Notes under the pieces: generated by a model
What the model was told of the DNA's origin: nothing
The model's database searches: none
The model's input: the letters and a program-made list of their open reading frames with translations, nothing else
Assembly (NCBI GenBank): GCA_963731735.1
Contig: CAVSWO010000001.1
Location: 64,761 to 128,760, forward strand
Direction of reading: 5' to 3'
DNA from: Candidatus Kerfeldbacteria bacterium
GTDB taxonomy: Bacteria > Patescibacteriota > Patescibacteriia > SBBC01 > CAIJZX01
Length of the DNA: 64,000 nucleotides
Shown: positions 1 through 64,000 of the stretch, piece by piece
Position numbering within the stretch: position 1 is the first letter of the stretch
How the letters are laid out: each line of letters opens with the position of its first letter
Made by a program: the position numbers and the translations under genes

Positions 1-1
1 C

Positions 2-853
2 TTTGATCCGAAGAATAGTCAGCGAATATTTCTCGGTACACGCGGTAATGGCGTTTGGAAGACTGACAATCGGGGAGAACAATGGAAACCAACATCATTG
101 CGAACGGGCAATTACCGCTGCGTGACTTTTGATCCGGACAATGGTGATATCGTCTATACCGCCTCGGGCACGACCGTTCTGAAGAGCCAAGACAGCGGCG
201 ACACCTGGCAAACCGTGTACAACGAATCGCAGCCCGGCCATATTGTCACCTGTGTGTTAGCTGATCCGGTTCTGGGCAATTACGTCTGGGCCGTGACTAG
301 CGGGGGTAAAGTATTATTGAGCGAAGATTTTGGGCAGACCTGGACGCTTAAGCAGACGCTCCCAGCCTTTGAGGCTCGACGCTTATATGTCCCGCCAGAC
401 GCGCCGAGTGAATTGTATGTCTTTACTCAAAAACATGGAATTTTTCATCTGACAGGTTATGGTGCGACGCAGGAAGATTTAACCCCGGCCTTGCAGCAAT
501 TTCCTGGGGCAACCGATATCCGAGCGGTTACTATTCCTGACGGGCCGACCGGCGCCTGGTATCTCGGTACCCAATATGGTTTATTGGTTAGCTCAGATCG
601 AGGCCAGAACTGGAACGCTATCCCGACCCTCGTCACGCCCGGGAGTATCGCGATCGCGAATGTGGCCGTAAATACTTCGGATCCATCGGAGATTTTTCTG
701 ACGGTTGGTCAAAAGCTCCACCACACGTTAGACGGCGGCCAAAGTTGGGAAGTCACCAATCTCCCCACCACGCAGATTATCACGTTGTTGACGATTGACC
801 CCGAAGACATAACCCGTTTATATTATTCAACATTAATTCCAGAAAAATCATGA
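2..853 (+). CDS. BNR/Asp-box repeat protein (sialidase/Ycf48-like beta-propeller), 5' end outside window
   Basis: Four S-x-D-x-G-x-T-W Asp-box motifs (SQDSGDTW, SEDFGQTW, SSDRGQNW, TLDGGQSW). The reading frame is open from window position 2. Confidence 0.7.
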   Translation, partial: FDPKNSQRIFLGTRGNGVWKTDNRGEQWKPTSLRTGNYRCVTFDPDNGDIVYTASGTTVLKSQDSGDTWQTVYNESQPGHIVTCVLADPVLGNYVWAVTSGGKVLLSEDFGQTWTLKQTLPAFEARRLYVPPDAPSELYVFTQKHGIFHLTGYGATQEDLTPALQQFPGATDIRAVTIPDGPTGAWYLGTQYGLLVSSDRGQNWNAIPTLVTPGSIAIANVAVNTSDPSEIFLTVGQKLHHTLDGGQSWEVTNLPTTQIITLLTIDPEDITRLYYSTLIPEKS

Positions 854-1398
854 GCCACGCACCATTCGCCGAACAGCTTGCGCAGTCACAAACCTGGTTG
901 GAACGTGAATTGAATGGACTCCGGACCGGCCGGGCGACGCCGACTTTAGTGGAAAATATTTCGGTGGCCTGTTACGGCAGTTCTACGCCACTCCAGCAAT
1001 TGGCTTCAATTCAGGCACCTGAACCACAAATGCTGGTGATTCAACCTTGGGATCCCGGTCTGATCAAAGATATTGAAAAAGCCATTAGTCAATCAAGTTT
1101 AGGCATCAACCCGATTGTGGACGGGAAAAGTATTCGGTTGCCGTTTCCCCCGATGACTCAAGAACTTCGGGATGCGCTCAGTAAAGTTGTCAAAGAAAAA
1201 TCTGAGCAAGCAAAAGTCAATGTTCGAACCGCGCGTGAGGAGGCGTTAAAAGTCATCAAGCATCAGGAACGGGATGGAGAACTTTCTGAAGATGCGGCCG
1301 AAGCCGAACGAAAATCCATACAGCAGACGATTGACGAGGCGATTGCCACAATTGAACAGACCGCCGAAAAAAAGACCACTGAACTCCAAACGCTCTAA
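850..1398 (+). CDS. frr: ribosome recycling factor
   Basis: 182 aa with RRF-like sequence throughout (LRTGRATPTLVENISVACYGSSTPL..., IRLPFPPMTQELR). Its start overlaps the stop of the previous gene by 4 nt. Confidence 0.9.
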   Translation: MSHAPFAEQLAQSQTWLERELNGLRTGRATPTLVENISVACYGSSTPLQQLASIQAPEPQMLVIQPWDPGLIKDIEKAISQSSLGINPIVDGKSIRLPFPPMTQELRDALSKVVKEKSEQAKVNVRTAREEALKVIKHQERDGELSEDAAEAERKSIQQTIDEAIATIEQTAEKKTTELQTL

Positions 1399-2495
1399 TG
1401 ACGATCCTGATTTTTATTCTTATCTTAAGTCTGCTGGTTTTTGTGCATGAGCTGGGTCATTTTTGGTCGGCTCGCCGGAGCGGCGTCGGGGTGTTGGAAT
1501 TTGGTTTTGGTTTTCCGCCAAAAATTTGGGGGATTAAGCGTGGCCCGACGGAATATACGATCAATCTTATCCCGTTTGGCGGATTTGTTCGGTTAGAAGG
1601 TGAAGTTGACAACGGCTCACAGAGTCCGACCAGTTTTGCTCGAGCGCCAATGCATCGCAAGTTTCTCATATTGGCGGCTGGGGTAATCATGAACTACCTC
1701 TTGGCTTGGGCGCTGCTGACCCTGGTCTATACCGCCGGTGTGACCGTTCAACCCGTCGACCAACCGGTCAATCGTTGGCAGCAGTATAGCCAACAACATA
1801 CCGAAGCCTACATTTCGGATACCGGCGCCGCTCATGCGGCCGGGCTGAACAACGGTGACACAATCGTATCGATTAACGACCAGTCATTTTCCGAGACCGA
1901 TCAGCTGATTGCCTATACGCAAGCCAACAACTATCCGCCCTTAACAATCATTGCGCGCCGGGGCCAGCGAGAATTTTCCCTGCAGGTTACTCCGCAGCGG
2001 TCTGACCAACAAACTCCCGTCTATGGTTTGGGGTTGAGTCAGATTGCGGTCCTGCAGTACCCATGGTATATCGCGCCCTGGTACGGCTTGACGACCACCG
2101 TATCCTTTACTGGCCAAACGTTCGCCGGCTTCGGCAGACTGATTCACGATTTGGTAATTTCCGGTAAAGTCAGCCCGGATCTGGCCGGTCCGGTTGGCAT
2201 TGCTATTTTGACTGGTGAATTTACCCGCCTCGGCTTTATCCCGGTTTTACAGTTTATGGCGGTCCTGTCGATCAGTTTAGCGGTTATAAACTTTATGCCG
2301 TTGCCAGCCCTAGATGGCGGTCGGGCCGTATTCGTGATGATTGAAAAAATTCGCGGCCGCCAAATTAACCCCAGAGTCGAAGGCGCGATTCACGCGGTCG
2401 GCTTCTATTTATTGCTGGCCTTAGTGGTCTTGATCAGCATTCGAGACGTTCATCGATTTGACGTAGTTGACCGGTTATCAAAGTTATTTCACTAG
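1398..2495 (+). CDS. rseP: RIP site-2 zinc metalloprotease (M50) with PDZ domain
   Basis: HELGHF HExxH motif inside the first transmembrane helix, a central PDZ-like segment, and a C-terminal LDGG motif. Confidence 0.85.
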   Translation: MTILIFILILSLLVFVHELGHFWSARRSGVGVLEFGFGFPPKIWGIKRGPTEYTINLIPFGGFVRLEGEVDNGSQSPTSFARAPMHRKFLILAAGVIMNYLLAWALLTLVYTAGVTVQPVDQPVNRWQQYSQQHTEAYISDTGAAHAAGLNNGDTIVSINDQSFSETDQLIAYTQANNYPPLTIIARRGQREFSLQVTPQRSDQQTPVYGLGLSQIAVLQYPWYIAPWYGLTTTVSFTGQTFAGFGRLIHDLVISGKVSPDLAGPVGIAILTGEFTRLGFIPVLQFMAVLSISLAVINFMPLPALDGGRAVFVMIEKIRGRQINPRVEGAIHAVGFYLLLALVVLISIRDVHRFDVVDRLSKLFH

Positions 2496-2498
2496 ACT

Positions 2499-3554
2499 AT
2501 GCTGAATCGCTTACTCGGACGATTTTCCCATGACCTCGGGATCGATCTCGGCACGACCAATACGTTGGTGTATGTTCGTGATCGCGGAATTGTGATGAAT
2601 GAACCGTCGGTGGTCGCGGTCAATAATCGGACCAATCAAGTCTTAGCCGTCGGTGAAGCGGCCCGTCGGATGGTCGGGAAGACACCGGCCCATATTGTAG
2701 CCACCAAACCCTTGGTAGACGGGGTCATTTCTGATTTTGAGGTAACTGAAAAAATGCTGAAATATTTTTTTGATCGAGTTCACCAAGGAACCGTTGGTTG
2801 GTTACCGCGTCCGCGGGTGGTGATTGGAATTCCGCTCGGCGTGACAGAAGTCGAGCGTAAAGCGGTCGAAGACGCGGCCCTGCATGCCGGTGCTCGGGAA
2901 GTCTACCTGATTGAAGAGCCGATGGCCTCAGCAATTGGATCGCGTTTGCCGATTAATGATGCTTCGGGAAACATGGTGGTTGATATCGGCGGCGGTACGG
3001 CCGAGATTGCGGTAATTTCCTTGGGCGGCGTGGTAGCCTGGCGATCACTTCGGTTAGGCGGTAATCGATTGGATCAAGATATTATCCAGTATGCCCGCGA
3101 TCATTTTAATTTACTGTTGGGCGAACGAACTGCTGAAGAGCTCAAGATAAAAATTGGTAACGTCTGGGATACCGGCGAAGTGGTTGAAGCTAAGATGCGT
3201 GGTCGAGATTTGATTACCGGTTTACCGAAAGAAGTTAGCATTACCAGTACCCAAATTCGCGAGGCGCTGCAACGTTCAATTCGAACCATGGTAGAAAATA
3301 TTAAATCCACCATTGAGGGAACACCGCCTGAACTGGTCGCCGACATTTTTGAACGCGGGATATTGCTGTCCGGCGGGGGAGCCTTGCTGCGCGGCCTCGA
3401 TCAAGCTATTCGAGCCGAAACCCAAATTCCGGTCAATGTGACTGATGATCCGCTAACCGCGGTCGTGCGCGGGACCGGCATTGTGCTTGAAGATTTGGAT
3501 TACCTGCGAAACGTCCTGGTGCTTTCAAGCGAAGATCAAGCAACCAGCCTCTAA
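2499..3554 (+). CDS. mreB: rod shape-determining actin homolog MreB
   Basis: DLGTTNTLVYV phosphate-1 motif and DIGGGTAEIAV motif; followed by mreC and mreD. Confidence 0.92.
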   Translation: MLNRLLGRFSHDLGIDLGTTNTLVYVRDRGIVMNEPSVVAVNNRTNQVLAVGEAARRMVGKTPAHIVATKPLVDGVISDFEVTEKMLKYFFDRVHQGTVGWLPRPRVVIGIPLGVTEVERKAVEDAALHAGAREVYLIEEPMASAIGSRLPINDASGNMVVDIGGGTAEIAVISLGGVVAWRSLRLGGNRLDQDIIQYARDHFNLLLGERTAEELKIKIGNVWDTGEVVEAKMRGRDLITGLPKEVSITSTQIREALQRSIRTMVENIKSTIEGTPPELVADIFERGILLSGGGALLRGLDQAIRAETQIPVNVTDDPLTAVVRGTGIVLEDLDYLRNVLVLSSEDQATSL

Positions 3555-3557
3555 CCC

Positions 3558-4355
3558 ATGCGCGCGGTACGACGGCAAACGGGATTTCCCCTTCGCGCAG
3601 CAGGGTTTATAGCCGTGGCCGTGGCGATGGTGATCGGCGTTTGGTATTACGGATTCGGAGCGGTCATCGGAAGCGTGGCGCAGCCGCTTTCGCGAGCTGG
3701 CAGCTGGATCGCGACTACCTTTCGTCCCGCCTCAAGTACTCGCGCCTTAACTGCTGAACGCGACGATTTACGCGCCCAGCTATTAGCGGTTACCACCCAA
3801 TTAACCGAAGCTCAGCGAAAACTTGAAACGGTCAGTACGCTCGAGCAGCTTGAGGACTTCTTACAGCAACAGCCATATACCTCGACGGTAGCCAGCGTGA
3901 TCGCCTATAGCCCTGATCCGGGGGTCCAGAGCGTCGTGATTCAACGCGGTCGAGCCCATGGGTTAGCGCCCGGGCAAGCGGTCGTGACGGAACACGGTGT
4001 GGTGATCGGCACGCTGTCTCGGGTTGATGCGCAAACGTCGATTGTCCGATTGGTTACCGACAGCCAATCCCAATTGCTGGCCAAAGTCCAAAATGATGCG
4101 CAAAGCCGGGGAATCGTGAGCGGGGAGCGAGGTCTATCGCTGGCTATGAAATTCCTGCCGCGGAATGATCAGGTTACCAAGGGTCAAACAGTGGTCACCT
4201 CCGGGCTAGACCCAAACATCCCGCCTGATTTGCTGATCGGGACAGTTGAAGACACGGCCGCTCAAGCCGGTGAACTGTTTCAAACAGCCGTCATTAAAAG
4301 TCCGGTAGAATTTCAGCGACTGCGAGCGGTTGCGGTAATTCAATCGCCGCTATGA
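3558..4355 (+). CDS. mreC: rod shape-determining protein MreC
   Basis: Position after mreB; N-terminal transmembrane helix, coiled-coil, then a beta-rich domain. Confidence 0.7.
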   Translation: MRAVRRQTGFPLRAAGFIAVAVAMVIGVWYYGFGAVIGSVAQPLSRAGSWIATTFRPASSTRALTAERDDLRAQLLAVTTQLTEAQRKLETVSTLEQLEDFLQQQPYTSTVASVIAYSPDPGVQSVVIQRGRAHGLAPGQAVVTEHGVVIGTLSRVDAQTSIVRLVTDSQSQLLAKVQNDAQSRGIVSGERGLSLAMKFLPRNDQVTKGQTVVTSGLDPNIPPDLLIGTVEDTAAQAGELFQTAVIKSPVEFQRLRAVAVIQSPL

Positions 4356-4894
4356 ACCGATCACTCTGGCAGCTGATTGGTTTAGGCGGATTGATGCTGG
4401 TGCTGGCTTTGTTCGATATTACCGTTATTCAACCGATTGGCTGGCTGGGCTCCGGCCTGGGACTGACTGTCTTTAGTGTGGCCGTGATCACCGCCCGGTT
4501 GGGAGCGTGGCCGGGAGTGATAGCCGGGAGCGTGGCCGGTCTGACGTGGCAAACTTTTTCGGGTTTGCCGAGCGCCGTCCACCCAATCGCTTTTTTACTG
4601 AGCGTCGGCATGATAGTAGTCCTTAGCCGTCGGGTCTTAGCCACCCGGTCATTGCTGAGTTTCGTCGGCCTAGTCGCGGTCGGGACCGTTTCCTATCAAC
4701 TGAGCGTTTGGGGCATTACGACCTTCGCCCATGTCATCCAGCCCACCGCGCTCGAACCACGCTGGCCCGTCTGGTGGACGATAGCCGGGGTCCATGCTAT
4801 AACCCACCCACTATTAGCCGGTTTTCTGTGGCGACTGAGCGGGCGAACCCGTGATTACGCCACCGCCGGTTTGACGGTTGATCAATCATTCTAA
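4352..4894 (+). CDS. mreD: rod shape-determining protein MreD (polytopic membrane protein)
   Basis: Position between mreC and PBP2; about 180 aa and very hydrophobic. Confidence 0.6.
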   Translation: MNRSLWQLIGLGGLMLVLALFDITVIQPIGWLGSGLGLTVFSVAVITARLGAWPGVIAGSVAGLTWQTFSGLPSAVHPIAFLLSVGMIVVLSRRVLATRSLLSFVGLVAVGTVSYQLSVWGITTFAHVIQPTALEPRWPVWWTIAGVHAITHPLLAGFLWRLSGRTRDYATAGLTVDQSF

Positions 4895-6806
4895 AATGAA
4901 CGCGGCTTTCGATCTCTTCGGTAATCCAAAAACGCAAACCACCAATCTGGACCAACAACCGGATCTGCTTGACAGTGATCCGCGGTCCTCAATCAGGACT
5001 GAACAGAGTTTATCGACCGTCACCCAAAAACCTTGGTGGCGCTGGGTGTTTATCGGTATGACAGCGGTGGTGGTGCTGGTGGTAGGACGCTTAGTCCAGT
5101 TACAAACGGTTGAAGGCGCCACCTTGCGGGGTCGAGCGGAATACAACCGGTTGCGGATCCAATATTTAGCCGCGCCGCGGGGTTCAATCCTTGACCGGAA
5201 CGGGCAAACCCTGGCCACGAATGTGCCGAATTTCGCTTTGACCGTTGTGCCGAGCGATGTTCCGAGTACTGACGAGGCGTATCAAGCCTGGTTGAAAAAA
5301 CTTCAGCAGTTGATGCAATGGGACGACGCCAAACTGGCTGATGTCAAATCCAAAATCAAGGCCGGCGGAACGGATCCGGTGGTCATGCATGATCATTTAG
5401 GTTATGACCAAGCCTTGCCGTTGATGGTCCAAACAGCTGAACTACCCGGGGTGGCCATTCAATCGCTGCCGACGCGCCAATACCCGTTGGGACCGGCGGC
5501 CTCATCGGTGCTGGGCTATACGGGGATTGTCAATCAAACTGATCTCGACAGCCGTCAAAATTTGCACCCGCAGGATCGGGTCGGAAAAGCCGGATTAGAA
5601 CTGACCTACGACACCACCTTGTTTGGGACGCCGGGACGTCGGGAAATAGAGCGCGATGTCCGGAATCAGCGGATGGAAGTCCTGCACGAGCAAAATCCAA
5701 AACCCGGCCAATCATTACAACTCAGTATTGACGCCGGTTTACAGCAAGTTATGTACGATTCCTTGGCTCAAGCCGTCAAACAAGCCCACGGAACCGGTGG
5801 CGCCGCGGTGGCCATTAATCCGCAAACTGGCGCGGTTCTCGGGATGACCAGTTACCCCAGCTACGATGACAACTGGTTTGTGAATGGATCGTCAAACGAT
5901 CAGATCAGCCAGGTATTGCAAGATCCAGCCAACCCGCTCCTGGACCGGGCGATTGCCGGTGAATATCCGTCGGGTTCGATTATCAAGCCGTTGATTGCAT
6001 CCGCCGCCTTAGCCGAGAAGATAGTGACGCCGAATACCACCGTGCTGAGTACCGGCGGTATCACCATCGGTCATGACACGTTCCCGGACTGGAAAGCTGG
6101 GGGTCATGGAATCACGAATCTTTCCAAAGCGATTGCCGATTCCGTCAATACGTATTTTTATACCGTCGGTGGGGGATACAAAGATCAGCCGGGACTCGGG
6201 GTAGACCGGATTGTCAGCTATTTAGAAAAATTTAACTGGGGTTCACCACTGCAAATTGATCTGCCTGGCGAACGCGGCGGATTTTTACCCACCAAGCAAT
6301 GGCGAGAACAACAACGTCCTTCGCCCTGGCGACTGGGTGATACCTATCACTTGTCAATCGGACAAGGCGATTTATCCATTACCCCTCTTCAAGCGGTGAT
6401 GGGCATTGCGACGGTGGCGAACGGTGGAACCGTCTATCAGCCGCATGTGGTTCAGGCCGTCCTGAATCCAGATGGATCGGTAGCTAAAACGATTGCACCA
6501 AACGTCTTAGAAAAGGTAAATATTTCCCAGCAGGATTTCGCGGCTGTTCGAGCCGGATTGCGTCAGGGAGTAACGGACGGCAGTTCACGCGCATTACAGT
6601 CCTTACCGGTTACCTCCGGCGCAAAAACGGGAACCGCCCAATTTGGCAATCAAGGTAAAACCCATGCCTGGCACGTTGCTTTTGCGCCTTTTGATGACCC
6701 CCAAATCGCGATCGCCGTCATCATTGAAGCCGGCGGTGAAGGCAATGTGACAGCCTTACCGGTAACCAAAGCCGCTTTGAATTGGTATTTCAAGCCTACC
6801 CCCTAG
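4878..6806 (+). CDS. mrdA: penicillin-binding protein 2 (peptidoglycan D,D-transpeptidase)
   Basis: N-terminal transmembrane helix and dimerisation domain, an S-I-I-K (SxxK) active-site motif, and a KTGT motif. Located in the mreBCD operon. Confidence 0.88.
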   Translation: MINHSKMNAAFDLFGNPKTQTTNLDQQPDLLDSDPRSSIRTEQSLSTVTQKPWWRWVFIGMTAVVVLVVGRLVQLQTVEGATLRGRAEYNRLRIQYLAAPRGSILDRNGQTLATNVPNFALTVVPSDVPSTDEAYQAWLKKLQQLMQWDDAKLADVKSKIKAGGTDPVVMHDHLGYDQALPLMVQTAELPGVAIQSLPTRQYPLGPAASSVLGYTGIVNQTDLDSRQNLHPQDRVGKAGLELTYDTTLFGTPGRREIERDVRNQRMEVLHEQNPKPGQSLQLSIDAGLQQVMYDSLAQAVKQAHGTGGAAVAINPQTGAVLGMTSYPSYDDNWFVNGSSNDQISQVLQDPANPLLDRAIAGEYPSGSIIKPLIASAALAEKIVTPNTTVLSTGGITIGHDTFPDWKAGGHGITNLSKAIADSVNTYFYTVGGGYKDQPGLGVDRIVSYLEKFNWGSPLQIDLPGERGGFLPTKQWREQQRPSPWRLGDTYHLSIGQGDLSITPLQAVMGIATVANGGTVYQPHVVQAVLNPDGSVAKTIAPNVLEKVNISQQDFAAVRAGLRQGVTDGSSRALQSLPVTSGAKTGTAQFGNQGKTHAWHVAFAPFDDPQIAIAVIIEAGGEGNVTALPVTKAALNWYFKPTP

Positions 6807-6849
6807 GTGTGGATAACTGATTGACAGGGGAGAGGAGGCAGCGTAGTAT

Positions 6850-7356
6850 ATGCCCGTTGCCGTACGGCTGCCTGATTTGACTATCTCTATGAACGACAAA
6901 GTAACCTATCTCACCAAAGATGGACTCGACAAACTCAAGGTCGAGTTAGATGAACTTGTGCGAGTTCGCCGCAAAGAAATTGCCGCCCGTATCCAAGAAG
7001 CCAAGGAATTAGGCGATTTGTCGGAAAATGCTGAGTACCAAGAAGCCAAAAATGAACAGGCTTTTAACGAGGGCCGGATTGAGGAATTAGAAAATACCAT
7101 CAATCACGCCGAATTGATTCCGGAAAATACCAAAGGATCCCGGACAGCCCGGGTCGGCTCAACCGTCAAAGCGACCCAAAACGGCCAACCAATCACATTT
7201 TCTATCGTCGGTTCGAATGAAGCCGATCCGTTGACCGGAAAAATTTCAAACGAATCTCCGCTTGGCCAAGCCCTGCTCGGGAAAGCGGTCGGTGAACAGG
7301 TTCGGGTGAACACGCCAAAAGGCGAAGCCACCTACCAGATAACCGAACTTTCCTAA
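6850..7356 (+). CDS. greA: transcription elongation factor GreA
   Basis: GreA coiled-coil and FKBP-like C-terminal domain (LTKDGLDKLKVELDELV..., DLSENAEYQEAK). AGGAGG lies 11 nt upstream of the ATG; the alternative Met at 6892 has no Shine-Dalgarno sequence. Confidence 0.85.
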   Translation: MPVAVRLPDLTISMNDKVTYLTKDGLDKLKVELDELVRVRRKEIAARIQEAKELGDLSENAEYQEAKNEQAFNEGRIEELENTINHAELIPENTKGSRTARVGSTVKATQNGQPITFSIVGSNEADPLTGKISNESPLGQALLGKAVGEQVRVNTPKGEATYQITELS

Positions 7357-7404
7357 AGCCCGGTTGAGTTGTTCGGATGGCTGTTTTTGGCTATACTAAC
7401 AGCC

Positions 7405-8862
7405 ATGCCAAAGTCTGATCAAGAACAGATTCGCGCCCAACGGCGCCAGGATTTACTGGCAGCCCAGGTTGAACTTTATCCGGCCCGAACGCAGCGGTCC
7501 ACCCAAATTGAGCCCTTACGTACAGCATGGCAAGACGGTCAGACGCAAACCATCGCCGGCCGAGTCCGGGCCATCCGAATTCAAGGCGGTTCGGCCTTTA
7601 TCCGTCTCGAGGACGAAACGGGTCAGTTGCAAGTTTTTTTTCAAAAGAAAGAGTTAGCCGACTTTGCTCAGCTGGTCGAGAACCTCGACTTGGGTGATTT
7701 TCTCGAAGTCACTGGCAAAACTTTTATTACCAAACGGGGTGAACAAACGATCGACGCCACCCGTGTCCGGTGGTTAGCCAAGGCACTGCGGCCTCTGCCA
7801 TCAGCATGGCACGGCCTGGCTGATATCGAAACTCGCTACCGGTATCGCGAACTCGATTTACTTTCCAATCAAGCGGTTCGTAACATCTTTACGATTCGCG
7901 GAACCATCTTAACGACCATTCGTAATTTTTTAGTGAGCCGCGGGTTCCTTGAAGTCGAAACGCCGATATTGCATCCGATCGCCGGTGGCGCTACCGCCCA
8001 ACCTTTTGTGACGCATCACCAGGCACTGGATATTGATTTGTATCTGCGGGTCGCTCCGGAATTATATTTGAAGCGGCTCATTGTTGGGGGATTAGGCCGG
8101 GTGTTTGAAATCGGCCGGAATTTTAGAAACGAAGGGATCGATCGTGATCACAACCCTGAATTTACCATGATGGAATGTTATGCGGCTTTTACCGATTACA
8201 CCTGGATGATGGAATTGACGGAAGATTTATTCCTTGAAGTGGCACAAGCGGTGAATGGCAAACCGGAAATCTTGATCGGCGATCGAGTCATAAAACTTAA
8301 AAAACCATTTCAAAGGATTTCTTATCGTCAGGCCATTCAACATATGACCAAGATTGATATTGATAGCCTGGATGATACCCAACTCCGCAATCAAGGTCGC
8401 CAGGCGGGTACTGATCTGCCCGACACCATGAGCCGTCCAAAAATGATTGATGAGATTTTTAAAACGCATGTTCGACCAAATTTTATCGAACCCGGATTTG
8501 TCGTCGATTACCCGATTGAACTCTCACCGTTGGCCAAGAAAAAAGCCGACGATCCAAAGTATACGGAACGCTTTCAATTGCTGGCGGGCGGCACGGAACT
8601 CGGGAACGCTTTTAGCGAGTTAAATGATCCGGTTGATCAACAGCAGCGTTTCGCCGATCAGGAAAAACTTCGGACCCAGGGCGATAACGAAGCTCAGCGG
8701 GTTGATGCGGCCTACATCAAATCGTTGGAATATGGATTACCGCCAACCGGCGGATTAGGCATCGGAATCGATCGATTGACCGCTTTACTGACCAACCAAA
8801 AGAACTTGAAAGACGTGCTCTTGTTTCCAACCCTTAAACCGGAAAGTGATGACCAGGGATGA
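7405..8862 (+). CDS. lysS: lysyl-tRNA synthetase, class II
   Basis: FRNEGIDRDHNPEFTMMECY (motif 2) and a C-terminal GGLGIGIDRL (motif 3). Start chosen at MPKSDQEQ; the longer ORF from 7369 would add an implausible hydrophobic N-terminus. Confidence 0.88.
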   Translation: MPKSDQEQIRAQRRQDLLAAQVELYPARTQRSTQIEPLRTAWQDGQTQTIAGRVRAIRIQGGSAFIRLEDETGQLQVFFQKKELADFAQLVENLDLGDFLEVTGKTFITKRGEQTIDATRVRWLAKALRPLPSAWHGLADIETRYRYRELDLLSNQAVRNIFTIRGTILTTIRNFLVSRGFLEVETPILHPIAGGATAQPFVTHHQALDIDLYLRVAPELYLKRLIVGGLGRVFEIGRNFRNEGIDRDHNPEFTMMECYAAFTDYTWMMELTEDLFLEVAQAVNGKPEILIGDRVIKLKKPFQRISYRQAIQHMTKIDIDSLDDTQLRNQGRQAGTDLPDTMSRPKMIDEIFKTHVRPNFIEPGFVVDYPIELSPLAKKKADDPKYTERFQLLAGGTELGNAFSELNDPVDQQQRFADQEKLRTQGDNEAQRVDAAYIKSLEYGLPPTGGLGIGIDRLTALLTNQKNLKDVLLFPTLKPESDDQG

Positions 8863-9400
8863 AGCGGTAAAAATTTTGCATCATTACGTGCAAAATGAAA
8901 ATTTACGTCGGCACATGTACGCCACCGAGGCGGCCATGCGGATGTACGCCGATAAATATTCGGGAGATCCGGAGGAATGGGGATTGGTCGGCTTGCTCCA
9001 TGATTTTGATTGGGAAATCCATCCCAATCTGGACGACCATCCGACCAAAGGGCAAGCACTCTTGGAAGCCCAAGGTGTGCCGGAGCCAATTCGACGAGCG
9101 ATCATGGCCCATGCTCCGCATACCGGCATTCGGCCGCAGACCCAGATGGAAAAATGCATTTTTGCGGTCGACGAATTAAGCGGATTTATCGTCGCCTGTG
9201 CATTGGTAAGGCCGGAAAAAAAATTGGCGGCTGTGCAAGTTGCATCGATTAAAAAGAAATTGAAACAAAAAGCTTTTGCGGCCAATGTCAATCGGGAGGA
9301 GATTGCCCAGGGAGTTGGACTGCTTGATATTCCGGCCGACGAACATTATCAGAATGTCTTGCGCGCCATGCAATCAATTCATCAGGAGTTAGGACTATGA
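8846..9400 (+). CDS. HD/HDIG-domain metal-dependent phosphohydrolase
   Basis: H...HD metal-binding motifs (LLHDFD). Overlaps the lysS stop and the serS start. Confidence 0.65.
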   Translation: MMTRDEAVKILHHYVQNENLRRHMYATEAAMRMYADKYSGDPEEWGLVGLLHDFDWEIHPNLDDHPTKGQALLEAQGVPEPIRRAIMAHAPHTGIRPQTQMEKCIFAVDELSGFIVACALVRPEKKLAAVQVASIKKKLKQKAFAANVNREEIAQGVGLLDIPADEHYQNVLRAMQSIHQELGL

Positions 9401-10626
9401 TCGACCAGCAGACCTTGGAAGGACTACGCCGACGGGGCCGACGTTTTACCGAACTATTAGGCCGAGCGGAACAAGCAGCCGGCTCGACCGATCAAAAGAA
9501 ACTGCGGCAAAAAATTGAACAATTTCAAGCCCAGATAAATCAAGCCAATAAAATCATCCCAAGCCTTTCGCCGGCTGACAAAAAGAAAAAGATCGCGGCT
9601 GTAAAACCCATTTCAGCCAAGATCGCGGAACTCAAAAAGCAGCTCCAGGCATCTGCGATCCTGCGTTTACCGAACCCGCCGGCGACCGATGTTCCGAATG
9701 GCGATGACGATACGGAAAATGTGGTTGAAAAAGAAGTCGGTCAAAAACCGAAAATTGCCGATCCCAAGGAGTATTTAGCGCTGACCGAAAATTTAGGCGT
9801 GATTGACGTCCAACGCGCAGCCAAGGTTTCCGGTTCCCGTTTTGGGTACGTACTCGGGGACCTAGCTGAAATGGAATTCGGCTTGGTCCAATACGCGCAA
9901 GCAGTGATTCTGAAACACGGTTTTACTATGGTGGTTCCACCGGTCATGATTAAGGAAGAAAACATGGCGGCCATGGGTTACCTGGCCGGAGGAGGGGAGA
10001 GCGAGACCTATCATTTTGCCAAGGACCATCTGTATTTGGTTGGCACGTCGGAACAATCGATTGGACCCATGCATCGTGATGAACTATTTTCCGAACCGGA
10101 TCTACCGAAACGCTATCTGGCATTTTCAACCTGTTTTCGGCGCGAAGCGGGGAGTTATGGAAAAGACACCAAGGGGATTTTACGAGTGCATCAATTTGAT
10201 AAGCTTGAAATGTTTTCCCTGACGCTTCCTGAAGATTCCGATCAGGAACATCACCGCCTGTTAAGGTTGCAGGAAGAACTGATGCAAGGCCTTGGCTTGC
10301 CGTACCGGGTAGTCAAACTTTGTACCGGAGATCTGGGCTGGCCAAGTGCTCGGACCTATGACATTGAAACTTGGATGCCGGGCCAAGGGGTCTATCGGGA
10401 AACCCATTCAACGTCAACCACCACCGATTATCAATCACGGGCCCTAAACATTCGAGTCCAACGAGCCGATGGGAGTAAACAGTACGTGCATATGTTGAAT
10501 GGCACGGCGATAGCGGTTGGCCGGATGCTGATAGCCATCGTTGAGAATTATCAACGGTCCGACGGACGGATTGATGTGCCGAAAGTCTTGCAGCGCTGGA
10601 TGCGGACTAAACGAATCGGCAAGTAA
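9397..10626 (+). CDS. serS: seryl-tRNA synthetase
   Basis: N-terminal coiled-coil arm and class II motifs (FSTCFRREAGSYGKDTKGILRVHQFDKLEMF). Confidence 0.9.
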   Translation: MIDQQTLEGLRRRGRRFTELLGRAEQAAGSTDQKKLRQKIEQFQAQINQANKIIPSLSPADKKKKIAAVKPISAKIAELKKQLQASAILRLPNPPATDVPNGDDDTENVVEKEVGQKPKIADPKEYLALTENLGVIDVQRAAKVSGSRFGYVLGDLAEMEFGLVQYAQAVILKHGFTMVVPPVMIKEENMAAMGYLAGGGESETYHFAKDHLYLVGTSEQSIGPMHRDELFSEPDLPKRYLAFSTCFRREAGSYGKDTKGILRVHQFDKLEMFSLTLPEDSDQEHHRLLRLQEELMQGLGLPYRVVKLCTGDLGWPSARTYDIETWMPGQGVYRETHSTSTTTDYQSRALNIRVQRADGSKQYVHMLNGTAIAVGRMLIAIVENYQRSDGRIDVPKVLQRWMRTKRIGK

Positions 10627-10632
10627 CGACGC

Positions 10633-11745
10633 ATGGCAGCATCCCAACGGACGTGGATTGAGATTTCAGGTTCTCATCTACGACACAATTTTGCAGCCTA
10701 TCAAGAGTTGCTTGGCCCGGCAGTCTCGATTATGCCGATCGTGAAAGCTCATGGCTATGGTCATGATGCGCAGCTGGTTATTCAGGCCCTGCGCGGTTTT
10801 CGGACAGCCGGTTATGGCGTCGCACATGGTGATGAGGCGTTGACTATCCGGCAAGCCGGGTATCGCGGCCGGCTGATTGTGCTCAGCTCTTGGCAGCTGT
10901 ATCAACTCCCGGAGTTGCTTAGCCAGTCGATTGAATTGGTGGCCTGGGATTGGCCATCCTTGGCTCGGCTAGAAACTCGGGCGCGGTCCGGAGGTCGGGT
11001 AGCGGTTCATCTCAAATTAGATACGGGAACCAGCCGGATCGGTTGGTTGCCGTCTGACCTCCCAAAACTTTACCGGTATTGCAAGTCAACCAGGCTACAA
11101 ATCAAGGGGGTATTTTCCCATCTGGCCAATGCCGAAGAATCAGGTCGAAACTTTACCCAACAGCAAGTAAAACGTTTTACGACACTAATAACGCCGTTGC
11201 TCTCTATCCAGGGGATACAACCGCATATTGCCTGTACCGCATCACTCGGCCGCTATCCAGAGGCTCATTTTGGCCTTGTACGGCTAGGTTTCGGGCTGTA
11301 CGGGTATTTGCCGTCACCGGCGGTTGAAACATGGAATAAAGCCAATCAGGCTAAATTGCGATTACAACCGGTTTTAACGTGGAAAACCCGAGTCCTTCAG
11401 GTTAAACGCGTGCCGGCCGGTACCGCCATTGGCTACGGGTCAACCGCCAAAGTTAAACGCGCAAGTTGGATCGGGATTTTGCCGGTTGGATACTATGACG
11501 GTTATGATCGGCGATTATCCAATTCCGGCTGGGTACGAATTGGTAACCGGACGGTACCGATCATCGGACGGGTGTGTATGAACCTGACCATGATCAATCT
11601 CGGACAGCGTGCTTGCCGTCCCGGTACGGAAGTTACCTTGGTCGGATCACGGGTGCCAGCCACGGACTTGTGTCAGGCGGCCGGTTTGTTCAGTTACGAA
11701 TTTTTAAGTCGGATAAACCCGGAAGTCAGCCGGAGACTGGTATGA
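10633..11745 (+). CDS. alr: alanine racemase
   Basis: PLP-binding VKAHGYGHD motif; 370 aa. Confidence 0.85.
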   Translation: MAASQRTWIEISGSHLRHNFAAYQELLGPAVSIMPIVKAHGYGHDAQLVIQALRGFRTAGYGVAHGDEALTIRQAGYRGRLIVLSSWQLYQLPELLSQSIELVAWDWPSLARLETRARSGGRVAVHLKLDTGTSRIGWLPSDLPKLYRYCKSTRLQIKGVFSHLANAEESGRNFTQQQVKRFTTLITPLLSIQGIQPHIACTASLGRYPEAHFGLVRLGFGLYGYLPSPAVETWNKANQAKLRLQPVLTWKTRVLQVKRVPAGTAIGYGSTAKVKRASWIGILPVGYYDGYDRRLSNSGWVRIGNRTVPIIGRVCMNLTMINLGQRACRPGTEVTLVGSRVPATDLCQAAGLFSYEFLSRINPEVSRRLV

Positions 11746-12749
11746 GTTGGTGGTCACGCAAAAAACGTAAAGTACCCGAGCCAGCCCGCCCAAAAACCCA
11801 GCAGGCGGAAAATCCATTGTACGCTTCAACTGATCCGTCGATTCAGGCTTTTCGACGACGAGTGCTCTATACGACCGGTACGATTGTGGCCGGCATCGTG
11901 ATCGGATTGGCAATCTATGGACCCTGGTTGCGCGTTACCGACGTGCAGATCCGCGGCACACGCTTACTTGACCCTCGCAGTCTCCAATCGGTTACGCAAA
12001 CGTATCTCGATAGTCAGCGTTGGTTGCTCATACCCAATCGAAACGTTTGGTTGCTTTCGCGAGGTCATTTGGCAAACTATTTAACAAAGAAAATTTCCCA
12101 GCGCCTTTCGATTGAACAGGTCAGCGTTAAGAAAAGCTATCCGCATACAATCACGGTCACGGTGGCCGAACGCGTCCCGATCGTCCGTTGGCAATCAGGG
12201 CAACAGCAAGTCACCGTCGACCGTCATGGGGTAGTGATTGAAAGTATCCAGACAGATACCACCGACCAGATACCGCTGGTCCAGGATCAATCGGGCCGTA
12301 GCGTAACGATTGGCCAGCAAGTCATCGCCGCCAATGGAATGGCCGCTATTCAGGAAATACAGCGGCTGTTGACCGAACGCCAACGGAAAATTGAATATTT
12401 TATTGTCCCATTAGCCAATTGTCCGGCTCCGCCAGTGATCGCTCCTGAAGAGACACCGCCGGGTGACCAAACCAATTCGAATCTTAACGCCGCCCAAACA
12501 CCGGTCGTAAATGTCAATCAGGATACCAATCTGGCTGGGCAGAGCGATCTCGGGGTGAATGCCAGTTCAGCGCCGGACCTGCCAGTCTGCGACCAAGCAA
12601 AGCTCCAACTGGAGAGCGTCGAAATTCATGTCCAGCTGGCTGACGGTCCAAAACTGCTGTTTGACCGATTACAAGATTTACCGAATCAGGTTGCGATTGC
12701 CGAGCGGGTACTTGAAGATCCAGACGAACGCCCAAGCTTCCTATATTGA
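11742..12749 (+). CDS. FtsQ/DivIB-like cell division protein (POTRA domain)
   Basis: The ATG overlaps the alr TGA (ATGA). Basic N-terminus, one transmembrane helix, then a POTRA-like region. The ORF-track start at 11574 runs through alr in another frame and is rejected. Confidence 0.55.
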   Translation: MSWWSRKKRKVPEPARPKTQQAENPLYASTDPSIQAFRRRVLYTTGTIVAGIVIGLAIYGPWLRVTDVQIRGTRLLDPRSLQSVTQTYLDSQRWLLIPNRNVWLLSRGHLANYLTKKISQRLSIEQVSVKKSYPHTITVTVAERVPIVRWQSGQQQVTVDRHGVVIESIQTDTTDQIPLVQDQSGRSVTIGQQVIAANGMAAIQEIQRLLTERQRKIEYFIVPLANCPAPPVIAPEETPPGDQTNSNLNAAQTPVVNVNQDTNLAGQSDLGVNASSAPDLPVCDQAKLQLESVEIHVQLADGPKLLFDRLQDLPNQVAIAERVLEDPDERPSFLY

Positions 12750-12867
12750 TGTCCGGTTTGGGGACCGGGTCTACGTCCAGTAGGTTTCCGCTCTCTTTAG
12801 AGACGTAAAAGAAATATTCTGCGACTCTAGATATTCTTGAAACGCCCTAGATGCTGGGCTCCCCTGG

Positions 12868-14236
12868 CTACGGGAGATACTGTAATGGATTGACCGGGAT
12901 CCCGTCTTTGTAGATAGCGAAGTGTAAATGCGCGCCCGTAGTATGACAGGTCACGCGTAAAATGCCACCCGAATGGCAAGCTATACCGGCACCCCAGGTG
13001 TACGGCAAGCCACCGCTATAGCCGAGTTTTTGACCCTGGACAACAATATCCCCTTCACCGACCGCGATCTTGTGCATATGCAAGTATTCCGTCAGGTAGC
13101 CGTCGCTATGTTCAATAATCAACTGGCTCAGGCAGGCTTCCGGTGACGGACTCGGGAAACAGCGAACTTGTTTGACTATTCCCGCCGCCGGTGCCGAAAC
13201 GATCGTATCTTGTGGAACGGCGATATCGAGCGCCCGATGTCCGGATTGAAAATAGGTGGTTATGACTCCATGGACGGGCCAGATGAAACCATCAAAATTA
13301 AAAGTCGGCTGCTCCCCCGCCGCCCGTTGCTTGATTGCACTCGCGACTTGCTGGATGTACGCATAAGCCGCCTGTTCTTGTTTCACGGCTTGTTCATACA
13401 GAGCTTCTGATGAGTTCTGAGCTGATTCAGCTTGGACCAAGAGACTGGATTGTGTCGATTTCAACCCTTCTTGGCTTTGCGCCTGCAGCTCGAGCTGAAG
13501 TTTGGCCTGTTCGACGGCATCTTTTTGATCCTGCTCGTCACTTTGTTTGGATTCAAGCTCCTGGCGTAGACGTTGCAAAGTTTCGACCGACGATTGAATG
13601 TTATCGGTAACCGTGGCCGTTGATTGGTAGGCGTCGAAAAAATCGTTGAAATTATTGTAGACGAGCAAGAGCGATAGCGTTGAGGTACGAGAATTCTTAT
13701 CGAGCAAACGAATATATTCAGCCAGCTGATCGCGTGAAGAATCGATTTGATCGGACTTGGCGTCTAATTTCGTGCTGGAGCTGCGTTATTTGTAAATCGT
13801 GTTTCTCAATTTCAGTCTGTTTACTCTTAATATCCAAATCCAATAATGCGATTTCATTATTAATCAAAGAAATTTGGGACTGAATCCCCTGGACCTGATC
13901 TTGGTATTGAGAAATTTGCTGTTTGTACTGATCTGCCTGGGTACTGATTTGTTCAATCTCTTTGCGTTTATCTTCAATCTGGTTATTTAAATCAGCAATG
14001 TCTTGGGCTTGCAGATCCTCGGGGTTAGGCGGTGTTGAACCGGTGCAATTCCCTTGCGCATCAACCAGCGGACATGGGCCAGTATCCTGACCAAAAGCCT
14101 GTTTGATACTCGGCCCGGTCATCACAAAAACAGCCAACATGAGCAAGCTGGCCAAAGAGACAGTTATGACTTTTCGTGTGTGTTTTTCGGGCTTCATCCG
14201 AGTTCCAAGGCTACCATGAAATCGAAGGTTTGTCAA
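12868..14236 (-). pseudogene. EnvC/LytM-like M23 metallopeptidase, split by a frameshift near 13710-13800
   Basis: ORF 13718-14236 gives a signal peptide and a Q-rich coiled-coil. ORF 12868-13707 continues the coiled-coil (…LDAKSDQIDSSRDQLAEY… read upstream of its TTG) and ends in a LytM domain (HRALDIAV, HLHF). Confidence 0.6.
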
Positions 14237-15708
14237 CCCTCAAGTTTGGTGGCGATGGTTGTGAGTCGACGGACTGACTCTTCGGGTCCGAGCAGCGCGA
14301 GCAAATCAAATACATCCGGACTCCCCCGACGGAGCGACAAGCCTACTCGCGCCGGCCACAGCACCGCCCCATTCGTCAGGTTAGCATCTTTGATGGCCGC
14401 CAATGCAATGCTTTTCAAGCCAGCTGGATCCCAAGGAGACGGTTGCCGCTTCAGCCACTCCGTAAACCACTGCAGGTCCTGTTTGACCTTTTCCGGAGTA
14501 CCTTTTTTCGGAATTAGCAACTCGCCAGTGAAATCCTTTTGCTCCGTGTCCCAAACGGGTCGAAATACAAAATTTATCAATTCGTTAATTTCCCCCAACC
14601 GTATCATGCGTTCTCGGACTAACTCAATTGCGCGGGTTTCAAAATCTTCACCGGGTGAATCGGATGGAATTTTCCAAAAAGTTTTCAATCGGTCGCGTAA
14701 TTCTTGACTGGGAAATTGACGAATATACCAACCGTTCAGCCAGTCAAGTTTGGCTTGATCGAACTTGGCTCCGGAAGGATTAACGTCTTCGAGACGAAAT
14801 TGCTGCAGCATGTCCTCCATACTCAAAACTTCGTTTTCACCTTTCGGATGCCAACCCATCAGGACAAAAAAGTTACGCATAGCTTCCGGGAGATAGCCCA
14901 GGTCACGAAAGGCCAGCGCCGAGGCGGCCCCGTGGCGTTTTGAAAGTTTTGAACCATCGGATCCTAAAATAAGTGGCAAATGCGCATAGATAGGCGGCGC
15001 CCAGCCTAACGCATGATACAGCCAAATATGTTTCCCGACTGATGGTAACCATTCTTCAGCCCGAATAACATGGGATATTTTCATGGCATGGTCATCGACC
15101 ACCACCGCCAAGTGATAGGTTGGAAACCCGTCGGACTTCAGCAACACACTATCATCCAGTTGATGGAATGCGAAAGTAACCCGCCCCCGAATCAAATCTT
15201 GATGTTCAATCGAACCGCTGGCCGGTAAATTCATCCGAATAACCGCCGCCTCTCCCCCGCGCCGACGAGCCTCGACGTCAGCAGGTTTTAGTGTCGCACA
15301 ATGTTTATCATATCTGGGCGGTTGTTTCGCGGCCGTCTGCTGTTTTCGTAATTGGTCCAAGCGCTCCGGTGTACAGAAGCAGTAATAGGCTTTATTTTCG
15401 GCTACCAATTGTTCGGCATATTTTTTATACCGTTCAAGACGTTGGCTTTGAATATACGGACCGTATGGCCCGCCTTGCTGTGGACCCTCATCAGGCGTTA
15501 GGCCGTACCAATCGAGGGCTTCAAAAATTCGATCCGCACTGCCGGCCACCAGGCGTTTCTGGTCGGTGTCCTCGATCCGGAGGACGAACGTGCCCTGGTG
15601 CTGGCGAGCAAATAACCACTGGAACATGGCGATCCAAATTGTGCCGATGTGGACTTCACCGGTTGGTGATGGTGCTAAGCGGACGCGGACGGAATTATGA
15701 TCGGCCAT
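14233..15708 (-). CDS. gltX: glutamyl-tRNA synthetase
   Basis: PSPTGEVHIGT (HIGH-type motif) and KLSKRHG (KMSKS). Start taken at MADHNSVRV. Confidence 0.88.
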   Translation of the reverse strand: MADHNSVRVRLAPSPTGEVHIGTIWIAMFQWLFARQHQGTFVLRIEDTDQKRLVAGSADRIFEALDWYGLTPDEGPQQGGPYGPYIQSQRLERYKKYAEQLVAENKAYYCFCTPERLDQLRKQQTAAKQPPRYDKHCATLKPADVEARRRGGEAAVIRMNLPASGSIEHQDLIRGRVTFAFHQLDDSVLLKSDGFPTYHLAVVVDDHAMKISHVIRAEEWLPSVGKHIWLYHALGWAPPIYAHLPLILGSDGSKLSKRHGAASALAFRDLGYLPEAMRNFFVLMGWHPKGENEVLSMEDMLQQFRLEDVNPSGAKFDQAKLDWLNGWYIRQFPSQELRDRLKTFWKIPSDSPGEDFETRAIELVRERMIRLGEINELINFVFRPVWDTEQKDFTGELLIPKKGTPEKVKQDLQWFTEWLKRQPSPWDPAGLKSIALAAIKDANLTNGAVLWPARVGLSLRRGSPDVFDLLALLGPEESVRRLTTIATKLEG

Positions 15709-16474
15709 AGTGTCGATGCAAGAGAGTTCGGACAAAGTTCCAGGTGGCATTATACACCCGTTGGCGTCGATGCCGCGGATCGTGGAACTTTCCGGCCTGC
15801 AGCCAGGTCCAAAGCCATTCTAAACCACCGGCCCGGACCCAGCGCGGAGGACGCTGAATGGCGCCGGCCAAATAATCAAAAGTTCGCCCGATTCCGATCG
15901 CTAACTTAACCTGGTGCAAAGCTTGGCGATGCTGCGCTATCCAGAGCTCCTGTTTCGGCGCGCCCAGCGCGACCAGGAGAATATCAGGTTTCGCCCGATG
16001 AATCTTTTCTATTACCCGATGATCAGCTAACCGTTGCCACCAACCGCGGTACCCTGATTCAAATCCCGCGATATGCAGCTTTGGATAGGTACGCTTGAGA
16101 GCCACACTCGCACGTTCGGCAATGCCCGGCGCTCCTCCATACAGAAAAACACTGTATCCCCGCTGCGTGGCGCGTTCGAGTAAAGCCAGAACAAAATCCA
16201 CGCCGGGTACCCGATGTTTGAGCGGCTGTCGAATCAGTCGTGACCCAACCCACAGTCCCATCCCATCCGGTAACGACAAATCACTCTGGTTGAGAATCTT
16301 GAGAAATTTTGGATGTTGACTGGCTTCCAGTAAGAATTCCGGGCCGGGCGTCACCACCTGGTGAAAGCCTCCAGACCGAATCATCTGCTCAGCGCGATCG
16401 ACCGCCTCACCTAAACTCAGATCGTCAATCCGGACATCCAGCATCGTATGGGTAGGTTTCGGCATAGATTGCAT
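15695..16474 (-). CDS. WecB/TagA/CpsF-family glycosyltransferase (UDP-ManNAc(A) transferase-like)
   Basis: Family-typical sequence (LSLPDGMGLWVGSRL..., YGGAPGIAERA..., ALGAPKQELW). The exact start is uncertain, with in-frame Met candidates at 16522, 16474, 16465 and 16444. Confidence 0.7.
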   Translation of the reverse strand: MQSMPKPTHTMLDVRIDDLSLGEAVDRAEQMIRSGGFHQVVTPGPEFLLEASQHPKFLKILNQSDLSLPDGMGLWVGSRLIRQPLKHRVPGVDFVLALLERATQRGYSVFLYGGAPGIAERASVALKRTYPKLHIAGFESGYRGWWQRLADHRVIEKIHRAKPDILLVALGAPKQELWIAQHRQALHQVKLAIGIGRTFDYLAGAIQRPPRWVRAGGLEWLWTWLQAGKFHDPRHRRQRVYNATWNFVRTLLHRHYGRS

Positions 16475-16506
16475 TCTACTCGAAAAAGTGCTATACTTCA
16501 AGCAGT

Positions 16507-17943
16507 ATGTGGAAACAAACACTCACCCTGGTTGCCATTATTTTGGGAATGGTTTGGTTTGCCCCAACAGCCAAAGCCGCGCCGGGTAGCTTTAACGCTA
16601 ACCTGGTGATTTTTGATGATGAAATGACAAATTATCAGGGTTTCTCGACTGATTGGGTACAAGCCTTCCTGAACAACCAACCCGGGGTCTTGAAGAGCTA
16701 CACAACCGGAGGAAAATCCGCCGCCCAAATAATTTATGAAACGGCTGCCAAGTATCATATCAATCCGCAGTTCCTGCTGGCCAATATGCAGAAAGAATCA
16801 AGTATCTTAACCCGCACAAGTTTTGGCAGCCTCGGTCAACAATACTACTTAGACTGGGTTATGTTCTACGGATGGTGCGACAGCTGCTCAACCGGGTCCA
16901 ATAAAGGTTTTGCTAATCAAGTCGAGGCGGCGGCCTGGCAATTTCGACGCTATGTTGATCAAATTGCCGTCAATGGATATACCACCTATGGCGGTTGGGG
17001 TCCGGGGATAACTAAATCAATGCAATGCATCGCGAGTGACGCAAATCGCGGACTGTGTACCAATGGCACGACCATTCAAATCACTCCAGGGAATGCCGCC
17101 ACCGCCGCCTTGTACGCTTACACGCCGCATCCCGGCGGCAACTATAGTTTTTGGTCGATTTGGAAAACGTTTCGATTCGATTTAGTTCGGAAATATCCGG
17201 ACGGTTCATTAATCCGAGCGGCCGGTGACCCACGGGTGTGGTTGATTCAAAACGGCCGGAAACGCTGGTTCACCAATAGCACGGTCTTTACCTCGGGGTA
17301 CAGTTTCGCGGACGTGATTAGCGTTCCGAGTGACCACCTCTTGCTGTATCCGACCGGGACCGAAATTAGTTACCCGAACTATTCGCTGCTGGCTTCGCCA
17401 TCAGGCGGCATTTATCTCCTTTCGAATGACACCAAACGTCCGATAAAATCACGACAAGCCTTTAATGCGGCCGGTTTTGATTGGGGTCGGATTATTCATG
17501 TCGATTGGAAGGAACTAAACAAATATCCAGACGGCACGGAAGTGACTGTCAATAACGCCTACCCGGCTGGTCATTTGCTCCAAAATAATCAAACCGGCGC
17601 GGTATATTTTGTGAAGGATAGCAAGCGTTACCCAATTGTCTGTCGCGAAATTCTCTATTCGCAATTCAACCACTCCCCGATTTCGGCCGTGGCACCCGCT
17701 GAAATCGCTAAATTTACTGAAGGGCCGCCGGTTGGATTTAAAGATGGTGACCTGGTGACCGCCGGCAGTACCGCGTACTTTATTTCACAAGGCTATAAAT
17801 TACCGATCGCCGATCCGGAAACCTTTAACGCCTATCGGTTCGGTTGGGGTAATCTTCGGCACGTCAGCGATTCCTGTCTGAAAGTCCATCCAACCGGTCC
17901 GCAGTTAACCGTGACCCAACCCGTCCAATCAGCGAGTCAATAA
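16507..17943 (+). CDS. secreted protein: glucosaminidase-like N-terminal domain plus C-terminal 60-aa tandem repeats (putative cell-wall hydrolase)
   Basis: Signal peptide (MWKQTLTLVAIILGMVWFAPTAKA). AAQIIYETAAKYHINPQFLLANMQKESS resembles the FlgJ/LytD glucosaminidase motif. Repeated YPDG…W/F modules. Confidence 0.45.
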   Translation: MWKQTLTLVAIILGMVWFAPTAKAAPGSFNANLVIFDDEMTNYQGFSTDWVQAFLNNQPGVLKSYTTGGKSAAQIIYETAAKYHINPQFLLANMQKESSILTRTSFGSLGQQYYLDWVMFYGWCDSCSTGSNKGFANQVEAAAWQFRRYVDQIAVNGYTTYGGWGPGITKSMQCIASDANRGLCTNGTTIQITPGNAATAALYAYTPHPGGNYSFWSIWKTFRFDLVRKYPDGSLIRAAGDPRVWLIQNGRKRWFTNSTVFTSGYSFADVISVPSDHLLLYPTGTEISYPNYSLLASPSGGIYLLSNDTKRPIKSRQAFNAAGFDWGRIIHVDWKELNKYPDGTEVTVNNAYPAGHLLQNNQTGAVYFVKDSKRYPIVCREILYSQFNHSPISAVAPAEIAKFTEGPPVGFKDGDLVTAGSTAYFISQGYKLPIADPETFNAYRFGWGNLRHVSDSCLKVHPTGPQLTVTQPVQSASQ

Positions 17944-17946
17944 TCC

Positions 17947-18718
17947 ATGGCGATTGTTTTTGCCGCAGTTGTGCCGCATTCACCACTGCTCGTTCCGGGT
18001 ATCGCAAAAAATCATCAACGTCTTTCGAATGGGGACCCGTCAAATGGTGGCGCAGCTGGGAGAGGAACTGCACGCCGCACAACCTGACGTTTGGGTGGTG
18101 TTAAGCCCGCATGGTCCGGCCCTTACCGGCAGCGTCGGGATAGCAGTCGATGAAAAACTCCAAGGGAGTTTAGTTGATTTTGGCGATATCCAAGATCGGT
18201 TGGAGCTCCCAGGCAGTCCAAAATTAGCTCATAGTTTGCGTCAACGGGCGGAAGACCAGGCGGCCGCCGTTAATTTGTATACCCCAGCCAGTCTTGATTA
18301 TGGCGTGGTGGTGCCGGTGATGCTGTTACAAGGACCGACCCCGGCGGCCGTCTTGCCGATTGATTTGGGAGGGTTACAGGAGTCCACGGCTATTCATTTC
18401 GGACGGGTGCTTGGCGACTGGGCCACCGAACGTCATGAACGAATTGCGGTGCTGGCTTCGGCTGACTGGTCCCGGCGTGAACAACCCGAACATCCGAACC
18501 AAGAACGCCCAACGCCGGAGGAGCGCCTCGTCTCGGAGGCAATTTCGGCTGTTGATCCGGCTCGCATGGTGCAACCCCAACCGTCCGACACCTGCGGTCA
18601 TCTACCAGTACTGACATTACTGGCCGCAATGCAAACACTCAACGCCCACGGCGTAATTCGATCATTTGAAGCACCCTATGGCGTTGGTTTGCTGACAGCG
18701 GCTATCATGCCACATTGA
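17947..18718 (+). CDS. LigB/Memo-superfamily (class III extradiol dioxygenase-like) protein; apparent +1 frameshift in an A6 run near 18004-18010
   Basis: Frame 1 from the ATG at 17947 gives MAIVFAAVVPHSPLLVPGIAK. Frame 2 continues …TRQMVAQLGEELHAAQPDVWVVLSPHGP…. Removing one A fuses them into IAKIINVFRMGTRQ…. Confidence 0.5.
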
Positions 18719-18719
18719 T

Positions 18720-20462
18720 ATGCTGGTTAACGTTGTTCCGCTGCGACGGCTAAGCGCAGATCACGATTGGTTTACCTACGAGCTGCCGGATGAAGTTCTG
18801 GTTCCCATCGGAAGCTTGGTCGAAGTGCCTTTTGGGCGACAACAAATCCGCGGCATAGTCTGGGAACCGGCCAGTCAGGCTCCGGCCCATCTCAAAAAAG
18901 TAACCCGCCCGCTGATCCCGAGTACGGTGGTATCACCATGGCTTCGTTTATTGGCATCGCTTGTTGCCCAAACCTATCAGGTGTCATTGGCCTCGATCCT
19001 GCAGACCGCGCTACCAACTTTTCCCAAGAAAATCACCGATGATTGGATTCCGGCCAGGCAACAGTCCGCCGTCTCAAAACCGGACCCACAAACACTTTGG
19101 TATCGCGATCGGAAGTTTGCTTTGGAAGCGCTGGAAAATTGGATTAGCCAGTCACCGACGCGCCCGACGTTGGCTGTATTTCCTACTATTGAAACCGCGA
19201 CGGAAGCTTATAACCGGTTAGCTAAAAAGTACTCCCCCACCCTCGTAACCAGTCAACTGCCACCCGCCGCCATCAGAAAAATATATCGCGGTATTTTAAC
19301 TGGATCGATTCAAACAGTGATCGGTACAGTTTCGGGGCTCTGGTTACCTTGGCCGTCATTTCCCTCGCTGTGGGTTGATCAGGAAGAACACCCCGGACAC
19401 AAGCAACTCCGACAACATCCCCGTTTACACCTGCCGTCGTTGCTGGCGTCGCTGCCAACTGACCAAACCGTGACGACTCCGGCTCCGAGCGTCTCGTGGT
19501 ATCATCTTCACCAACCCCCCAGCCCTCCTCCAGCCGGTCAACGCATGCTTTGGCGATTGGATCAGCCCCTCGTCCATCCATGGATTACGGCGGAGTTTGG
19601 CGATGCTCTTCAACGAGCAACCCCTCGTCAACCGATTTTTTGTATCCTTCCCCGCCACGGCGATGCGCATCTGTTCCGTTGTCCTGAATGTAGTTTTATT
19701 TTACGCTGCAAACACTGCCAGACCATTGCCAGAATTACCAACCAGCAGTCGCCACAAACCTGTCAAATTTGCCGCCAACCAATCGCCGTGCCGACGGTCT
19801 GCCCGAATTGCCAAAGTCCGAAATTTGGACCAAGCGGTTTATCACGCACAACTTTTTTTCAACAACTCGCCAGTCGCTATCCGGAGCTGACTGTTCAATC
19901 GACCTGGCCGGCCGACCAAGAATTTGCGCTTGGCATCGGTACCTATCAGGACGTCCGTCATTTGCAAAACGATCGTGATTGGCAAGCCGGAGTGTTTGTC
20001 AGCGGTGACAGTTTGCGTTCCTGGCCGGATTTTTCCGCGGATGAACGGGCCTGGCAATATACCGCCCGAGTAGCCAGTCAATTGCCCGCTACACCAATCG
20101 CCATCCAAACGTACAATCATCAGGATGTTTTTTGGCAACGTTGGGTAACCCATAATGACCAGGCCTGGTACGCCCATGAACTTTCGCTACGAACCACCTT
20201 GGCATTACCGCCGATGGTTGATTCCTGGATCATGACCTATCCCGGTCCGGCGCCGGAGCAAGCCGTTTCGGTTGCGCTCCAAGCGCTTGAAAAATTCACT
20301 GCGCGCATTACGGTCCGGCGCTTACCACGCGAGGTCGGCCAACGTTCTGAACGACTTTGGATCGCCGCCAAGGGTATCCAAACGGTCACCGAGATTCTCC
20401 CGGCTACACTCTTCCCGTTCCCCTGGCAACGAGACCCGCATGTGACGTCGTGGTTGACTTGA
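18720..20462 (+). CDS. priA: primosomal protein N' (PriA) homolog with degenerate helicase ATPase motifs
   Basis: PriA-type N-terminal 3'-DNA-binding domain, four CxxC zinc-binding pairs (CPECSF…CKHCQ…CQICRQ…CPNCQ), and a C-terminal FSADERAWQY motif. Sits upstream of def and fmt. No GxGKT Walker A, and the DEAH box reads DQEEH. Confidence 0.7.
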   Translation: MLVNVVPLRRLSADHDWFTYELPDEVLVPIGSLVEVPFGRQQIRGIVWEPASQAPAHLKKVTRPLIPSTVVSPWLRLLASLVAQTYQVSLASILQTALPTFPKKITDDWIPARQQSAVSKPDPQTLWYRDRKFALEALENWISQSPTRPTLAVFPTIETATEAYNRLAKKYSPTLVTSQLPPAAIRKIYRGILTGSIQTVIGTVSGLWLPWPSFPSLWVDQEEHPGHKQLRQHPRLHLPSLLASLPTDQTVTTPAPSVSWYHLHQPPSPPPAGQRMLWRLDQPLVHPWITAEFGDALQRATPRQPIFCILPRHGDAHLFRCPECSFILRCKHCQTIARITNQQSPQTCQICRQPIAVPTVCPNCQSPKFGPSGLSRTTFFQQLASRYPELTVQSTWPADQEFALGIGTYQDVRHLQNDRDWQAGVFVSGDSLRSWPDFSADERAWQYTARVASQLPATPIAIQTYNHQDVFWQRWVTHNDQAWYAHELSLRTTLALPPMVDSWIMTYPGPAPEQAVSVALQALEKFTARITVRRLPREVGQRSERLWIAAKGIQTVTEILPATLFPFPWQRDPHVTSWLT

Positions 20463-20496
20463 AATTCGTTCGTTTTTCCCGTACACTCCGCCCCGT

Positions 20497-21006
20497 ATGC
20501 GATCGCGCACAAAATTACCACTCTGGTTGTTAGCCAAGCCCAAGCAGGCGGAGGTACTCCGGATGCCCGCCTCACCTGTCGTGCATGCCGACATTCAAAC
20601 GGATGCCTTTCAAGACTTGATTGATGATATGCTCCAGACGATGGTCCAGGCTCACGGAGTTGGTTTGGCCGCCCCACAAATCGGCCGTTCGATTCGACTG
20701 GCGGTGATTGACGGTTACGCGAATCATCGTGACCAACCCTACGTGTTAATTAACCCGACGCTCAGTCGCATGAGCAGTCAGCAAAATGACCTGGAAGAAG
20801 GGTGCTTATCAATTCCGAAAGTTTTTGGCGAAGTCCCTCGCGCTTCTCGCCTCCAATTGGACGCGCTTGATCGCGACGGCCAATCCTATACCATCCAGGC
20901 CGAGGATTTTTTCGCCCGGGTAATTCAGCACGAAGTTGATCATCTGAATGGACGGCTGTATATCGATCGGATGCATCATCTCACCAAGGGTACGTTACCA
21001 TCATGA
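20497..21006 (+). CDS. def: peptide deformylase
   Basis: GVGLAAPQIG, EGCLSIP and HEVDHLNG motifs. Confidence 0.9.
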   Translation: MRSRTKLPLWLLAKPKQAEVLRMPASPVVHADIQTDAFQDLIDDMLQTMVQAHGVGLAAPQIGRSIRLAVIDGYANHRDQPYVLINPTLSRMSSQQNDLEEGCLSIPKVFGEVPRASRLQLDALDRDGQSYTIQAEDFFARVIQHEVDHLNGRLYIDRMHHLTKGTLPS

Positions 21007-21944
21007 CCACGCGTTTAGTCCTGTTCGGTTCGGGTGAATTTGGGGTACCAAGCTTTCAAGCCCTGGCACAAGATCCACGTTTTACCGTCGTCAGCGTTGT
21101 TAGTCAGCCACCCAAGCCATCTGATCGCGGTCAGCAGCTGCGCCCCACACCGGTCCAGGTTTGGGCCGAGGCCGCTGAGTTACCGGTAATTACTCCCGGT
21201 TCAGTTCGCGATCCGGACGTTGGTAAACAACTCGCGGCCTTACAGGCAGATGCCTGGGTTGTCATCGCCTATGGGTTTATTCTCCCACCGGAACTCCTGG
21301 CTCTGCCGCCTCGCGGTATTCTCAACGTTCACGCCTCATTACTCCCAAAATATCGGGGGGCCAGCCCGATTGTGGCCGCCTTGGTCGCAGGTGATCAGCA
21401 AACCGGCGTAACTTTTATGCAAATTGACGCCGGCGTGGACACGGGTGGCAGCCTGCGAACCTACACCGAACTGATCAAACCGGATGACACCACGCCAGTA
21501 TTGGCCGAACGCTTAGCTCGACTGGCGGCCCAACATTTGCCAGATGATCTCCAAGCCTGGCTCAACCAAGAAATTACACCGGTGCCACAACCGTCAGATG
21601 GAGCCAGCCGCGCGCCAAAATTATCCCGCCCAGACGGTTATGCCACCTGGAATTCAGCCGTCGAATGGGAACGGAAAGTCCGAGCCTACACCCCGTGGCC
21701 ATCCGTTTGGACGACCTGGCGCGGGCAGCGATTAAAAATCCTGGCGGCTAAAGTCGTCAAGGGTCAACCAACAGAACCTCCAGGAACCGTGATCCCAGGA
21801 TCTAACCAATCGTGGATGATTGCCTGTCAAGACGGCTACCTTGAACCGATCCAAATTCAGTTGGCCGGCAAACGCCCGCAGGCGGCCGATTTGTTGGTCA
21901 AGAATTTTCCAGACCTGATCGGCACGCGTCTCGGAAACGACTAA
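21003..21944 (+). CDS. fmt: methionyl-tRNA formyltransferase
   Basis: NVHASLLPKYRGASPI formyltransferase motif. Start overlaps the def stop. Confidence 0.9.
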   Translation: MTTRLVLFGSGEFGVPSFQALAQDPRFTVVSVVSQPPKPSDRGQQLRPTPVQVWAEAAELPVITPGSVRDPDVGKQLAALQADAWVVIAYGFILPPELLALPPRGILNVHASLLPKYRGASPIVAALVAGDQQTGVTFMQIDAGVDTGGSLRTYTELIKPDDTTPVLAERLARLAAQHLPDDLQAWLNQEITPVPQPSDGASRAPKLSRPDGYATWNSAVEWERKVRAYTPWPSVWTTWRGQRLKILAAKVVKGQPTEPPGTVIPGSNQSWMIACQDGYLEPIQIQLAGKRPQAADLLVKNFPDLIGTRLGND

Positions 21945-23350
21945 CGGGATTTTTCGGTAACTACGAACCCCATGTAGCGTCCCAGCATCATGCGAGTTTG
22001 CGCGTCAATAGCCGGAATTGATCCGAAGATAATCATTGTTACCGGCAGGAAAGTCCACTGCACGATCATCATGATCCAGCGATACCAGGGCACATGTTTG
22101 GGACGCCGGGGTAGAATACTCATACTAATAACGGCTGAGGCAAACAAGCCTATCATGGCTAGCCCCATCAGCAACTGAATGGTAACTGGTCCGTTTTGAA
22201 CGAGTGGCGAACTGGGATGGGTTTGTCGGGCAACAAAAAACGGTAGCCACCCGAGGACCAAAATGAGCAGCGGTGCAATTGCCCAGGAATATATACCCTC
22301 CAGCTGAATCCAGGTGTATTTCAATTTGGTATGGACCGATAACGACCGATTGTGCAAGAAATTCCAAACGGTAAAGGGGAAATTTTCAACCCCGCCGTAT
22401 GCCCAACGTTGAATTTGGTAATACTGATTTCGCATACTGGTCCAGAATTTCGGTGCCTGGACGGTATCCATAGATATCGGAAGGTAGAGCGGAGTAACGG
22501 TATAGTGGCCGTCATAATGTAAAAAACATTGGACAAAAATTCTAGAATCTTCATTCACCACGTCCGTTTGCCAATATCCGACCTCAATCAAAGCTTGTAA
22601 GGGCATGCTATGGGAGGAAAACGTAAACATCCGGTCAGATCGTTGGGTTTCACTCAACAGCCAAAAAGTTGTGCTGCTCGCCACAATCCGCATTAAAAAC
22701 AAGGATTCCCAAACGTTGTTATGAAATAGCGGAATCGGTTGGAAGCTGGTCCGTTGTCGGTTCGGATGGGTTAGGAACGCATGGGTCAAATAGCTAAAGT
22801 ACTGGGGGTGAGCGATCGTATCGGCATCAAAGGTCGAAACCAGGACATGCTCATACGGAATTTGCCGTTGGTCGATCCACGTCCGCAGGCGTTGGGCAGC
22901 CCAGGTACAATTCGCTCCTTTAGCCGCGATTTCTCCCGGAATATTAGCCGGATGCTCGGTGACTAAAAATTCCAAAAAGACTGATTGAAACTCCTGTTGC
23001 ACCTGCATGGCAATCGGGCGGACACGTTCCGTTTCGCGTTCCTCAGTCGCGAGTACGATAATCATCCGATCTTTCGGGTAATCCACTGACTGCAACGAAC
23101 GCAGAGTCGCCCGTAAAACCTCAATCGGTTCTTTATAGGTCGGAATGATGATGGCGTGATAGACGCGGTTCCAATTCGGAAGTACTTGCAGCCGGGCCAA
23201 CCAATGAACGTGTCGTTCGCGTTGAAAGCGACGAAAACCAAGTAAAATATACCCCATCACATATAAGACGCGAATCAACCAATAGACATCGAAGAGTAAA
23301 ATAAACACAATTGCCCACAAGGGTGCGATCAAACGATACGGCAATTGCAA
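21941..23350 (-). CDS. processive family-2 glycosyltransferase (cellulose/chitin/hyaluronan-synthase-like membrane synthase)
   Basis: TFDADT (D,D,D) and QIQRWAYG (QxxRW) motifs, with multiple transmembrane helices at both ends. TTG start at 23350. A possibly longer N-terminus lies in another frame (see findings). Confidence 0.7.
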   Translation of the reverse strand: MQLPYRLIAPLWAIVFILLFDVYWLIRVLYVMGYILLGFRRFQRERHVHWLARLQVLPNWNRVYHAIIIPTYKEPIEVLRATLRSLQSVDYPKDRMIIVLATEERETERVRPIAMQVQQEFQSVFLEFLVTEHPANIPGEIAAKGANCTWAAQRLRTWIDQRQIPYEHVLVSTFDADTIAHPQYFSYLTHAFLTHPNRQRTSFQPIPLFHNNVWESLFLMRIVASSTTFWLLSETQRSDRMFTFSSHSMPLQALIEVGYWQTDVVNEDSRIFVQCFLHYDGHYTVTPLYLPISMDTVQAPKFWTSMRNQYYQIQRWAYGGVENFPFTVWNFLHNRSLSVHTKLKYTWIQLEGIYSWAIAPLLILVLGWLPFFVARQTHPSSPLVQNGPVTIQLLMGLAMIGLFASAVISMSILPRRPKHVPWYRWIMMIVQWTFLPVTMIIFGSIPAIDAQTRMMLGRYMGFVVTEKSR

Positions 23351-23492
23351 TGACCAACGATGACCAAACCAGGCCGCCAGGAATCATTTCCAACCAGCGG
23401 TACCGTTGTCGTTCAGTCCGATTCGTAATCAGGCGCTTAATCCATGGACGCATAGTGGGGGCTACCCTACCATTCAAGTTACCCGGAGTCAA

Positions 23493-24992
23493 TTAGCCTA
23501 GGCTGACTACTTGCGTACGCCGCAAAGCGGCTTTGGCCAGCGCCAATCGATCCTGGTTAAAACTGTACAACGTGTAAACTGGGTGTCCGCGTTCTACCCG
23601 TTCGCCGATTTTATGGTGTAGATAAATACCGCCCAGTTTATGCTCCGGAGCTCCCAGCGTTCGCGCCACTTCATCAATCGCCCGGTTATGAATGGCCTTG
23701 ATCCGCCCACTTTTTGCGGCCCGGACATCATAAGACACCGCCTGATGCATCAAGACTTCGGCATCGATAGCTGAATTTCCACCCTGGGCCCGAATAATCT
23801 GTCGCATCTTCTTGACCGCCGATCCGTCGGCTAAGGCCGTCCGGGCTTGTTCCAGGCCTAACCGGTAGGAAGTACGTCCGGTCAAAGCTAACAGCGTCGC
23901 GACAAGTTCAAGGGCTTTTTCTTCAAGGTCTAGCGGGCGGTTGGCTTTTTGTTGCAGGACCCGCATGACGTCACGCGCCTCGAGCGCCGGTCCAATTCCT
24001 TGGCCAACCGGTTGATTGGCCGGGTCCATCCGGACCGTAATTTTGATCTTGAAAGCTTTGGCCACCGCCTGAAATTTCTTTTCAAGCAGTTTGGCGGTTT
24101 TTACGTTCGGAATTTTTGTATCTGGCCCATACGGCATATCAATGACTAAGTACTTGATGCCCATGGCCACTTTTTTGGCCATAATACTGACAATCATCTT
24201 GTCGTAAGGTTCAAGCGAGAGTGGCTTCGAGACCCGGATAATGATATCGTCGGCCGGGGCAATACTTAGTCCCCCGCCCCATATCAAACACCCGTTCGTG
24301 TGGTTGACGATTGATCGGACTTTGTCGCCAGTAAACCCGACCGGCGCCAGAACCTCCATCGTATCCGATGTCCCCGAAGGTGAAGTGATTGCACGCGAAG
24401 AAGTTTTTGGAATGGTTAGGCCCAGGGCCGCGATCACCGGAATGGCCACCATGGTTGTTCGATTTCCGGCCAAACCCCCGACCGAGTGTTTATCGACAAC
24501 ATACGGGCTGGGCCACCGAAACATTTCTCCAGTTTGGGCCATGGCTTCCACCATCCAAACCAATTCATCAAGCGAATACGGTTTGACGTACCCGGAACTG
24601 ACAAAATAGGTCGTTTCGATGGTCCCGAGTCGGCGGCTGACGATATCTTGAATAATTGAATGCATTTCCTCCCGGGTAATTTTTCGTCCTTGGAGTTTTT
24701 TCTTAATGGCCGCCACCGAAACTGGCCGGGCGATGACTTCAATCGTAAGTAGGTCTCCGGCCGTGGGCTTTAAGACTTTCCAGACTTCATCGAACAGTCC
24801 AATTTCCCCGTGACGGATCGAATGGTGGGTGATATCGGCGACCACCACCATACTTTTCCGTTGATAGGTTATTTTTAATCGATCTCCGGGAGTAATCCCG
24901 AAACTGGCTGCGTCATGACCGCGTAAGACCACAATCCGTGAATCGTTGCCGGTATGAATATCGATTGGTTGGAGTTTCAGGGCAAAGGACAC
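23493..24992 (-). CDS. deoA: AMP phosphorylase (archaeal-type thymidine-phosphorylase-family enzyme with N-terminal extension)
   Basis: 499 aa. Close match along its length to Thermococcus AMPpase (KHSVGG, KTSSRAITS, IWGGGLSIAPADD, LVIDMPYG, NRAIDEVARTLGAPEHKLGGIYLH), with an N-terminal domain of about 85 aa that bacterial thymidine phosphorylases lack. Confidence 0.8.
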   Translation of the reverse strand: MSFALKLQPIDIHTGNDSRIVVLRGHDAASFGITPGDRLKITYQRKSMVVVADITHHSIRHGEIGLFDEVWKVLKPTAGDLLTIEVIARPVSVAAIKKKLQGRKITREEMHSIIQDIVSRRLGTIETTYFVSSGYVKPYSLDELVWMVEAMAQTGEMFRWPSPYVVDKHSVGGLAGNRTTMVAIPVIAALGLTIPKTSSRAITSPSGTSDTMEVLAPVGFTGDKVRSIVNHTNGCLIWGGGLSIAPADDIIIRVSKPLSLEPYDKMIVSIMAKKVAMGIKYLVIDMPYGPDTKIPNVKTAKLLEKKFQAVAKAFKIKITVRMDPANQPVGQGIGPALEARDVMRVLQQKANRPLDLEEKALELVATLLALTGRTSYRLGLEQARTALADGSAVKKMRQIIRAQGGNSAIDAEVLMHQAVSYDVRAAKSGRIKAIHNRAIDEVARTLGAPEHKLGGIYLHHKIGERVERGHPVYTLYSFNQDRLALAKAALRRTQVVSLG

Positions 24993-24996
24993 GAGT

Positions 24997-25983
24997 CTAG
25001 GGCTTCAAGGACGTGATAATTGAGCGATGGGTCGGACGCTGAGCGGTCAACAATCCGGCTTTGGCGCCAATGTGCTGAATGACCGATTGCGCGTTACTGG
25101 TTCCAAATTGAAGTCCGGCCGGAATATCTCCCGGATGACGAATATATGAACTGATAAACCCGCTGCCAAAGGCATCGCCGGCTCCGGTCGTATCAACGGT
25201 CCGGACTAACCGAGTCGTGCAGTGCCAGGCTTGGGTAGCCGTACCGGCGACCGACCCGTCTGACCCCAGGGTGATGAGGACTACCCCGCCGACAAATTGT
25301 CGCAGGCGGTCCAAGGCTTCCCGGTGCTGATATTGGTGAAGTCCGAACAACCCGGCGGCTTCTTCCTGATTCAAACTGACCATGGCCGCCTTTCGAAGCA
25401 ACGGTTTTAACCGGGTTAAACCGAGTGCCAATTCGGCCTGTCCGGGATTCCAGGCGATGTTCATTTTTGCCGCTTGGGCCCGTTTCCAGACATATTCGAG
25501 ATCTCGCCGACTGCCGCCAAGTGAAGTTATGTAGAGCCATTTTGCGCGAAAACGGTGCCAGGGTACTTTTGTCACGGCGATCGACTGCGAGGCACCGCGA
25601 AATACCAAAGCCGTTCGCTCACCCCGCGGCGTCAGCAGTAAGACCGAATACCCGGTTGGTTGTTTGAGGTCCCGCATGAGCAGGGCGGTATCGACCTTTT
25701 CCTGCCGTAATTCCCGCTCAATCAGTTTGGCTCGATCATCGTGATTTCCAACCTCGCCAATAAACGCCGTTCGGAATTTTTGTCGGGCAAAGGCCACGGC
25801 GGTGTTGGTGGCTCCTCCACCCGTGCTAAAAACCACTTCGTCAATTGCTATTTTTGATCCGAGCGCAAAACATTCTGCCTCGCCGGTTGAAAAACTTTGG
25901 TCCGGGATAACTCGCAGCGCTCGGCTCTTGAGAAAAACGTCTCGGGTGGCCGATCCGACGGTGACGACATCGTAGTGTTTCAT
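24997..25983 (-). CDS. PfkB-family carbohydrate/nucleoside kinase (ribokinase-like)
   Basis: GGGATNTAVAFA and TTGAGDAFGSGF PfkB signatures. Confidence 0.8.
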   Translation of the reverse strand: MKHYDVVTVGSATRDVFLKSRALRVIPDQSFSTGEAECFALGSKIAIDEVVFSTGGGATNTAVAFARQKFRTAFIGEVGNHDDRAKLIERELRQEKVDTALLMRDLKQPTGYSVLLLTPRGERTALVFRGASQSIAVTKVPWHRFRAKWLYITSLGGSRRDLEYVWKRAQAAKMNIAWNPGQAELALGLTRLKPLLRKAAMVSLNQEEAAGLFGLHQYQHREALDRLRQFVGGVVLITLGSDGSVAGTATQAWHCTTRLVRTVDTTGAGDAFGSGFISSYIRHPGDIPAGLQFGTSNAQSVIQHIGAKAGLLTAQRPTHRSIITSLKP

Positions 25984-26825
25984 GCTTTCCTCCGGCTCCC
26001 AAATAGTATCATTTTCTTTTCCACCTCACGTTGCATCGCCTCGCGTCCAGCTGCCAAATAGACTCGCGGATCATAGAGTGATGCCTGTGAGCGCAAGGTC
26101 TTTCGAACCGCCGACGTGAAGGTCTCCTGTGAATCCGTATCAATATTTATTTTACAAATACCGAGTCGAATCGCTCGTTTAATCGCAGCCGGCGGTGTAC
26201 TGGAAGCTCCATGCAGCACTAACGGAACATGCACGACTTTCCGGATTTGTTGCAGGCGCGGAAAATGTAAATGTTCATGGGGCTGCGGTGGACCGTGGGC
26301 ATTGCCAATCGCGACCGCAAACGCCACCACGCCAGTGCGGCCAACAAAGTCGGCGGCTTGAGTCGGATCGGTCATCGCTAAACTCGGATCGCGGTTAATT
26401 TCGAACTGGTATTTCACCTGCCCCAATTCACCCTCCACGCCGATTTTTCGGCGTTTTCCGAAAGCCACCACCCGCTTGGTTTGGGCAATATTTTTCGCAT
26501 ACGGCAGTCGACTGCCATCAAACATAATGCCGGTATACCCAGCCGCCAGGCAGGCCTGGGCTTCCTTAACGGAATGTCCATGATCGAGATTCAAAACGAC
26601 CGGAACCGGGGTAACGGACGCCAGTACTCGCACAATGGCCGCCAGGGCCTGACGATTACCGTACGCAATCGCTCGTTCCGACGTATTGATGATGACCGGT
26701 GAACGTTGGGCTCGGGCGGCTTGGAGCACCGCCTGAATCTGTTCAAGGTTGGCGACGTTAAAAGCGCCAACCGCGTACCGTCCACGTTGCGCTTTTTGTA
26801 ACACCGTCTGTAAGGTCGCAAGCAT
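25980..26825 (-). CDS. fba: class II fructose/tagatose-bisphosphate aldolase
   Basis: LNLDHGHS, IMFDGS, IGNAHG and LVLHGASS motifs. Confidence 0.85.
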   Translation of the reverse strand: MLATLQTVLQKAQRGRYAVGAFNVANLEQIQAVLQAARAQRSPVIINTSERAIAYGNRQALAAIVRVLASVTPVPVVLNLDHGHSVKEAQACLAAGYTGIMFDGSRLPYAKNIAQTKRVVAFGKRRKIGVEGELGQVKYQFEINRDPSLAMTDPTQAADFVGRTGVVAFAVAIGNAHGPPQPHEHLHFPRLQQIRKVVHVPLVLHGASSTPPAAIKRAIRLGICKINIDTDSQETFTSAVRKTLRSQASLYDPRVYLAAGREAMQREVEKKMILFGSRRKA

Positions 26826-26842
26826 GCCTGTAGTTTAGCATA

Positions 26843-27490
26843 TTACCGGACTTTCGACACCGCATTCTGCAGTTGTCGTAAGGCCTGCGCCGGATCCCGG
26901 GATCGTAATAAAAATGAGCCGACCACCAAGCGTGAAGCCCCGGCCGCAACGAGGCGCGGAGCGGTTTGTGGCGTCACCCCACCATCGGCCGTAATCGTGC
27001 ATCGCGGGTACCGGACGTGGAGTTGTCGAACTCGTTCAACCGTACCCGGCCAAAATCTTCCTCCATAGGCTCCCGGTCGAACGCCCATGACCGTACACTC
27101 CGAAACGCGTGAAAGCCAGGGTGTCAATTTGCCGATCGGCGTGTCCGGATTGATCGCCAAGCTAACAGGAATTTTTCGCGATCGAAAAAGTGCGAGCAGG
27201 ACCGGCAGTTTCGGCTGTAATTCGACCGGAATAATTATGCGTTGTTTGGCGCCTGGCAGCAACAATGGTAGCCAATTTTCCGGCTGGACAACCATGCAAT
27301 GCCATTCTGTCCGCGTCGGTAATTTTTTCGAACGTAAAAACGTTTGTGACACCGAACGTGTCTTCACAAACCGTCCGTCCATTACATCAATATGGAGTTC
27401 CCGACTAAGTTCAAGCGCCAGGGCCAGCCGCCGGTCAAACTGCTGAGCGGTACCCGCCAGGACAGCCGGAATAATTTTAACGCGCATGTT
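26843..27490 (-). CDS. rpe: ribulose-phosphate 3-epimerase
   Basis: HIDVMDGRFV hallmark motif. Start taken at MRVKIIPAVLAG; the ORF track extends it upstream into rpiB. Confidence 0.85.
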   Translation of the reverse strand, partial: NMRVKIIPAVLAGTAQQFDRRLALALELSRELHIDVMDGRFVKTRSVSQTFLRSKKLPTRTEWHCMVVQPENWLPLLLPGAKQRIIIPVELQPKLPVLLALFRSRKIPVSLAINPDTPIGKLTPWLSRVSECTVMGVRPGAYGGRFWPGTVERVRQLHVRYPRCTITADGGVTPQTAPRLVAAGASRLVVGSFLLRSRDPAQALRQLQNAVSKVR

Positions 27491-27941
27491 CGATCCGAGC
27501 GATTTCATGTAATCGACGGGTGTGCCGCCGTTGCTGAGAATAATCCGTGCGCAGCCAGGTTTGCACAATTTGTTTGGCCTTTGGCAGGGTCAAATGATCA
27601 GCCGCGAGCGATAAGACATTCGTGTCTTCATCACGCCGGGATGCACGAGCAACCGCCCTCGACCAGCCTTGCACCGCTCGAATGCCTAAAAATTTGTTAG
27701 CCACCAAAGCCATGCCGACACCGGACCGGCACGACAAAATGGCCCGACTGTCGGGTTGTCGCTGCACCAGGCGAACGGCGCGAGCGGCCCAAATTGGATA
27801 ATCATCCGTTTGGTTTGGCCGGGCTGGCTCAAGCGACCGGACCTCCCAGCCCTGAGCCGACAGCCAGGCAGCTAACGAACGACTGAGTTTCCAGCCGCCA
27901 TGATCGGAAGCGAGGATTAATACCGGCTTAGTTTTTGCCAT
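27477..27941 (-). CDS. rpiB: ribose-5-phosphate isomerase B
   Basis: ILASDHGG and CRSGVGMALVANK (RpiB/LacAB). Start at MAKTKPVLIL. Confidence 0.85.
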   Translation of the reverse strand: MAKTKPVLILASDHGGWKLSRSLAAWLSAQGWEVRSLEPARPNQTDDYPIWAARAVRLVQRQPDSRAILSCRSGVGMALVANKFLGIRAVQGWSRAVARASRRDEDTNVLSLAADHLTLPKAKQIVQTWLRTDYSQQRRHTRRLHEIARIEHAR

Positions 27942-27945
27942 GGAT

Positions 27946-28128
27946 TTAGGAGTTGGTTTGGGTGGTGAACGAACGATCGGTTTCGACGCCTGCGTTAATC
28001 GGCGCGGAGGTATTGGTGTTGCTGATGGCGCTGTTGCTTGGCGTTGTTCGCGAGCTCGACCACCACCAAACACCGCCAGCCAGGATACCCAGGACGATGA
28101 TAACCACGATAATTGTGTTTGTTTTCAT
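27946..28128 (-). CDS. small hypothetical membrane/secreted protein, 60 aa, Ser/Thr/Asn-rich
   Basis: Hydrophobic N-terminus (MKTNTIIVVIIVLGILAGGVWWW). Its stop abuts the rpiB start. No clear Shine-Dalgarno sequence. Confidence 0.3.
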   Translation of the reverse strand: MKTNTIIVVIIVLGILAGGVWWWSSSRTTPSNSAISNTNTSAPINAGVETDRSFTTQTNS

Positions 28129-28137
28129 ACGCGACGT

Positions 28138-28449
28138 TTAATTACTTTGATAGAGTGAAAGCATGTGTTTAGCCTTAGCCGAAATTTTTGTCGGATTCCA
28201 AGGCGGATCAAAGGTGACGGTGATCTGAACATCCGCCACACCCGGTATTTTTTTGACCGCTTCGGTCAATTGATCATGAAAATACGGGACCAACGGGCAG
28301 CCGGGTGTCGTCAGAGTCATGGTGATACCCACTCGCTCCCCCGTCATTTTGACATCGTAGATCAATCCCAGACTCACGACGTCAATACCGAGTTCGGGAT
28401 CGTTGACGGTTGAAAGAGCCTCAAAAACTTTTTCTCGGCTAGGCGCCAT
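28138..28449 (-). CDS. DUF59/MIP18-family Fe-S cluster assembly protein (SufT-like)
   Basis: LGIDVVSLGLIYDV…TTPGCP motif; 103 aa. Confidence 0.75.
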   Translation of the reverse strand: MAPSREKVFEALSTVNDPELGIDVVSLGLIYDVKMTGERVGITMTLTTPGCPLVPYFHDQLTEAVKKIPGVADVQITVTFDPPWNPTKISAKAKHMLSLYQSN

Positions 28450-29377
28450 GTTTCGCCGCCTGCTCGCTCAGATATTTTTCAGCTTCAAGCGCAGCCATAC
28501 ATCCCCAGCCAGCGGCCGTAACCGCTTGACGATAGCGCCAATCAGCCACGTCACCACCGATGAATATTCCCGGGATTGATGAGAAAACTTGATTGGTGAC
28601 TTGTAAATATCCCGGCCCAACGAGTTCAAGTTGATCGGCAAAAATTTTTGTATTCGGTTGATGCCCAATGGCTAGGAAAACGCCCTGAACCGCTAACTCC
28701 TGTTCCTGCCCGGTCGAAACATTTTTTAGTTTGATACCCGAGACTGTTTGTTCGCCCAAAACATCGACGACTTCCGTTTGGTAGAGAAATGAAATTTTCG
28801 GATCGGCTTCGGCTCGATGGACCATGGCTTTACTGGCCCGGAGTTTATCTGATCGGACCAGGACGGTAACTTTGGTGGCAAACTTAGTCAAGTACGTAGC
28901 CTCTTCCATGGCCGAATCTCCGCCACCAATGACCACCACCGCTTTATTGCGGAAGAAGAACCCATCACACGTAGCACAGGCCGACACACCTTTGCCTCGC
29001 AGACGCCGTTCATTTGGCAACCCGAGCCATTTGGCCGAAGCGCCGGTTGCAATAATCACGCTCTCGGCTTGATATGCATCGTCACCGGCCCATACGTGAT
29101 ACGGACTGGATGAAAAATCAACTCGGGTGGCCGCCGCTTGGACGATGGTGGTACCAAAGTGTTCCGCCTGTTGTTGGAATGCCTGCATCAATTCCGGGCC
29201 CAGGATACCCTTCGGAAAGCCGGGATAATTTTCGACCTCAGTGGTATTCATCAGCTGTCCGCCGGGTTCAGGACCGGCTAGAAGGATAGGTTTGAGATCG
29301 GCCCGAGCGGCATAAATTGCGGCCGTATACCCGGCTGGACCGGATCCGAGAATTAAGACTTTGGTGTGGGTAGCCAT
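28439..29377 (-). CDS. trxB: thioredoxin-disulfide reductase
   Basis: GSGPAGYTAAIYAAR FAD motif and CATCDG redox-active disulfide. Confidence 0.9.
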   Translation of the reverse strand: MATHTKVLILGSGPAGYTAAIYAARADLKPILLAGPEPGGQLMNTTEVENYPGFPKGILGPELMQAFQQQAEHFGTTIVQAAATRVDFSSSPYHVWAGDDAYQAESVIIATGASAKWLGLPNERRLRGKGVSACATCDGFFFRNKAVVVIGGGDSAMEEATYLTKFATKVTVLVRSDKLRASKAMVHRAEADPKISFLYQTEVVDVLGEQTVSGIKLKNVSTGQEQELAVQGVFLAIGHQPNTKIFADQLELVGPGYLQVTNQVFSSIPGIFIGGDVADWRYRQAVTAAGWGCMAALEAEKYLSEQAAKHGA

Positions 29378-29547
29378 AGAAAAAGATTCGTTCCGTTGCT
29401 AACAGCATAGCATATTCACCGATCTTTTTCGATGCAGAGATTCTGACTATCCTAAATATTTTTTGGCTAATTACAGCACTTTTTCGCTTGCCTGATCGGG
29501 TTCGACCTGCCGGTTCCTTGACGGAGATAGGCGAAAACCCTTGGTTT

Positions 29548-29556
29548 TGCTATACT
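29548..29556 (+). promoter_or_regulatory. candidate extended -10 promoter element (TGcTATACT) for hup
   Basis: TGnTATACT lies about 50 nt upstream of the hup ATG in a divergent intergenic region. No good -35 element. Confidence 0.3.
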
Positions 29557-29607
29557 TTACGTAGGTTTACCATTTAATATTGCCCTACGCCTATGGCAGG
29601 AAAAGCA

Positions 29608-29886
29608 ATGACGAAATCCGCATTCCTCGGAATGCTGGCCGAAAAATCCGGCTTAAGCCGTAAAGACGCCACCGCGATGTGGGATTTCATAGTCGAAACC
29701 GCCTACTCAGAGGCGAAGTCGAGCGGTGAGTTTACGCTCCCGGGTCTCGGCAAGCTGGTCAAGAAGCAGCGCTCCGCCCGAACCGGTCGGAACCCTGCGA
29801 CTGGCGAAACGATCCAGATCCCGGCCAAAACCGTGGTCAAATTCCGGGTCGCCAAAGCCGCCAAGGATTCAATCCTCGGTAAGTAA
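29608..29886 (+). CDS. hup: DNA-binding protein HU
   Basis: HU fold sequence (MTKSAFLGMLAEKSGLSRKDA…RNPATGETIQIPA). AGGAAAA lies 5 nt upstream of the ATG at 29608. Confidence 0.85.
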   Translation: MTKSAFLGMLAEKSGLSRKDATAMWDFIVETAYSEAKSSGEFTLPGLGKLVKKQRSARTGRNPATGETIQIPAKTVVKFRVAKAAKDSILGK

Positions 29887-29924
29887 CGCTTTCCATATCC
29901 CCCACTCCGCCCTCGGCGGAGTGG

Positions 29925-31334
29925 TTATGGTAGGCGCAGTGTTTGGCCAATCGTTGGTTCAATAATCGACCACTGCGGATGGCGCTGCCGAAGCAGCGTG
30001 GCCAGGGCTGCCGCTCGATCCGGTTCGGAATGGGTGAGGGCAACCAAGTGTAGCCCCGGGATTTTTTCGGCATAGGCCATCAATTCATTCGCATCGGCAT
30101 GCGCGCTTAAATCATTGAGAATGTCGAGTTTGGCCCGGACCGGATAGCGACGGCCATATATGCGTATATGCTTTGCTCCTTGGACCATATGCCGACCCAT
30201 GGTATGAATGGCTTGGTACCCGGTAAACATTACCGTAGTGGTCGGATCGGAAACAAAATTCTTCAGATGGTGCAAGACCCGTCCGCCGGACAACATGCCG
30301 GACGCGCTAATCACCATCCACGGTCCCGGCCGTTTGAGTATCGCCTTTGATTCATCCACGCTTTGAGTAAATTCAAGGTTTGTAAAATCCAAGGGATTTT
30401 CATTTGGTCGTGAAAAATCCTGACGTGATTCTTTGTCGTAATCATTTTGATGTTTGGCGAAGACTTTAGTGATTCGGCTGGCTAACGGACTATCGATGAT
30501 AATTGGGATCCGCGGAATTTTTCCTTCGTCCGTCATCCGGTGCAAAATATAGATTAATTGCTGGGTGCGACCCATCGAAAAGGCCGGTACAATCACGCGG
30601 CCATGCAATTTGACGGCCCGCTGAATGGACGCAATCAAGGCGCCTTCAACCTCATGTTCCGGATGGTGAAGCCGGGTTCCGTACGTCGCCTCCATCAGCA
30701 AGATATCCGCCGCCTCTTGAATTGGCTGCGGATCACGCAATAACGGCCTCCCAGGACGCCCTAAATCGCCCGTATACGCGAGTTGACGGGCTTGTCCGTG
30801 TTCTTGACCGCGAATGACGGTCACGGCTGATCCGAGGATATGACCGGCATCGTAAAGCTTTGCCTCCACGCCTTCGGCCACGGTCGTCCAGGCATGATGA
30901 TCGGTATTGTAAGGCAAATGGACGAAATGCTGCATGACCGCCGGAATGTCATCCTGGGTATACAATGGCTCACCCGCATCCGGATCCTGAATGCCGTGTT
31001 TGCGTAAATACATGGCATCCTGTTCTTGGATATGCGCCGCATCGAGTAAAATCAATTCGGCTAAATCCCGGGTTGCGCCGGTGGCAAATATTTTTCCGCG
31101 GAATCCTTGTTTGACTAAGACTGGTAAAAGCCCAACGTGGTCGAAATGGGCGTGCGAAATAATGACGGCATCGATTTCAGCCGCCGCAAAACCCAACTGC
31201 TTATTCCGCTCTCGCGCCTCCTCGCGGTGACCTTGGTATGCCCCGCAATCCAATAATATCTTTTTACCGGCGATTTCTACGAGATGTTTCGAACCGGTAA
31301 CTTCACCGGCAGCTCCAAAAAAAGTGACATTCAT
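29925..31334 (-). CDS. beta-CASP family MBL-fold ribonuclease (RNase J/CPSF73-like)
   Basis: IISHAHFDHVG MBL motif, with beta-CASP and RNA-specificity C-terminal regions. Confidence 0.75.
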   Translation of the reverse strand: MNVTFFGAAGEVTGSKHLVEIAGKKILLDCGAYQGHREEARERNKQLGFAAAEIDAVIISHAHFDHVGLLPVLVKQGFRGKIFATGATRDLAELILLDAAHIQEQDAMYLRKHGIQDPDAGEPLYTQDDIPAVMQHFVHLPYNTDHHAWTTVAEGVEAKLYDAGHILGSAVTVIRGQEHGQARQLAYTGDLGRPGRPLLRDPQPIQEAADILLMEATYGTRLHHPEHEVEGALIASIQRAVKLHGRVIVPAFSMGRTQQLIYILHRMTDEGKIPRIPIIIDSPLASRITKVFAKHQNDYDKESRQDFSRPNENPLDFTNLEFTQSVDESKAILKRPGPWMVISASGMLSGGRVLHHLKNFVSDPTTTVMFTGYQAIHTMGRHMVQGAKHIRIYGRRYPVRAKLDILNDLSAHADANELMAYAEKIPGLHLVALTHSEPDRAAALATLLRQRHPQWSIIEPTIGQTLRLP

Positions 31335-33016
31335 TGTAATGCATGGGTTGCCCAGGCGCGACGTTCCTGATTTCTAAATTTCGCGATAGCCGTTGTTCGA
31401 GGTTTGGCTGCCAGCAGCCGACCAAGATGCTGCCCAGACGCCAAGGTCGGGATAAAGACGTAATCTGATCCAGACCCATACAACAGATTTGCTTCGGCCA
31501 CCGTTTCGGCCCGCATCAGGATCTGTGGACGCTTAGTTTTCGGCCATCCGCGAACAATCGACTGGAGAAAATGGAGATTATTTTCGACATCAGGACTGGT
31601 TGAAATGATGTAGCGGGCCTGGCGTAAACCAACCGCTTCCTCTAAATCCGGATCGGTTATATCTCCGTAAACCGCCGCGTAGCCTTGGCGGGAAAGCTTC
31701 GTAACGATATCGGGATCAAAATCAATCACCCCAACCTGTTTTTTCGGCAACTCTTTGATGATATTTTGACCGGTCCGATGGGCGCCGATTAGAATGATCG
31801 GCCGATTGACGGTGGTCGTGAAACGGCGATCAGGTTTGGGTGAATCGCGTTCAAAGTATCGTAACCAGTGTTCTAACCATAAATATATTTTTTCGCCATA
31901 CAATATCATATACGATGACAACGCGATGGTAATCACCCCAACCAACGTTATCAGGGTAACCTCGGCTTTGCCGATATGCCCGACCTTATACCCCAAGGCC
32001 GCTAAGACCAAACTGAACTCGGAAATTTGTGCCACCGTTACCCCAGCTAAAAAACTGGTCCGACGGTGGTAGCCCATCGCCCCCATAATCATCAAGACTA
32101 TCAACGGGTTGCCAATCAGCACAAACAACGAGAAGACGACGGCTGGCCAGCCAATGCCTTGTAAGTCCGATAACGCCAGCGTCGATCCAAGCGACACAAA
32201 AAACAGCAACAGAAAGAAATCCCGCAGGGGTTTAATTCGATTACTGATTTGAAAATGTTCGGCCGAATTGGCCAGGGCCAGCCCAGCCAAGAAACCCCCA
32301 ATTTCGATGGAGAATCCCAAGCGCTGCACAATCGCCGCTATAATGAAGACCCAGGCAATACTCGAAACGAACAAGAGTTCCGTTGAGCGGGCGACCTGAT
32401 TGAAGATTTTTGGCATCACGGACCGACCGAGCCAAGCCATCAAGCCAAATAACACAATCCCGCGTAAGAGAATCGCGATGGCTGTTGACCAGTTAATCCC
32501 CTGCCCGGCATGCACTCCAGCCAGGATCAGCAGGATCAGGATAGCCACGAAGTCCTGTACCAGTAACAATCCGACGCTAATTTTTCCGTACAGACTGTGC
32601 ATGTCGCGTTTTTCGGACAATAACTTAACGATAATTATGGTACTGGAAAACGTTAGCGCGATAGCGATGTACGCCGCCGCCAACGACCCGAAACCCAATA
32701 ACAGGCCCAGTATGAATCCGCCGACAAAGGTAAAGGCGATTTGTCCTAACCCAATCACGACCGACGCGGCGCCGACTAGCCGCAAGGAGGAGATATTAAT
32801 TTCCATGCCGATCAGGAAAAGTAAAAACATGATCCCGAGATCGGAAAACGTTTGGTAGAGCGGATTGGTGGCAATCGGTGACAACTGGAAAATTCCTATC
32901 ACCACGCCGACAGCCAAAAAAGCCAAAATGAGCGGCTGTTTGAACACTCGCGCTACCAGACCAAAAACACCGGCCAGGCCAAAGAGGAAGGCGAGTTCAA
33001 GGATCTCGTGGTTCAT
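31331..33016 (-). CDS. CPA2 monovalent cation:proton antiporter with C-terminal RCK/TrkA-N domain (KefB-like)
   Basis: About 12 transmembrane helices, then a GxGxxG Rossmann segment (ILIGAHRTGQ). Its stop overlaps the beta-CASP gene start. Confidence 0.8.
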   Translation of the reverse strand: MNHEILELAFLFGLAGVFGLVARVFKQPLILAFLAVGVVIGIFQLSPIATNPLYQTFSDLGIMFLLFLIGMEINISSLRLVGAASVVIGLGQIAFTFVGGFILGLLLGFGSLAAAYIAIALTFSSTIIIVKLLSEKRDMHSLYGKISVGLLLVQDFVAILILLILAGVHAGQGINWSTAIAILLRGIVLFGLMAWLGRSVMPKIFNQVARSTELLFVSSIAWVFIIAAIVQRLGFSIEIGGFLAGLALANSAEHFQISNRIKPLRDFFLLLFFVSLGSTLALSDLQGIGWPAVVFSLFVLIGNPLIVLMIMGAMGYHRRTSFLAGVTVAQISEFSLVLAALGYKVGHIGKAEVTLITLVGVITIALSSYMILYGEKIYLWLEHWLRYFERDSPKPDRRFTTTVNRPIILIGAHRTGQNIIKELPKKQVGVIDFDPDIVTKLSRQGYAAVYGDITDPDLEEAVGLRQARYIISTSPDVENNLHFLQSIVRGWPKTKRPQILMRAETVAEANLLYGSGSDYVFIPTLASGQHLGRLLAAKPRTTAIAKFRNQERRAWATHALQ

Positions 33017-33082
33017 GCTGCTTGGTGTTTTTGTTCCATTTCTGCCATCCAGTATACCACAAAATACTGCGGCCGTGCGCCT

Positions 33083-33157
33083 TTAATTTCCAAAGATGTT
33101 GAATAACACCGCCAGTACAATAACTGTGACAATAATGATGATGGCGAATTTATTCAT
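33083..33157 (-). CDS. 24-aa hydrophobic micropeptide (MNKFAIIIIVTVIVLAVLFNIFGN)
   Basis: Found manually; it is below the ORF-track cutoff. AAGGAA lies about 15 nt upstream. Sits just downstream of the antiporter. Confidence 0.25.
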   Translation of the reverse strand: MNKFAIIIIVTVIVLAVLFNIFGN

Positions 33158-33174
33158 GGCGATATTTTAGTGTT

Positions 33175-33199
33175 CCTTTTTGGCTCCGGGACTTGGATT
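33175..33199. repeat. 25-nt direct copy of the tRNA-Gln 3' end (ttttggctccgggacttggattcg)
   Basis: Identical to 33331-33355. The two copies bracket a GC-rich segment of about 137 bp. Confidence 0.7.
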
Positions 33200-33332
33200 C
33201 GCCGTCGCCGTGCCGTGCGCGGCTCTGGCCGGGGCCTGCGCTCTTGCGCCACTGGCGCAAGTGCTCGGCCCTTCGAATCATCTGGGGTAAAGGGAATGGG
33301 ACTACCTGATTTCAAAAATTAGGTAATTCTTT

Positions 33333-33406
33333 TGGCTCCGGGACTTGGATTCGAACCAAGATACCCGCCTCCAAAGGGCGGTGTCCTACCATTAGACGAT
33401 CCCGGA
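33333..33406 (-). tRNA. tRNA-Gln (anticodon UUG)
   Basis: Manual cloverleaf: 7-bp acceptor stem TCCGGGA/TCCCGGA, D-arm GTCT-AATGGTA-GGAC, anticodon loop CTTTGGA, T-arm CTTGG-TTCGAAT-CCAAG, encoded CCA. Confidence 0.8.
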
Positions 33407-33501
33407 ATCAGGCGCGGATCACGCGTCATCAATTATGCATGAACGAAGCCGTGCGAGTATAACCGAAAAATCCCTATTATTCAAGCCCCCCGACGGAAAG
33501 C

Positions 33502-34419
33502 CTACACGCGTAAATAGCGGCCAATCGCCAGCACCGAAGAGATAGCTGAAAGCCCAACTCCTAACCCGATCTCTAGCCCTAAAATCTGCCAGACATGACT
33601 ATGGACATACCCCAACAAATTAATGTCGTACTGACCGAAGAAGCGTGAAATGGTCGGATTGATCAAGGACAGAACCGGTAAAATGAGCAACAGGGTAACC
33701 ACACTGGCCACCAGTCCGTACAGGATGCTGGTGATGATAAACGGACCGCGGACAAAGGTATCGGATGCGCCAACCAGTTTCATGATTCCGATTTCTTCAC
33801 GATGTGAATAAATGGTTACCCGAATCGCGTTAAAGACCATCAGAATCGCAATCACCCCGAATAAGAGGGTTAACCAAATGGTCGCGCCTTGAATACGTCC
33901 GACAATCAACGACAGCCGACTGATTAATGTTTGATTGCTTGCAAATTCATTTCCCGTGTCTTCTACGATGGTGCTGTAGCGATCACTTTTGACGAAAGCT
34001 GCGATCGCGTCATAATCGTCAAGTGATCGGGCGGTGACAACCAATCCAGCCCCCAACGGGTTTTCACCCAGTGCATCGAGGGCTGCATTCACCAACTTTG
34101 ACTGCCCTTGGGTTTTCCGCAGCGCGTCAAGACGCTCGGCCCGGGTAACCAAAGTCACGTCTTGAACATCATGCCGGGCCAACAAATCCTGGCGAACTTC
34201 CTGTACTCGATCTTCAGAGGTGGTCGGCGTAAAATAGACTGATAAATTCACGTGATTCTTGACCGCTACCAAGGTTTGCTGGCCAACCACGTTTAAGCCC
34301 AAAACCAAACTCATTAAAAACAGGTTGAGGGTCACAATTAATACCGTCACCAACGATAGCCAGATATTTCGCCAGAAATTCTGACTGCCGAACTTGATCA
34401 TGCGCCACAAAGTAATCAT
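33502..34419 (-). CDS. ftsX: cell division permease-like protein FtsX
   Basis: Four-transmembrane FtsX topology with a large periplasmic loop. Located downstream of ftsE. Confidence 0.8.
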   Translation of the reverse strand: MITLWRMIKFGSQNFWRNIWLSLVTVLIVTLNLFLMSLVLGLNVVGQQTLVAVKNHVNLSVYFTPTTSEDRVQEVRQDLLARHDVQDVTLVTRAERLDALRKTQGQSKLVNAALDALGENPLGAGLVVTARSLDDYDAIAAFVKSDRYSTIVEDTGNEFASNQTLISRLSLIVGRIQGATIWLTLLFGVIAILMVFNAIRVTIYSHREEIGIMKLVGASDTFVRGPFIITSILYGLVASVVTLLLILPVLSLINPTISRFFGQYDINLLGYVHSHVWQILGLEIGLGVGLSAISSVLAIGRYLRV

Positions 34420-34422
34420 AGA

Positions 34423-35103
34423 CTAGAGGATATATTTCCCGGCTTTTTGATCGGCAATCACGTGTCCGTGATCCAAAGTAATCACTCGTTTTTTTAGCAT
34501 GTTCACAATCTCGCGATTATGAGTGACCAACACCACCGTGGTCCCAAATTCATTAATTTTCTTGAGCAGATTGATAATCTCCTGGGCATTGATCGTATCC
34601 AAATTCCCGGTCGGTTCATCGGCCACGAGTAATTTCGGTCGGTGAGCTAAAGCCCGAGCAATTACCACCCGCTGTTGTTCGCCTCCCGATACTTGCTCCG
34701 GGTAGCGATCCATCTTTTGGTCGAGACCGACTATCTTCAGTAATTGCGGAACGACGGATACTATCTTGGCGGTTGGTTGCCCGGCCACTTCCAATGCAAA
34801 GGCCACGTTCTCAAACAGCGTCTTTCGCGGTAAAAGTTTAAAATCCTGAAAAACAACACCGATTTGCCGGCGCAGGATAGGAATTTCATGAAAACTAATG
34901 CGGGTTATATCCCAGCCACCAATCTCGATTTTTCCGCGATCGGGTCGTTCCTCGGCAATGATTAACTTGGCCAGGGTGGTTTTACCTGAACCGGACTGGC
35001 CGACAATTGACACAAACTCCCCAGCCTCAATCCGCAACGACACATCTTCCAGACCCACGTGTTTGTGCTGGTAGAGTTTCGTTACATGTTCAAAAATGAC
35101 CAT
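34423..35103 (-). CDS. ftsE: cell division ABC ATPase FtsE
   Basis: Walker A motif GQSGSGKTT, an ABC signature, and Walker B. Confidence 0.85.
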   Translation of the reverse strand: MVIFEHVTKLYQHKHVGLEDVSLRIEAGEFVSIVGQSGSGKTTLAKLIIAEERPDRGKIEIGGWDITRISFHEIPILRRQIGVVFQDFKLLPRKTLFENVAFALEVAGQPTAKIVSVVPQLLKIVGLDQKMDRYPEQVSGGEQQRVVIARALAHRPKLLVADEPTGNLDTINAQEIINLLKKINEFGTTVVLVTHNREIVNMLKKRVITLDHGHVIADQKAGKYIL

Positions 35104-35133
35104 GAAGAGTTTTGTTTTGCAAGTCCTGGTAGT

Positions 35134-36756
35134 TTACGGTGCCCAGCGATGATTGGCAAATGCCCAGTTCGTAATTGCGGCCGCATCGTTGAAGCGCTCA
35201 GTTTCGCTGGCCGAAGCCAGCAAAGCCGTCACCACCTGGGTACCCTGACTTTTACTGGCCGAACGCGTCACAAAAGTATACTTGGCTTCATCGATATAGC
35301 CGGTTTTCCCACCCGTGATGATCAGCGAATTATCGACTTTTCCGCTCCCCAGGAGCTTATCGGTCGTCACGAATCGGTGAGTTTGTCCGGAGTTCTTGGT
35401 TGTGAACGTGTAGTCACGGCGGACGGTCACGAATCGAATCGGTTCATATTCATGCAGGATTTGCGCCGTCATGCGGGCCAGTTCCTCAGCCGTTGAAACA
35501 TTACCGCTGTTTAATCCACTCACCCCGACGAAGTGGGTCCGGCCAAGTCCCCACGCTTGCGCCTTGGCATTCATTTTCGCCACAAATTCATCGCGACTCA
35601 TGCCCGTAGCCCGAGCCAAGGCATCGGCTGCATTGTTGGCTGATCCGACCAGCATCGCGTAAAACAAATCCCGCTCTTCCAGGGTGTCGCCTGGCGCGAC
35701 ACGGAGATAGTCATACCGTCCGCCGTAACCGGCTGTATCTTCCGCCCCATAGGTAAAGATCCGATGTAAATCAGGCTGGGTATCGAGATAGACGGCAGCG
35801 GTCATTAACTTCGTCAGACTGGCAATCGGTACGACGTCGTCTTTGCGATACCAGGCCAGGAGTTGATTGGTCGTTTGATCGTAGACCGCGAATGGCCGGG
35901 GGCGAATGGATGGGAATGGAATGCCATTATTGCCGACTAAATGCACGGCCGGTAAGGTTTCAACTTTACCCAGCGAAAAAGCGGCGGTGGCGGTACCGAG
36001 CACCTGGGCGGAAACTGGCGAAACATTGACGCGCGTTAATCCGGCATTACTCGCGCCGAGTTGACTATACGCGGCCCACGACAAATCGATTACCCGTCCA
36101 GCCGGCTGGCCCCAGGTTGAAACGATTTTGACTTCAACGGTTTTCCCGGTTTCAAGACTGCGCACCCGAACCAAGCTGCCAACTGGAAAGTCATTGGAAG
36201 TGCCATGCAGCGTGGGATATCGCGATGAGCAAAAATTCTTACAGTACCACGAGGCTACCCCCTCTTCTTGGTTGCGATCTTCCAAAATTGCATACAACCC
36301 GCGTTGGATACCGGAAGGCGCTTGACCGAGCGTATGATCGGCGTTCAACCGGGTCGGCAGCGGATTCCAGATTTTGGCGTCCAGATCATAAACCCAAACT
36401 TGGCGGATCCAAGTACTATCGCCAAATGGTAAACCTACGGCCACCGATAACGGCTGGGCTGGGTTAATATGGGTATTACCGTCAATCGACAGTCGATAAA
36501 CTTGCCCGAGGATTTTTCGATTGGGCGGGAGGGCCGGCAGATCACCTTCGTGAACCGTCCAGGTAACTTGCCCAGGGGCAACGATGCCATTCGGAAAAAT
36601 TCCCGCATTGGCACCCGCAACCGTGAAGGTCTTCCCCCATCGGACGTACGTGGCGGAGTAATCAAAGGCCGGCGTTTCGGTGGCACTGGCTGGGCGCAAA
36701 AGCCAAAAACCACTTGCCACGACGATAGCCAGCAGGTACACTACGATTCGTTTCAT
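35134..36756 (-). CDS. D-alanyl-D-alanine carboxypeptidase (S11, PBP5/6-like) with an N-terminal RlpA-like double-psi beta-barrel domain
   Basis: Signal peptide from MKRIVVYLLAIVVASG. RlpA-like GVASWY…SLVRVRSLETGKTVEVKIV. SLTK (SxxK), SGN and KTGY motifs. The ORF-track start at 36996 runs across tRNA-Gly and is rejected. Confidence 0.7.
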   Translation of the reverse strand: MKRIVVYLLAIVVASGFWLLRPASATETPAFDYSATYVRWGKTFTVAGANAGIFPNGIVAPGQVTWTVHEGDLPALPPNRKILGQVYRLSIDGNTHINPAQPLSVAVGLPFGDSTWIRQVWVYDLDAKIWNPLPTRLNADHTLGQAPSGIQRGLYAILEDRNQEEGVASWYCKNFCSSRYPTLHGTSNDFPVGSLVRVRSLETGKTVEVKIVSTWGQPAGRVIDLSWAAYSQLGASNAGLTRVNVSPVSAQVLGTATAAFSLGKVETLPAVHLVGNNGIPFPSIRPRPFAVYDQTTNQLLAWYRKDDVVPIASLTKLMTAAVYLDTQPDLHRIFTYGAEDTAGYGGRYDYLRVAPGDTLEERDLFYAMLVGSANNAADALARATGMSRDEFVAKMNAKAQAWGLGRTHFVGVSGLNSGNVSTAEELARMTAQILHEYEPIRFVTVRRDYTFTTKNSGQTHRFVTTDKLLGSGKVDNSLIITGGKTGYIDEAKYTFVTRSASKSQGTQVVTALLASASETERFNDAAAITNWAFANHRWAP

Positions 36757-36758
36757 GT

Positions 36759-36832
36759 GCGGGTATGGTTTAGTGGTAAAACACGACCTTCCCAAGGTTG
36801 AGTCGGGGGTTCGATTCCCCCTACCCGCTCCA
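36759..36832 (+). tRNA. tRNA-Gly (anticodon CCC)
   Basis: Manual cloverleaf: acceptor GCGGGTA/TACCCGC, anticodon loop TTCCCAA, T-arm GGGGG-TTCGATT-CCCCC, encoded CCA. Confidence 0.85.
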
Positions 36833-36908
36833 AGGAGCCTGCGATCGATTCGTTTGCATCCGATTTTTGGGTAAACGAAAAACTTGGCATGCTGTCCACA
36901 GCAGTCTA

Positions 36909-37733
36909 TCAAACCCTGGGCGAGTCGGCAAGAACGGTTGCAAGAAAGTCTTGAATTTTGGCTAAAATATCGGCTCGCGCGGCGGGTTCCAGCCAAGGGC
37001 GATGGTGGGTGGTTGGCAAAGCGATTTGTCGCTTGATGGGGCTAGCCAGATGATGGGCAATCGTATCGGCGCTGTTGGTCACCACGTACTGATCTTGCGC
37101 CGTCTGCATAATCAACGCCGGAGTATGAATTTGACCGAGCACCGGTTTAACGTACTGATCAAATATTGTATAGGTTTCAAAAATACTGGCAATCGGCCAA
37201 ACCGCTAAAGAACCGGATTTCTCCATCCGCGCATAGTCATCAGCCGTCAAACCGGATTTTTTGTAATAGGGCGTAAACAATTTGAGTAAACGGAGTAAAA
37301 TCCGCTGAAAGGGCCCACCGCGTTGGTATTTGAGCGGGGTATTCAGGGTTATAACTGCGGTTACTCGATCGGGGTGGCGGGCCGTATAATCGAGGGCCAA
37401 AGCGCCGCCAAACGAAACGCCAAACAGCACTACTCGCTGACATTGGCTGCCAACAAAATCCGCGGCCGCTTCGATCGAAGCTTGCCATTGTTGATGGGTT
37501 GTCTGGCGGAGTTGATCCGGACCTTGTCCATGACCGGCCACGCGGGTGCCAAAAACTGCGTATCCTTGGTCTTGGAGATCTTCAGCCAGGGTGCGTAAAT
37601 CACCGATACTCCCCCCAAAGCCATGAATCAGTATGATGCCAGTCGGTCCGCCGGGGAGCCAAAAGGGTTGCGCGCCAGGGTGTACCTGCGTTGACGAGCC
37701 CGGTAATTTTGGGGTATGGTGTTCGTTGCTCAT
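36909..37733 (-). CDS. alpha/beta hydrolase (esterase/lipase-like)
   Basis: HGFGG oxyanion motif and GVSFGG nucleophile elbow. Confidence 0.7.
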   Translation of the reverse strand: MSNEHHTPKLPGSSTQVHPGAQPFWLPGGPTGIILIHGFGGSIGDLRTLAEDLQDQGYAVFGTRVAGHGQGPDQLRQTTHQQWQASIEAAADFVGSQCQRVVLFGVSFGGALALDYTARHPDRVTAVITLNTPLKYQRGGPFQRILLRLLKLFTPYYKKSGLTADDYARMEKSGSLAVWPIASIFETYTIFDQYVKPVLGQIHTPALIMQTAQDQYVVTNSADTIAHHLASPIKRQIALPTTHHRPWLEPAARADILAKIQDFLATVLADSPRV

Positions 37734-38807
37734 CTAGGAGAGGGGCGGCTGGCCGGTGTAGCTCAGTGGTAGAGCAATGCTTTCGTAAAGCAGAGGTCGT
37801 CGGTTCAATCCCGACCACCGGCTCCATGCCAATCGATTGGTTGAATATCGGTCGGACAATTGCACGTTGGCCTGGCGATTGTTCCAGTCTAATCCGCGGA
37901 GCCAGACGCGCACGCCGGCTGATTTAAGATAGGCATCAATGTAATCGTCAACTGACGGGGCGGCAATAAAAATTTGTCGGACATGGACTTGCCGCTGCCC
38001 ATCTTGTTCGCGTTCTTCCACGACTTTAATAATGTGGAATCCGAACTTGGTATGGATCAAATCACTGGTTTCGCCGACATTCAGGTTAAAAGCCGCATTT
38101 TCAATTTCTTCAGCCAACGTCCCGCGAGTAATGAAACCCAAATCTCCGCCTTGGGCCGCGTAGGCGTCTTCACTGTACGTTTTCGCCAAATCTTCAAAAG
38201 ACTGATCTCCGGCTTGGAGCAGCTTGAGGACTTGTTCGGCTTGTTTTTTAACATCCGCATTCAACTGGTCATTAAACGACAGATATTCGCGCAATTTCTC
38301 ACGAGCAACTGCCACGCGAATAATATTGGCCTTAAACTGCTCGGGGCTCCAATCGTAGAGTTCTTGTATCGTTTGTTCGGTAGCCTTTCGATCACCCCCT
38401 TGGACCAACTGAGCGGTAAAAGCTTGATCGACGTCAGCCTGGGAGAGTTGAATTTTTTGTCGGTTCAGCAGGGCCAAGGTGGCGGTATCCCGAATCACTT
38501 TGTCCATTGCTTGCTGGCGAATATCGGAGGCTGAAACGGCCGGAAAAACCGTTGGGTTGTTAGCGTGCAACTGGGCCGAATAGTGTCCTAAGCCCTGGCG
38601 AATTTCGATCCAATTTGCTAACCAGATCGGATGCCAGCCAATACTGGCGGCCGGCAACGGTACAACCGTCGCAATTTTCTGTACCCAGGGTTGTTCTTGA
38701 CCGGCTCCGTACACTGTCACCGCTAGGGCGCCAATTGCCAGCAGCGCCAAACCCACCAAGCCGAGTAGGCTGCCGAATATCCAACGATGTGACCAATGCA
38801 TACTCAT
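37734..38807 (-). CDS. parvulin-type peptidyl-prolyl isomerase (PrsA/SurA-like), membrane-anchored
   Basis: N-terminal transmembrane helix. FEDLAKTYSED…GGDLGFITRG…FGFHIIKV parvulin motifs. The last roughly 30 codons run antisense through tRNA-Thr, so the true C-terminus is uncertain. Confidence 0.7.
   Translation of the reverse strand: MSMHWSHRWIFGSLLGLVGLALLAIGALAVTVYGAGQEQPWVQKIATVVPLPAASIGWHPIWLANWIEIRQGLGHYSAQLHANNPTVFPAVSASDIRQQAMDKVIRDTATLALLNRQKIQLSQADVDQAFTAQLVQGGDRKATEQTIQELYDWSPEQFKANIIRVAVAREKLREYLSFNDQLNADVKKQAEQVLKLLQAGDQSFEDLAKTYSEDAYAAQGGDLGFITRGTLAEEIENAAFNLNVGETSDLIHTKFGFHIIKVVEEREQDGQRQVHVRQIFIAAPSVDDYIDAYLKSAGVRVWLRGLDWNNRQANVQLSDRYSTNRLAWSRWSGLNRRPLLYESIALPLSYTGQPPLS
37752..37826 (+). 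tRNA. tRNA-Thr (anticodon CGU)
   Basis: Manual cloverleaf: acceptor GCCGGTG/CACCGGC, D-arm GCTC-AGTGGTA-GAGC, anticodon loop TTCGTAA, T-arm GTCGG-TTCAATC-CCGAC, encoded CCA. Confidence 0.85.
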
Positions 38808-38837
38808 AGCTTACGGAAAATCATGGCGTTTGGAAAG

Positions 38838-39254
38838 TTAACCGGACCGAGGACCAAAAAAATAGTGCCACCAGCGCTGCGGTAGTGAGCCGGAATTTTC
38901 TGCAGCCGAGGCGTTATCGGCATTGGTGATGATTTGTCCGTTCGTATCCTTGACGCTGCCAGCCGGCACAACAATCACCTTCTCGCCGGGTTTTCGAAGT
39001 CCGAGCTGGAGACGCGCTTCACGCTCCTGATAGGTTTGGCTGCCCAGGTAAGCAATCAATTCCTGCAGCTGCTCTTGGCGGTGCTCCTCTTGGGTAATTT
39101 GCGTTTGTAATCGGGCTACCTGAGAGCTGACTTGTCGGGTTCGAAAAACTTCCCGAACTATAGCGACCGAAAAAACAGCCACCAGTCCGCCGGCAATGAT
39201 AACGGCCCACCAGCTCGGATGAAAATTTTCCCAAGCACGTGATTTACGCGTCAT
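38838..39254 (-). CDS. FtsB/DivIC-family septum formation initiator
   Basis: Transmembrane helix followed by a coiled-coil (QVARLQTQITQEEHRQEQLQELIAYL). Start taken at MTRKSRAW; overlaps the upstream gene by 11 nt. Confidence 0.6.
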   Translation of the reverse strand: MTRKSRAWENFHPSWWAVIIAGGLVAVFSVAIVREVFRTRQVSSQVARLQTQITQEEHRQEQLQELIAYLGSQTYQEREARLQLGLRKPGEKVIVVPAGSVKDTNGQIITNADNASAAENSGSLPQRWWHYFFGPRSG

Positions 39255-39852
39255 GCTGGCGCTCCTCAGCTGGGGGTTGAGCCGTTTGATCGAGTGTCGT
39301 TCGAAGCGCCTGCAAGGCTTCGGCCACCGCTTCCGGTTTTGCGGCCGGCGGGCGCTGATCAGTCCGGCTCTGAATATCAACAATCATTTGTTGCAAAGCC
39401 ATCGGGTCATGCACACCGTCCATTTCTAAATTCGTGGTATTCCCGGCGGTTTGTATGATGACCGTGCCATACCGAAAAATTGTCTGGGCCATGCCGCGAG
39501 TGGTATACCGGACATCCTGTATCTTGGCGTAGGGTGCTTCGGCCACCGTCCGTTGCCACAAGCCATGCTGATCAATATCAATTATTCGCTGATTGGTCAG
39601 GACTAGCACATTCCGAGACCAAATGTATAAACTCCGGGCTATCCAGATCGCCGCCACCAGCGCCACCAGCAAAAATCCGAGGAGTCCCCGGCCGCGCCAT
39701 TGCAACCACCAGGCCAACAGAAAAAAATCGAGCACAAACAGCAGACCGCCGCCCAGCAGGCTCGGCAAAAATGTGACCCAGAAACGGCGGATTATCTGGA
39801 TCGGCTCTTCACCTGGCTTCAGGTGTTTGCTAAGATAACGGTGAATCCACAT
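39244..39852 (-). CDS. bacterial PH-domain (bPH_2/YdbS-like) membrane protein
   Basis: Two N-terminal transmembrane helices, then a PH-like domain (LVLTNQRIIDID…). Confidence 0.55.
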   Translation of the reverse strand: MWIHRYLSKHLKPGEEPIQIIRRFWVTFLPSLLGGGLLFVLDFFLLAWWLQWRGRGLLGFLLVALVAAIWIARSLYIWSRNVLVLTNQRIIDIDQHGLWQRTVAEAPYAKIQDVRYTTRGMAQTIFRYGTVIIQTAGNTTNLEMDGVHDPMALQQMIVDIQSRTDQRPPAAKPEAVAEALQALRTTLDQTAQPPAEERQHDA

Positions 39853-39950
39853 ATGAAACGACGAGTTGCTCAGCGCATTTGGATAATTATTTCCATCTTG
39901 ATGGTGGCGGGCATGCTATTGTTTACCTTAGCACCTCTGCTGCAAGCTTC

Positions 39951-41732
39951 CTAGCGCTTCAGGACAGCAAAATAGGCTGATTGCGGGATATCCACCCGTC
40001 CGTGTTGGCGCATCCGCTGTTTGCCCTTTTTTTGCTTTTCCAGCAGCTTGCGTTTTCGGGTGACATCCCCGCCATAGAGCTTGGCCGTCACGTCTTTCCG
40101 CATCGCCGGCAAGGTTTCACTGGCGATGATTTTTCCGCCAATCGCGGCTTGAATTTTGATCTCGAACATTTGCCGCGGTAAGAGTTTTTTGAGACGTTCC
40201 GTAATTGCCCGGCCGACCGAATAGCTGGCATCACGGTACACCATGGAAGCCAGCGAATCGATCGGTTCGCCGGCCACCAGCACATCCAGGCGTACCACGT
40301 CGGCCAGCTGGTAGCCATCCAGGCGGTAATGCACCGTCGCATACCCGGCGGTCACGCTTTTAATGGTATCGTAAAAATCAACTAAAATTGAGGCCAACGG
40401 CACGGAAAAATGCAGCACCGCCCGGTCGGCTTCAAGATATTCAATGGTGGTAAATTCCCCACGGTACCGTTGCAGTGTTTCCATCACCGGCCCGATTGAT
40501 CCGCTGGGCGTAATCACGTCGAGCGCGAGGAGCGGTTCCTCAATCCGATCCAAACTCGCCGGATCCGGCAAATCGAGTGGACTGCGGATGACAATCGGCT
40601 GCGATTGCCCACGCTGAAAAACATGGTAGGCCACCGAGGGCGTGGTCATCGTGACTGACACATGGTACTCGCGTTCGAGACGCTCCCGAACGATATCGAG
40701 ATGCAAAAGTCCAAGAAAGCCGCAACGAAACCCCGGACCCAAGGCCGGCGAATGTTCAGGTTCAAATTGGAGCGAGGCGTCGTTTAATTGGAGCCGTTCC
40801 AAAGCTTCGCGGAGATCAGCGTAGTTATCACCTTGTTCAGGAAAAATTCCGGCAAACACCATCGGTTGAATGTCGCGATAGCCGGGCAGGGCCTGGGTCT
40901 GGGCACCCTCAATCGTCACGGTATCACCGACCTTGGCTTGGGCGACAGTTTTCAGTCCGGTCACGATGTAACCAATTTGGCCGGTGGTGAGCGCGGGAAC
41001 AGCTTGGCGGCCGGGAGAAAATATTCCGACATCCAGCGCAGTCGTGCGAGCTCGCGTCCCTCGTAAGATTATTTTTTGGTTGGGCTGAACCTGACCGTCC
41101 ACCACCCGAATATAGGTGACGACCCCTTGATATTCATCATAGGTCGAATCAAATATCAGCGCCCGGAGCGGCTGGTCGGGTTGACCGCTGGGAGGCGGTA
41201 TCGCGGCGATAATCCGCTCGAGTATCTGGTCGATTCCCTGGCCGGTTTTACCGGAGGCTTCAAGCACCGCAGCCGGATCGATGGATAGCAACGAGGCGAC
41301 CTCGGCTTTGACTTTAACCGAATCAGCATTCGGTAAATCAACTTTATTGACAATCGGGATAATTACTAATTCTTCTTGTTTCGCTAAATCTAAATTGGCC
41401 AGTGTTTGAGCCTGGATGCCCTGAGTAGCGTCAACAATCAAGAGCGCGCCTTCAACCGCGGCCAGCGAGCGGGAAACTTCGTAGGCAAAGTCGACATGGC
41501 CCGGAGTATCGATCAAATTTAGTTCATAGCCCTGCCAATGCATCCGAACCGGCGCCAACTTGACCGTGATCCCGCGTTCTCGCTCAATATCCATCTGATC
41601 GAGTAATTGAGCCCGCATTTCACGTTTGGTGATGGTTTTGGTGTGCTCCAACAAACGATCGGCCAGGGTTGATTTGCCGTGGTCAATATGCGCGATGATC
41701 GAAAAATTTCTGATCCGACTGAGTGGCGTCAT
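39951..41732 (-). CDS. lepA: elongation factor 4 (LepA)
   Basis: G-domain AHIDHGKST and DTPGHVDF, plus the LepA-specific C-terminus. Confidence 0.92.
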   Translation of the reverse strand: MTPLSRIRNFSIIAHIDHGKSTLADRLLEHTKTITKREMRAQLLDQMDIERERGITVKLAPVRMHWQGYELNLIDTPGHVDFAYEVSRSLAAVEGALLIVDATQGIQAQTLANLDLAKQEELVIIPIVNKVDLPNADSVKVKAEVASLLSIDPAAVLEASGKTGQGIDQILERIIAAIPPPSGQPDQPLRALIFDSTYDEYQGVVTYIRVVDGQVQPNQKIILRGTRARTTALDVGIFSPGRQAVPALTTGQIGYIVTGLKTVAQAKVGDTVTIEGAQTQALPGYRDIQPMVFAGIFPEQGDNYADLREALERLQLNDASLQFEPEHSPALGPGFRCGFLGLLHLDIVRERLEREYHVSVTMTTPSVAYHVFQRGQSQPIVIRSPLDLPDPASLDRIEEPLLALDVITPSGSIGPVMETLQRYRGEFTTIEYLEADRAVLHFSVPLASILVDFYDTIKSVTAGYATVHYRLDGYQLADVVRLDVLVAGEPIDSLASMVYRDASYSVGRAITERLKKLLPRQMFEIKIQAAIGGKIIASETLPAMRKDVTAKLYGGDVTRKRKLLEKQKKGKQRMRQHGRVDIPQSAYFAVLKR

Positions 41733-43333
41733 GGATTGGCTGGTTTACTGCCGCGCCGGAGTTTTGCGAGTAAGCGATCAACTCCGTGCCGTATCAAATA
41801 GGCTTCATCTAAACGAAATAACGTGGCAAAAATGGTATAGCTCAAAACGCCGACGATCCCGGCGCCAACCGCTTGGGCCAGTACGCCAATCGCCCGCGAC
41901 AAATCGAGGCCGAAACTGACAAAGAATATTTTTGAGCCTTGCACCGCCACCGCCATCAAGATGGAGACACCGATAATTTTGAGTGTCGATTGGATTATCC
42001 GATCATCATCCAGCGAACCTAGCCGCCGATGGAGCGTCCAGGTTAATAAACCCGCGTTCACCACGCTGGAAATAGTATAGGCCACCGCCAAACCTTGAAC
42101 ACCCATAATTGGACTCAGTAAGACCGAGCCGGTAATCGCCAGGGCTACGGCAATCACGGTGTATTTGACCGGCGTCTTGGTGTCCTGCATCGCGTAGAAT
42201 GAGCGGGCCAGAACCGGAATCAACGACTGGGCAAAAAATGAGAGGGCAAAAAATCCCAAGGTTTGGGCGGTCGCGATGGTCTCCGCCCAGGTGACTTGAC
42301 CGGCGCCGATAATTACTCGAACGAATTGCGCGCGTAACTGCAGAAATAAGACCGTCAGCGGAATGATAATAAACAGAATCTGTCGGACAATCTGGGAAAA
42401 ATGTTGAATAAATTCCTTCCGTCGATTCTGTCCGAGCAGTTCGACAAAGACCGGAAACGCCACCGTCGCGATTGAAACACCGACGATACTAATCGGCACG
42501 TCCTGAATGTCATTCGCCCAGCGAAAAACCGAGAGATTCGATGGACCGAGACGGGTGGCGATCGGAATCGTGGCGAGTTGATTCAATTGGGTCACCGACT
42601 GTCCGATCGTGCGAGGTACCACGAGTTTTCCAATTTGCCGGACCCCTGGGTGCCGATACCCGGCACTTGGTCCGAACCGCCATCCGATCCGCCACGCCGC
42701 GATAAAGTTCGAAGACACGTGTAAGAAAGCTCCCACCACCGCTCCCCAGGCCACGCCGGCTTCACCCAGAAATGGCACCAACACAACAATCCCGAAAATT
42801 ATGCCTAGATTATTCAGCATCGGCGCCAGCGAAACCGCTAAGAAGTGGCGGAACGACTGTAAGACGCCGGCAAACACGTTGCTCATCGCGAACAACAGCA
42901 TGTTCATCGAAAGGATGCGGGTCAGCAGGATGGCGGTGTGCTGGGAATCCGCACCGAATTCACGCCCGACCAATAATTTCACAATCGGTCCGGCTCCGAA
43001 TAGCAGCGTGATTCCCAAAATGGTAAATAGCCAGACCAAAACATTCAAAATCGAACGAGAAATCCGCCAAGCCTCGTCCGGGTTTTTTTGCCGGTAAGCA
43101 ATAAAAACCGGCATAAAGGCCGTCAGCAATGAACCTAAAATCAGCGTCCCGTACAGGAAATCCGGAATCGCAAAAGCAGCGTAGATAGGATCCGCTCCCT
43201 CGGCCCCAAAGGTTGAAGCAATCAGGCGCTGGCGGATTAACCCCAGCCCCTTACTGATTATCCAACTCGATCCGACTAAGACCGCTCCTCCGACAATAGT
43301 GGTCTGGAGCTTCAGAAATATTTTCCGCCACAT
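41729..43333 (-). CDS. murJ: lipid II flippase MurJ (MviN)
   Basis: 534 aa with about 14 transmembrane helices and a MurJ-like N-terminus (LIRQRLIASTFGAEGADPIYAAFAIPDFLY). Confidence 0.85.
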   Translation of the reverse strand: MWRKIFLKLQTTIVGGAVLVGSSWIISKGLGLIRQRLIASTFGAEGADPIYAAFAIPDFLYGTLILGSLLTAFMPVFIAYRQKNPDEAWRISRSILNVLVWLFTILGITLLFGAGPIVKLLVGREFGADSQHTAILLTRILSMNMLLFAMSNVFAGVLQSFRHFLAVSLAPMLNNLGIIFGIVVLVPFLGEAGVAWGAVVGAFLHVSSNFIAAWRIGWRFGPSAGYRHPGVRQIGKLVVPRTIGQSVTQLNQLATIPIATRLGPSNLSVFRWANDIQDVPISIVGVSIATVAFPVFVELLGQNRRKEFIQHFSQIVRQILFIIIPLTVLFLQLRAQFVRVIIGAGQVTWAETIATAQTLGFFALSFFAQSLIPVLARSFYAMQDTKTPVKYTVIAVALAITGSVLLSPIMGVQGLAVAYTISSVVNAGLLTWTLHRRLGSLDDDRIIQSTLKIIGVSILMAVAVQGSKIFFVSFGLDLSRAIGVLAQAVGAGIVGVLSYTIFATLFRLDEAYLIRHGVDRLLAKLRRGSKPANP

Positions 43334-43554
43334 AGGTGTGGGCCGACTCTACCATTTTTTTTGCCTTTTCGCAACTCCAAATCCGGCCGAATCAGGAGCG
43401 GTCCCACGCTGCGGTATCAAACGGAGGAGACGTTTGGTCCTTCAGTGTTGGGACATCGCTGATTCGGCCAGATCTGGGCAGCCCGTTTGGTTGTGCTGTA
43501 AAAAAGTGTATGCCCTTCTCACCAATCCGCCAAATTTGACGACCAGGTGAGAAG

Positions 43555-43581
43555 GGAGAGCACTCAAAACGAGTGCTCTCC
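43555..43581. terminator. perfect 11-bp stem hairpin GGAGAGCACTC-aaaac-GAGTGCTCTCC, nested inside a second inverted repeat (cccttctcacc…ggtgagaaggg)
   Basis: Lies just 3' of the minus-strand small-gene cluster (stop at 43597). No U-run follows on either strand, so it is not a canonical intrinsic terminator. Confidence 0.35.
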
Positions 43582-43596
43582 ACGAAATGACCAATG

Positions 43597-43827
43597 TTAC
43601 CGTAAGGCTTGCCGGGCATCGTAGTGCGGCTGCCGCTCGAGCAGGACCGTAACCGGGCTGGCGGTCGGATCCGGAATGAAGTCGTTGAGTTCATCCAGTT
43701 CCGAAACCGTCAATCGAGCATACAGCACTTGCTGGAGTCGGAGCTTGTCCCGGAAAACGGAGACCACGGCCAGGCTGAGCACGATCACCATACCCAGCAA
43801 CATCCAGGTACTCCAGATCCAAATCAT
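43597..43827 (-). CDS. hypothetical small membrane-anchored protein (76 aa)
   Basis: GGAGGG about 4 nt upstream of the ATG. The ATG overlaps the upstream ORF's TGA (ATGA). N-terminal transmembrane helix MIWIWSTWMLLGMVIVLSLAVV. Confidence 0.5.
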   Translation of the reverse strand: MIWIWSTWMLLGMVIVLSLAVVSVFRDKLRLQQVLYARLTVSELDELNDFIPDPTASPVTVLLERQPHYDARQALR

Positions 43828-44041
43828 GGTCCCTCCATTGGGAACAGCAGTTGGGTACCGGCCAAAACCGTCAAACGTTCATCGTCGGACAGAAAGATGC
43901 AGGCTTCGACCGGACAGCGGTAAGACCGCCGCCGGTGCCAGGGCTCCAGTCGCTGCGTAACGCAGTGGGAGCCGGCCGGAATTGGCCGTTTGCACAGCCA
44001 ACAGACACAGCGCCGGGGGGCAATGACGGCCTCAGGCACGC
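43824..44041 (-). CDS. hypothetical Cys-rich (zinc-ribbon-like) small protein
   Basis: CVCWLCK…HC…CPVEAC. Frame open from just after the upstream TAG. No ATG, so a GTG near 44041 is possible, or an ATG at 44084 that would overlap the upstream gene. Confidence 0.35.
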
Positions 44042-44043
44042 GA

Positions 44044-44466
44044 CTACACGCACCACCCCTCGAACCAATCGACGATCTCGTCATCGAAGTCCTCGAATGC
44101 GTTCTGGAGATCCTCCGACTCATCCGCTCGGTCGTAGTCATCTGCCGTCATCTCCACTCGCGGATCGACCGCGAAATAGACTTCATTGAGCAGCCGCTGA
44201 TGCTCAGCATCCAGCCATTCCTGGATCTGTTCCGCCAAGCTCAGCTTGGACAGGGAGTCGATCTTTCGACGACGACTCATCCGTTCCTGGCGATCATCGA
44301 AATGCCGACGCCGCCAGCCGGTCGGGTGCAGCTGACGCTTGGCCAGTTGCGGTTGTCCATGGCGAACTTTCGCATCCACCGGGTGACATGAGATGACCGG
44401 AACAATCAGCGTCCAGAGTGGTTCAACACTGACCCGATCTTCCTTGGATGAATTGAGTCCTTGCAT
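44044..44466 (-). CDS. hypothetical protein with strongly acidic C-terminus (140 aa)
   Basis: AGGAGGGG lies 5 nt upstream of the ATG. C-terminus MTADDYDRADESEDLQNAFEDFDDEIVDWFEGWCV. Confidence 0.5.
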   Translation of the reverse strand: MQGLNSSKEDRVSVEPLWTLIVPVISCHPVDAKVRHGQPQLAKRQLHPTGWRRRHFDDRQERMSRRRKIDSLSKLSLAEQIQEWLDAEHQRLLNEVYFAVDPRVEMTADDYDRADESEDLQNAFEDFDDEIVDWFEGWCV

Positions 44467-44692
44467 CACATCCCCTCCTGGGTTGGTGATTGGTCAATTT
44501 TTGACAAGGTGCTTCCTCTCATGAGCGCCCGATGTGGAGGAACATCAGACGCTCGTGAGAGTGGGAGGACGAATTGTCGGAATTCGCCCTCCCTGGTTGT
44601 TGGTAGAAAGAACGTTAGGTAAACGGCTTCACGCGCATCACCACCTTTCTCCGCCCCGGAATCAGTCCGATGGGCGTGTGGAATTCGGTCGG

Positions 44693-45181
44693 CTAGGCCG
44701 CCCGCTGACGCTGCTTCCGCTGCCGCCGGTCCTGCTCCTTCGGCTTGGATGCCGACGACTGCTCGTCCTTGACCGGATAACGGCGACGCTTGCGCCGCTT
44801 GCCGCTGCGATGCTTCTCGGGACCGATGTAGATCGGCGTCGATACCATCCGTTCGGTCGGAACCGTCTGCTCAACTACTGTTTCGGACCGCAACCAAAGT
44901 TCATGGGCGTGGTCGTGCAGTTTGTCCCGCTCCTCCTCGATCCGGATCGACAGTCCCCGGATATCGATGTAGAGCTGGTTGATCCGATCCGTGGCCCAGG
45001 CAATACACCTGGTTTCGTAGACCGTAGGTTTGGGACCGCAGGACTGTACCCGGTTCGTGAGATTCATGATCTCGAACTCGCAGTCGGAACGCCGGCTGGT
45101 CAACTTCTCCAAGCATCGGACCGCCTTCTGCAGTCCGTCTTCATGAAACTGGATAGACAGGGGTGTGAAGACCGCGTTCAT
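44693..45181 (-). CDS. hypothetical protein with 4 Cys and an extremely basic C-terminal tail (162 aa)
   Basis: AGGAGG lies 6 nt upstream of the ATG. Tail …HRSGKRRKRRRYPVKDEQSSASKPKEQDRRQRKQRQRAA. Confidence 0.55.
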   Translation of the reverse strand: MNAVFTPLSIQFHEDGLQKAVRCLEKLTSRRSDCEFEIMNLTNRVQSCGPKPTVYETRCIAWATDRINQLYIDIRGLSIRIEEERDKLHDHAHELWLRSETVVEQTVPTERMVSTPIYIGPEKHRSGKRRKRRRYPVKDEQSSASKPKEQDRRQRKQRQRAA

Positions 45182-45279
45182 GGCAACCCTCCTGGTTGAG
45201 GTAGTCAACAGTTTTGAAAGATCTCCTCCCTTGAGCATTCCATCGTGAGCGGCTCACGCCATGCTTGATGAAATGCTCG

Positions 45280-45317
45280 AGGGAGGGTCAGGAGATGCGC
45301 GCAGTGCGTGCATCTCC
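45280..45317. promoter_or_regulatory. 13-bp perfect inverted repeat GGTCAGGAGATGC-(11 nt)-GCATCTCCTGACC
   Basis: In the intergenic gap between the stop of the 58-aa basic gene and the start of the 162-aa gene. Confidence 0.35.
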
Positions 45318-45330
45318 TGACCGGGGTACA

Positions 45331-45507
45331 TCACGGGCGACCGAAGAGCCGCTTCCAGAACGGCCGCCGACGCTGCTTGCGCCGCTTGGCCGGACGAACA
45401 CGATCTCCGCTGGTCCTGACGCGTTTCAGCTGCCGACGCTGCTTGGTGCTGGACAGCCAGCCCTTGGGATCAAGCGCCAATTGCAGATCTTTGAAAAATC
45501 CGGTCAT
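45331..45507 (-). CDS. hypothetical small protein with basic tail (58 aa)
   Basis: GGGGGA lies 5 nt upstream of the ATG. Sequence MTGFFKDLQLALDPKGWLSSTKQRRQLKRVRTSGDRVRPAKRRKQRRRPFWKRLFGRP. Confidence 0.5.
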   Translation of the reverse strand: MTGFFKDLQLALDPKGWLSSTKQRRQLKRVRTSGDRVRPAKRRKQRRRPFWKRLFGRP

Positions 45508-45700
45508 TGAATCCCCCGTCGTGCTAGGCACGGTAGAAGATGACATCGTGCAGCGAGACTCCCATTCCCTCACGAGCCATGGCCAACACATTCTTCGCGC
45601 GATTCGGTCCCATCCTGTACCTCCATGCGCTTGAGGTGTGAACGATGCTTCCCTGAGGCCAACCACATGTTGGCTGGAAGCGTTTGATGCTTCGCCTGCT

Positions 45701-46099
45701 TTACAGCTTCGGCCATGGGGTAAAACACCACAGCAGGAACAGAACGCCGATCGCCTTGGCCAACCCGGTTACCACCATGCGAACTTTGGTGTTCGCCTGA
45801 TCCAGGTCATACGCAAAAGATGAGTATTCTCCCTGCATGGTCTGGTTAACCTGGGTGGAAATCTGGCGCAATGATTGCAAGGTGTTGCCACAGTGTGTAG
45901 CCATTGAAAGGCCGATCAGTAGACCAAAAATCGCGAGTGCTCGGCCCATCCAAAGTTGATGGACGATGTGATTCACGATCCAGGCCGACCCAATCATCAA
46001 CATCGAGAAGATGAAGAGAACTGTGAAGGTGATCAATTCTTGCCGAAAGACTCGATATTGCGTCAGCAACGACCGAATAAAGATCTCCTTGGGATACAT
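45701..46099 (-). CDS. hypothetical 3-transmembrane membrane protein (133 aa)
   Basis: AAGGGG lies 6 nt upstream of the ATG, and hydrophobic helices are present. The conserved leader motif lies upstream. Confidence 0.5.
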   Translation of the reverse strand: MYPKEIFIRSLLTQYRVFRQELITFTVLFIFSMLMIGSAWIVNHIVHQLWMGRALAIFGLLIGLSMATHCGNTLQSLRQISTQVNQTMQGEYSSFAYDLDQANTKVRMVVTGLAKAIGVLFLLWCFTPWPKL

Positions 46100-46226
46100 G
46101 GTCAACCCCTTGTCAAGGTATACGGATTGAAAGGTTCAAATCTCTCTTGAGTATCCGATGTGGAGGAACATCAGATACTCGAGGGAAGCGGGGTTTTGAG
46201 AAGACCTCGCCAACCCCTTGGATTGC

Positions 46227-46457
46227 TCAGGCAGATTGCCGGTGACTTTGCTGTTCCAACCAGATGCGATTGTGGGAGCGGATAACCTCACGGATATCCT
46301 CACCCATCAAGTCACAGGCTGCCCGGAGCATCCGCACATCGGTGGTTTCGCCGTTCGTGAAATTGACGATGATGTGGTAAGCCTCGGTAACTTCGGATAC
46401 CGGCTGCGAAGCCTGATCCGAATTGATGCCAAACAGCATCTGCATGAAGCGCCACAT
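46227..46457 (-). CDS. hypothetical small protein (77 aa)
   Basis: AAGGAA lies 7 nt upstream of the ATG. Sequence MWRFMQMLFGINSDQ…. The upstream ORF-track extension has no start context. Confidence 0.45.
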   Translation of the reverse strand: MWRFMQMLFGINSDQASQPVSEVTEAYHIIVNFTNGETTDVRMLRAACDLMGEDIREVIRSHNRIWLEQQSHRQSA

Positions 46458-47305
46458 GGAATATTCCTTTCCGGGCGGCAAGGGGTATGATTGATGCAAG
46501 GAACACAGCAGGAGGCGAGCGAGACGCGATTTTGCCGAACCGAGGTCAGACGTATCGCGTGATGTCCGTGTGCCGAGGCTTTGAGAGTTAGACCCTCGTA
46601 GCCTGAAGCTCAGGACGGCCGGAATCAATCCATGCTTGAAAGCAAATTGACCGCCGGTGCTCTCCCCTCCTTGTGCATTCCGTGAAGGCAGGAAGTAAAG
46701 TTGTAAGATGCTCTCGGAACAACACGATGGCTTTGATCATCCGTCGATTCCTCCGATGGTAGGCAAGTAGAATGAACGTGGAATTTCGGAACATATCGGG
46801 AGGCAAGCGTACCGCGTTTATTCGCCCGAAGGTGAATGTCGCGGTGATGTTGACGCGGTCTGGCTTTGGAAGTCGAGACCTCCGAGGCTAGGCAACGAAA
46901 ACGGCTGGAATGGATCCATGCTTGTAGCGAATCCAGAACCAGTGCTCTCCCCTCCCCGTATGTTCCCCCGTCGCGGATACAACCGTGACCGACGGGGACT
47001 TCAATCCATAGGTTCCTGCGACTCAAGACACGCGGCCCGAAGCCGCAGAACCAACGGATTGAAATGAAAACAGGTGTGGTAGTTGAGGACAATGTCGACA
47101 ACACACCACACCCGTTTGCTTGGATATGAGAATATGTTTCGAACAACGTCTCCTCAACGCGTTCTTCCGAATAATTGTAGGGTGCGCTCGAAGCTGTCTC
47201 CTCTTCAGTTCTCAAGCGTAACGAAGCAGCATACAGCAGCCCTTTCAATATGTCAAGAGGGCGCTGGCGCTACCCTGTGCTATTTTGGCTAATCTTAGCT
47301 TAATT

Positions 47306-49444
47306 CTATTTTTCTACCAACGAAAATACCCGTGAAACTGATGAGTCTGTTTTCCAACTGACCGATTGTTTTTGCGACTGACCGCTGGTCGGTGAATAGG
47401 ACCGAATCGCACCCTTGGCCAACTTGGCCGTAACCTGCCAATCCCGGCTGGGCGCGCCCGGTTGTTTTTGCCAGGTCAGCGACCAATCGGTATCGGTTCG
47501 GGGGGTCGAAAACGTGAAGGTGAGCGTATCGGATTTTCCGGGCGCCAATAAACTCCAGGCCCCAAACACTTTACGGCCACTTTCTTCCGTTATCCGTAAG
47601 CCGCGATCCGGTTCCACTAGAATTTTGCCCTCGGCTTGGTCAAGTTTTTTCGAGCGCTGTGTCTCGTCAGCCGGCGTCATATAAAAACCAGCCGGTAACG
47701 TAGCGGCTCCGGATACGTTCTTGAAGGTGGCGCTGGCCGGTGCATAGACTCGGATAAAGTCCCGATTGGTTTGGCCCGTCAAAGGATCATCAGTCTGTCC
47801 GTGATGCTGACGGTGAACGGCGACGGTGTAATTGACGACGTCAGACTTTATATCGGCGGTAACGGCCACCGCGGTATCGATGACCCGATCCGTTTTTCCG
47901 CCACCCAAATTTGTATCAACCACCGCCAGACTATCCCCAGTTTTTGGGGTGACCAACGCCCCATCCCAGCCTAAGCGGGTAACCGCGTCTTGAACGGCGG
48001 TAGCTCGGCTGGTAATTAGAACGTTGGATTCGGCCGCCTGGGTCAGTGTAATGGCCACCGCCTGGAGGGCTTCCGGCGCCGTAAATTTCGTCATGGCTTT
48101 GAATAAAGCGGGAATCAGGTCCAGTAAAAATTCTTTGGGATTATTCAAGGCAATATCATAGCCAAATTCAACTTGCAGTTCCGTGGCCCGGACAAAATTA
48201 TCAGCCGTAATTTCCGTTTGGTAGCCCTGGGGAGTGATCGGCCCGGTCAACCGGAGTAGATCCTCGACCAGGGCGGGGGTTAGATAGATCACCCCCTGTG
48301 GTCGAAAGCCGCGCGCCTGTTCGTAAAAGTCTAGCAGAAAATCCGATGATGTCGGAACATCAAAAAACCAGTTGGCGTCATGGAAGGTCCAGTACGGCGC
48401 GACGGATAATATCGGTTCGGGCGGCAAGCTCGTATGCGGAATTTGAGCCGTCAAATCAAATGGCCCGGTCACCGGCGCATCCAATACCTTAAAGGTTCCC
48501 CGATCGAATTTGACCAATAAGAAGGTGCCGATAAATCCCCCGGTGGCCCGGAGTTCGTCATTGTTTTCAAAGACCACCAGATACTCTTGAGGTTTCGCCT
48601 GACCAAATAAGCCGGTCAATAAGGTTACCACGTCATGCAATCGGGTACTGCTCCCGATCAACGAAGCGTCAGCCAATTGCCAAGCGTGAAATTGTTCGCG
48701 ATAGGCGGCCGGAACGGCGCCGAGTTGAACTTGATGTAACGCATCGCGGGCGGCTTCAATATGGGCGATAACCGGCTCCAGCCGATCGGGCTGGGCCAGC
48801 AACGGCGTCAAAAAACCTAAATTGCCGGAAATGATCCCCTTAGTGTTTACCTGTGGCAAAGGATCGACCGGCGGCGCGGCCGCGATTAAATCGCTGGCCA
48901 AACGACCGGCTTCCGAGGCTTCCCGCCCGGCGCTCAAGAGGGCTTCAGCTGAGCGAACCCGACTGCCAGCCCACGGCACCGTCCGGACCACCGACAACGG
49001 GAGGCCGAAATCATGACGCAAGGTGGTCTCGGCGGTTTGTAATTCGTTGGCGGCCTGGCCAAATTTCTGGCCGGCGGTTTTGGGTTGATTTTGACTGAGG
49101 GCTTGACCGGCAGCCTGTAGCGTTTGGAGGGCCTGTTTGGCCTGATCCTGGACCCGTCCGACGGTGCCAGCCGCCTGGACAATTTTCCAGCCGCCCCAAA
49201 CGCAACCGGACACAACGCCCACTAACACGACAAACTTAGCGGTTTCTCGAAGAAAGCGAGTCCGGTCAAACCGTGAACGACTTGGGTTATGCGTTGGCGA
49301 TGCTGCGTGTTTGGTCCCCGACCAACGTGGAAATTTCCGGCGTGGCCGCTTTTCCTGACGGGCACGATCTTCCGCTACCTGACGGAGATCCAGGACATTA
49401 TTCGGTTGTGCGCTCACGGATGCCTCCAACTGATTGATAAACAC
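47306..49444 (-). CDS. large membrane-anchored hypothetical protein (DUF4012-like, polysaccharide-locus associated)
   Basis: 712 aa. Basic N-terminus, one transmembrane helix (FVVLVGVVSGCVWGGW), then a long extracytoplasmic domain. Its position next to GT4 and Wzz genes is typical for DUF4012 proteins. Confidence 0.5.
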   Translation of the reverse strand: MFINQLEASVSAQPNNVLDLRQVAEDRARQEKRPRRKFPRWSGTKHAASPTHNPSRSRFDRTRFLRETAKFVVLVGVVSGCVWGGWKIVQAAGTVGRVQDQAKQALQTLQAAGQALSQNQPKTAGQKFGQAANELQTAETTLRHDFGLPLSVVRTVPWAGSRVRSAEALLSAGREASEAGRLASDLIAAAPPVDPLPQVNTKGIISGNLGFLTPLLAQPDRLEPVIAHIEAARDALHQVQLGAVPAAYREQFHAWQLADASLIGSSTRLHDVVTLLTGLFGQAKPQEYLVVFENNDELRATGGFIGTFLLVKFDRGTFKVLDAPVTGPFDLTAQIPHTSLPPEPILSVAPYWTFHDANWFFDVPTSSDFLLDFYEQARGFRPQGVIYLTPALVEDLLRLTGPITPQGYQTEITADNFVRATELQVEFGYDIALNNPKEFLLDLIPALFKAMTKFTAPEALQAVAITLTQAAESNVLITSRATAVQDAVTRLGWDGALVTPKTGDSLAVVDTNLGGGKTDRVIDTAVAVTADIKSDVVNYTVAVHRQHHGQTDDPLTGQTNRDFIRVYAPASATFKNVSGAATLPAGFYMTPADETQRSKKLDQAEGKILVEPDRGLRITEESGRKVFGAWSLLAPGKSDTLTFTFSTPRTDTDWSLTWQKQPGAPSRDWQVTAKLAKGAIRSYSPTSGQSQKQSVSWKTDSSVSRVFSLVEK

Positions 49445-50531
49445 TGAGCGTTGCGCGCGCCATATCGGACCAAGAGAATCGGGTCAGTCGTTCTTTGCCG
49501 GCTGCGATCAACTGCTCACGCTCTAGTTTATCATGAAGTGCGTGATCAATCGACCGGGCGATGGCCTGAGTATCCTGCGGGTCAAAATAGCGGGCGGCCG
49601 CTCCGAAGATTTCCGGTAAGCATGAAGCCTTCGACGCGTAGACCGGAATTCCGGCCTGCATCGCTTCCAACCCCGGCAAGCCGAAGCCTTCATACAGTGA
49701 CGGGAAAAAATAGGCTTGGGCATGCTGGTACAATGCGGCTAGTTGATGGTCTTCCGCAAAACCGAACCATTGCAGGCCGGTTATGTTTCGATCAGCCGCG
49801 TACTGCTGGAGTCGACGAGAAAAATAATCACGTTTTCCAACCAAGACGAGTTGCGCCTGCGTGGCCGCGTTTGCAATCTGCCAGGCATCAATTAACCGTT
49901 CCAAATTTTTATGCGGATAAGAATTTCCGACATACAGTACGTAGGGCGGCCGAATTCCTTTCGCGGTCAGGCTTGACCACTCGGCCGGCGGCGGCAGCGG
50001 ATCAACGGCTTCATAGGTCACCGTTAATTTTTCGATTGGCACGTGAAACTGTCGATGCACATCTTGTTTGGTATATTCCGAAACACAAATGATGGCCTGG
50101 GCTCGGCGAATAGCTCGGGTAATCACCCACCGATAGGCCAGGTACTTGATCCAATAAAAGAGCGGGCCTAAGGTCGAAGCCCGGGCCGTCGGGTATCGAT
50201 GCAGCGTTAAATCGTGAATCGTTACCACAAAGGCGCCGCGGTACCCAACCGGGACATTAAAATGCGGGAAGTGCATCAAATCAAGTTTGGCTTGATGTAA
50301 AATTTTTGGAAATTGGCGTTGCTCAGTCAGGCTATACCAGCGAAAGTCAGCCCGAACTTTTGTCCAGCGCTCATTCGGCGGTTCCCAGTGTTCCCAAGCT
50401 TCCGATCGCAAAAAGACCACGTACTGATTGTGGGTATCCTGACGTGCTAAATGCGTCAACAGGCGTTCGACGTAGCGACCCAGGCCGCTTTCCTGTGGGC
50501 CGAAAAACCGCGCGTCAATACCGATTCGCAC
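49398..50531 (-). CDS. GT4-family glycosyltransferase
   Basis: C-terminal EGFGLPGLEAM motif (the GT-B E-x7-E region) and N-terminal IGIDARF. Confidence 0.8.
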   Translation of the reverse strand: MRIGIDARFFGPQESGLGRYVERLLTHLARQDTHNQYVVFLRSEAWEHWEPPNERWTKVRADFRWYSLTEQRQFPKILHQAKLDLMHFPHFNVPVGYRGAFVVTIHDLTLHRYPTARASTLGPLFYWIKYLAYRWVITRAIRRAQAIICVSEYTKQDVHRQFHVPIEKLTVTYEAVDPLPPPAEWSSLTAKGIRPPYVLYVGNSYPHKNLERLIDAWQIANAATQAQLVLVGKRDYFSRRLQQYAADRNITGLQWFGFAEDHQLAALYQHAQAYFFPSLYEGFGLPGLEAMQAGIPVYASKASCLPEIFGAAARYFDPQDTQAIARSIDHALHDKLEREQLIAAGKERLTRFSWSDMARATLSVYQSVGGIRERTTE

Positions 50532-50540
50532 CGAAGACTC

Positions 50541-51152
50541 CTAGCGCAAATAATGTCGGAAAGCCGCCACTCCGACGCCGAAAACAAAACTCAAAACTAA
50601 GGCGATCCCGGCGTAGACCCAGGCATTCGGTCGGCTGGGCGCAATGGCCGCTTCAGATCCAATAATCTCGTAGAGCGATTTACCGGCGGCGTCTTGGTTG
50701 AGGCTGGCCGTCCGATTTTTGAGCACGGTCGAGACTGCTTGTGCAACCGCTTGAGCGCGCTTCTCTGTCCGTTCGGTAAACCGGACGACAATGTTCTGGG
50801 CTGAATATCGTTTGACGTGAAATCGAGAGGTTAAGGCGCTTAAGGAATCGGCCTCGGGATCAAGTTTGGCTTCGGTGTAAATATCATTCACCACCGAGGC
50901 CGTATCAAACCAACTGACCACCGTTTGAGAAAAAATATCAGCCGCCTGCAGCGCATAGTAACCGTCGTATTGATAATCCGGCGTAGCTTCGGCATTGATC
51001 CGGGTCACGGCAAAGCCCTCAGATGCGGCATACCGAACGGGTTGGACGGCGGCTGCAATAAAGGCGGCGGCGGTGGCCACCAACATCATCGACCCAATTA
51101 ACCAGCGTTGCGCCCAGTACAATTTAATATAATCGCGGAGTTCCATTGCCAT
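50541..51152 (-). CDS. Wzz/Cap5A-like polysaccharide chain-length determinant protein
   Basis: Transmembrane helix at the N-terminus and at the C-terminus, flanking a periplasmic domain of about 150 aa. Confidence 0.6.
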   Translation of the reverse strand: MAMELRDYIKLYWAQRWLIGSMMLVATAAAFIAAAVQPVRYAASEGFAVTRINAEATPDYQYDGYYALQAADIFSQTVVSWFDTASVVNDIYTEAKLDPEADSLSALTSRFHVKRYSAQNIVVRFTERTEKRAQAVAQAVSTVLKNRTASLNQDAAGKSLYEIIGSEAAIAPSRPNAWVYAGIALVLSFVFGVGVAAFRHYLR

Positions 51153-51158
51153 ATGCGC

Positions 51159-52265
51159 TTATGGTAGCTGAGCTTGGTGCTTTTGCCAAGCCTGGTCGAT
51201 GGCCTGCCGCAAGTGGCGTTGGAAGGTTGGCACGCTAAAGCGTTCCGCCCATTCGCGAATTGCGGCTGGATCGTACTCGGTCGGGGTAAAGCGGATGACC
51301 GCGTCAGCCAACGATTCCCACTCCTGCTCCTGAAAAAATACCCCGGTGGAACCGGTCTGGACCGTTTCCCGGGCTCCGCCGGCCGCAAAGGCGATCACCG
51401 GCCGGCCGGTGGCCATGGCTTCGACCGCGGTAATGCCGAAATCTTCCTCCTGGGGATTAATAAAGGCGGTGGCTTGGCCGTATAACTGATTTAACGCCTG
51501 GTCCGGCACTCGGCCCAAGAATTCAATATTCGGTTTGGCCATCCGTTGTAACTGTTTCAGGGTCGGACCCGAGCCATAAATTTTCAGCGGCACATTCAAT
51601 TTATTAAAGGCTTGGACGACTAAATCAAAACGCTTATAGGGTACTAACCGACCGCCGGTCACGTAGTAGCCGCCGTCGCCGGTTCCCAGGGTAAACCGTT
51701 CAACGTTGACCGGTGGGTACAAGACCTGACTCTCGCGCCGATAGTACTTGTGAATTCGGTGCTGCACGGTTTTACTATTGGCCAAGAATTGATCAACCCG
51801 GTCAGCCGCCAGGCGGTCCCACATCCGAATCCGGTTGAGAAAGAAGGGGGCGATGGAGCGTAAAGGTTTGGTATACCGCAATTCATTCACATACTCAATC
51901 GTGTCGCTCCACAGGTACCGGGTCGGACTGTGCAAATAGCAGATGTGCAGGGTCTGGGGTTGGGTGATGATGCCTTTGGCAAAACTGGCTGAACTCGAAA
52001 TCACCAAGTCATAACCGCGGAGATCGAGCCGCTCGATGGCGGTCGGCATCCACGGCAAATACCATTGGTAAAAACGCCGGCCACCCGGCCATCGCTGAAT
52101 GAACGAGGTCCGGATGTCCCGGCCCTTGAAAAATTCGTTGGCGTTTTTTTGATTGTAGACCAGGGTATACAGCGGCGCCTCGGGAAACATCTGCATCATC
52201 ACCTGAACCACGCGCTCGGCGCCGCCATCTTGGGCCAGATGATCATGGACGATTGCGACTTTCAT
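51159..52265 (-). CDS. GT4-family glycosyltransferase
   Basis: GT-B fold signatures (VAIVHDHL…, …GRPVIAFAAGGARETV). Confidence 0.8.
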   Translation of the reverse strand: MKVAIVHDHLAQDGGAERVVQVMMQMFPEAPLYTLVYNQKNANEFFKGRDIRTSFIQRWPGGRRFYQWYLPWMPTAIERLDLRGYDLVISSSASFAKGIITQPQTLHICYLHSPTRYLWSDTIEYVNELRYTKPLRSIAPFFLNRIRMWDRLAADRVDQFLANSKTVQHRIHKYYRRESQVLYPPVNVERFTLGTGDGGYYVTGGRLVPYKRFDLVVQAFNKLNVPLKIYGSGPTLKQLQRMAKPNIEFLGRVPDQALNQLYGQATAFINPQEEDFGITAVEAMATGRPVIAFAAGGARETVQTGSTGVFFQEQEWESLADAVIRFTPTEYDPAAIREWAERFSVPTFQRHLRQAIDQAWQKHQAQLP

Positions 52266-52266
52266 G

Positions 52267-53649
52267 CTAGGCGGCGGTTTTCATGGCCACCACCGAACCC
52301 GGCGTACGAACCAAAATCGTCAAATCTAACCCGAGCGACCAATGTTCGATATAATACGTGTCCAAGCGGACCTCTTCTTCAAAGCTTAAATTGGACCGAC
52401 CGGAAATTTGGGCCATGCCGGTCAGCCCGGGTTTGATGGTCAGCAGTTTCTTATGGTGCTTTTCATACCGGGCGACTTCTTCCGGTTCATGCGGCCGCGG
52501 CCCGACTAAACTCATTTCGCCCCGCAAAATATTCCATAACTGCGGCAATTCATCTAAACTCGTCTTCCGTAAAAATTTTCCCACCCGGGTGATGCGCGGA
52601 TCATTGGCAATTTTAAAGAGTGGTCCGTCGGCCCGTTCGTTGTGCTCCATCAGCTGAGATTTCATGGCATGGGCATTCCGCACCATCGACCGGAATTTCC
52701 AAAGTCCGAAACGCCGTTGCCCCTCCCCAACCCGTTCGAGGCGGATAAAAATCGGCCCGGCCGAATCAAGTTTAACCGCGATCGCGATTAGCACGCCCGG
52801 AATACAGGCGATCAGCAAGCCTAAGACGGCCCCGAGCATATCAAAGGCCCGCTTGCCGATCCGTCCCCAGCCGTCCAGCGGGGTGCGCTTGAGTTCCATA
52901 ACCGGAATGCCGGCCAACGAATCAAGCTCAACCTGCGTGGCATGCGCGTCAAACACATCGGCCGCATAGGAGAACCGCACGTTATATTCAAGACAGCGAT
53001 CGATCAACACCTGGGTTTGGCTGCGTGGCAGATTGGCATCAGCTTGAATCACTAAATCGATTTGGTGCGAGCGTAAAAGTTCATCGAGTTCATCAAAAAT
53101 TTCCGGGCCGGCCGTTTCCCAATGCTTGGTAACATGCAGGCCAATATTTTTTGAATGAACCCGCTCCAGCAATTCATGAGTCGTCGGGTCATTCCCGATT
53201 ACGATAATTTGCCGGACGCCAATCCCCCGTCGGTACAGCAAGTGCCGTACCAGGCGCATCAAAAGGTGCGTTAGCCAGACAAACACAATCGCCAGCAGCC
53301 AACCGGCTAAAATGATAAACCGCGACGAAAAAAATTCGCGCTGGAAAAAAATCAGCACGATAATCAGCAGCACGCCGGTTGAAATACCCAGGAAAATCCG
53401 CCCCAGTTCGGCCGTTAATCGTTGCGGTCGAATCGGATAGACACCGGCTAAACCTAAAATTGCGACCCAGCCAATGGCCACGATTATCACGGTTCGAATG
53501 TATCCGCCGAAGGGAATCGGGTTGGCCGCCGGTAAAACCCCGGTCAACTGATCAAAACGAACGGTGTACGCGAACCAGCCGGCCATCACCAAGACGGTGA
53601 TGTCGAGCAGGACCTGGAATGCCGCAAACGAGAGTTCTGTACGCTTCAT
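52267..53649 (-). CDS. polyprenyl-phosphate sugar phosphotransferase (WbaP/CpsE-like initiating transferase)
   Basis: FKFRSM…DELPQLWNILRGEMSLVGPRP C-terminal catalytic domain, with 4-5 N-terminal transmembrane helices. Confidence 0.85.
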   Translation of the reverse strand: MKRTELSFAAFQVLLDITVLVMAGWFAYTVRFDQLTGVLPAANPIPFGGYIRTVIIVAIGWVAILGLAGVYPIRPQRLTAELGRIFLGISTGVLLIIVLIFFQREFFSSRFIILAGWLLAIVFVWLTHLLMRLVRHLLYRRGIGVRQIIVIGNDPTTHELLERVHSKNIGLHVTKHWETAGPEIFDELDELLRSHQIDLVIQADANLPRSQTQVLIDRCLEYNVRFSYAADVFDAHATQVELDSLAGIPVMELKRTPLDGWGRIGKRAFDMLGAVLGLLIACIPGVLIAIAVKLDSAGPIFIRLERVGEGQRRFGLWKFRSMVRNAHAMKSQLMEHNERADGPLFKIANDPRITRVGKFLRKTSLDELPQLWNILRGEMSLVGPRPHEPEEVARYEKHHKKLLTIKPGLTGMAQISGRSNLSFEEEVRLDTYYIEHWSLGLDLTILVRTPGSVVAMKTAA

Positions 53650-53659
53650 GTGTATTCAT

Positions 53660-54305
53660 GCCCGGCTTCAGACCACCGATAAGCCGAATTCTGTCAACCT
53701 CCGCCGGAGGCTACGGTTGACAAGTTCCCTTTCCGGGGATGCTTGCCGGCCGAAGTCTCCGACGCAGGCCGGATGATCATCTCTCTTGGACGGACATTGC
53801 TGCCCGCCTCATGCGATCTACCCGCCCCGCACACCGAGCTGGTGTGGGAGCCTATGCGATCTTGCACCGGAGAGGGTTTACCCGTCCCGATAGTCACCTA
53901 TCGGGACCGTGGGCTCTTACTTTACCCGCCGAAGCGAGGTATCCCTCACGATGGAGGGCCCACGATTTCACCCTTACTTGAGTCTTGCCCTTGGGTTGGC
54001 ATCTCAGCTGTGACTGCCGGTCAGAGACCCGCAGACTGGCCAGTGTGATGCTCCAAGGTGAAGTGCCTGAATAATTCAGACGAAGCAATTCCCGAGCGGT
54101 ATGTTTCTGTTGCACTAATCCCTAGGCTTGGCCCCCACGCCAATACACACGCGCCGGTGTGCATTGGTGTGGGGGTTACTCCCGGTTGCCGTTAGCAACT
54201 CTCCTTGACCCTGCATGTCTGCAGGAGGTGTTCGGACTTTCCTCCCACCGAAACGCACTTGCGTGCACACCGGCGGGCGATCATCTGGTGGTCTGAAAAG
54301 GGCTG
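53660..54305 (-). ncRNA. rnpB: RNase P RNA, bacterial type A, with large insertions (about 645 nt)
   Basis: Minus-strand matches to universally conserved M1 RNA blocks: GGAAAGUCCGAACACC (P4 5'), GUGCAACAGAAACAUACCGC, CAAGUAAGGGUGAAA, GUAAAGUAAGAGCCCACGG, GGGUAAACCCUCUCCGGUGCAAG, ACAGAAUUCGGCUUAUCGGUGGUCUG (P4 3'/P1). P1 pairs CAGACCACC with GGUGGUCUG. Ends are approximate. Confidence 0.75.
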
Positions 54306-54351
54306 GTGCAGCGTACAACAAAGCCGACCGTTTGTCAATCGGAAGTTGCAA

Positions 54352-55452
54352 TTATCCGATGCGCTTTTCTTCGAACCCGAAGGTGAAAATCGCCAAGGCG
54401 ATCATGACCACCGCCCAGCCCGAAATCCAGTAGAGCTGCGTAGCTACGTCGCCAATCCCGGCGCCGTTGGCCACTACATCACGCAAGCCGGTGGCAAACG
54501 GGTGGAGCGGAAAATAGACCACCAAATGCTGTAACCATTGCGGCATGCTGGTGGTTGGAAAGAAAACCCCGGACAGGAAAAGCATCGGGAAGACGATCAG
54601 GTTGGCGATAGCCGGAACCGCGTCCACTGTTTTGGCAATGCCCGAAATGGTAAAGCCCAGTCCCAGGAACATCACGCCGCCCAGGATCACGAACAAGGCA
54701 ATCAGCCACCAGGCGCCATAGACATGGGTATGGAAAATCAGGGCCCCAAAGGCCAGCAAGACAATGGCTTGGAACACCGCCACGATGAGACGGGTAATCA
54801 CCTGAGCGGTCACAAACTGCTGCGGCTTCATCGGCGTAGCCAATAACCGTTTCAGAATCCCCTTCTCTTTATAATCGGTGAAGACGAAGGCTACCGAGAA
54901 GACCGCCATTTGCATCACCGACATGGCCACGATGCCGGGCACGAGGAAATCAATGTAACTGACATCCTTGGCGTTGATGTTTTGAACGTCCAGATTGAAC
55001 AGCGTCGGCGCCTGGGCGTAGGCCAGGGTGGTTCGATCCAAAACTTGGTTAATAATGGCCAGCGCTGTTTGAGCTGATTGTTCTTGGCTAACATTTTTAA
55101 AAACCGTGATTGTTTGCGGTTCGGTGACGGCCTGACCCGGGGCCGGAAATAACTGGTCAGGAATTTGCAGTACTAATGAGCGATCACCATTCTCGAGCGC
55201 TTGTTTTTCCGCCGCTAAGCTCCCCTTGGTGATATCCAAGACATCAATCGAGCCCAGGCTAGCAACAAACTCGGTGGTTGCCTGGTCCGGCTGGTGTAAT
55301 ACGACACCCAAATTTATTTTCTGCGGTTTATCAAAACCAATCAACCCGAAAATACCGATAAAAATAAACGGCATGAACAAGGTGAAGAACAGGGCCTGCC
55401 GGTTGCGCAGGAACATTTTAATTGAAGCCAGGGTCAGAACTTTTGTGGTCAT
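54352..55452 (-). CDS. ABC-2 family exporter permease
   Basis: Six-transmembrane ABC-2 topology with a large first extracytoplasmic loop. Confidence 0.75.
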   Translation of the reverse strand: MTTKVLTLASIKMFLRNRQALFFTLFMPFIFIGIFGLIGFDKPQKINLGVVLHQPDQATTEFVASLGSIDVLDITKGSLAAEKQALENGDRSLVLQIPDQLFPAPGQAVTEPQTITVFKNVSQEQSAQTALAIINQVLDRTTLAYAQAPTLFNLDVQNINAKDVSYIDFLVPGIVAMSVMQMAVFSVAFVFTDYKEKGILKRLLATPMKPQQFVTAQVITRLIVAVFQAIVLLAFGALIFHTHVYGAWWLIALFVILGGVMFLGLGFTISGIAKTVDAVPAIANLIVFPMLFLSGVFFPTTSMPQWLQHLVVYFPLHPFATGLRDVVANGAGIGDVATQLYWISGWAVVMIALAIFTFGFEEKRIG

Positions 55453-55456
55453 AGCA

Positions 55457-56386
55457 TTATTCGCGTAAACTTCGGCCAGTCAGCTTTAAGAAGACATCTT
55501 CGAGCGTGGCAGTCTGCATGTGGAGGTTCGTGACCGTTACCCCGGCTTTGGCTTTCAGTGCAAAGGTGGCCGGCAAGACCGTTTCCGGCTGCTTGGTAAC
55601 GATCCGAACGGTATGATCAATTAATTCGGCCTGCTCTACGCCAGGAATGGCTTGAATCATCGCTATATCAGGTTGTTTATCTACATGTAATTCAATGGTC
55701 GAGCCGACATCGGCTAACTTCAGCAGGCCTTTCGGCGTGTCGAGGGCGATGATTTTGGCGTTGTCCATAATCGCAATCCGGTCACACAGCACTTCCGCCT
55801 CTTCCATGTAGTGGGTGGTCAGGATAATCGTGACACCCTTGGCTTTGATTTGGTTAATCAAATCCCAAAGGTTGCGGCGAGCCTGCGGATCAAGCCCGGT
55901 CGTCGGTTCATCCAGAAACAAGACTTTCGGCTGGTTGACCAGAGCGACCGCGATCGAGAGCCGTTGTTTCTGTCCGCCTGAGAGTTCTTTGACCTGGCTC
56001 TTAAACTTTTCTTCAAGTTGCACTTCGCGCAGTAATTCCAGCGCGTCAACCTTGCGGTTGTACATGGCCGCGAAGGTGTCGATCAGTTCCTTCAAGTTGA
56101 GATTATCGAAAAACGACGAAGATTGCAGCTGAACCCCGATCACCGCTTTGACCTCGCGGGCATGCTTAGCCACATCCTTACCGTCCAAAATAACCGTCCC
56201 GCCGGTAATCTGTTTCAAGCCTTCAATCATCTCCAGGGTGGTGGTTTTCCCGGCGCCGTTTGGACCGAGAATACCGAAGGTCTCGCCTTCGGTCACCGCA
56301 AAACTAATGCCATCAACGGCCGTAAAGTCGTTATAGCGTTTGGTCAGCTTTTCAACAGTGATGATCGATTGCATATTGATGAGCAT
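55457..56386 (-). CDS. ABC transporter ATP-binding protein
   Basis: Walker A motif GPNGAGKTT, signature LSGGQKQR, and Walker B ILFLDEPT. Confidence 0.88.
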   Translation of the reverse strand: MLINMQSIITVEKLTKRYNDFTAVDGISFAVTEGETFGILGPNGAGKTTTLEMIEGLKQITGGTVILDGKDVAKHAREVKAVIGVQLQSSSFFDNLNLKELIDTFAAMYNRKVDALELLREVQLEEKFKSQVKELSGGQKQRLSIAVALVNQPKVLFLDEPTTGLDPQARRNLWDLINQIKAKGVTIILTTHYMEEAEVLCDRIAIMDNAKIIALDTPKGLLKLADVGSTIELHVDKQPDIAMIQAIPGVEQAELIDHTVRIVTKQPETVLPATFALKAKAGVTVTNLHMQTATLEDVFLKLTGRSLRE

Positions 56387-56399
56387 GCAGTTTACACGA

Positions 56400-57164
56400 T
56401 TATTCGGTTTTTTGGAACTGCCAGACGGCTAAGCCCATAAAGACCGCGGAAAACCCCAGTAAGAACAATATATTTACGTACAGCGGATGCACGAGAACAA
56501 TACTATTCGATCCCAACAAGACGCTCCGAAAGGCGTCAACGCCGTAGGCTAACGGATTAATATTCGTCAGCGCCCGCATCCAGCCGGGAATGCTCTGGAG
56601 CGGGAAAAAGGCTCCCGACAGGAAGAATAACGGGAACAATAAGAACTGCATGACCAGGCCGAAGCTTTCGGTCGATTTCATCCGTGAGGCCAGCAGAATA
56701 CCGAGTCCCGAAATTGCGAACGCCAGCAGCGCGGCCAGGCCCAGCAGCGCCAAGACCGAACCGACCGATAAATGGACGCCAATCAGCGGTGCCAAGAGCA
56801 GCAAAATTGCGGCTTGAGCCAGGGAGTTTGTGGTGCCGCCCAGGGCCTTGGCAATCGCAATCGATACCCGTGAAACCGGAGCCACCAGGATCTCCTTGAG
56901 AAATCCAAACTCGCGGTCGTAGACGATTGAAATTGCGGAAGTCAGGGCGATGCCCATGGTGCCCATGGCGATAATTCCCGGATACATGAACTTCAGGAAG
57001 TCGCCCCCGACGGCCGCCGATTGAATACTGTTTTGCAGTCCCATGCCGAAGATAGCCAGAAACAAGAGCGGTTGGGTAACCGACGTAATCGCCCGGGTCC
57101 GGTTGCGCCAGTAGCGGAGCATTTCCCGGTACCAAATGATGACGATGCCGCGAAGTTCATTCAT
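56400..57164 (-). CDS. ABC-2 family exporter permease
   Basis: Six transmembrane helices. Confidence 0.75.
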   Translation of the reverse strand: MNELRGIVIIWYREMLRYWRNRTRAITSVTQPLLFLAIFGMGLQNSIQSAAVGGDFLKFMYPGIIAMGTMGIALTSAISIVYDREFGFLKEILVAPVSRVSIAIAKALGGTTNSLAQAAILLLLAPLIGVHLSVGSVLALLGLAALLAFAISGLGILLASRMKSTESFGLVMQFLLFPLFFLSGAFFPLQSIPGWMRALTNINPLAYGVDAFRSVLLGSNSIVLVHPLYVNILFLLGFSAVFMGLAVWQFQKTE

Positions 57165-57167
57165 AGA

Positions 57168-58145
57168 TTAAAATCCCCGTCGCATACCCCGGAAGGCCTG
57201 GCGTTTGCGTTCAGATGAATCTTGGGTATCGCGTAACGCATGTCCGGTCACATTCAAAAATACATCTTCCAGACTCGGTTCATGAATTTCAATCGAACGA
57301 ATTGGAGTTGAGGTGGCTTTAATCATATCCGGTAAACGGGTGGCTGCGTCAGCAATTTCGATCCGTAACGTTTGGCCGTGAATTTTACTCGTCAATTGCA
57401 ATTTCGCCTGCAGTTCAGCCGCCAGACCGGCCGGATCCTGAGTCGTCAAGGTAATCACGTCTCCGCCGACTGCGTCTTTCAGCTTTTCCGGCGTGTCCAG
57501 TCGCACTATTTTTCCATGATCAATAATCCCGATCCGATCGCAGTACTCGGCTTCGTTCATGTAGTGCGTGGTTAAGAAAATTGTCATGTGTTTCTCGCGC
57601 TTGAGTTTCAGAATATAGGTCCATAAATGATTTCGGGTTTGCGGATCCAGGCCGAGCGTCGGTTCGTCCAGAAACAGAATCTTCGGGTAATGCAGCAACC
57701 CGCGGGCGATCTCCAAACGACGTTTCATGCCGCCGGAGAATGTCTCCACCTTGTCTTTCCGCCGGTCCCAAAGCTCGACCAAGTCAAGCACCTCCCGTAA
57801 ACGCTCCGGGTAGACATCCGACGGAACCCGGTAGAGCCGCGCATGCAGCATTAAATTCTCTTCCGCGGTCAATTTTAAATCGAGGGCCGGCTCCTGAAAG
57901 ACCAGGCCGATTGATTGGCGCACTTCGTTCCGGTGTTTCACCACATCAAAACCCGCCAACTGGACGTGCCCGCTGGTCGGTTTGAGGAGTGTACATAAAA
58001 TGCTGATGGTGGTGGTTTTCCCGGCTCCATTCGGACCCAGAAAGCCAAAAATCTCCCCTTCGCTGACCTTGAAGGAAATGCTATCAACGGCCGTAAAGTC
58101 GCCGTAACGCTTGGTCAGTTGCGCCACTTCGATAACGTCGCTCAT
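57168..58145 (-). CDS. ABC transporter ATP-binding protein
   Basis: Walker A motif GPNGAGKTT, signature FSGGMKRR, and Walker B ILFLDEPT. Confidence 0.88.
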   Translation of the reverse strand: MSDVIEVAQLTKRYGDFTAVDSISFKVSEGEIFGFLGPNGAGKTTTISILCTLLKPTSGHVQLAGFDVVKHRNEVRQSIGLVFQEPALDLKLTAEENLMLHARLYRVPSDVYPERLREVLDLVELWDRRKDKVETFSGGMKRRLEIARGLLHYPKILFLDEPTLGLDPQTRNHLWTYILKLKREKHMTIFLTTHYMNEAEYCDRIGIIDHGKIVRLDTPEKLKDAVGGDVITLTTQDPAGLAAELQAKLQLTSKIHGQTLRIEIADAATRLPDMIKATSTPIRSIEIHEPSLEDVFLNVTGHALRDTQDSSERKRQAFRGMRRGF

Positions 58146-58384
58146 GTTTTGGATTTCTTGAGAACTTCCCGCAAGCCTTCCAGCCGCTGGCTCAAATGGT
58201 CGGCAAACCGCTCGAGTTGTTCAGATTTGGTCAGGGCCAGGATATTCCCGCCCATCCCAAAGACCAGCAATTTATCGCCGGTTTTGAGGCCCAAGGCTTT
58301 CCGGGCCTCGGCCGGCACTACCACTTGTCCTTTTTCACCCAGGGTGGTCGCGCCGAAGAAGTGTTTTTTATGGGAATGTTTCAT
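58142..58384 (-). CDS. AbrB/MazE/SpoVT-family DNA-binding protein (80 aa)
   Basis: Swapped-hairpin motif (GEKGQVVVPAEARKALGLKTGDKLLVF). First gene of the ABC operon, overlapping the next start. Confidence 0.7.
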   Translation of the reverse strand: MKHSHKKHFFGATTLGEKGQVVVPAEARKALGLKTGDKLLVFGMGGNILALTKSEQLERFADHLSQRLEGLREVLKKSKT

Positions 58385-58467
58385 CGAGTGTGGATAATCC
58401 TACTTGTAAGAATTGTAGGAATTCCAGTATAGCAAGCCGGCCGCGGTTGTCAAGCCTCCCCTCCGGA

Positions 58468-59073
58468 TTAGTTGCCCGCGAACAACCGGCGAATGATTTG
58501 TCGCACCTGGGGAAGATGTGGTTGCGAGAAGTGCCCACTCCGTTTGGTGACGACAATCTTGGCTCGGGGCCAAGCCCGATGATAGGCCTGCAACTCGGCA
58601 AACGGGACAATTGGGTCATCTTGGCTATGCAGCAGCCAGATTTGGGGTACTTGGTGTGCCACCCGGGACAGCGATCGCGGTAATCTAAAGTCCCCTATCT
58701 CCTCGGTTTGATTGTGTGGCGCGGCAACCAAAATTAATCCCCGTATGCTTTTCCGGAAGGTGGTGGTGGCCAAATATTTTGCGAGAAAAATCCCGCCCAG
58801 AGAGTGACCAATTAAGACCACGCCGGGATGGATATATGGCAGCATCCGCTCAAACCAGATTTTCCATTCACGATAGACCGCATTATTTTTATTGGGCATG
58901 CGCGGTTGCAACACCTCATAGCTGCGTCCCAGATCACTCGCTAAGTTCGTTTTCCAATCTGGATGTGGCAGAAACGTGTCTTTTGAGACTGGCCAGCGTC
59001 GCAAGGCGCGAAGATACCGGGCCGGTGACGCGAATGAATCTCCACCGTGGATTACAACAATTTGATGTTTCAT
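58468..59073 (-). CDS. alpha/beta hydrolase (serine esterase-like, about 200 aa)
   Basis: IVVIHGGDSF and GHSLGG nucleophile elbow. Start taken at MKHQIVVIHGG. Confidence 0.65.
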   Translation of the reverse strand: MKHQIVVIHGGDSFASPARYLRALRRWPVSKDTFLPHPDWKTNLASDLGRSYEVLQPRMPNKNNAVYREWKIWFERMLPYIHPGVVLIGHSLGGIFLAKYLATTTFRKSIRGLILVAAPHNQTEEIGDFRLPRSLSRVAHQVPQIWLLHSQDDPIVPFAELQAYHRAWPRAKIVVTKRSGHFSQPHLPQVRQIIRRLFAGN

Positions 59074-59255
59074 AGAGAGATTTGCAATTTCCGATACGGT
59101 TAGTCTACAGGAAAATGCCGGAAAAAGCATTTTCATTTGGCGGCCAGCGGAGTTCCCCGCTCCAACCGATTGAATCAAGGATTGATTGACAATTCCGGCA
59201 CAATTGGCTAGGTTCACAACCTCAATCGAAGGAGCAGCTCTTTCACGGAGGAACT

Positions 59256-59519
59256 ATGACCCGCCAAACGGTTACCCACCGGAAGCGATCGAAAATCAAT
59301 CAGGCCTTCGCTACGGCCGCGATTGACTCCCTCGGTTCCGCTCCCGGGCCGGTGAGTGACGCGATGTTGCTGGGAGATGATTACCTGGTTTTGCTGACCC
59401 GGATCAACCAACTGCTCGGAAATCCGGCCGACCATTTCCACGGCCTGGGCGCCCAATCGACGATTGGCCAAGCCAAGACTTTCTTCATGGCTTTGCACAT
59501 CCCGCTCCCGCCCGTCTAA
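59256..59519 (+). CDS. hypothetical protein (87 aa)
   Basis: GGAGGA lies 5 nt upstream of the ATG, and a terminator follows. Confidence 0.45.
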   Translation: MTRQTVTHRKRSKINQAFATAAIDSLGSAPGPVSDAMLLGDDYLVLLTRINQLLGNPADHFHGLGAQSTIGQAKTFFMALHIPLPPV

Positions 59520-59526
59520 CTATGTC

Positions 59527-59560
59527 TGCCCCGGATGCATCAACGCCGGGGCTTTTTTTC
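59527..59560 (+). terminator. intrinsic terminator (GCCCCGG…CCGGGGC followed by TTTTTTTCTT)
   Basis: GC-rich hairpin followed by a run of seven T residues, immediately after the 87-aa ORF. Confidence 0.6.
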
Positions 59561-59660
59561 TTAGTACCAGTCGGCTTGACGCCCAGGGGAGAATTCTTTA
59601 TAGTCAGCCTTCGTTCATTCAGCGCCTTGTTCACCCCTGGTACAACATGGAGGTTCGCCA

Positions 59661-59813
59661 ATGATTTGGCAGGCATTGCACAACGTTGGCCGCATCTTGG
59701 AGGCCCTGTCACCGCTTTGGATGGTCATGTTTTTCTTCGCGGCTGCCATCGCGATGCTGTATGCCTTACGGCGGTTGGACCGCCTTTTCGGCACCCGCGG
59801 GCACCGCAAGTAA
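59661..59813 (+). CDS. small hypothetical membrane protein (50 aa)
   Basis: GGAGG lies 8 nt upstream of the ATG. One transmembrane helix (LWMVMFFFAAAIAMLYAL). Found manually. Confidence 0.4.
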   Translation: MIWQALHNVGRILEALSPLWMVMFFFAAAIAMLYALRRLDRLFGTRGHRK

Positions 59814-59825
59814 CCCGCTCCCCTA

Positions 59826-59858
59826 ATCGACCGGACACCCGTCCGGTCGTTTTTTTAT
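59826..59858 (+). terminator. intrinsic terminator (GACCGGAC-accc-GTCCGGTC followed by GTTTTTTTAT)
   Basis: Perfect 8-bp stem followed by a T7 run. Sits between convergent genes, so it may be bidirectional. Confidence 0.6.
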
Positions 59859-61102
59859 CGTTCGTAGGTTACGGCCGCGTCGGAAAAATTCTCCACGCTG
59901 GCGCAGGATTTCCCGGGAAAGGCTTCGGCCGTGATATTCCGGGTAGCCGTCATTTGGACCAGGAAGCAGCCTTGGACATCCGGGTATTTATGCAAGCTGA
60001 TGGGCCCGGTTGGGAGCGTCATCCCATCCCAGTTTTGTCCGTTCACGTACGACCGGTAGTCTACCAGCGTGTATTTGACCAGGCCGGTCTCGAGACTGAC
60101 CTCAGCCGGATTCGGGCTATCTTCTTTTGCCGCGAACTGCTTGGCGCCGCCCGGCCAGTTGCCGATCGACAGGACCCAGGCTGAGGGGTCCAGGTAATCC
60201 GGCGCCAGTGACAAATGTCCCGTCCAGTAATTTCCAGCGGATTCACCCCGAAGACCGTTATACCCGTGGGTACCGGTTTGGAACCAATTGCCGATCAGCC
60301 GCCCGTCCACGTCGTAGTCAATTTTTCCGCTTCGGGGTTCGACTTGGCGGGCGTACTTAGCCAAGGCCAAGGCTTTGGCCTCATCCGTATAGTAATTCAG
60401 CGGATCAGCCGTGTACTGTTTCCAGGCTTCGGCTGAGTAGTCATCCAAATTCACGAACCCGGTCAGTTTATGCTCGGTGTCCCAGACGGCATAATCGAGC
60501 GTTTGCCCGCCGATTTTCCCGATCAGTTGCCCGGCCGTGACCGGCAAATCAATGTTGTTCCCCTGGGCCGCATAGGCCGCTTGAATGTCCGGCGCCAGGC
60601 TGGTAACCAGGTCATAGTAATACAACAGTCGACAGCTGATAGCGAAGACTAAGCGGTAATCGGTCACCGTCTGATCGGCGTAGTCCCCAAATCCGTTATG
60701 CTGCCGAGTGCTGATTCCAACCAAGCGCGCGTCAGCCACGGCGTAGACGTTATACGTATCCGGGGCCGAATTGAAATCGGTTGGGGAAAAATATTGGTGA
60801 TCGATTGGCGTGACATGCGCGCCGACAACCAAGCCATACGGAAGAATCATGGCATAATCTTCTTGATTCATCGGCAAACGCGGAATCAGCGGTTTATCAC
60901 TGCCGACGCAGTGTTGCGCGCTCAATTCTTTCCCGGCCTGATCGGCCGCCAGGATAGCCGGCTGCTTGGTCGTGGCGGTAGCCGGGGTGCCTGATTGGTT
61001 TGTCTGACTGTCCCGGTTTGTTCGGGTCGAGCCGTACCAAACACCCAGCCCGACCAGCAGTACCACGCCGACGGCGGTCAACCAAAGAATAGGATTACGC
61101 AT
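59855..61102 (-). CDS. secreted/membrane-anchored hypothetical protein (415 aa)
   Basis: Start at MRNPILWLTAVGVVLLVGLGVWYG (signal anchor). The ORF-track extension to 61654 runs into the high-GC region with Arg/Ala-rich nonsense and is rejected. Confidence 0.55.
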   Translation of the reverse strand: MRNPILWLTAVGVVLLVGLGVWYGSTRTNRDSQTNQSGTPATATTKQPAILAADQAGKELSAQHCVGSDKPLIPRLPMNQEDYAMILPYGLVVGAHVTPIDHQYFSPTDFNSAPDTYNVYAVADARLVGISTRQHNGFGDYADQTVTDYRLVFAISCRLLYYYDLVTSLAPDIQAAYAAQGNNIDLPVTAGQLIGKIGGQTLDYAVWDTEHKLTGFVNLDDYSAEAWKQYTADPLNYYTDEAKALALAKYARQVEPRSGKIDYDVDGRLIGNWFQTGTHGYNGLRGESAGNYWTGHLSLAPDYLDPSAWVLSIGNWPGGAKQFAAKEDSPNPAEVSLETGLVKYTLVDYRSYVNGQNWDGMTLPTGPISLHKYPDVQGCFLVQMTATRNITAEAFPGKSCASVENFSDAAVTYER

Positions 61103-61139
61103 AGGTTTACTTTTACGTTGTTGGCAGCATGTAATGGAA

Positions 61140-62330
61140 CCGGTGGCGGCAAGGGCGACGAAGCTCCACCAAACTCGACGCGGTGCGCGCCGAGCTGGGG
61201 GCCGAGGCGATCCCCGTGGTGCTGGGTGATGGGGACGACGAGGCATCGCTGGGCAGCGCTCGCGGAGCGCACCCACGTGGTGTGCACGACGGTCGGGCCC
61301 TACGCCCGCTACGGCGCCGAGCTGGTCGGCGCGTGCGCCCGCGCCGGCACCGACTACTGCGACCTGTGCGGCGAGACCCAGTTCATCCGGCGCATGATCG
61401 ACGCCCACCACGAGACGCGCGCGCGACAGCGGCGCCCGCATCGTCCACTGCTGCGGCTTCGACTCGATCCCGTCGGACCTCGGCGTCCTGCTCCTGCAGG
61501 AGAGATGACGCGCCTCCACGGCCACCCGGCCGAGCGGGTGACCTCGTTCTTCGGCGAGAGCCGCGGCAAGTTCAGCGGCGGCACGGTCGCCAGCATGCTG
61601 AACGTCGCCGACGAGATCGCGGCGCGACCGGTCGGTGCTGCGCGTCCTCGGCAACCCCTACGCGCTCGATCCCGATCCGCGAGCGCGGCGGCCCCGACAA
61701 GGGCGACGCCAAGGGCATCGGCTACGACGCGGCCTGCACGCGTTCACCGCGCCGTTCGTGATGGCGGCGATCAACACCCGCGTGGTCCGGCGCAGCCACG
61801 CCCTGCTCGGCTACCCGTACGGCGCGCGACTTCCGCTACGACGAGGCGGTGCTCACCGGCGCGGGCCCTTCGGCTGGCCAAGGCCGGCGGGCGTCGGCCG
61901 GCCCCGGCGGCGCATGGCGGCCTGCGCGATCGGACCGCTGCGGCGCGCGGCTGTCGCGCTTCCTGCCCAGCCCGGGCGGGGCCGCGCCGAGGCGCGCGAG
62001 GCGGGCTTCTTCGATATCGCGTTCTTCGCGAGCATCCCGACGACAAGCGCACGAGCCTGCGCGCCCGGGTGACCGGCGACCGCGACCCGGGCTACGGCTC
62101 GACCTCGAAGATGCTCGGCGAGAGCGCGGTGTGCCTGGCGAAGCGACCCGCCGGGGCGGGCGGAGGCTTCTGGACGCCGGCCTCGGCCATGGGCGACGCG
62201 CTGCTCGCGCGTCGCCAAGAACGCGGGCTGACCTTCACGATCATCGGTTCAGCCACGCTCAAAGGGGGACGTTCCCTCCTCCGTCGCCCAACTCCACTTT
62301 TCGAGCCCGCGGCTTCGCCGCCGGGCTGAG
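61140..62330 (+). pseudogene. saccharopine-dehydrogenase-family (Sacchrp_dh_NADP / trans-acting enoyl reductase-like) gene fragment, 5'-truncated with multiple frameshifts
   Basis: Recognisable segments lie in different frames (…TTVGPYARYGAELVGACARAGTDYCDLCGETQFIRRMIDAHHE…; …CGFDSIPSDLGVLLLQE…; …MTRLHGHPAERVTSFFGESRGKFSGGTVASMLNVADEIAARP…). No N-terminal Rossmann segment. GC about 70%. Confidence 0.5.
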
Positions 62331-62339
62331 TTGGGCAAC

Positions 62340-62760
62340 AAAGCAGGAACGTCCCCCCTGGTTGCCTAGGCGTCCTTGAGCTCGATCAGGATCTCGGATA
62401 GGTCTTCTTGCCGACGTTGACGCCCACTCGGTGCCGCCCTTGGGCACCGGCACGGTGTTGCCGCCTCGGCGGGACCACGCCGACGAAGGATCCATGCCGC
62501 TGTCCTTCGGCGGGACGCCCGCCACCAGATCGCCCCGAGAGATCGCCAGGTAGTAGTCGTGCTCGTGGTGGTGGAGGTCCGAGGCCTCGCCGGGCGCGAG
62601 CATCATCTCCCAGATCTGACCCGTTGTCGTCCTCGAAGAGCACGCTGGGTGCCGACGCCGCCGATCGGGTCGCCGGCGTGCTCTTCGCGGAACTTCTCCA
62701 GTCGCTCGCGGATCTCCGGGGTCAGCTCTCCGTACTGGGGCATCGAGAACGGGGCGGGCA
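62340..62760 (-). pseudogene. cupin-like small protein gene, frameshifted
   Basis: Segments MPAPFSMPQYGELTPEIRERLEKFREEHAGDP…, then …LFEDDNGSDLG…, then …EASDLHHHEHDYYLAISRGDLVAGVPPKDSG… fall in three frames of the minus strand. Confidence 0.35.
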
Positions 62761-62796
62761 TGGGTCTCTCCTCTCGCTCGTGCGGGGCGGATTCTA

Positions 62797-64000
62797 TCAG
62801 GACTTCCCGGCCGCGGCCTTCTTGCGCTCGTAGAGCGCCCTGCGCAGGTTCGGGCTGGTGACGCCCTCCGGGATCTCCTCCAGGGGTCGGGCGATGTCCT
62901 CGGGCATCACGGCCACGCGCTCGGCGTCGGGCCGCAGCGCCTCGAGGTCGAAGCCGTAGAGCGCCGCCGCGTTCTCGCCCAGCATCATGCGCACCTCGCG
63001 CTCGGGTCCACCTCGGAGAAGGCCAGGCGCATGTTCTCCCGCGAGTAGGGGTAGCAGCCCTCGTAGTGGGGGTAGTCGTTGCCCCAGAGGATGCGGTCGA
63101 CGCCCACGATCTCGCGGCCCTCGATGTCCGCGGGCGAGGGAAGCTCGCGCCGTACCAGCAGTTGCGCTTGGCGTAGAAGCTGGGCGGCTCCGCGCAGGGT
63201 CTTCGACTTCGAGATACTCGACCTCGCCCATCATGCCCAGTCTTCATGCCCATGTGGATGCCGTCCATGCGGCGCATCAGCCCCGGCGCCCAGGCGCAGC
63301 CCGACTCGGTGAGGATGTAGCGGAGCTTCGGGAAGCGCTCGAAGACGCCGCCCAGGATCAGCTGGCAGTAGCCGCGCTGGACGAAGAAGGGCATCTCCAG
63401 CACCCAGAGCGCCTCGGCGCCCTGGTCGTCGCCGTAGCTCGGGCGAGCCCTGGCCCGAGTGCTGGTTGATCACCAGGTCGCAGTCCTGGATCGCCGCCCA
63501 CAGCCGGTCGTAGTCCGGCGGCGTAGAGCGGCTGCGAGGTGCACGTCGTCGAGGGCGAGGGCAGGGGCAGCAGCACGCCGCCGCGCAGACCGTGCTCGGC
63601 GATCCAGCTGCACGTCCTCGATGGCGTCGTCCACGTCGTTCAGGTGGATCAGGCCGATGCCCGCGCGGCGCGCGGGCTCCTCGGCGCAGAAGTCGGCCAG
63701 CCAGCGGTTGTGGGCGCGCGTGCCCGCGCAGCCAGCGCTCGTACTGCTCGGGCTTCGGCGGCGGCGACACGTGGAAGGCCTTGTCGTAGAAGGGCGGCAC
63801 CGTGTTGGGGAAGATCACCTCGGCCACCACGCCGTCGCTCTCCAGGTCGGCGCGGCGCTCGGCCGAGTCCCAGTTCTTGGTCTTCTTGCCGCCGACGTGC
63901 TTCTTCGACGGGTTGCGGTAGGCGCCGCGCCAGGCGTCGAAGTCGTCGCGGTATTGCGGGTCGAGGTACTCGCGGTAGCTGTCGATGGCGGCGCCGGCGT
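62797..64000 (-). pseudogene. amidohydrolase-2-family (metal-dependent hydrolase/decarboxylase-like) gene, frameshifted, 5' end beyond window
   Basis: C-terminal …MMLGENAAALYGFDLEALRPDAERVAVMPEDIARPLEEIPEG. Upstream pieces …GYCQLILGGVFERFPKLRYILTESGCAWAPGLMRRMDGIHMG… and …PDYDRLWAAIQDCDLVINQHSGQGSPE… and MVAEVIFPNTVPPFYDKAFHV… lie in different frames. Confidence 0.45.

Follow-up and report, generated by a model that had tools for sequence, protein, structure and literature searches.

Within a subclade of Candidatus Kerfeldbacteria, the e2b2-(HAD)-RuBisCO block found upstream of the AMP phosphorylase (AMPpase) gene in sister CPR operons is replaced by genes encoding RpiB, ribulose-phosphate 3-epimerase (RPE), a class II aldolase (FBA) and a PfkB kinase. 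This pentose-phosphate neighbourhood is a conserved, clade-specific substitute for the usual e2b2-RuBisCO neighbours. In the window (the whole 64-kb stretch of DNA analysed), the rpiB, rpe, class II fba, pfkB and AMPpase genes occupy positions 23493-28073 of the minus strand, all in the same direction and closely packed. The original prediction of a tightly packed, co-directional group with these four neighbours is borne out by the ORF coordinates, which give gaps or overlaps of 4-17 nt between cluster genes, and by Pfam and NCBIfam, which confirmed all five gene families.

The RpiB/LacAB-family sugar-phosphate isomerase (27477..27941, 154 aa) matches PF02502 (114.6 bits) and exceeds the cut-off of TIGR00689 (118.4 versus 88.3). 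The RPE family protein (26843..27487, 214 aa; PF00834, 101 bits) scores below the cut-offs of the NCBIfam rpe models (113 versus 165 and 95 versus 212.6), and is therefore a divergent family member. It is followed by the class II ketose/fructose-bisphosphate aldolase (25980..26825, 281 aa; PF01116, 308 bits; TIGR00167 cbbA, 267.9 with a cut-off of 215.6), the PfkB/ribokinase-family kinase (24997..25983, 328 aa; PF00294, 128.5 bits) and, as the final gene, the archaeal-type AMP/NMP phosphorylase (DeoA-like; 23493..24992, 499 aa), which starts with GTG. The longest ORFs of RPE and RpiB extend to 27568 and 28073, respectively, and probably start too far 5', because the PF00834 and PF02502 matches begin only at residues 32 and 53 of these ORFs, the RPE orthologue in a related locus (L003) is 215 aa long, and RpiB orthologues measure 146-155 aa; ATG 27487 and ATG 27941 are the probable starts. 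Further downstream, the AMPpase GTG lies 4 nt from the PfkB stop codon, the PfkB ATG is overlapped by 4 nt by the FBA stop, and the FBA ATG lies 17 nt from the RPE stop. A sequence scan of the cluster found no consensus terminator between its genes, and promoter-like sites are rarer in it than in shuffled sequence. The cluster, with AMPpase as its 3' gene, is translationally coupled, and the close coupling of AMPpase with pfkB and fba suggests co-expression.

AMP (NMP) phosphorylases convert a nucleoside monophosphate and Pi into the free base and ribose-1,5-bisphosphate (R15P). The 499-aa protein exceeds the NCBIfam cut-offs of NF003338 (539.9 versus 434 bits) and TIGR02645 (517 versus 434.6), and contains the superfamily domains PF02885, PF00591 and PF07831. 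Its best PDB sequence match is the Thermococcus kodakarensis AMPpase 4GA5 (phmmer E 2.4e-100, residues 6-496), and an AF2 model (pLDDT 90.4) likewise finds 4GA5_A as its top Foldseek match (TM 0.84, 498 columns, 37% identity), with the N-terminal domain covered. Pyrimidine-nucleoside phosphorylase (PyNP) and thymidine phosphorylase (TP) structures align to this model over only ~430 columns. On these data, the gene is intact and orthologous to the AMP (NMP) phosphorylase of archaea and CPR bacteria. The score on the AMP_phos equivalog TIGR03327 (509.7 bits) falls 25 bits below the cut-off of 535, which is a lineage effect: homologs from CPR RuBisCO operons score 518-555 and the window's own group 509-533. 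Like T. kodakarensis TK0352 (4GA4/4GA5/4GA6; EC 2.4.2.57), the protein combines an N-terminal ~85-aa domain with a helical bundle, an alpha/beta domain and a PYNP_C domain, and it essentially keeps the columns invariant between the archaeal enzyme and CPR homologs; it differs in its bacterial (CPR) host, in the sub-threshold TIGR03327 score that several RuBisCO-linked CPR homologs share, and in that neither R15P isomerase nor RuBisCO was found linked to it.

An ordinary thymidine or pyrimidine-nucleoside phosphorylase, releasing (deoxy)ribose-1-phosphate for the pentose-phosphate genes, is a highly improbable reading of this gene. Several orthologues do carry the NCBI name 'thymidine phosphorylase', and the TIGR03327 score is below the equivalog cut-off. 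However, these names derive from NF003338, a subfamily model with a generic title, and homologs in RuBisCO operons are likewise sub-threshold on TIGR03327. Bacterial TP/PyNP models reach just 120-197 bits (cut-offs 269-571), and both the N-terminal domain and the nearest solved structure are those of AMPpase. DeoA and Pdp share the catalytic fold and superfamily, but the window protein is only 21-26% identical to them and has the additional N-terminal domain. The predicted archaeal type with its N-terminal extension, as opposed to bacterial DeoA, thus stands: model scores set the protein apart from bacterial TP/PyNP, and the N-terminal fold is present in both sequence alignment and model.

[quoted passage not shown] Nine Kerfeldbacteria loci group with the window (Group A, monophyletic in 200/200 NJ bootstraps), and 23 more distant CPR loci form Group B. 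The order RpiB-RPE-FBA-PfkB-AMPpase-GT2 is present in all nine Group A loci, and its recurrence in nine independent relatives argues against a chance juxtaposition. However, collinearity within Group A extends over the full ~20-kb region, and conserved adjacency by itself is therefore no proof of functional coupling. In Group B, e2b2 lies directly upstream of AMPpase in 20 of the 23 loci, 16 of which also have RuBisCO. One locus, L023, shares the right flank of Group A (GT2, Fmt, Def), whereas its left side carries e2b2-RuBisCO, which puts the synteny break precisely on the 5' side of AMPpase. The window's enzyme belongs to the same orthologous AMPpase family as those of the CPR e2b2-RuBisCO-deoA 'AMP pathway' operons (48-54% identity; Wrighton et al. 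2016, PMC5113843; Jaffe et al. 2019, PMC6389311) and occurs in the same superphylum; its locus and all nine of Group A differ in the upstream RpiB-RPE-FBA-PfkB genes and in that e2b2/RuBisCO was not found nearby. At the protein level, 74 of the 85 columns invariant in Group B and T. kodakarensis are unchanged throughout Group A, and only three fixed differences (positions 25, 27 and 443) separate the two groups.

The predicted lack of e2b2 (R15P isomerase) and RuBisCO in the window was confirmed by tblastn, in which three CPR sequences served as queries for each of the two, and by a motif scan, and neither occurs within ±10 kb of any of the nine Group A loci. Contig fingerprints were also compared for the best 120 homologs each of one Kerfeldbacteria-type RuBisCO and one e2b2, a test that covers same-contig genes and would miss unlinked or divergent (e.g. 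III-like) copies. These lists gave eight RuBisCO and five e2b2 matches to Group B AMPpase contigs, and none among 64 Group A AMPpase contigs, including the 857-kb contig JACPSJ010000001 and contigs of 609 and 507 kb. The one published Kerfeldbacteria RuBisCO, MBI5465798.1 (PMC13454268), lies 63 accession numbers before a Group B AMPpase (L030) and 995 before a Group A one (L005). This indirect contig evidence leans towards absence of e2b2 and RuBisCO elsewhere in Group A genomes as well.

Upstream of RpiB lies a 60-aa ORF (27946..28128, minus strand) with one hydrophobic helix, as read from the sequence; relatives carry at this position an ORF of 146-212 aa of no known family, such as a 208-aa ORF without a Pfam match in L003. 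Next come genes for a SufT-like Fe-S assembly protein (28138-28449, minus strand; PF01883, 87 bits) and a thioredoxin-reductase-like flavoprotein (28439-29377, minus strand; TrxB label from reading the translation); these co-directional genes form a flank that the subclade conserves, and no role in the pathway is apparent for them. A beta-CASP metallo-beta-lactamase ribonuclease (29925..31334, minus strand; PF10996, PF00753, PF07521) is encoded a few kb upstream of the cluster, and five RuBisCO-type loci have it as the gene next to e2b2 on the upstream side; speculatively, it may supply NMPs. Downstream, a membrane GT2 glycosyltransferase gene (21941..23453, minus strand; PF13641) appears frameshifted near 23335-23400: in tblastn with its L001 orthologue it is split between frame -3, which holds the N-terminus, and frame -1, and an in-frame TGA is present. 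Group A conserves this GT2 flank, and AMPpase and GT2 are likewise paired in L017 and L023.

The PfkB protein keeps the catalytic motifs GG, NxxE and TGAGDAF but fits no characterised specificity in NCBIfam or PDB profile searches, which bears out the original caution over its substrate. It reaches no equivalog (ribokinase 112 versus 299.65, haloarchaeal ATP-R1P kinase 89 versus 330, fructokinase 88 versus 450), and its best PDB profile matches are ribokinase and YdjH (~135 bits). Pairing of this kinase with FBA is favoured by their 4-nt gene overlap, by the rarity of phosphofructokinase in CPR (PMC7304191) and by locus L034, where a 43%-identical PfkB again adjoins class II FBA and AMPpase is absent; other more remote members of the subfamily, also without AMPpase, lie in unrelated contexts.

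Our preferred reading, held tentatively and with less than even confidence, is that AMPpase-released ribose would enter central carbon metabolism via the co-transcribed non-oxidative pentose-phosphate and upper-glycolytic enzymes, with no linked RuBisCO. AMPpase would still phosphorolyse nucleoside monophosphates, and R15P would be converted to ribose-5-phosphate (R5P), a conversion for which the cluster has no gene and for which we know of no well-established enzyme. R5P would then pass through RpiB and RPE and an unlinked transketolase; neither transketolase nor transaldolase was found in the window by a crude motif scan and Pfam searches of ~40 of its ~62 ORFs. PfkB and the overlapping aldolase would act as a ketose-phosphate kinase/aldolase pair, turning F6P, possibly S7P, into a bisphosphate and then triose phosphates. 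This route is most conjectural at two points, the step that consumes R15P and the substrate of PfkB. A partial parallel is the haloarchaeal non-carboxylating pentose bisphosphate pathway (Sato et al. 2022, PMC9700705), in which nucleoside ribose also passes via R15P without RuBisCO; its kinase, ATP-R1P kinase, is of the ribokinase family, and its aldolase yields DHAP. That pathway, however, has no NMP phosphorylase and depends on R15P isomerase, on a HAD-family RuBP phosphatase and on a Ru1P aldolase of the FucA type, whereas the cluster here encodes an NMP phosphorylase but no e2b2, its aldolase is of the FBA class II type (PF01116), and its PfkB is no orthologue of the haloarchaeal kinase.

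A canonical NMP shunt (NMP to R15P to RuBP to two 3-PGA, as in Thermococcus and other CPR) is a serious alternative, although on balance we doubt it. Here, e2b2 and a form III-type RuBisCO would lie elsewhere in the genome, and the rpiB-rpe-fba-pfkB adjacency would be a by-product of rearrangement, a loose 'central carbon' grouping. The AMPpase catalytic core is indistinguishable from that of RuBisCO-linked homologs, inheritance of deoA and e2b2 in CPR is reported to be largely vertical, and the region-wide collinearity means that adjacency need not be functional. Among haloarchaea, moreover, only species that have RuBisCO carry homologs of NMP phosphorylase (PMC9700705), which argues that AMPpase normally needs RuBisCO and counts against our preferred routing; the evidence for absence, drawn from the best 120 homologs, is also indirect. 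Against the shunt stand the lack of e2b2/RuBisCO in the 64 kb and within ±10 kb in nine relatives, the three long Group A contigs without a match among the homologs listed where the same lists recover Group B co-occurrences, and the tight coupling of AMPpase to pfkB and fba. A RuBisCO-independent R15P node seems unlikely: PfkB and a reversible AMPpase would interconvert nucleosides or pentose phosphates and NMPs, taking R1P to R15P and, with free bases, to NMP and Pi, a PRPP-independent salvage fed by the upstream pentose-phosphate genes. Its attractions are the position of pfkB immediately upstream, 4 nt from the AMPpase start, the absence of de novo nucleotide synthesis in CPR bacteria (PMC5113843), and the ribokinase-family membership of both known R1P kinases. 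Sugar kinases without an assignment may include further, unrecognised R1P kinases, as PMC9700705 notes, and the haloarchaeal ATP-R1P kinase is the second-best NCBIfam match of PfkB. However, PfkB lies far below both R1P-kinase cut-offs (89 versus 330 and 55.6 versus 500), its remoter relatives occur without AMPpase, no nucleoside phosphorylase or phosphopentomutase was found in the window, and the reverse reaction is not known from any CPR enzyme.

AMPpase in CPR bacteria, including Kerfeldbacteria, has already been described and annotated, and the enzyme type itself is not new. The added point, of modest novelty, is that the gene resides in an operon with sugar-phosphate enzymes and not beside RuBisCO as in its relatives. 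Under the preferred RuBisCO-independent routing, the PfkB/FBA pair would provide these bacteria with a phosphofructokinase function, which is usually missing from CPR genomes.

The window encodes, at 23493-24992 on the minus strand, a 499-aa thymidine-phosphorylase-family protein with a GTG start (hereafter AMPpase), in which the helical bundle, alpha/beta domain and PYNP_C domain (PF02885, PF00591 and PF07831) each exceed the gathering threshold. The protein passes the NCBIfam cut-offs of the archaeal-type models NF003338 (539.9 against 434) and TIGR02645 (517 against 434.6), but reaches none of the models for bacterial thymidine/pyrimidine-nucleoside phosphorylases (TP/PyNP), including TIGR02643 (120 against 570.7), TIGR02644 (197.4 against 409), NF004490 (188 against 269) and NF004747 (136.8 against 559). 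Its score with the 'AMP phosphorylase' equivalog TIGR03327 is 509.7, 25 bits short of the cut-off of 535, and scores across the clade of the window range from 509 to 533. A changed function was rejected as the reading of this value, because the RuBisCO-operon AMPpases of other CPR bacteria range from 518 to 555 and likewise fall short in three of six cases (at 518-524); judged by these homologs, the shortfall appears to be a lineage effect.

Bacterial DeoA/Pdp proteins comprise about 435 aa and lack the N-terminal domain, whereas the window protein carries this additional domain of about 85 residues. The closest solved structure is the AMP phosphorylase of Thermococcus kodakarensis (Tk; 4GA5/4GA6, E 2.4e-100), which aligns over residues 6-496 and thus covers the N-terminal domain, while TP/PyNP chains match only from about residue 93. 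An AlphaFold2 model built from 36 homologs (mean pLDDT 90.4) predicts a beta-rich domain at residues 1-86 (pLDDT 68-87), and Foldseek ranks 4GA5_A first (498 columns, TM 0.84/0.85), followed by the N-terminal deletion mutant 4GA4 and then by TP/PyNP structures (about 430 columns). The HMM scores and the full-length sequence and structure matches to 4GA5 therefore contradict both a grouping with bacterial TP/PyNP and an absence of the N-terminal domain, and bear out the original prediction of an archaeal-type enzyme with an N-terminal extension rather than a bacterial DeoA.

The window protein was further aligned with 32 relatives and the Tk enzyme, the relatives falling into Group A, the Kerfeldbacteria subclade of the window, and Group B, a set of more distant CPR loci. 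Among the 85 columns invariant in Group B, the RuBisCO-linked group, and in the Tk enzyme, 74 are retained in all Group A sequences. The window protein departs from three of the 85, at V186, A369 and R377, and the two groups have different fixed residues at just three positions (25, 27 and 443). Nothing in the conservation pattern suggests altered catalysis. Collectively, sequence comparison and the predicted structure identify the protein as an intact orthologue of the archaeal/CPR AMP/NMP phosphorylase. Its nearest homologs (60-72% identity) belong to uncultured Patescibacteria, the named ones to 'Candidatus Kerfeldbacteria', and are labeled either 'AMP phosphorylase' or 'thymidine phosphorylase'. 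CPR bacteria are well known to carry genes for AMPpase (deoA), for the ribose-1,5-bisphosphate (R15P) isomerase (e2b2) and for RuBisCO of forms II/III, III-like and III-c, and in some of their operons RuBisCO lies between deoA and e2b2 (PMC5113843; PMC6389311). Finding an archaeal-type AMPpase in this genome is accordingly nothing new in itself, and the protein is a further representative of a family already described in this lineage. What is new is a modest observation, namely a conserved pentose-phosphate neighbourhood where relatives carry RuBisCO and e2b2.

The AMPpase gene is the last of five genes at 23493-28073, all on the minus strand. It is preceded by genes for a PfkB kinase (24997-25983, 328 aa; PF00294, 128 bits), a class II aldolase (FBA; 25980-26825, 281 aa), an RPE-family protein (PF00834, 101 bits; longest ORF 26843-27568) and an RpiB/LacAB-family isomerase (PF02502, 115 bits; TIGR00689, 118 against 88; longest ORF 27477-28073). 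The aldolase contains a full-length PF01116 domain (308 bits, model positions 2-276 of 277) and passes the subfamily cut-off (TIGR00167, 267.9 against 215.6). For the RPE and RpiB genes, domain boundaries and orthologue lengths favour starts at ATG 27487 and ATG 27941, and the longest-ORF starts are probably spurious. The AMPpase GTG begins 4 nt past the PfkB stop codon (TAG), the PfkB ATG and the FBA stop codon overlap by 4 nt, and 17 nt separate the RPE stop codon from the FBA ATG. A consensus scan detected no terminators between the cluster genes, and promoter-like sites within the cluster were rarer than in shuffled sequence. This operon-like spacing, the lack of internal terminators and the scarcity of promoter-like sites confirm the predicted co-directional, tightly packed cluster, whose five genes are tightly coupled.

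Two further ORFs flank the cluster. Between SufT and RpiB lies a 60-aa ORF with a single hydrophobic helix (28128-27946, minus strand); relatives have, in the same place, an ORF of 146-212 aa that belongs to no known family, and the window ORF may be a truncated remnant of it. On the 3' side of the AMPpase gene, a GT2 glycosyltransferase gene (21941-23453, minus strand) is apparently frameshifted, with about 48 N-terminal codons (from ATG 23453) in frame -3, the remainder in frame -1, and an in-frame TGA at 23386-23384; the break might reflect an error in the assembly, a pseudogene or recoding.

Elsewhere in the window, there is a sharp rise in GC content, from about 0.55 to 0.66-0.78, at approximately 61000-64000, where the ORFs yield no Pfam hits and resemble frame-broken high-GC genes; this end may stem from a chimeric join in the assembly or from foreign DNA. 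The 599-aa ORF at 59855-61654 seemingly combines a secreted protein of about 430 aa with a spurious high-GC N-terminal extension. A bacterial class A RNase P RNA (53664-54296, minus strand, 175.8 bits) spans 633 nt against a model of 367 positions, implying large insertions. In addition, tRNA-Gly(CCC) (36759-36832, plus strand) and tRNA-Thr(CGT) (37752-37826, plus strand) overlap the ends of the longest minus-strand ORFs at 35134-36996 and 37734-38807, respectively, indicating that both genes are really shorter than these ORFs.

A scan of species-representative genomes with the AMPpase returned 33 loci, which fall into the two groups. Group A consists of the window and loci L001-L007, L011 and L029, with AMPpases 62-67% identical to that of the window, and is monophyletic in 200 of 200 neighbour-joining bootstraps. 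All its members share the gene order beta-CASP RNase ... TrxB-SufT-x-RpiB-RPE-FBA-PfkB-AMPpase-GT2 / Fmt-Def-PriA. Group B comprises the other 23 loci (at most 54% identity), among them the low-GC Kerfeldbacteria L008 and L009, Komeilibacteria, Falkowbacteria and Paceibacter. In 20 of these 23 loci, e2b2 lies directly or closely upstream of the AMPpase gene, and 16 of the 20 carry RuBisCO between the two, sometimes with a HAD hydrolase (Pfam-confirmed). The Group B locus L023 combines the right flank of Group A (GT2, Fmt, Def) with an e2b2-RuBisCO left flank, which places the synteny break exactly at the 5' end of the AMPpase gene. The swap of the e2b2-RuBisCO neighbours is specific to the Group A clade, and these gene orders are most simply read as the replacement, in that clade, of an ancestral e2b2-RuBisCO block. 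However, the whole region of about 20 kb is collinear in Group A, so that retained adjacency alone is no evidence of selection for adjacency.

Several neighbouring genes recur among the relatives. The HAD-family hydrolase lies between e2b2 and RuBisCO in Paceibacter-type operons (L012, 8082-8699; also L014, L015 and L016) and is reminiscent of the RuBP phosphatase, also a HAD protein, in the non-carboxylating pathway of haloarchaea. A beta-CASP/RMMBL ribonuclease is encoded in the window a few kb upstream of the cluster (29925-31334, minus strand), and in five RuBisCO-type loci (L013, L019, L021, L022 and L027) its gene immediately precedes e2b2; the enzyme may have a conserved role in providing AMPpase with 5'-NMPs. 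One Group B subclade has a gene for a 138-aa EamA half-transporter directly after the AMPpase gene (L010, 11605-12021; L025; L026; L030, 4396-4812); L010, L025 and L030 lack an adjacent RuBisCO, and L026 carries a divergent one.

Searches with tblastn detected neither e2b2 (PF01008, three CPR queries) nor the RuBisCO large subunit (PF00016/PF02788) in the 64-kb window, in agreement with the original prediction, or in the Group A loci (±10 kb). For the genomes beyond these loci, contig-length fingerprints were compared between the AMPpase homologs and the best 120 homologs each of one RuBisCO type and one e2b2 (both from L008), a proxy that sees only genes on the same contig. Eight fingerprints among the best 120 RuBisCO homologs match Group B AMPpase contigs (3121, 5065, 7573, 7784, 8047, 147964, 335345 and 1182071), as do five among the best 120 e2b2 homologs (5065, 7784, 93603, 335345 and 860445). 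None of the 64 Group A AMPpase contigs (including those of 857,372, 609,483 and 507,752 bp) was matched among the best 120 of either list. The proxy, whose power is low, thus recovers co-occurrence in Group B and nothing for Group A, and the evidence leans weakly towards an absence of e2b2 and RuBisCO from Group A genomes. A published 'Kerfeldbacteria III-like' RuBisCO, MBI5465798.1 (PMC13454268), was considered as a Group A enzyme and rejected on accession order: it precedes the Group B AMPpase of L030 (MBI5465861.1) by 63 accession numbers and the Group A AMPpase of L005 (MBI5466793.1) by 995, and, assuming sequential numbering, its source is most likely the L030 MAG of Group B. Supplements of CPR papers contain no per-genome table of deoA, e2b2 and RuBisCO.

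The PfkB protein harbors the catalytic motifs of the ribokinase superfamily (GG, NxxE and TGAGDAF), but reaches neither the ribokinase equivalog TIGR02152 (112.4 against 299.65) nor that of fructokinase (88 against 450). Its sugar-binding motif reads GGGATN, replacing the Lys of the ribose-binding ribokinase motif GGKGAN (K43 in E. coli RbsK). By both the missed cut-off and the altered motif, the protein is not assigned to RbsK. Single-sequence and profile searches of the PDB return ribokinase, YdjH, adenosine-kinase-like and fructokinase structures at similar scores, and together with the NCBIfam searches do not discriminate among these specificities. Relatives in JGI metagenomes are distant (29-43% identity), and occur in varied contexts without AMPpase; in L034, the relative adjoins a class II FBA, and others adjoin NurA or NAD-kinase genes. 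The L034 metagenomic contig (GC 0.57) encodes, at 14-2206, a fragment of a PfkB, then a class II FBA, a complete-cluster-type PfkB and a 2-hydroxyacid dehydrogenase, and no AMPpase, indicating that FBA and PfkB were paired before AMPpase became linked to them. Phosphofructokinase is rare in CPR bacteria (PMC7304191). Given this rarity, the 4-nt overlap with FBA and the adjacency in L034, a ketose-phosphate kinase working with FBA is the favoured prediction for PfkB, and a ribose-1-phosphate (R1P) kinase acting beside AMPpase is possible.

In the explanation that we tentatively prefer, with somewhat less than even confidence, ribose released by AMPpase enters central metabolism through the products of the cluster. 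AMPpase would convert NMP and phosphate to the free base and R15P, a further step would yield R5P, and the ribose would then be handled by RpiB and RPE, by a transketolase encoded outside the cluster and by the PfkB/FBA pair. RpiB itself is unlikely to stand in for e2b2, since R15P is blocked at C1, a point of biochemical reasoning only. It is also a real, if not a probable, possibility that Group A employs the canonical shunt with e2b2 and RuBisCO encoded unlinked elsewhere, against which stand the negative searches of the window and Group A loci and the lack of any Group A contig in the best-120 lists.

A RuBisCO-free R15P node, with PfkB as an R1P kinase and AMPpase possibly running in reverse, appears unlikely. 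According to the literature, sugar kinases without an assigned function may include R1P kinases yet to be identified, and NMP phosphorylase can also take part in converting nucleosides to NMPs via R15P (PMC9700705), but PfkB scores far below the equivalogs of the haloarchaeal ATP-dependent (NF053626, 89 against 330) and Thermococcales ADP-dependent (NF041134, 55.6 against 500) R1P kinases. Very improbable is a plain nucleoside phosphorylase, a reading in line with the 'thymidine phosphorylase' names of some nearest homologs and opposed by the N-terminal domain and by TP/PyNP scores of 120-197 bits against cut-offs of 269-571. Entry of AMPpase-derived ribose through the clustered enzymes remains our tentatively preferred explanation. 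The original prediction holds in both observation and interpretation as regards the enzyme type, the cluster and the window content.

To our knowledge, the only role so far ascribed to AMP/NMP phosphorylase is that of opening the R15P isomerase-RuBisCO route. Among haloarchaea, NMP phosphorylase is restricted to species with RuBisCO (PMC9700705). It is conceivable, although doubtful, that Group A has lost e2b2 and RuBisCO, kept a conserved NMP phosphorylase and rewired it into a RuBisCO-independent R15P node. If the partners are encoded elsewhere, this would be a routine gene of the CPR AMP pathway in a rearranged neighbourhood, and the case is of interest only if whole genomes of the subclade truly lack e2b2 and RuBisCO. 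In a rewired node of this kind, nucleotide ribose would exchange directly with the pentose-phosphate pool through the putatively co-transcribed PfkB and RpiB/RPE/FBA, an exchange that could either channel NMPs into glycolysis or assemble them from free bases and pentose phosphates, bypassing PRPP. Such a route would add a third variant, a bacterial one, to pentose-bisphosphate metabolism and would need a new R15P-converting activity. Group A thus offers a natural test case for whether R15P can enter central metabolism by a way other than RuBisCO, which bears on how CPR symbionts, dependent on scavenged nucleotides and mostly lacking phosphofructokinase, may harvest ribose.

Follow-up and report, generated by a model that had tools for sequence, protein, structure and literature searches.

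The stretch of about 4 kb that separates the DUF4012 gene from murJ is, as judged by comparison with its relatives, a locus held at this fixed site in all relatives checked and not a mobile accessory island, and its RNA elements, not its proteins, are the conserved part. The locus is specific to one clade of Kerfeldbacteria and carries four folded RNA elements without earlier description (A, B, H, and M), none of which matched any of the 4227 families of Rfam. The elements were demonstrated to exist, fold, covary, be strand-specific, and be confined to the locus; conservation extends to promoter and terminator but not to the proteins. The best explanation, for which we see about an even chance, is an operon peculiar to the clade that encodes small proteins, membrane-bound or charged, and would be controlled in cis by the A, B, H, and M RNAs. 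All features are listed in Table 1; "the window" denotes the whole stretch of DNA that was analysed (64,000 nucleotides).

Table 1. Features of the interval, ordered from the DUF4012 gene towards murJ (positions in the window).
Feature	Position	Strand	Characteristics
Palindrome AGCTAAGATTAGCC	47287..47300	-	Family consensus TGGCTAA-NN-TTAGCCA; right after DUF4012 stop, ~30 nt 5' of -35 hexamer
Predicted sigma-70-like promoter	47228..47256	-	TTGACA-17 nt-TATGCT; 10/12 consensus positions
Leader RNA A	47062..47222	-	~160 nt; alignments A4 and A6; ends in intrinsic terminator
Post-terminator hairpin GGUUCUGCGG...CCGCAGGAACC	47002..47060	-	Inner GC hairpin; kept in 8/11 loci; seen in folds
B1, first B copy	46786..46968	-	CM R1 158 bits; alone folds to family architecture, z = -3.0
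B2, second tandem B copy	46498..46683	-	CM R1 153 bits; fold z = -4.7
o77	46227..46457	-	76 aa, soluble; codon LLR 0.06 (borderline)
H1	46142..46187	-	Loop GUUCCUCCAC; dG -21 kcal/mol; ends 36 nt 5' of 134-aa ORF
o134	45701..46105	-	134 aa, 3 predicted TM segments; codon LLR 0.12 (gene-like)
o58	45331..45507	-	58 aa, pI 12, Arg/Lys-rich; codon LLR poor; weakest of seven gene calls
GC-rich hairpin, then H2	45226..45322	-	GC-rich hairpin 45286-45322, H2 45226-45285
o162	44693..45181	-	162 aa, KR-rich tail; codon usage borderline
Hairpin, then H3	44516..44593	-	Hairpin 44563-44593, H3 44516-44561
o140	44044..44466	-	140 aa, acidic C-terminus; codon LLR 0.14 (gene-like)
Zn-ribbon-like ORF	43824..44084 (or 44141)	-	CxxC...CPxxxC; codon usage poor
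o76	43597..43827	-	76 aa, N-terminal TM segment; codon LLR 0.25 (gene-like)
Two adjacent hairpins	43500..43581	-	Second followed by TTTTTT; read from the sequence
Element M	43377..43477	-	~100-nt long imperfect hairpin; unpaired CUCCUCC near tip; just 5' of murJ promoter
Putative own promoter of murJ	43346..43374	-	TTGCGA-17 nt-TGGTAGAGT (extended -10); leader ~12 nt

Position and gene content among relatives

The window derives from a Candidatus Kerfeldbacteria (CPR) genome. Uncultivated Kerfeldbacteria with a contig across the DUF4012-murJ gap were counted as relatives (n=10; MurJ identity 53-76%). The gap was occupied by 3.1-6.6 kb of small genes without a Pfam match in 10 of 10, and the order DUF4012, small genes, murJ-lepA was kept, followed by bPH_2-DivIC where the contig reached far enough. 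In four further CPR loci, DUF4012 and murJ directly adjoin. The initial annotation had described the stretch as an accessory island, a reading that did not survive this comparison: the interval was found at the same site in every spanning relative, with promoter, leader, and RNA elements kept. Position and scaffold are core to the lineage, given the fixed site, the conserved promoter and RNA, and the lack of an integrase, tRNA, or phage gene nearby.

The comparison of related genomes, which the same annotation had proposed, gave a divided answer: position and scaffold were conserved in all, but the protein content was not identical; it differed between relatives and was barely alignable. DNA similarity between the window and the relatives was essentially limited to elements A, B, H, and M, apart from one weak match within an ORF. 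The island was richer in GC than the window (0.555 vs. 0.538); interval GC followed each host genome and exceeded the flanks in nine of the ten relatives. Neither an integrase nor a phage-like gene was detected near the interval and no att-like direct repeat was found; no tRNA flanks the island (the closest lies ~5.5 kb off), in agreement with what had been reported for integrase and tRNA.

Promoter, leader, and folded RNA elements

The palindrome at the upstream end is a candidate operator for a DNA-binding regulator. Its half TTAGCC was (near-)invariant in 11 of 11 loci (alignment A4), and it was present twice in L004, L082, and L089. The predicted promoter follows; on the minus strand the island offers no other good match, and TTGAC and TAT..T were invariant across the 11 loci. 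Leader A carries GAGGAG in the loops of two hairpins, which are followed by CCNUACAAUU, conserved and single-stranded, and by a long hairpin with its trailing U-run. The hairpin and T-run of this terminator occupied the same place in every locus except L086, the position being held despite a different stem sequence (L082, L087), and the fold z-score of the leader was -4.9 in the window and -6.7 in L004. A could act as an attenuator or in the manner of a riboswitch, or it could be an independent sRNA of ~160 nt. The extended complementarity between A and M in the window was not conserved in the relatives.

Element B is a four-way-junction RNA of ~180 nt, the two tandem copies of which correspond to the direct repeats, 285-286 nt apart, that had been noticed previously; the surrounding 0.85 kb was also as non-coding as it had appeared, its 207-aa ORF not being gene-like. 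The closing helix (AGGAGGGGAG / CUYGCCUCCY), in which SD-like GGAGG is paired with anti-SD-like CCUCC, is accompanied by P2 with a CAAGCAUGG loop, P3 with a tetraloop tip, and then P4. Pairing was observed in 92% of cells, versus 39-48% with the partners slid, and compensatory double changes in 33 of 49 pairs; the observed values were reached by 0 of 500 shuffles. The strand is set by invariant G-U pairs. The CM matched all intervals, with its top scores on the sense strand and far lower reverse-strand echoes, and nothing elsewhere in 431 kb; a B-derived pattern was without match in IMG/VR. Where a gene follows, B lies 37-150 nt 5' of an SD-led start codon (B2 ends 40 nt from the ATG of o77 at 46457), and strong GGAGG SDs stand 3' of most gene-preceding copies. 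Complementarity of GGAGG and CCUCC is trivial where the SD of the organism is GGAGG.

Hairpins of the H family (CUCNCUCGAG...YUCAAGNGAG) are located about 37-60 nt 5' of start codons and stand ahead of the gene that opens each translational unit. The motif gave 42 matches in 54 kb of intervals versus 6 chance, non-hairpin-like matches in 1.38 Mb outside; it is identical with the leader motif recognised earlier, which was exact in two copies and in 0 of 100 shuffles. In each hairpin the stem base and a mismatch are conserved and the top (18-60 nt) is variable; some present a CCUCC loop. H2 carries CAUCAAGCAUGG and the previously noted 13-bp palindrome at its top (dG -35.5; ends 44 nt 5' of the 162-aa ORF), and H3 shares the loop GUUCCUCCAC of H1 (dG -30.2; ends 49 nt 5' of the 140-aa ORF), with compensatory changes between the two stems. 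The mismatch is a universally conserved C-A on the sense strand, for which the antisense strand has a G-U pair; since folding energies on both strands are also similar, either strand of H may be the functional one. The genes 3' of B and H were unrelated to one another, which would be unusual for a riboswitch-type element; a role in generic punctuation or recombination would fit equally well.

At the 3' end, the two adjacent hairpins, identical with a nested terminal hairpin described before, are the probable terminator of the small-gene transcript. Compensatory changes were found in 24 of 39 pairs of M, and CM R2 returned one sense-strand copy per locus in 13 of 15 Kerfeldbacteria loci and none in other CPR loci. 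Promoter activity of the segment between M and murJ is suggested by its sequence, which was conserved in 13 loci (alignment A5). The repeats that had been called non-coding are real, but it had been overlooked that they are structured RNAs with strong covariation; no other functional parts are as well conserved or as well supported.

Small ORFs and their products

The inventory of the initial annotation held: the seven small ORFs were all present on the minus strand at the positions given, as were repeats, hairpins, and gene-free DNA (~0.85 kb). The SD-like sequences claimed for the ORFs were recovered as a purine-rich stretch 4-8 nt 5' of each, and the stop/start overlaps that link the last three (140-aa, Cys-rich, and 76-aa TM ORFs) are real, the start of o76 overlapping the Zn-ribbon stop (ATGA). 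GC3 of the seven ORFs was 0.65-0.77, versus 0.567 +/- 0.044 for core genes. That no family could be assigned also stood, as Pfam, PHROGs, NCBIfam, and PADLOC gave no match to any island ORF. With its repeats and hairpins confirmed as well, this stretch is less well explained than any other part of the window.

Within the related intervals, only the Zn-ribbon ORF and o77 had significant homologues; the other five ORFs had none, even in sister genomes. Homologues of o77 were found in the L082 (E = 4.8e-10) and L002 (2.5e-5) intervals. The Zn-ribbon ORF (86 aa as called in L001; longest frame 105 aa) matched L085 8141-8356 (E = 5.4e-10), with kin at L082 8641-8835 and L100 1505-1699, and in L082, L085, and L100 it is likewise followed by a gene for a protein with an N-terminal TM segment. 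The C-terminus of o58 (RRRPFWKRLFG) resembles 38-40-aa basic peptides (L082 7739-7855, L085 7539-7661) by eye, with no significant alignment. For o162 the best match in the relatives was weak (L089, E = 0.004), and among 5.8 billion proteins only the protein itself was retrieved; its AF2 model (pLDDT 75) comprises two long helices in a helical hairpin and a disordered basic tail, for which Foldseek returned generic coiled-coil fold matches only. A search with o140 likewise retrieved only itself among 5.8 billion proteins and among 1.84 billion representatives (full HMMER), and AF2 gave no usable model (pLDDT 49). A TM segment was present in 40 of the 82 interval proteins, which diverge extremely fast.

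Explanations and comparison with known systems

According to the preferred explanation, one conserved promoter would drive an operon of very fast-diverging, presumably co-transcribed small genes, about half of the products being membrane-anchored and the rest basic-tailed coiled-coil, small basic peptide, acidic, and Zn-ribbon proteins. With an intrinsic terminator at its end, leader A would control transcriptional readthrough (by attenuation, in a riboswitch-like manner, or depending on a protein). B, with its GGAGG/CCUCC closing helix 5' of the start codon, would serve as a cis control, the H hairpins as SD-masking, processing, or stability signals, and M would close the small-gene transcript ahead of murJ's own promoter. 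Given the hairpins between units, one of them with a T-run, there may be several transcripts instead of one. The neighbouring genes and the frequency of TM segments point to an envelope-related role of the proteins.

It is improbable that the RNAs themselves are the function, A being a stand-alone sRNA, B and M acting in trans or binding protein, and most ORFs being recent, under weak selection, or by-products of a highly structured region rich in GC. Conservation in the RNA parts only, the promoter and terminator of A, the non-gene-like codon usage of two of the seven ORFs, the five without significant homologue, and the two tested ORFs that are singletons among billions of proteins speak for it; yet every ORF has a properly spaced SD, GC3 far exceeds GC1/2 as is typical of translated frames, translation is coupled through the ATGA overlap, conservation of the Zn-ribbon and o77 families is significant, and the same protein types recur in most intervals. 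Quite improbable is an integron-like cassette array, with H (perhaps B) as attC-like folded sites and a recombinase elsewhere that would shuffle promoterless cassettes behind a fixed promoter. Conserved structured elements do alternate with non-conserved genes of a single orientation behind a single conserved promoter, the base/top/mismatch layout of H is formally attC-like, unit order varies (o77 precedes the coiled-coil gene in the window but follows it in L082), and contigs L001, L005, L084, L100, and L101 break in or beside the interval, as expected if strains differ there. However, no tyrosine recombinase was present within 10 kb at any locus, H is without the attC core RYYYAAC/GTTRRRY and is spaced to the downstream start and not to the upstream stop, G-U pairs in B, M, and the upper H stems argue for RNA rather than ssDNA, some pairs are syntenic across genomes (e.g., the Zn-ribbon and TM-protein genes beside murJ), and no identical cassette was seen in two contexts.

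An array of type I TA-like or toxic small membrane peptides, the translation of which would be held off by anti-SD structures in the 5' UTRs, is very unlikely. Many products are small TM peptides, CCUCC loops or CCUCC-containing helices occur 5' of SDs, and loci such as hok/sok and aapA/isoA typically pair variable peptides with a conserved UTR structure; against this, no convincing antisense promoter was found (the sole plus-strand match, 9/12, lies within o134), half of the proteins are soluble and of 100-200 aa, and the elements occupy a single chromosomal site instead of being scattered. The chances are equally slight that what is left of a mobile element integrated long ago (small phage, satellite, or plasmid) has been domesticated here, a reading suggested by the absence of the interval from other CPR lineages, the small ORFan genes of one orientation with GC above the flanks, and a polynucleotide-kinase-like gene with PHROG matches in one relative. 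Integrase, replication, packaging, and structural genes were all absent, however, as were a tRNA or att-like direct repeat, any IMG/VR match to the B-derived pattern, and significant PHROG matches for the window ORFs and for nine of ten larger proteins of relatives tested; moreover, the interval is present in all ten gap-spanning relatives with GC tracking the host.

The cis-controlled operon favoured here shares features with several known systems. As in hok/sok and aapA/isoA loci, small membrane peptides follow highly structured leaders with anti-SD (CCUCC); unlike in those loci, an antisense RNA gene was not found, larger soluble proteins are common among the products, and the genes appear to form a single syntenic operon. 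A resembles riboswitch or attenuation leaders in its conserved promoter, ~100 nt of conserved structured leader, and conserved intrinsic terminator, and B resembles riboswitches as a covarying multi-helix junction in 5' UTRs, with an anti-SD in the closing helix and, as with some riboswitches, in tandem. Unlike riboswitches, A and B match no Rfam family, are followed by unrelated small proteins without a metabolic theme, and, in the case of B, lack an obvious expression platform behind. With attC arrays, including CALINs without integrase, the locus has in common the promoter at one end, small ORFan genes of one orientation, conserved imperfect hairpins with variable top between genes, and gene content that varies among relatives at a fixed chromosomal site; it differs in the lack of IntI and of the core motif, in hairpins that track the downstream start codon, in pairing patterns that suggest RNA, and in partly syntenic gene order. 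REP elements are genome-wide, whereas H is restricted to one locus, and the RAYT transposase of REP/BIME was not seen with H. As with the RNase III hairpins of T7 early mRNA and with REP/BIME, however, similar hairpins with an internal mismatch stand between the small, fast-evolving genes of a polycistronic message, and those of the locus could likewise set differential mRNA stability.

Position and conservation of the interval

The window was assigned by MurJ comparison to Candidatus Kerfeldbacteria (CPR/Patescibacteria), with JACPSJ010000001 (76% identity) as the best genome match. Its interval between the DUF4012 gene and murJ was compared with ten complete DUF4012-murJ intervals of relatives (loci L002, L003, L004, L082, L083, L085, L086, L087, L088, and L089; MurJ identity to the window 53-76%) and with four partial ones (L005, L084, L100, and L101). 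All complete loci share the order DUF4012, 3.1-6.6 kb of small genes without a Pfam match, murJ, and lepA, and bPH_2 and DivIC follow murJ-lepA wherever the contigs of the relatives reach that far. Only 160-560 nt separate DUF4012 from murJ in four other CPR loci (L006, L007, L008, and L014). Interval GC tracks the host genome in each relative and exceeds flank GC by 2-8 points in nine of the ten; RNA structure, expression level, and biased gene conversion are possible causes of this excess and of the high GC3 of the window's small ORFs. Because the order is fixed in the complete loci, DUF4012 lies near murJ in the four other CPR loci, and GC follows the host, the interval is an insertion specific to this Kerfeldbacteria clade and, inside the clade, core rather than accessory. 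The initial annotation had regarded the stretch as an accessory island, a view that was given up in light of its fixed place in all complete relatives, its conserved elements, and its host-tracking GC.

The near-identical strain contig L001 differs from the window by a single SNP over 3.2 kb and is thus uninformative on selection. The murJ-bearing metagenomic contigs L001, L005, L084, L100, and L101 have ends that fall within or right beside the interval; possible reasons are heterogeneity between strains and assembly breaks caused by repeats. Elsewhere in the window (53664-54296, minus strand), a bacterial class A RNase P RNA (176 bits) measures 633 nt against a 367-position model and carries several large expansions, among them approximately 100 nt in a single hairpin, approximately 50 nt in a further two, and approximately 60 nt close to the 3' end.

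Features of the interval and its flanks, with codon scores per codon (window positions unless a locus is named)
Feature	Position	Strand	Codon score	Remarks
murJ	41729-43333	minus
Putative murJ promoter	43374-43346			TTGCGA-17-TGGTAGAGT, extended -10; conserved; very short leader
Element M	43477-43377	minus		~100-nt imperfect hairpin, unpaired CUCCUCC near tip
Interval	43334-47305			between murJ and DUF4012 gene
o76	43597-43827	minus	0.25 (gene-like)	76 aa; 1 predicted TM segment
Zn-ribbon ORF	43824-44084/44141	minus	-0.14 (86-aa frame) / -0.19 (105-aa frame) (poor)	86-105 aa; Cys-rich
o140	44044-44466	minus	0.14 (gene-like)	140 aa; acidic tail
H3	44561-44516	minus		ends 49 nt before o140 start
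o162	44693-45181	minus	0.00 (borderline)	162 aa; KR-rich tail
H2	45285-45226	minus		ends 44 nt before o162 start
o58	45331-45507	minus	-0.05 (poor)	58 aa; pI 12
o134	45701-46105	minus	0.12 (gene-like)	134 aa; 3 predicted TM segments
H1	46187-46142	minus		ends 36 nt before o134 start
o77	46227-46457	minus	0.06 (borderline)	76 aa; soluble
B copies	46968-46786 and 46683-46498	minus		gene-sense
Further conserved hairpin	47060-47002			after terminator of A
Island promoter	47256-47228	minus		TTGACA-17-TATGCT; 10/12 consensus positions
Palindrome	47287-47300			consensus TGGCTAA-NN-TTAGCCA; right after DUF4012 stop, ~30 nt upstream of island promoter
DUF4012 gene	47306-49444	minus		Pfam E = 3e-23
GGAUAGCCACAUC hairpin, L002	~6398-6438
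GGAUAGCCACAUC hairpin, L004	~8885-8922
GGAUAGCCACAUC hairpins, L082	~7880-7912, ~8295-8321
GGAUAGCCACAUC hairpins, L086	~5680-5715, ~6905-6936, ~7775-7807

Small ORFs of the window and proteins of related intervals

The seven minus-strand ORFs listed initially were all present, each with a purine-rich Shine-Dalgarno (SD)-like stretch 4-8 nt upstream, and the overlaps said to join o140, the Zn-ribbon ORF, and o76 were borne out. Coding potential was expressed as a codon-usage log-likelihood per codon, with 36 long ORFs of the window as the training set; real genes scored 0.18 +/- 0.08 and wrong frames -0.245 +/- 0.12. Homologues were found for the Zn-ribbon ORF (L085 8141-8356, E = 5.4e-10) and for o77 (L082, E = 4.8e-10; L002, E = 2.5e-5). 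GC3 was 0.65-0.77 in all seven ORFs, 2-4.7 sd above the core genes (0.567 +/- 0.044). Judged from the sequence, six of the ORFs are probably genes, and o58 is the least certain call of the seven; its C-terminus (RRRPFWKRLFG) resembles by eye the 38-40-aa basic peptides of L082 and L085, with no significant alignment. A 207-aa ORF running across the part previously called non-coding scored poorly (-0.16), and the 0.85-kb stretch downstream of DUF4012 was taken to be non-coding. Antisense to o162 lies a 221-aa plus-strand ORF (44534-45199) with a near-neutral codon score (0.014), probably a by-product of GC-rich sequence.

Scans against Pfam, PHROGs, NCBIfam, and PADLOC gave no match for any of the seven ORFs, and the same scans extended to the proteins of the relatives returned nothing but coiled-coil noise, apart from the few exceptions named below. 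A word-index search of 5.8 billion proteins with o162 and o140 retrieved only the respective query sequence, as did a full HMMER search with o140 against 1.84 billion representatives. The sequence divergence of the interval proteins is extreme. The AlphaFold (AF2) model of o162 (pLDDT 75) predicts with confidence a helical hairpin, followed by a disordered basic tail, and its comparison with the PDB gave only generic helical-hairpin or coiled-coil matches, none with E <= 0.001; the model of o140 (pLDDT 49) was too poor to use.

Certain kinds of protein recur across the intervals. Among them are multi-TM proteins with lengths of 60-150 aa and a coiled-coil protein that in most cases measures 130-180 aa (approximately 70 aa in L004 and L083) and usually has a KR-rich tail. 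A basic peptide of approximately 40-60 aa and an acidic protein also recur, as does a pair in which a Zn-ribbon protein precedes one with an N-terminal TM segment. That pair adjoins murJ in the window and in L100; in L082 and L085 it is found towards the murJ end. The order of the units varies: in the window, o77 stands ahead of the coiled-coil gene, and in L082 its counterpart comes behind it. At least one TM segment was predicted in 40 of 82 small proteins from 11 intervals. Recognisable proteins of individual relatives were a type IV pilin (L004 7910-8314; prepilin cleavage/methylation motif GFxxxE, TIGR02532 E = 9e-8), stand-alone receiver-domain proteins (L086 7042-7428 and L088 4451-4807), an AAA_33/polynucleotide-kinase-like protein (L085 8839-9324), and a membrane protein that carries collagen triple-helix repeats (L002 8885-9496).

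Conserved promoter and RNA elements

In the interval, RNA is conserved around proteins that are not. Sensitive blastn comparison of the window interval with the relatives gave matches in the regions initially described as non-coding (47311-47000, 46965-46860, 46675-46500, the three leader hairpins, and 43476-43381) and almost none within ORFs, the only one being a weak match to 28 nt of o134 (E = 0.21). Four recurring elements were distinguished: a leader (A), a four-way-junction RNA (B), hairpins before translational units (H), and a hairpin before murJ (M).

A conserved promoter is followed by a conserved leader that ends in a terminator. The hexamer cores of the island promoter are invariant in 11 loci, no other good minus-strand promoter match occurs in the island, and transcription is predicted to start near 47222. 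The palindrome upstream of the promoter is kept in 11 of 11 loci and duplicated in L004, L082, and L089 (alignment A4, of element A); it looks like a candidate operator for a dimeric DNA-binding regulator. Leader A (fold z-scores -4.9 and -6.7) comprises two hairpins with GAGGAG loops, a conserved single-stranded CCNUACAAUU, a long hairpin, and a U-run. The terminator-like hairpin with its T-run occupies one fixed place in all loci except L086, and in L082 and L087 it is kept there although the stem sequence is unrelated. Identity of A with SRP, 6S, or tmRNA was rejected, no Rfam or ARAGORN match having been obtained.

The 285-286-nt direct repeat reported downstream of DUF4012 is real and consists of two tandem copies of B, an RNA of approximately 180 nt. 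Six copies from four genomes, folded singly, all form the same four-way junction (z -3.0 to -6.4). When nine sequences were aligned, 92% of paired cells were complementary, against 39-48% with the partners slid, and both sides had changed in 33 of 49 pairs, against 8-15 with the partners slid; the observed pairing values were reached by none of 500 shuffles. Invariant G-U pairs identify the gene-sense strand as the one that folds. A covariance model of B (R1) detected the element in every interval, including five strong copies absent from the seed, always with the best score on the sense strand (reverse-strand echoes of the same sites were far weaker), and had no match elsewhere in 431 kb, among them the remainder of the window and seven loci from other CPR. 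The closing helix P1 pairs GGAGG with CCUCC; where a gene follows, its SD-led start stands 37-150 nt downstream. The SD is then in most cases a strong GGAGG, with which the CCUCC strand might pair. A peptide read from the AUG of the conserved CAAGCAUGG loop was rejected (frames of 2 to >60 codons, no conservation), as was a tRNA-like or T-loop-bearing nature of B, the P3 tip varying among UUCG, GCAA, CUCG, and CUAA tetraloops. A strict B pattern had no match in the JGI metagenome contigs searched, a collection that evidently lacks the JGI contigs holding true B copies, so that this null result says little on distribution; ten loci retrieved with a looser pattern were dismissed as chance matches (R1 <= 17 bits, neither DUF4012 nor MurJ nearby).

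The 45-nt leader motif noted as occurring twice was recovered, with an identical 20-nt core absent from 100 of 100 shuffles, and it belongs to the hairpin family H, 5'-CUCNCUCGAG-[variable stem-loop 18-60 nt]-YUCAAGNGAG-3'. The paired motif gave 42 matches in 54 kb of intervals (both strands counted, approximately 22 hairpins) and six chance matches that were not hairpin-like in 1.38 Mb outside them. Most copies in the relatives stand 37-60 nt before the downstream start. H1 and H3 differ by compensatory changes and have the same loop, GUUCCUCCAC, as copies in L002 and L082, some H loops read CCUCC, and a C-A mismatch recurs on the sense strand at the same stem position in nearly every copy (exception: L002 6439). 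Another hairpin usually stands directly 5' of H; in L002, L004, L082, and L086 it has a purine-rich arm, the conserved loop GGAUAGCCACAUC, and a pyrimidine-rich arm, and in the window unrelated hairpins take its place. Strand-specific, covarying RNA structures stand before translational units.

M is a terminal structure located just upstream of murJ's own conserved, putative promoter. Compensatory changes affect 24 of its 39 pairs. Its covariance model (R2) was run on 15 Kerfeldbacteria loci, of which 13 (four of these not in the seed) gave a single copy each, always on the sense strand; no match came from L087, L089, or any of the other CPR loci. The murJ ATG follows the -10 element by approximately 12 nt with no SD between (43331-43374), so that the murJ mRNA would be nearly leaderless. 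A and M share 11 contiguous complementary bases in the window; the idea that A kisses M or H through GAGGAG:CUCCUC was dropped as unsupported, since relatives do not keep the extension and the energies of the duplexes lie within approximately 1.4 sd of shuffles.

The stretch was rightly proposed to be undescribed: no protein-family, Rfam, or literature match was obtained. The Rfam 15 gathering scan of the whole window returned only RNase P and three tRNAs, and none of A, B, H, and M matches Rfam; when the island and the intervals of L082 and L086 were scanned by E-value, all matches stayed at chance level (ar14, 24 bits against a threshold of 59; otherwise miRNA and snoRNA noise). No description of the elements was found by full-text literature searches on Kerfeldbacteria and on structured RNAs in Patescibacteria.

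Proposed function and comparison with known systems

The data support the view that what is new here is chiefly a set of four structured RNA families, which scaffold a hypervariable locus of small proteins in one clade of CPR bacteria. We infer that the interval is an operon in which read-through would be set at leader A by attenuation, riboswitch-like or protein-dependent, and that B and H would act in cis on the units downstream, either by SD masking and unmasking or, alternatively, through stabilisation and endonucleolytic processing of the kind seen at the RNase III sites of T7. The neighbouring genes (polysaccharide genes, murJ, DivIC, a PBP, and FtsEX) and the frequency of TM segments suggest an envelope or surface role of the proteins under diversifying pressure, which would fit an episymbiotic lifestyle. 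Taken as a whole, this package of operon, read-through, cis action, and envelope role is given an even chance of being right.

CPR bacteria account for much of bacterial diversity, and to our knowledge almost nothing is known of their regulatory RNAs and many small ORFan proteins. The locus provides four covariation-supported motifs without an Rfam counterpart, linked with a defined promoter and terminator as well as with positionally fixed, fast-evolving small membrane or charged proteins beside cell-envelope genes. It raises the questions of how an episymbiont-type bacterium controls a variable small-protein repertoire, whether A and B serve as riboswitch-like sensors or instead as signals for processing, and whether the stretches between the conserved RNA "punctuation marks" are where new genes originate or are exchanged. 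We consider it unlikely that A, B, H, and M together form an undescribed genetic system, which in either of two forms would drive fast turnover and controlled expression of small proteins: an integrase-less, integron-like cassette platform of CPR bacteria, with H and B as folded recombination sites, or RNA-level punctuation and regulation, in which Arg-rich or Zn-ribbon proteins of the locus itself would recognise the elements, comparable to N/nut antitermination or to a dedicated endoribonuclease.

Among the known systems, a type IV pilin cluster differs in its GFxxxE motif, found in none of the window ORFs and only in the L004 protein, and REP/BIME elements differ in being dispersed, H occurring only inside the interval within the sequence searched (three copies in the 64-kb window, all in the island; 1.38 Mb of other sequence). 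A prophage or genomic island is also unlike the locus, at which neither a flanking tRNA (window scan) nor att-like flanking direct repeats were found; the strict B pattern had no match in IMG/VR, and no ORF of the window had a significant PHROG match, nor had nine of ten larger proteins of the relatives, the kinase-like L085 gene being the exception. That the locus is a domesticated mobile element is regarded as highly improbable. Type I toxin-antitoxin-like toxic peptides were likewise judged very unlikely; the sole plus-strand promoter-like site is weak (9/12) and lies inside o134.

An integron-like cassette array, which if real would represent a new type of recombination platform, seems quite unlikely. 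The locus resembles integrons and CALINs in its single conserved promoter, its ORFan genes all on one strand, and its content, which differs between relatives, and the contig breaks and the conserved imperfect H hairpins with variable top and fixed mismatch are further formal parallels to such an array. However, no recombinase (Phage_integrase) was found within 10 kb (Pfam gene tables of seven informative relatives; window ORFs), H lacks the GTTRRRY core of attC (RYYYAAC ... GTTRRRY), its copies ending instead CUCNCUCGAG ... YUCAAGNGAG, the spacing of H is fixed relative to the downstream start, and the G-U pairing indicates RNA. A function of the RNA only, with incidental or young ORFs, is held to be unlikely. 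Behind A stands a conserved intrinsic terminator, a candidate expression platform, but no conserved anti-terminator was identified. The attenuated operon proposed here compares with riboswitches and attenuators in that A and B are covarying structures conserved in 5' UTRs.

Follow-up and report, generated by a model that had tools for sequence, protein, structure and literature searches.

A clade-specific family of intercistronic RNA hairpins in a hypervariable orphan-gene island and its possible role as RNA punctuation

In the early and late mRNAs of phage T7 and in bacterial operons, RNase III hairpins separate the cistrons, and the 3' hairpin that is left behind stabilises the upstream mRNA. 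Short elements upstream of many unrelated small genes are also found in hyperplastic regions, namely the PeSL of T4-type phages and the SAS/ESAS of cluster K mycobacteriophages, and the C-rich loops of some small RNAs set translation. The bacteria of the Candidate Phyla Radiation (CPR) cannot be grown alone and have genomes rich in small orphan genes, and to our knowledge almost nothing is known of their gene expression signals. In the polycistronic RNAs of prophages, hammerhead ribozymes capable of cleavage in vitro were described that occur in clusters on either side of single genes whose identity is not constant (Perreault et al. 2011, PMC3088659), and tandem hairpins with CCUCCUCCC loops were described for the Cuckoo, alpha-r14 and CcsR small RNAs (Rfam RF02344, RF02791; PMC4615179). 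The hairpins reported here, designated H2, constitute a previously undescribed, clade-specific family of intercistronic or 5'-UTR RNA hairpins with a well-supported structure. The host bacteria are an uncultivated, Kerfeldbacteria-like group. All H2 copies that were detected are located in one hypervariable orphan-gene island, which is flanked by a DUF4012 gene and murJ, and the features of this island in the 64-kb stretch of DNA that was analysed (the window) are collected in Table 1.

Table 1. Features of the orphan-gene island, in window coordinates (SD, Shine-Dalgarno sequence).
Feature	Position	Strand	Remarks
Island-end hairpin, GGAGAGCACUC-GUUUU-GAGUGCUCUCC	43555-43581	-	Read from sequence; ahead of the murJ promoter region
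Zn-ribbon ORF	43824-44033
140-aa acidic orphan gene, SD AGGAGGGG	44044-44466	-	ORF list; downstream of copy 1
Downstream block copy 1, ACCTTGTCAAAAATTGACCA	44491-44510	-	Between H2 and the SD
H2 copy 1, class A, apical loop UUCCUCCA	44516-44561	-	5' UTR of the 140-aa gene; holds the 21-mer (44529-44549)
H1 copy 1, GC-rich, unconserved, GGGAGGGCGAAUU...AAUUCGUCCUCCC	44563-44593	-	Fold dG -22; 1-nt gap to H2
162-aa orphan gene, Arg-rich C-terminus	44693-45181	-	ORF list; downstream of copy 3
H2 copy 3, class B	45226-45285	-	Diverged; upstream of the 162-aa gene; found by regex scan, folded
H1 copy 3	45286-45322	-	18-nt arms, 94% complementary; dG -30; gap 0 to H2
58-aa protein, very Arg-rich	45331-45507
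132-aa membrane orphan gene	45701-46099	-	ORF list; downstream of copy 2; weak AAGGGG SD
Downstream block copy 2, ACCTTGACAAGGGGTTGACCA	46099-46119	-	Extends into the ATG
H2 copy 2, class A	46142-46187	-	5' UTR of the 132-aa gene; holds the 21-mer (46155-46175)
H1 copy 2, GGGGUU...AACCCC	46190-46217	-	Weaker; dG -13.9, no better than shuffles
Structured non-coding domain (~180 nt), copy 2	46496-46683	-
Structured non-coding domain (~180 nt), copy 1, P1 GGGAGG/CCUCCC, loop CAAGCAUGG	46788-46968	-	nhmmer E 6e-48
Leader hairpin with U tract, terminator-like, conserved	47067-47115	-	Consensus fold of five genomes; ~110-155 nt downstream of the promoter
Sigma-70-like promoter, TTGACA-17-TATGCT	47228-47256	-	Island head; the only one on the island coding strand

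The 21-mer CCGATGTGGAGGAACATCAGA, which an earlier note had reported as a repeated motif, is a genuine repeat, since it occurs exactly, on the plus strand, at only two places in the window where none is expected (100 shuffles), and no further window match was observed even with up to 3 mismatches; the first copy lies where the note had placed it, whereas the second had been placed about 2 nt off. The similarity around the 21-mer covers 45 nt with 82% identity (44516-44560 against 46142-46186). The second shared block, ACCTTGWCAA-N3-4-TTGACCA, is likewise restricted on the minus strand to its two copies (0 expected), although the formula given for it before was approximate, the gap being 3 or 4 nt long depending on the copy, and related CUUUCAA...UCAACC blocks come after other family members too. 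As neither repeat is expected by chance, a chance duplication of the 21-mer and the second block was rejected. On the coding strand, the distances from the motif to the ATG were measured as 62 nt (ATG 44466) and 55 nt (ATG 46099), in place of the 57-64 nt given earlier. The tiny plus-strand ORF that had been proposed is present in the sequence as ATG...TGA, but related copies do not keep its ATG, since L003a has GTG instead and L170:5908 lacks a start codon altogether, and the peptide MWRNIRRS was rejected as a product for this reason. An upstream ORF that would begin beyond the SD-like GAGG in the 3' arm was also rejected because its start codons differ between copies, and avoidance or targeting of the restriction site CTCGAG was discarded, with 13 sites in the window against 9.3 expected. 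The 21-mer has no exact match in the searched genome contigs or metagenome contigs, and a lone viral 19-mer match (L001) falls inside coding sequence, in an unrelated setting, and was attributed to chance.

The 21-mer represents the apical stem-loop of a ~46-nt imperfect hairpin, H2, on the coding (minus) strand, and the bases that flank it change compensatorily between the two copies (GAGCG...CGCUC against GAGUA...UACUC). The minimum free energy fold of H2 copy 1 is a 20-bp stem with one C·A mismatch, with a z of -9.4 jointly with the adjacent hairpin H1, and the copy was matched by the covariance model R1 with 39.4 bits on the minus strand only, while copy 2 scored 37.7 bits on the minus strand against 18.7 bits on the plus strand. 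Copy 3, the interior of which consists of UCAAGCAUGG and a small inner hairpin, is the top match overall with 41.8 bits. The long hairpin, this third family member and the additional hairpin that precedes each copy go beyond what the earlier note had recognised. The preceding hairpin, H1, is GC-rich, arbitrary in sequence and positioned just past the upstream stop codon, and it abuts H2 on the 5' side in 23 of 27 copies.

The H2 stems measure 17-22 bp and contain one mismatch; at their base the family keeps the consensus 5' CYCN-CUCGAG ... YUCAAG-NGAG 3', in which a C·A mismatch is almost invariant. Pairing is kept over interiors of 4-87 nt, which argues for a folded strand and not for a site in duplex DNA. 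In the first set of copies, which were partly selected for pairing and whose arms were joined by an artificial loop, 92% of the cells are paired, 16/17 pairs show double-sided changes and 0/500 shuffles are as high; in an independent set 94% are paired, again reached by 0/500 shuffles, so that the conservation of RNA structure, a check that had been proposed earlier, is borne out in both sets by strong covariation of the stem. The core itself covaries (CUCGAC/GUCAAG, CUCGAA/UUCAAG, CCCGGG/CCCAGG) with the C·A mismatch retained. Outside the core, G·U pairs outnumber A·C pairs by 36 to 12, although the two are about equally frequent in the outer stem and the conserved C·A would read as G·U on the antisense strand. 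Folding energy does not discriminate between the strands, which give folds of about equal quality. The G·U excess together with the strict co-orientation described below points to a role in RNA rather than in DNA.

The apical part of the class A copies is also conserved, as the stem changes from GAU/AUC in the window to CGU/ACG in L003 around an unchanged loop YCCUCCA, which is kept with a covarying stem in ~10 copies from 8 genomes. Such a loop kept on a changing stem is consistent with a translational riboregulator, in which the class A loop UUCCUCCA or the CCUC-rich 5' arm of H2 would pair with the GGAGG ribosome-binding site of the downstream or of other mRNAs. The gene after copy 1 carries AGGAGGGG, the L003 loop CCCUCCA of one copy is fully complementary to UGGAGGG inside the next copy, and there is a weak Rfam match to ar14, a CCUCCUCCC small-RNA family (E 0.15). 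Nevertheless, this explanation is unlikely, as most members (classes B, C and others) have the same conserved base without an apical CCUCC, the gene after copy 2 has merely a weak AAGGGG SD, some copies precede a non-coding domain or another hairpin, and the invariant C·A core and H1 would be left unexplained.

Further copies, the search for which had been suggested earlier, were found between or ahead of island genes, amounting to ~70 in 17 related genomes with the covariance model. Three are in the window, where they are confined to the minus strand of the island, 24 are in seven relatives, and 44 more are in nine islands that were never part of the training of R1. Neither the remaining ~60 kb of the window nor the island flanks scanned in 16 relatives yielded a copy, R1 found 0 copies when murJ loci of other lineages (1.95 Mb) were scanned, and an exact-core regex scan gave 8 matches in islands and 0 elsewhere. 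Almost all copies are co-oriented with the island genes, a match at 1330-1377 of L083 being strand-ambiguous (24.2 bits minus, 20.7 plus). The copies are always intergenic, and 7/10 intergenic gaps carry one in L176; the window has 3 copies for about 8 genes, with some intergenic gaps free of a copy. The spacer from H2 to the start codon is 31-66 nt and includes the SD, and some copies are followed not by a start codon but by a non-coding domain or another hairpin. When viral sequences were scanned with the core pattern, 7 loci were obtained, none of them above 15.3 bits with R1, and no link to viruses was found. In the window island the only Rfam match is the weak one to ar14, and the H2 family is not in Rfam. 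Short imperfect intergenic palindromes that are similar within a genome might also represent a selfish or neutral repeat (REP- or MITE-like) without function, or a duplicated promoter or operator, which is highly improbable in view of the confinement, within the sequence scanned, to one syntenic island in 17 genomes, the fixed orientation, the lack of promoter hexamers at the copies, and the compensatory changes across genomes with a conserved mismatch, which imply selection.

The proteins of the island have no Pfam, PHROG or PADLOC match, and genomes that are 45-76% identical in the flanking genes have almost unrelated gene content in the island. Where small genes do have homologues in another island, their order differs and an H2 copy may or may not precede them; for example, the Zn-ribbon ORF matches an L084 ORF located after L084 copy e, and the g1 homologue comes after L003 copy d. 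Moreover, the H2 copies are more alike within than between genomes, such as the window 21-mer and the L084 copies b, c and e. This turnover and reordering, the similarity within genomes and the look of a cassette array (a conserved outer part around a variable centre, and co-oriented ORFs without promoters of their own behind a single promoter) would agree with recombination joints for the exchange of gene cassettes, with the bases of H2 acting as patches of DNA homology (PeSL-like) or as folded single-strand sites (attC-like). No recombinase was found beside the island within ~8-10 kb per side in the window and nine relatives, where the Pfam neighbours are GT4, DUF4012, MurJ and LepA, and the RYYYAAC/GTTRRRY core sites of attC are missing; an RNA is indicated by the strict co-orientation and the excess of G·U pairs, and the same slot is filled in one relative by a hammerhead, which is active only in RNA. 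Recombination joints are therefore quite unlikely as the explanation, although they are compatible with an RNA role and the two are not exclusive.

The islands of L003 and L084 are headed by promoters equivalent to that of the window, and no sigma-70-like hexamer pair with a spacing of 16-18 nt was found at any H2 copy in scans of the window, L003 and L084. The only other plus-strand promoter-like site of L003 is the murJ promoter, and the weak 9-10/12 plus-strand sites of the L084 island (5579-5606, 7442-7469 and 9770-9799) are not at a copy. The TTGACA-like hexamers of the downstream block were rejected as a promoter, as there is no -10 at the right distance and the start would fall inside the ORF. 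The terminator scan likewise found none at the H2 copies, and neither H1 nor H2 runs into a U tract; the purine-rich GAGGAAAG comes after H2, and the 5' arm of H2 comes after H1. With one sigma-70 site at the island head, none at the copies and no U tract despite the U-tract terminators in the leaders of this lineage, H2 is probably neither a promoter nor a terminator. The leader terminator is conserved, so that co-transcription of the island would require read-through or promoters that were not recognised. Downstream of it, the non-coding domain has a consensus structure with 26/48 pairs compensated.

The leader terminator must be overcome, which would suit an RNA-binding regulator, either an Arg-rich island protein or a lambda N/boxB-like antitermination factor, that binds H2 and lets polymerase or ribosomes pass H1. 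The conserved base with its specific mismatch and the conserved apical loops resemble protein recognition features, and the island does encode Arg-rich proteins (the 58-aa protein and the tail of the 162-aa protein). Such a site is improbable all the same, as the hairpin base is conserved between genomes and the island proteins are not, H1 without a U tract is not an obvious terminator, and no known antitermination RNA or protein was detected.

A type III hammerhead ribozyme with an intact core was detected at 5562-5616 of L004 with 43.2 bits (E 3.5e-7), which is below the Rfam gathering threshold of 48.5 bits. The distance from its end to the conserved non-coding domain is 16 nt, against 17-21 nt for H2 in L005, L175 and L084, so that the hammerhead occupies the slot held by H2 in three other genomes, as a single event. 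No ribozyme was found in any other island examined, including those of the close relatives L174, L178 and L179 of L004, and the hammerhead-bearing segment is lost in L174. In the window, no Rfam hammerhead match was obtained in 43200-47400 at E<=5; the window hairpins were rejected as hammerheads because CUGAUGU is present without A9, GAAA and a three-way junction, and 47137-47208 was rejected because a core scan showed a poor, incomplete core that is not conserved in L003. It is very improbable that the H1-H2 module is a punctuation mark of a new kind and equivalent to a self-cleaving ribozyme, either as a new and very small self-cleaving motif around the invariant C·A or as the target of a dedicated endoribonuclease specific for sequence and structure, and at the same time a joint for exchanging orphan genes and the ~180-nt RNA in ultra-small CPR bacteria.

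The reading that we favour, tentatively and at somewhat below even confidence, is that H2 is an intercistronic element of RNA processing or stability, a "punctuation" element, in a hypervariable operon of small orphan genes. Transcription of the island would start at its one strong promoter, located at the head, and the conserved base of H2 would be recognised and cut, probably by a host endoribonuclease specific for double strands or structure, such as RNase III; with about two turns of double-stranded RNA in an intercistronic position, H2 has the structural features of an RNase III site. The cuts would convert the long RNA into single-gene mRNAs and a released ~180-nt non-coding domain, with H1 shielding the new 3' end of the upstream piece and the remnant of H2 with the purine-rich GAGGAAAG tail remaining as the 5' end of the piece downstream. 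A second, sequence-specific contact would probably be provided by the conserved loops at the apex, YCCUCCA in copies 1 and 2 and CAAGCAUGG in copy 3. Among the functions offered in the earlier note, the RNA options (riboregulator, processing site) are supported by the strand-specific covarying stem-loop, by what is probably one transcription unit and by the hammerhead at the same slot, whereas the promoter/operator is unsupported because no hexamer pair occurs at the copies in three genomes and the interior varies from 4 to 87 nt with pairing kept.

The island always has the same envelope genes on its two sides, and its RNA signals, namely the strong promoter, the terminated leader, the ~180-nt RNA and the ~70 hairpins, are under visible selection while the proteins turn over almost completely. 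If the H2 hairpins are processing sites, they represent a new RNA family for the databases and a testable handle on how single-gene mRNAs are made from a long transcript, and the replacement of a hairpin by a hammerhead is the sort of clue that earlier led to new ribozyme classes.

Among the known systems, integron attC sites are, like H2, imperfect inverted repeats whose outer part is conserved and whose centre varies in length, and they too lie between small, promoterless, co-oriented ORFs after one strong promoter; in contrast to attC, H2 has the ends CUCGAG/YUCAAG (20 aligned copies), no R''/R' core sites, no pattern of extrahelical bases and no integrase nearby. The Cuckoo, ar14 and CcsR small RNAs resemble H2 in their tandem hairpins and in a C/U-rich loop similar to an anti-Shine-Dalgarno sequence, but the loop of H2 has only CCUCC (UUCCUCCA), most members lack the motif, and the hairpins are embedded in an operon and are not stand-alone small RNAs; the ar14 match (44520-44620, minus strand) reaches 23.9 bits against a gathering threshold of 58.8, and CcsR1 16 against 65.3. 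Similar to PeSL and SAS/ESAS, H2 possibly serves both expression and gene shuffling, although PeSL includes a sigma-70 early promoter that H2 lacks, SAS lies 3-8 nt from the start codon and H2 31-66 nt, and H2 is in a chromosome region without a phage protein match and not in a phage. RNase III hairpins differ from H2 in consensus, and the T7 and operon sites have an internal loop where H2, whose cleavage is putative, has a single C·A; nevertheless, both are recurrent imperfect stem-loops of ~20 bp between genes with a helix irregularity at a conserved place. Finally, although H2 is a simple stem with one C·A and no hammerhead core, and would probably need a protein nuclease, it resembles the clustered prophage hammerheads (PMC3088659) in being a repeated structured RNA between co-oriented small genes of inconstant identity that is thought to cut a long RNA.

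The 21-mer CCGATGTGGAGGAACATCAGA occurs exactly twice in the window (44529-44549 and 46155-46175, plus strand), allowing three mismatches gave no additional match, 100 shuffles contained none, and the two copies remain alike over 45 nt (82% identity). A second block, ACCTTGWCAA-N3-4-TTGACCA, was found on the minus strand at 44491-44510 and 46099-46119 only. The earlier note had described both elements upstream of two island genes, and this arrangement was confirmed with small corrections of coordinates. On the coding strand (minus), each 21-mer forms the apex of a hairpin of ~46 nt, here termed H2, and compensatory differences flank it in the two class A copies of the window (GAGCG/CGCUC vs GAGUA/UACUC). 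A GC-rich hairpin, H1, directly precedes H2 in these two copies and also abuts the third; in 23 of 27 copies the gap between H1 and H2 is at most 6 nt, most often 0-2 nt. Folded together, H1 and H2 far surpassed shuffles in copy 1 (z -9.4) and copy 3 (z -8.8).

Features of the island in the window and in homologous murJ/island loci of relatives (locus names beginning with L)
Feature	Position	Strand	Description
H2 copy 1	44516-44561	minus	RNA CUCUCACGAGCGUCUGAUGU-UCCUCC-ACAUCGGGCGCUCAUGAGAG
H2 copy 2	46142-46187	minus	RNA UUCCCUCGAGUAUCUGAUGU-UCCUCC-ACAUCGGAUACUCAAGAGAG
H2 copy 3	45226-45285	minus	base CCUCCCUCGAG...CUCAAGGGAGG as in the other copies; interior differs; upstream of 162-aa gene
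140-aa acidic protein ORF	44044-44466	minus	Shine-Dalgarno present; downstream of copy 1
132-aa membrane protein ORF	45701-46099	minus	Shine-Dalgarno present; downstream of copy 2
~180-nt domain	46788-46968, 46496-46683	minus	also L003 5464-5643 and 8586-8779, L004 5632-5814, L005 6716-6892, L084 3931-4150, and others
H2 class A			loop YCCUCCA; copies 1 and 2 and about 8 others
H2 class B			carries UCAAGCAUGG; copy 3, L003d, L005b, L085, L170, L171

A scan for CCUCC-loop hairpins revealed a homologue in L003, GAGCGUCUCGUGU-CCCUCC-ACACGGGGCGCUC, whose apical stem holds two compensated pairs. Regular-expression scans yielded 20 copies in seven genomes, all carrying 5' CYCN-CUCGAG ... YUCAAG-NGAG 3', and the exact core matched eight times in islands vs zero times in murJ loci of other origin (1.95 Mb). 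In the aligned arms, linked by an artificial GAAA loop and taken from copies picked partly for pairing, 92% of cells were paired and 16 of 17 pairs showed double-sided changes, levels that shuffled and slid controls came nowhere near. The covariance model R1, built from the copies found by regular expression, recovered the three known copies alone on the 64-kb window, each scoring higher on the minus strand; it detected new copies in relatives, and 1.95 Mb from other lineages gave no match at E<=0.01. In nine islands fetched later and never used in training, R1 found 44 further copies, every one of them oriented like murJ and confined to the stretch from the DUF4012 gene to murJ; the downstream flanks had none. 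The top 16 displayed 94% pairing and covariation exceeding every shuffle. The search for more copies that the earlier note had called for thereby reached about 70 in 17 genomes, and the motif is real and of greater extent than was noticed there.

The core also covaries (CUCGAC/GUCAAG, CUCGAA/UUCAAG, CCCGGG/CCCAGG), while its C·A mismatch is kept in 17 of the 20 curated copies, and almost every MFE fold leaves the core C unpaired. The interiors are 4 to 87 nt long and sort into classes A and B and further genome-specific types; a binding site on duplex DNA is excluded because of this variable length. No Rfam match was found for the family. H2 is very probably a selected, strand-specific family of RNA structures. 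Folding energy alone did not decide the strand, and the conserved C·A becomes G·U on the opposite strand, so the strand was assigned from orientation, G·U bias and context. The orientation is that of the genes in nearly all copies, with one match (L083 1330-1377) strand-ambiguous at 24.2 vs 20.7 bits. G·U pairs are permitted on the coding-strand RNA only, and outside the core there are 36 of them vs 12 A·C pairs.

All three window copies lie within a 4-kb island of small minus-strand ORFs (about 43300-47300), none of which matched Pfam, PHROG or PADLOC. The island is bordered by murJ-lepA and, at its opposite end, by the DUF4012 gene with glycosyltransferases. MurJ is 76% identical to that of one Kerfeldbacteria MAG and 57–67% to others, indicating a Candidatus Kerfeldbacteria-like member of the Patescibacteria. 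The flanks are syntenic in all relatives (45–76% identical), and island proteins are almost unrelated between relatives, or faintly similar and shuffled; nucleotide conservation within the island is non-coding, comprising the head promoter and leader, a ~180-nt structured domain, the region just upstream of murJ, and the hairpins. This extreme gene turnover, together with the likeness of H2 copies within a genome, keeps in view the less likely reading of H2 as a recombination joint for cassette turnover, which is compatible with an RNA role. Among the few ORFs shared between islands is a small Cys-rich, zinc-ribbon-like one (43824-44033, minus; CxxC...CPxxxC) overlapping the end of the 140-aa gene, whose homologue (L084 8141-8356, E 9e-9) directly follows a hairpin copy. 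Two further island proteins (45331-45507 and 44693-44760, minus) have extremely Arg/Lys-rich tails (KRRKQRRRPFWKR; RRQRKQRQRAA), encoded by a 25-nt direct repeat, 84% identical (44699-44723/45361-45385); these tails are candidate RNA-binding peptides.

H2 copies lie between genes, with 31-66 nt to the start codon that follows; some instead precede the non-coding ~180-nt domain or another copy, and in L176 H2 occupies seven of ten intergenic gaps. A neutral repeat or promoter was considered; no sigma-70-like site was found at the copies scanned in the window, L003 and L084. On the coding strand of the window island, the strong head promoter (47256-47228) is the sole such site; in L003 the head promoter (5077-5105) is accompanied on the plus strand by the murJ promoter alone, and L084 has a strong head promoter (3421-3449) and a few weak 9-10/12 plus-strand matches within the island, none at copies. 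No U tract follows H1 or H2. The leader bears a canonical conserved terminator, so that a transcript from the head promoter would have to read through it to reach the genes, unless there are unrecognised promoters; H2 as a protein or antitermination site was also considered. The head region (47067-47256, minus) comprises TTGACA-17-TATGCT, the leader CACCCUACAAUU...CGUUGAGGAGCG and a terminator hairpin with U tract, is conserved in L003, L004, L005 and L084, and is a ~150-nt small RNA or else a leader of the island of attenuator/riboswitch-like type. At the other end, just upstream of the murJ promoter, an imperfect inverted repeat (43345-43477; 47-nt arms, 70% complementary), 77–85% identical with its adjacent sequence in L003-L006, may be a murJ regulatory region or a terminal structure of the island. 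In Desulfobacterales murJ loci (L066 9455-9513, L068 7430-7488, L126, L128, L129), a near-perfect 59-nt palindrome, TTCTCGAGAGCC...GGCTCTCGAGAG, recurs in several genomes, some 500 nt ahead of murJ, and is unrelated to H2.

The ~180-nt domain, present twice in the window and in 17 copies from 13 genomes, is composed of a closing helix (GGGAGG/CCUCCC), a CAAGCAUGG-loop hairpin, a T-arm-like hairpin GGUUUCGACUCC and a fourth hairpin. Of its 48 predicted pairs, 26 show compensation, and no Rfam match was found. CAAGCAUGG occurs three times in the window, always inside the island and twice in loops of this domain. The domain is often flanked by H2, in L005 with hairpins on both sides, and the distance from H2 to it is 18 nt in L005, 17 in L175, 21 in L084 and 46 in L173. 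In L004 a type III hammerhead (5562-5616, coding strand, plus) ends 16 nt before the domain, with a complete catalytic core (GUC cleavage site, CUGAUGA, GAAA-capped helix II, CGAAAC) and 43.2 bits (E 3.5e-7), slightly below the Rfam threshold of 48.5 bits; CCTTACA(A)CG just downstream is common to L004 and the H2-bearing L005. A hammerhead ribozyme acts solely by cutting its own RNA, and its occupation of the H2 slot argues, by analogy, that H2 would likewise mark an RNA cleavage site. The swap is one event, L004 being the sole case in 17 islands, with no other ribozymes in the rest. Elsewhere in the window, a bacterial class A RNase P RNA match (53664-54296, minus) spans 633 nt vs 367 model positions, indicating large insertions in the gene, and over the last 4 kb (60001-64000), where ORFs overlap on both strands, G+C rises from about 0.52-0.55 to 0.64-0.70, possibly from foreign DNA, an unusual gene or an assembly join.

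We propose, tentatively and as the best account available, that H2 is a processing site. A long transcript would begin at the head promoter, and an endoribonuclease would recognise the C·A-bearing conserved base of H2; with a helix of about 20 bp, RNase III is the obvious candidate. H1 would stay as a protective 3' hairpin on the upstream RNA, and what is left of H2, together with the purine-rich, SD-like GAGGAAAG, would form the start of the downstream mRNA. The anti-SD-like YCCUCCA apical loops, and those of CAAGCAUGG with the self-complementary CAUG, may in addition make loop-loop contacts or control translation; H2 as a translational riboregulator was considered as well. H2 failed the defining tests of a hammerhead, cuckoo/ar14, attC, a sigma-70 promoter/PeSL and an intrinsic terminator, and it has the structural half of what defines an RNase III site. 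The family, limited to a narrow clade, is accordingly classed with putative intercistronic processing or stability hairpins, with a small chance of something more unusual. A poorly understood bacterial group yields here a new RNA motif family, together with a new structured RNA associated with it and a swap involving a ribozyme. The closest functional analogue is seen in prophage polycistronic RNAs, where clustered hammerheads, with cleavage in vitro, flank single genes of inconstant identity (PMC3088659).
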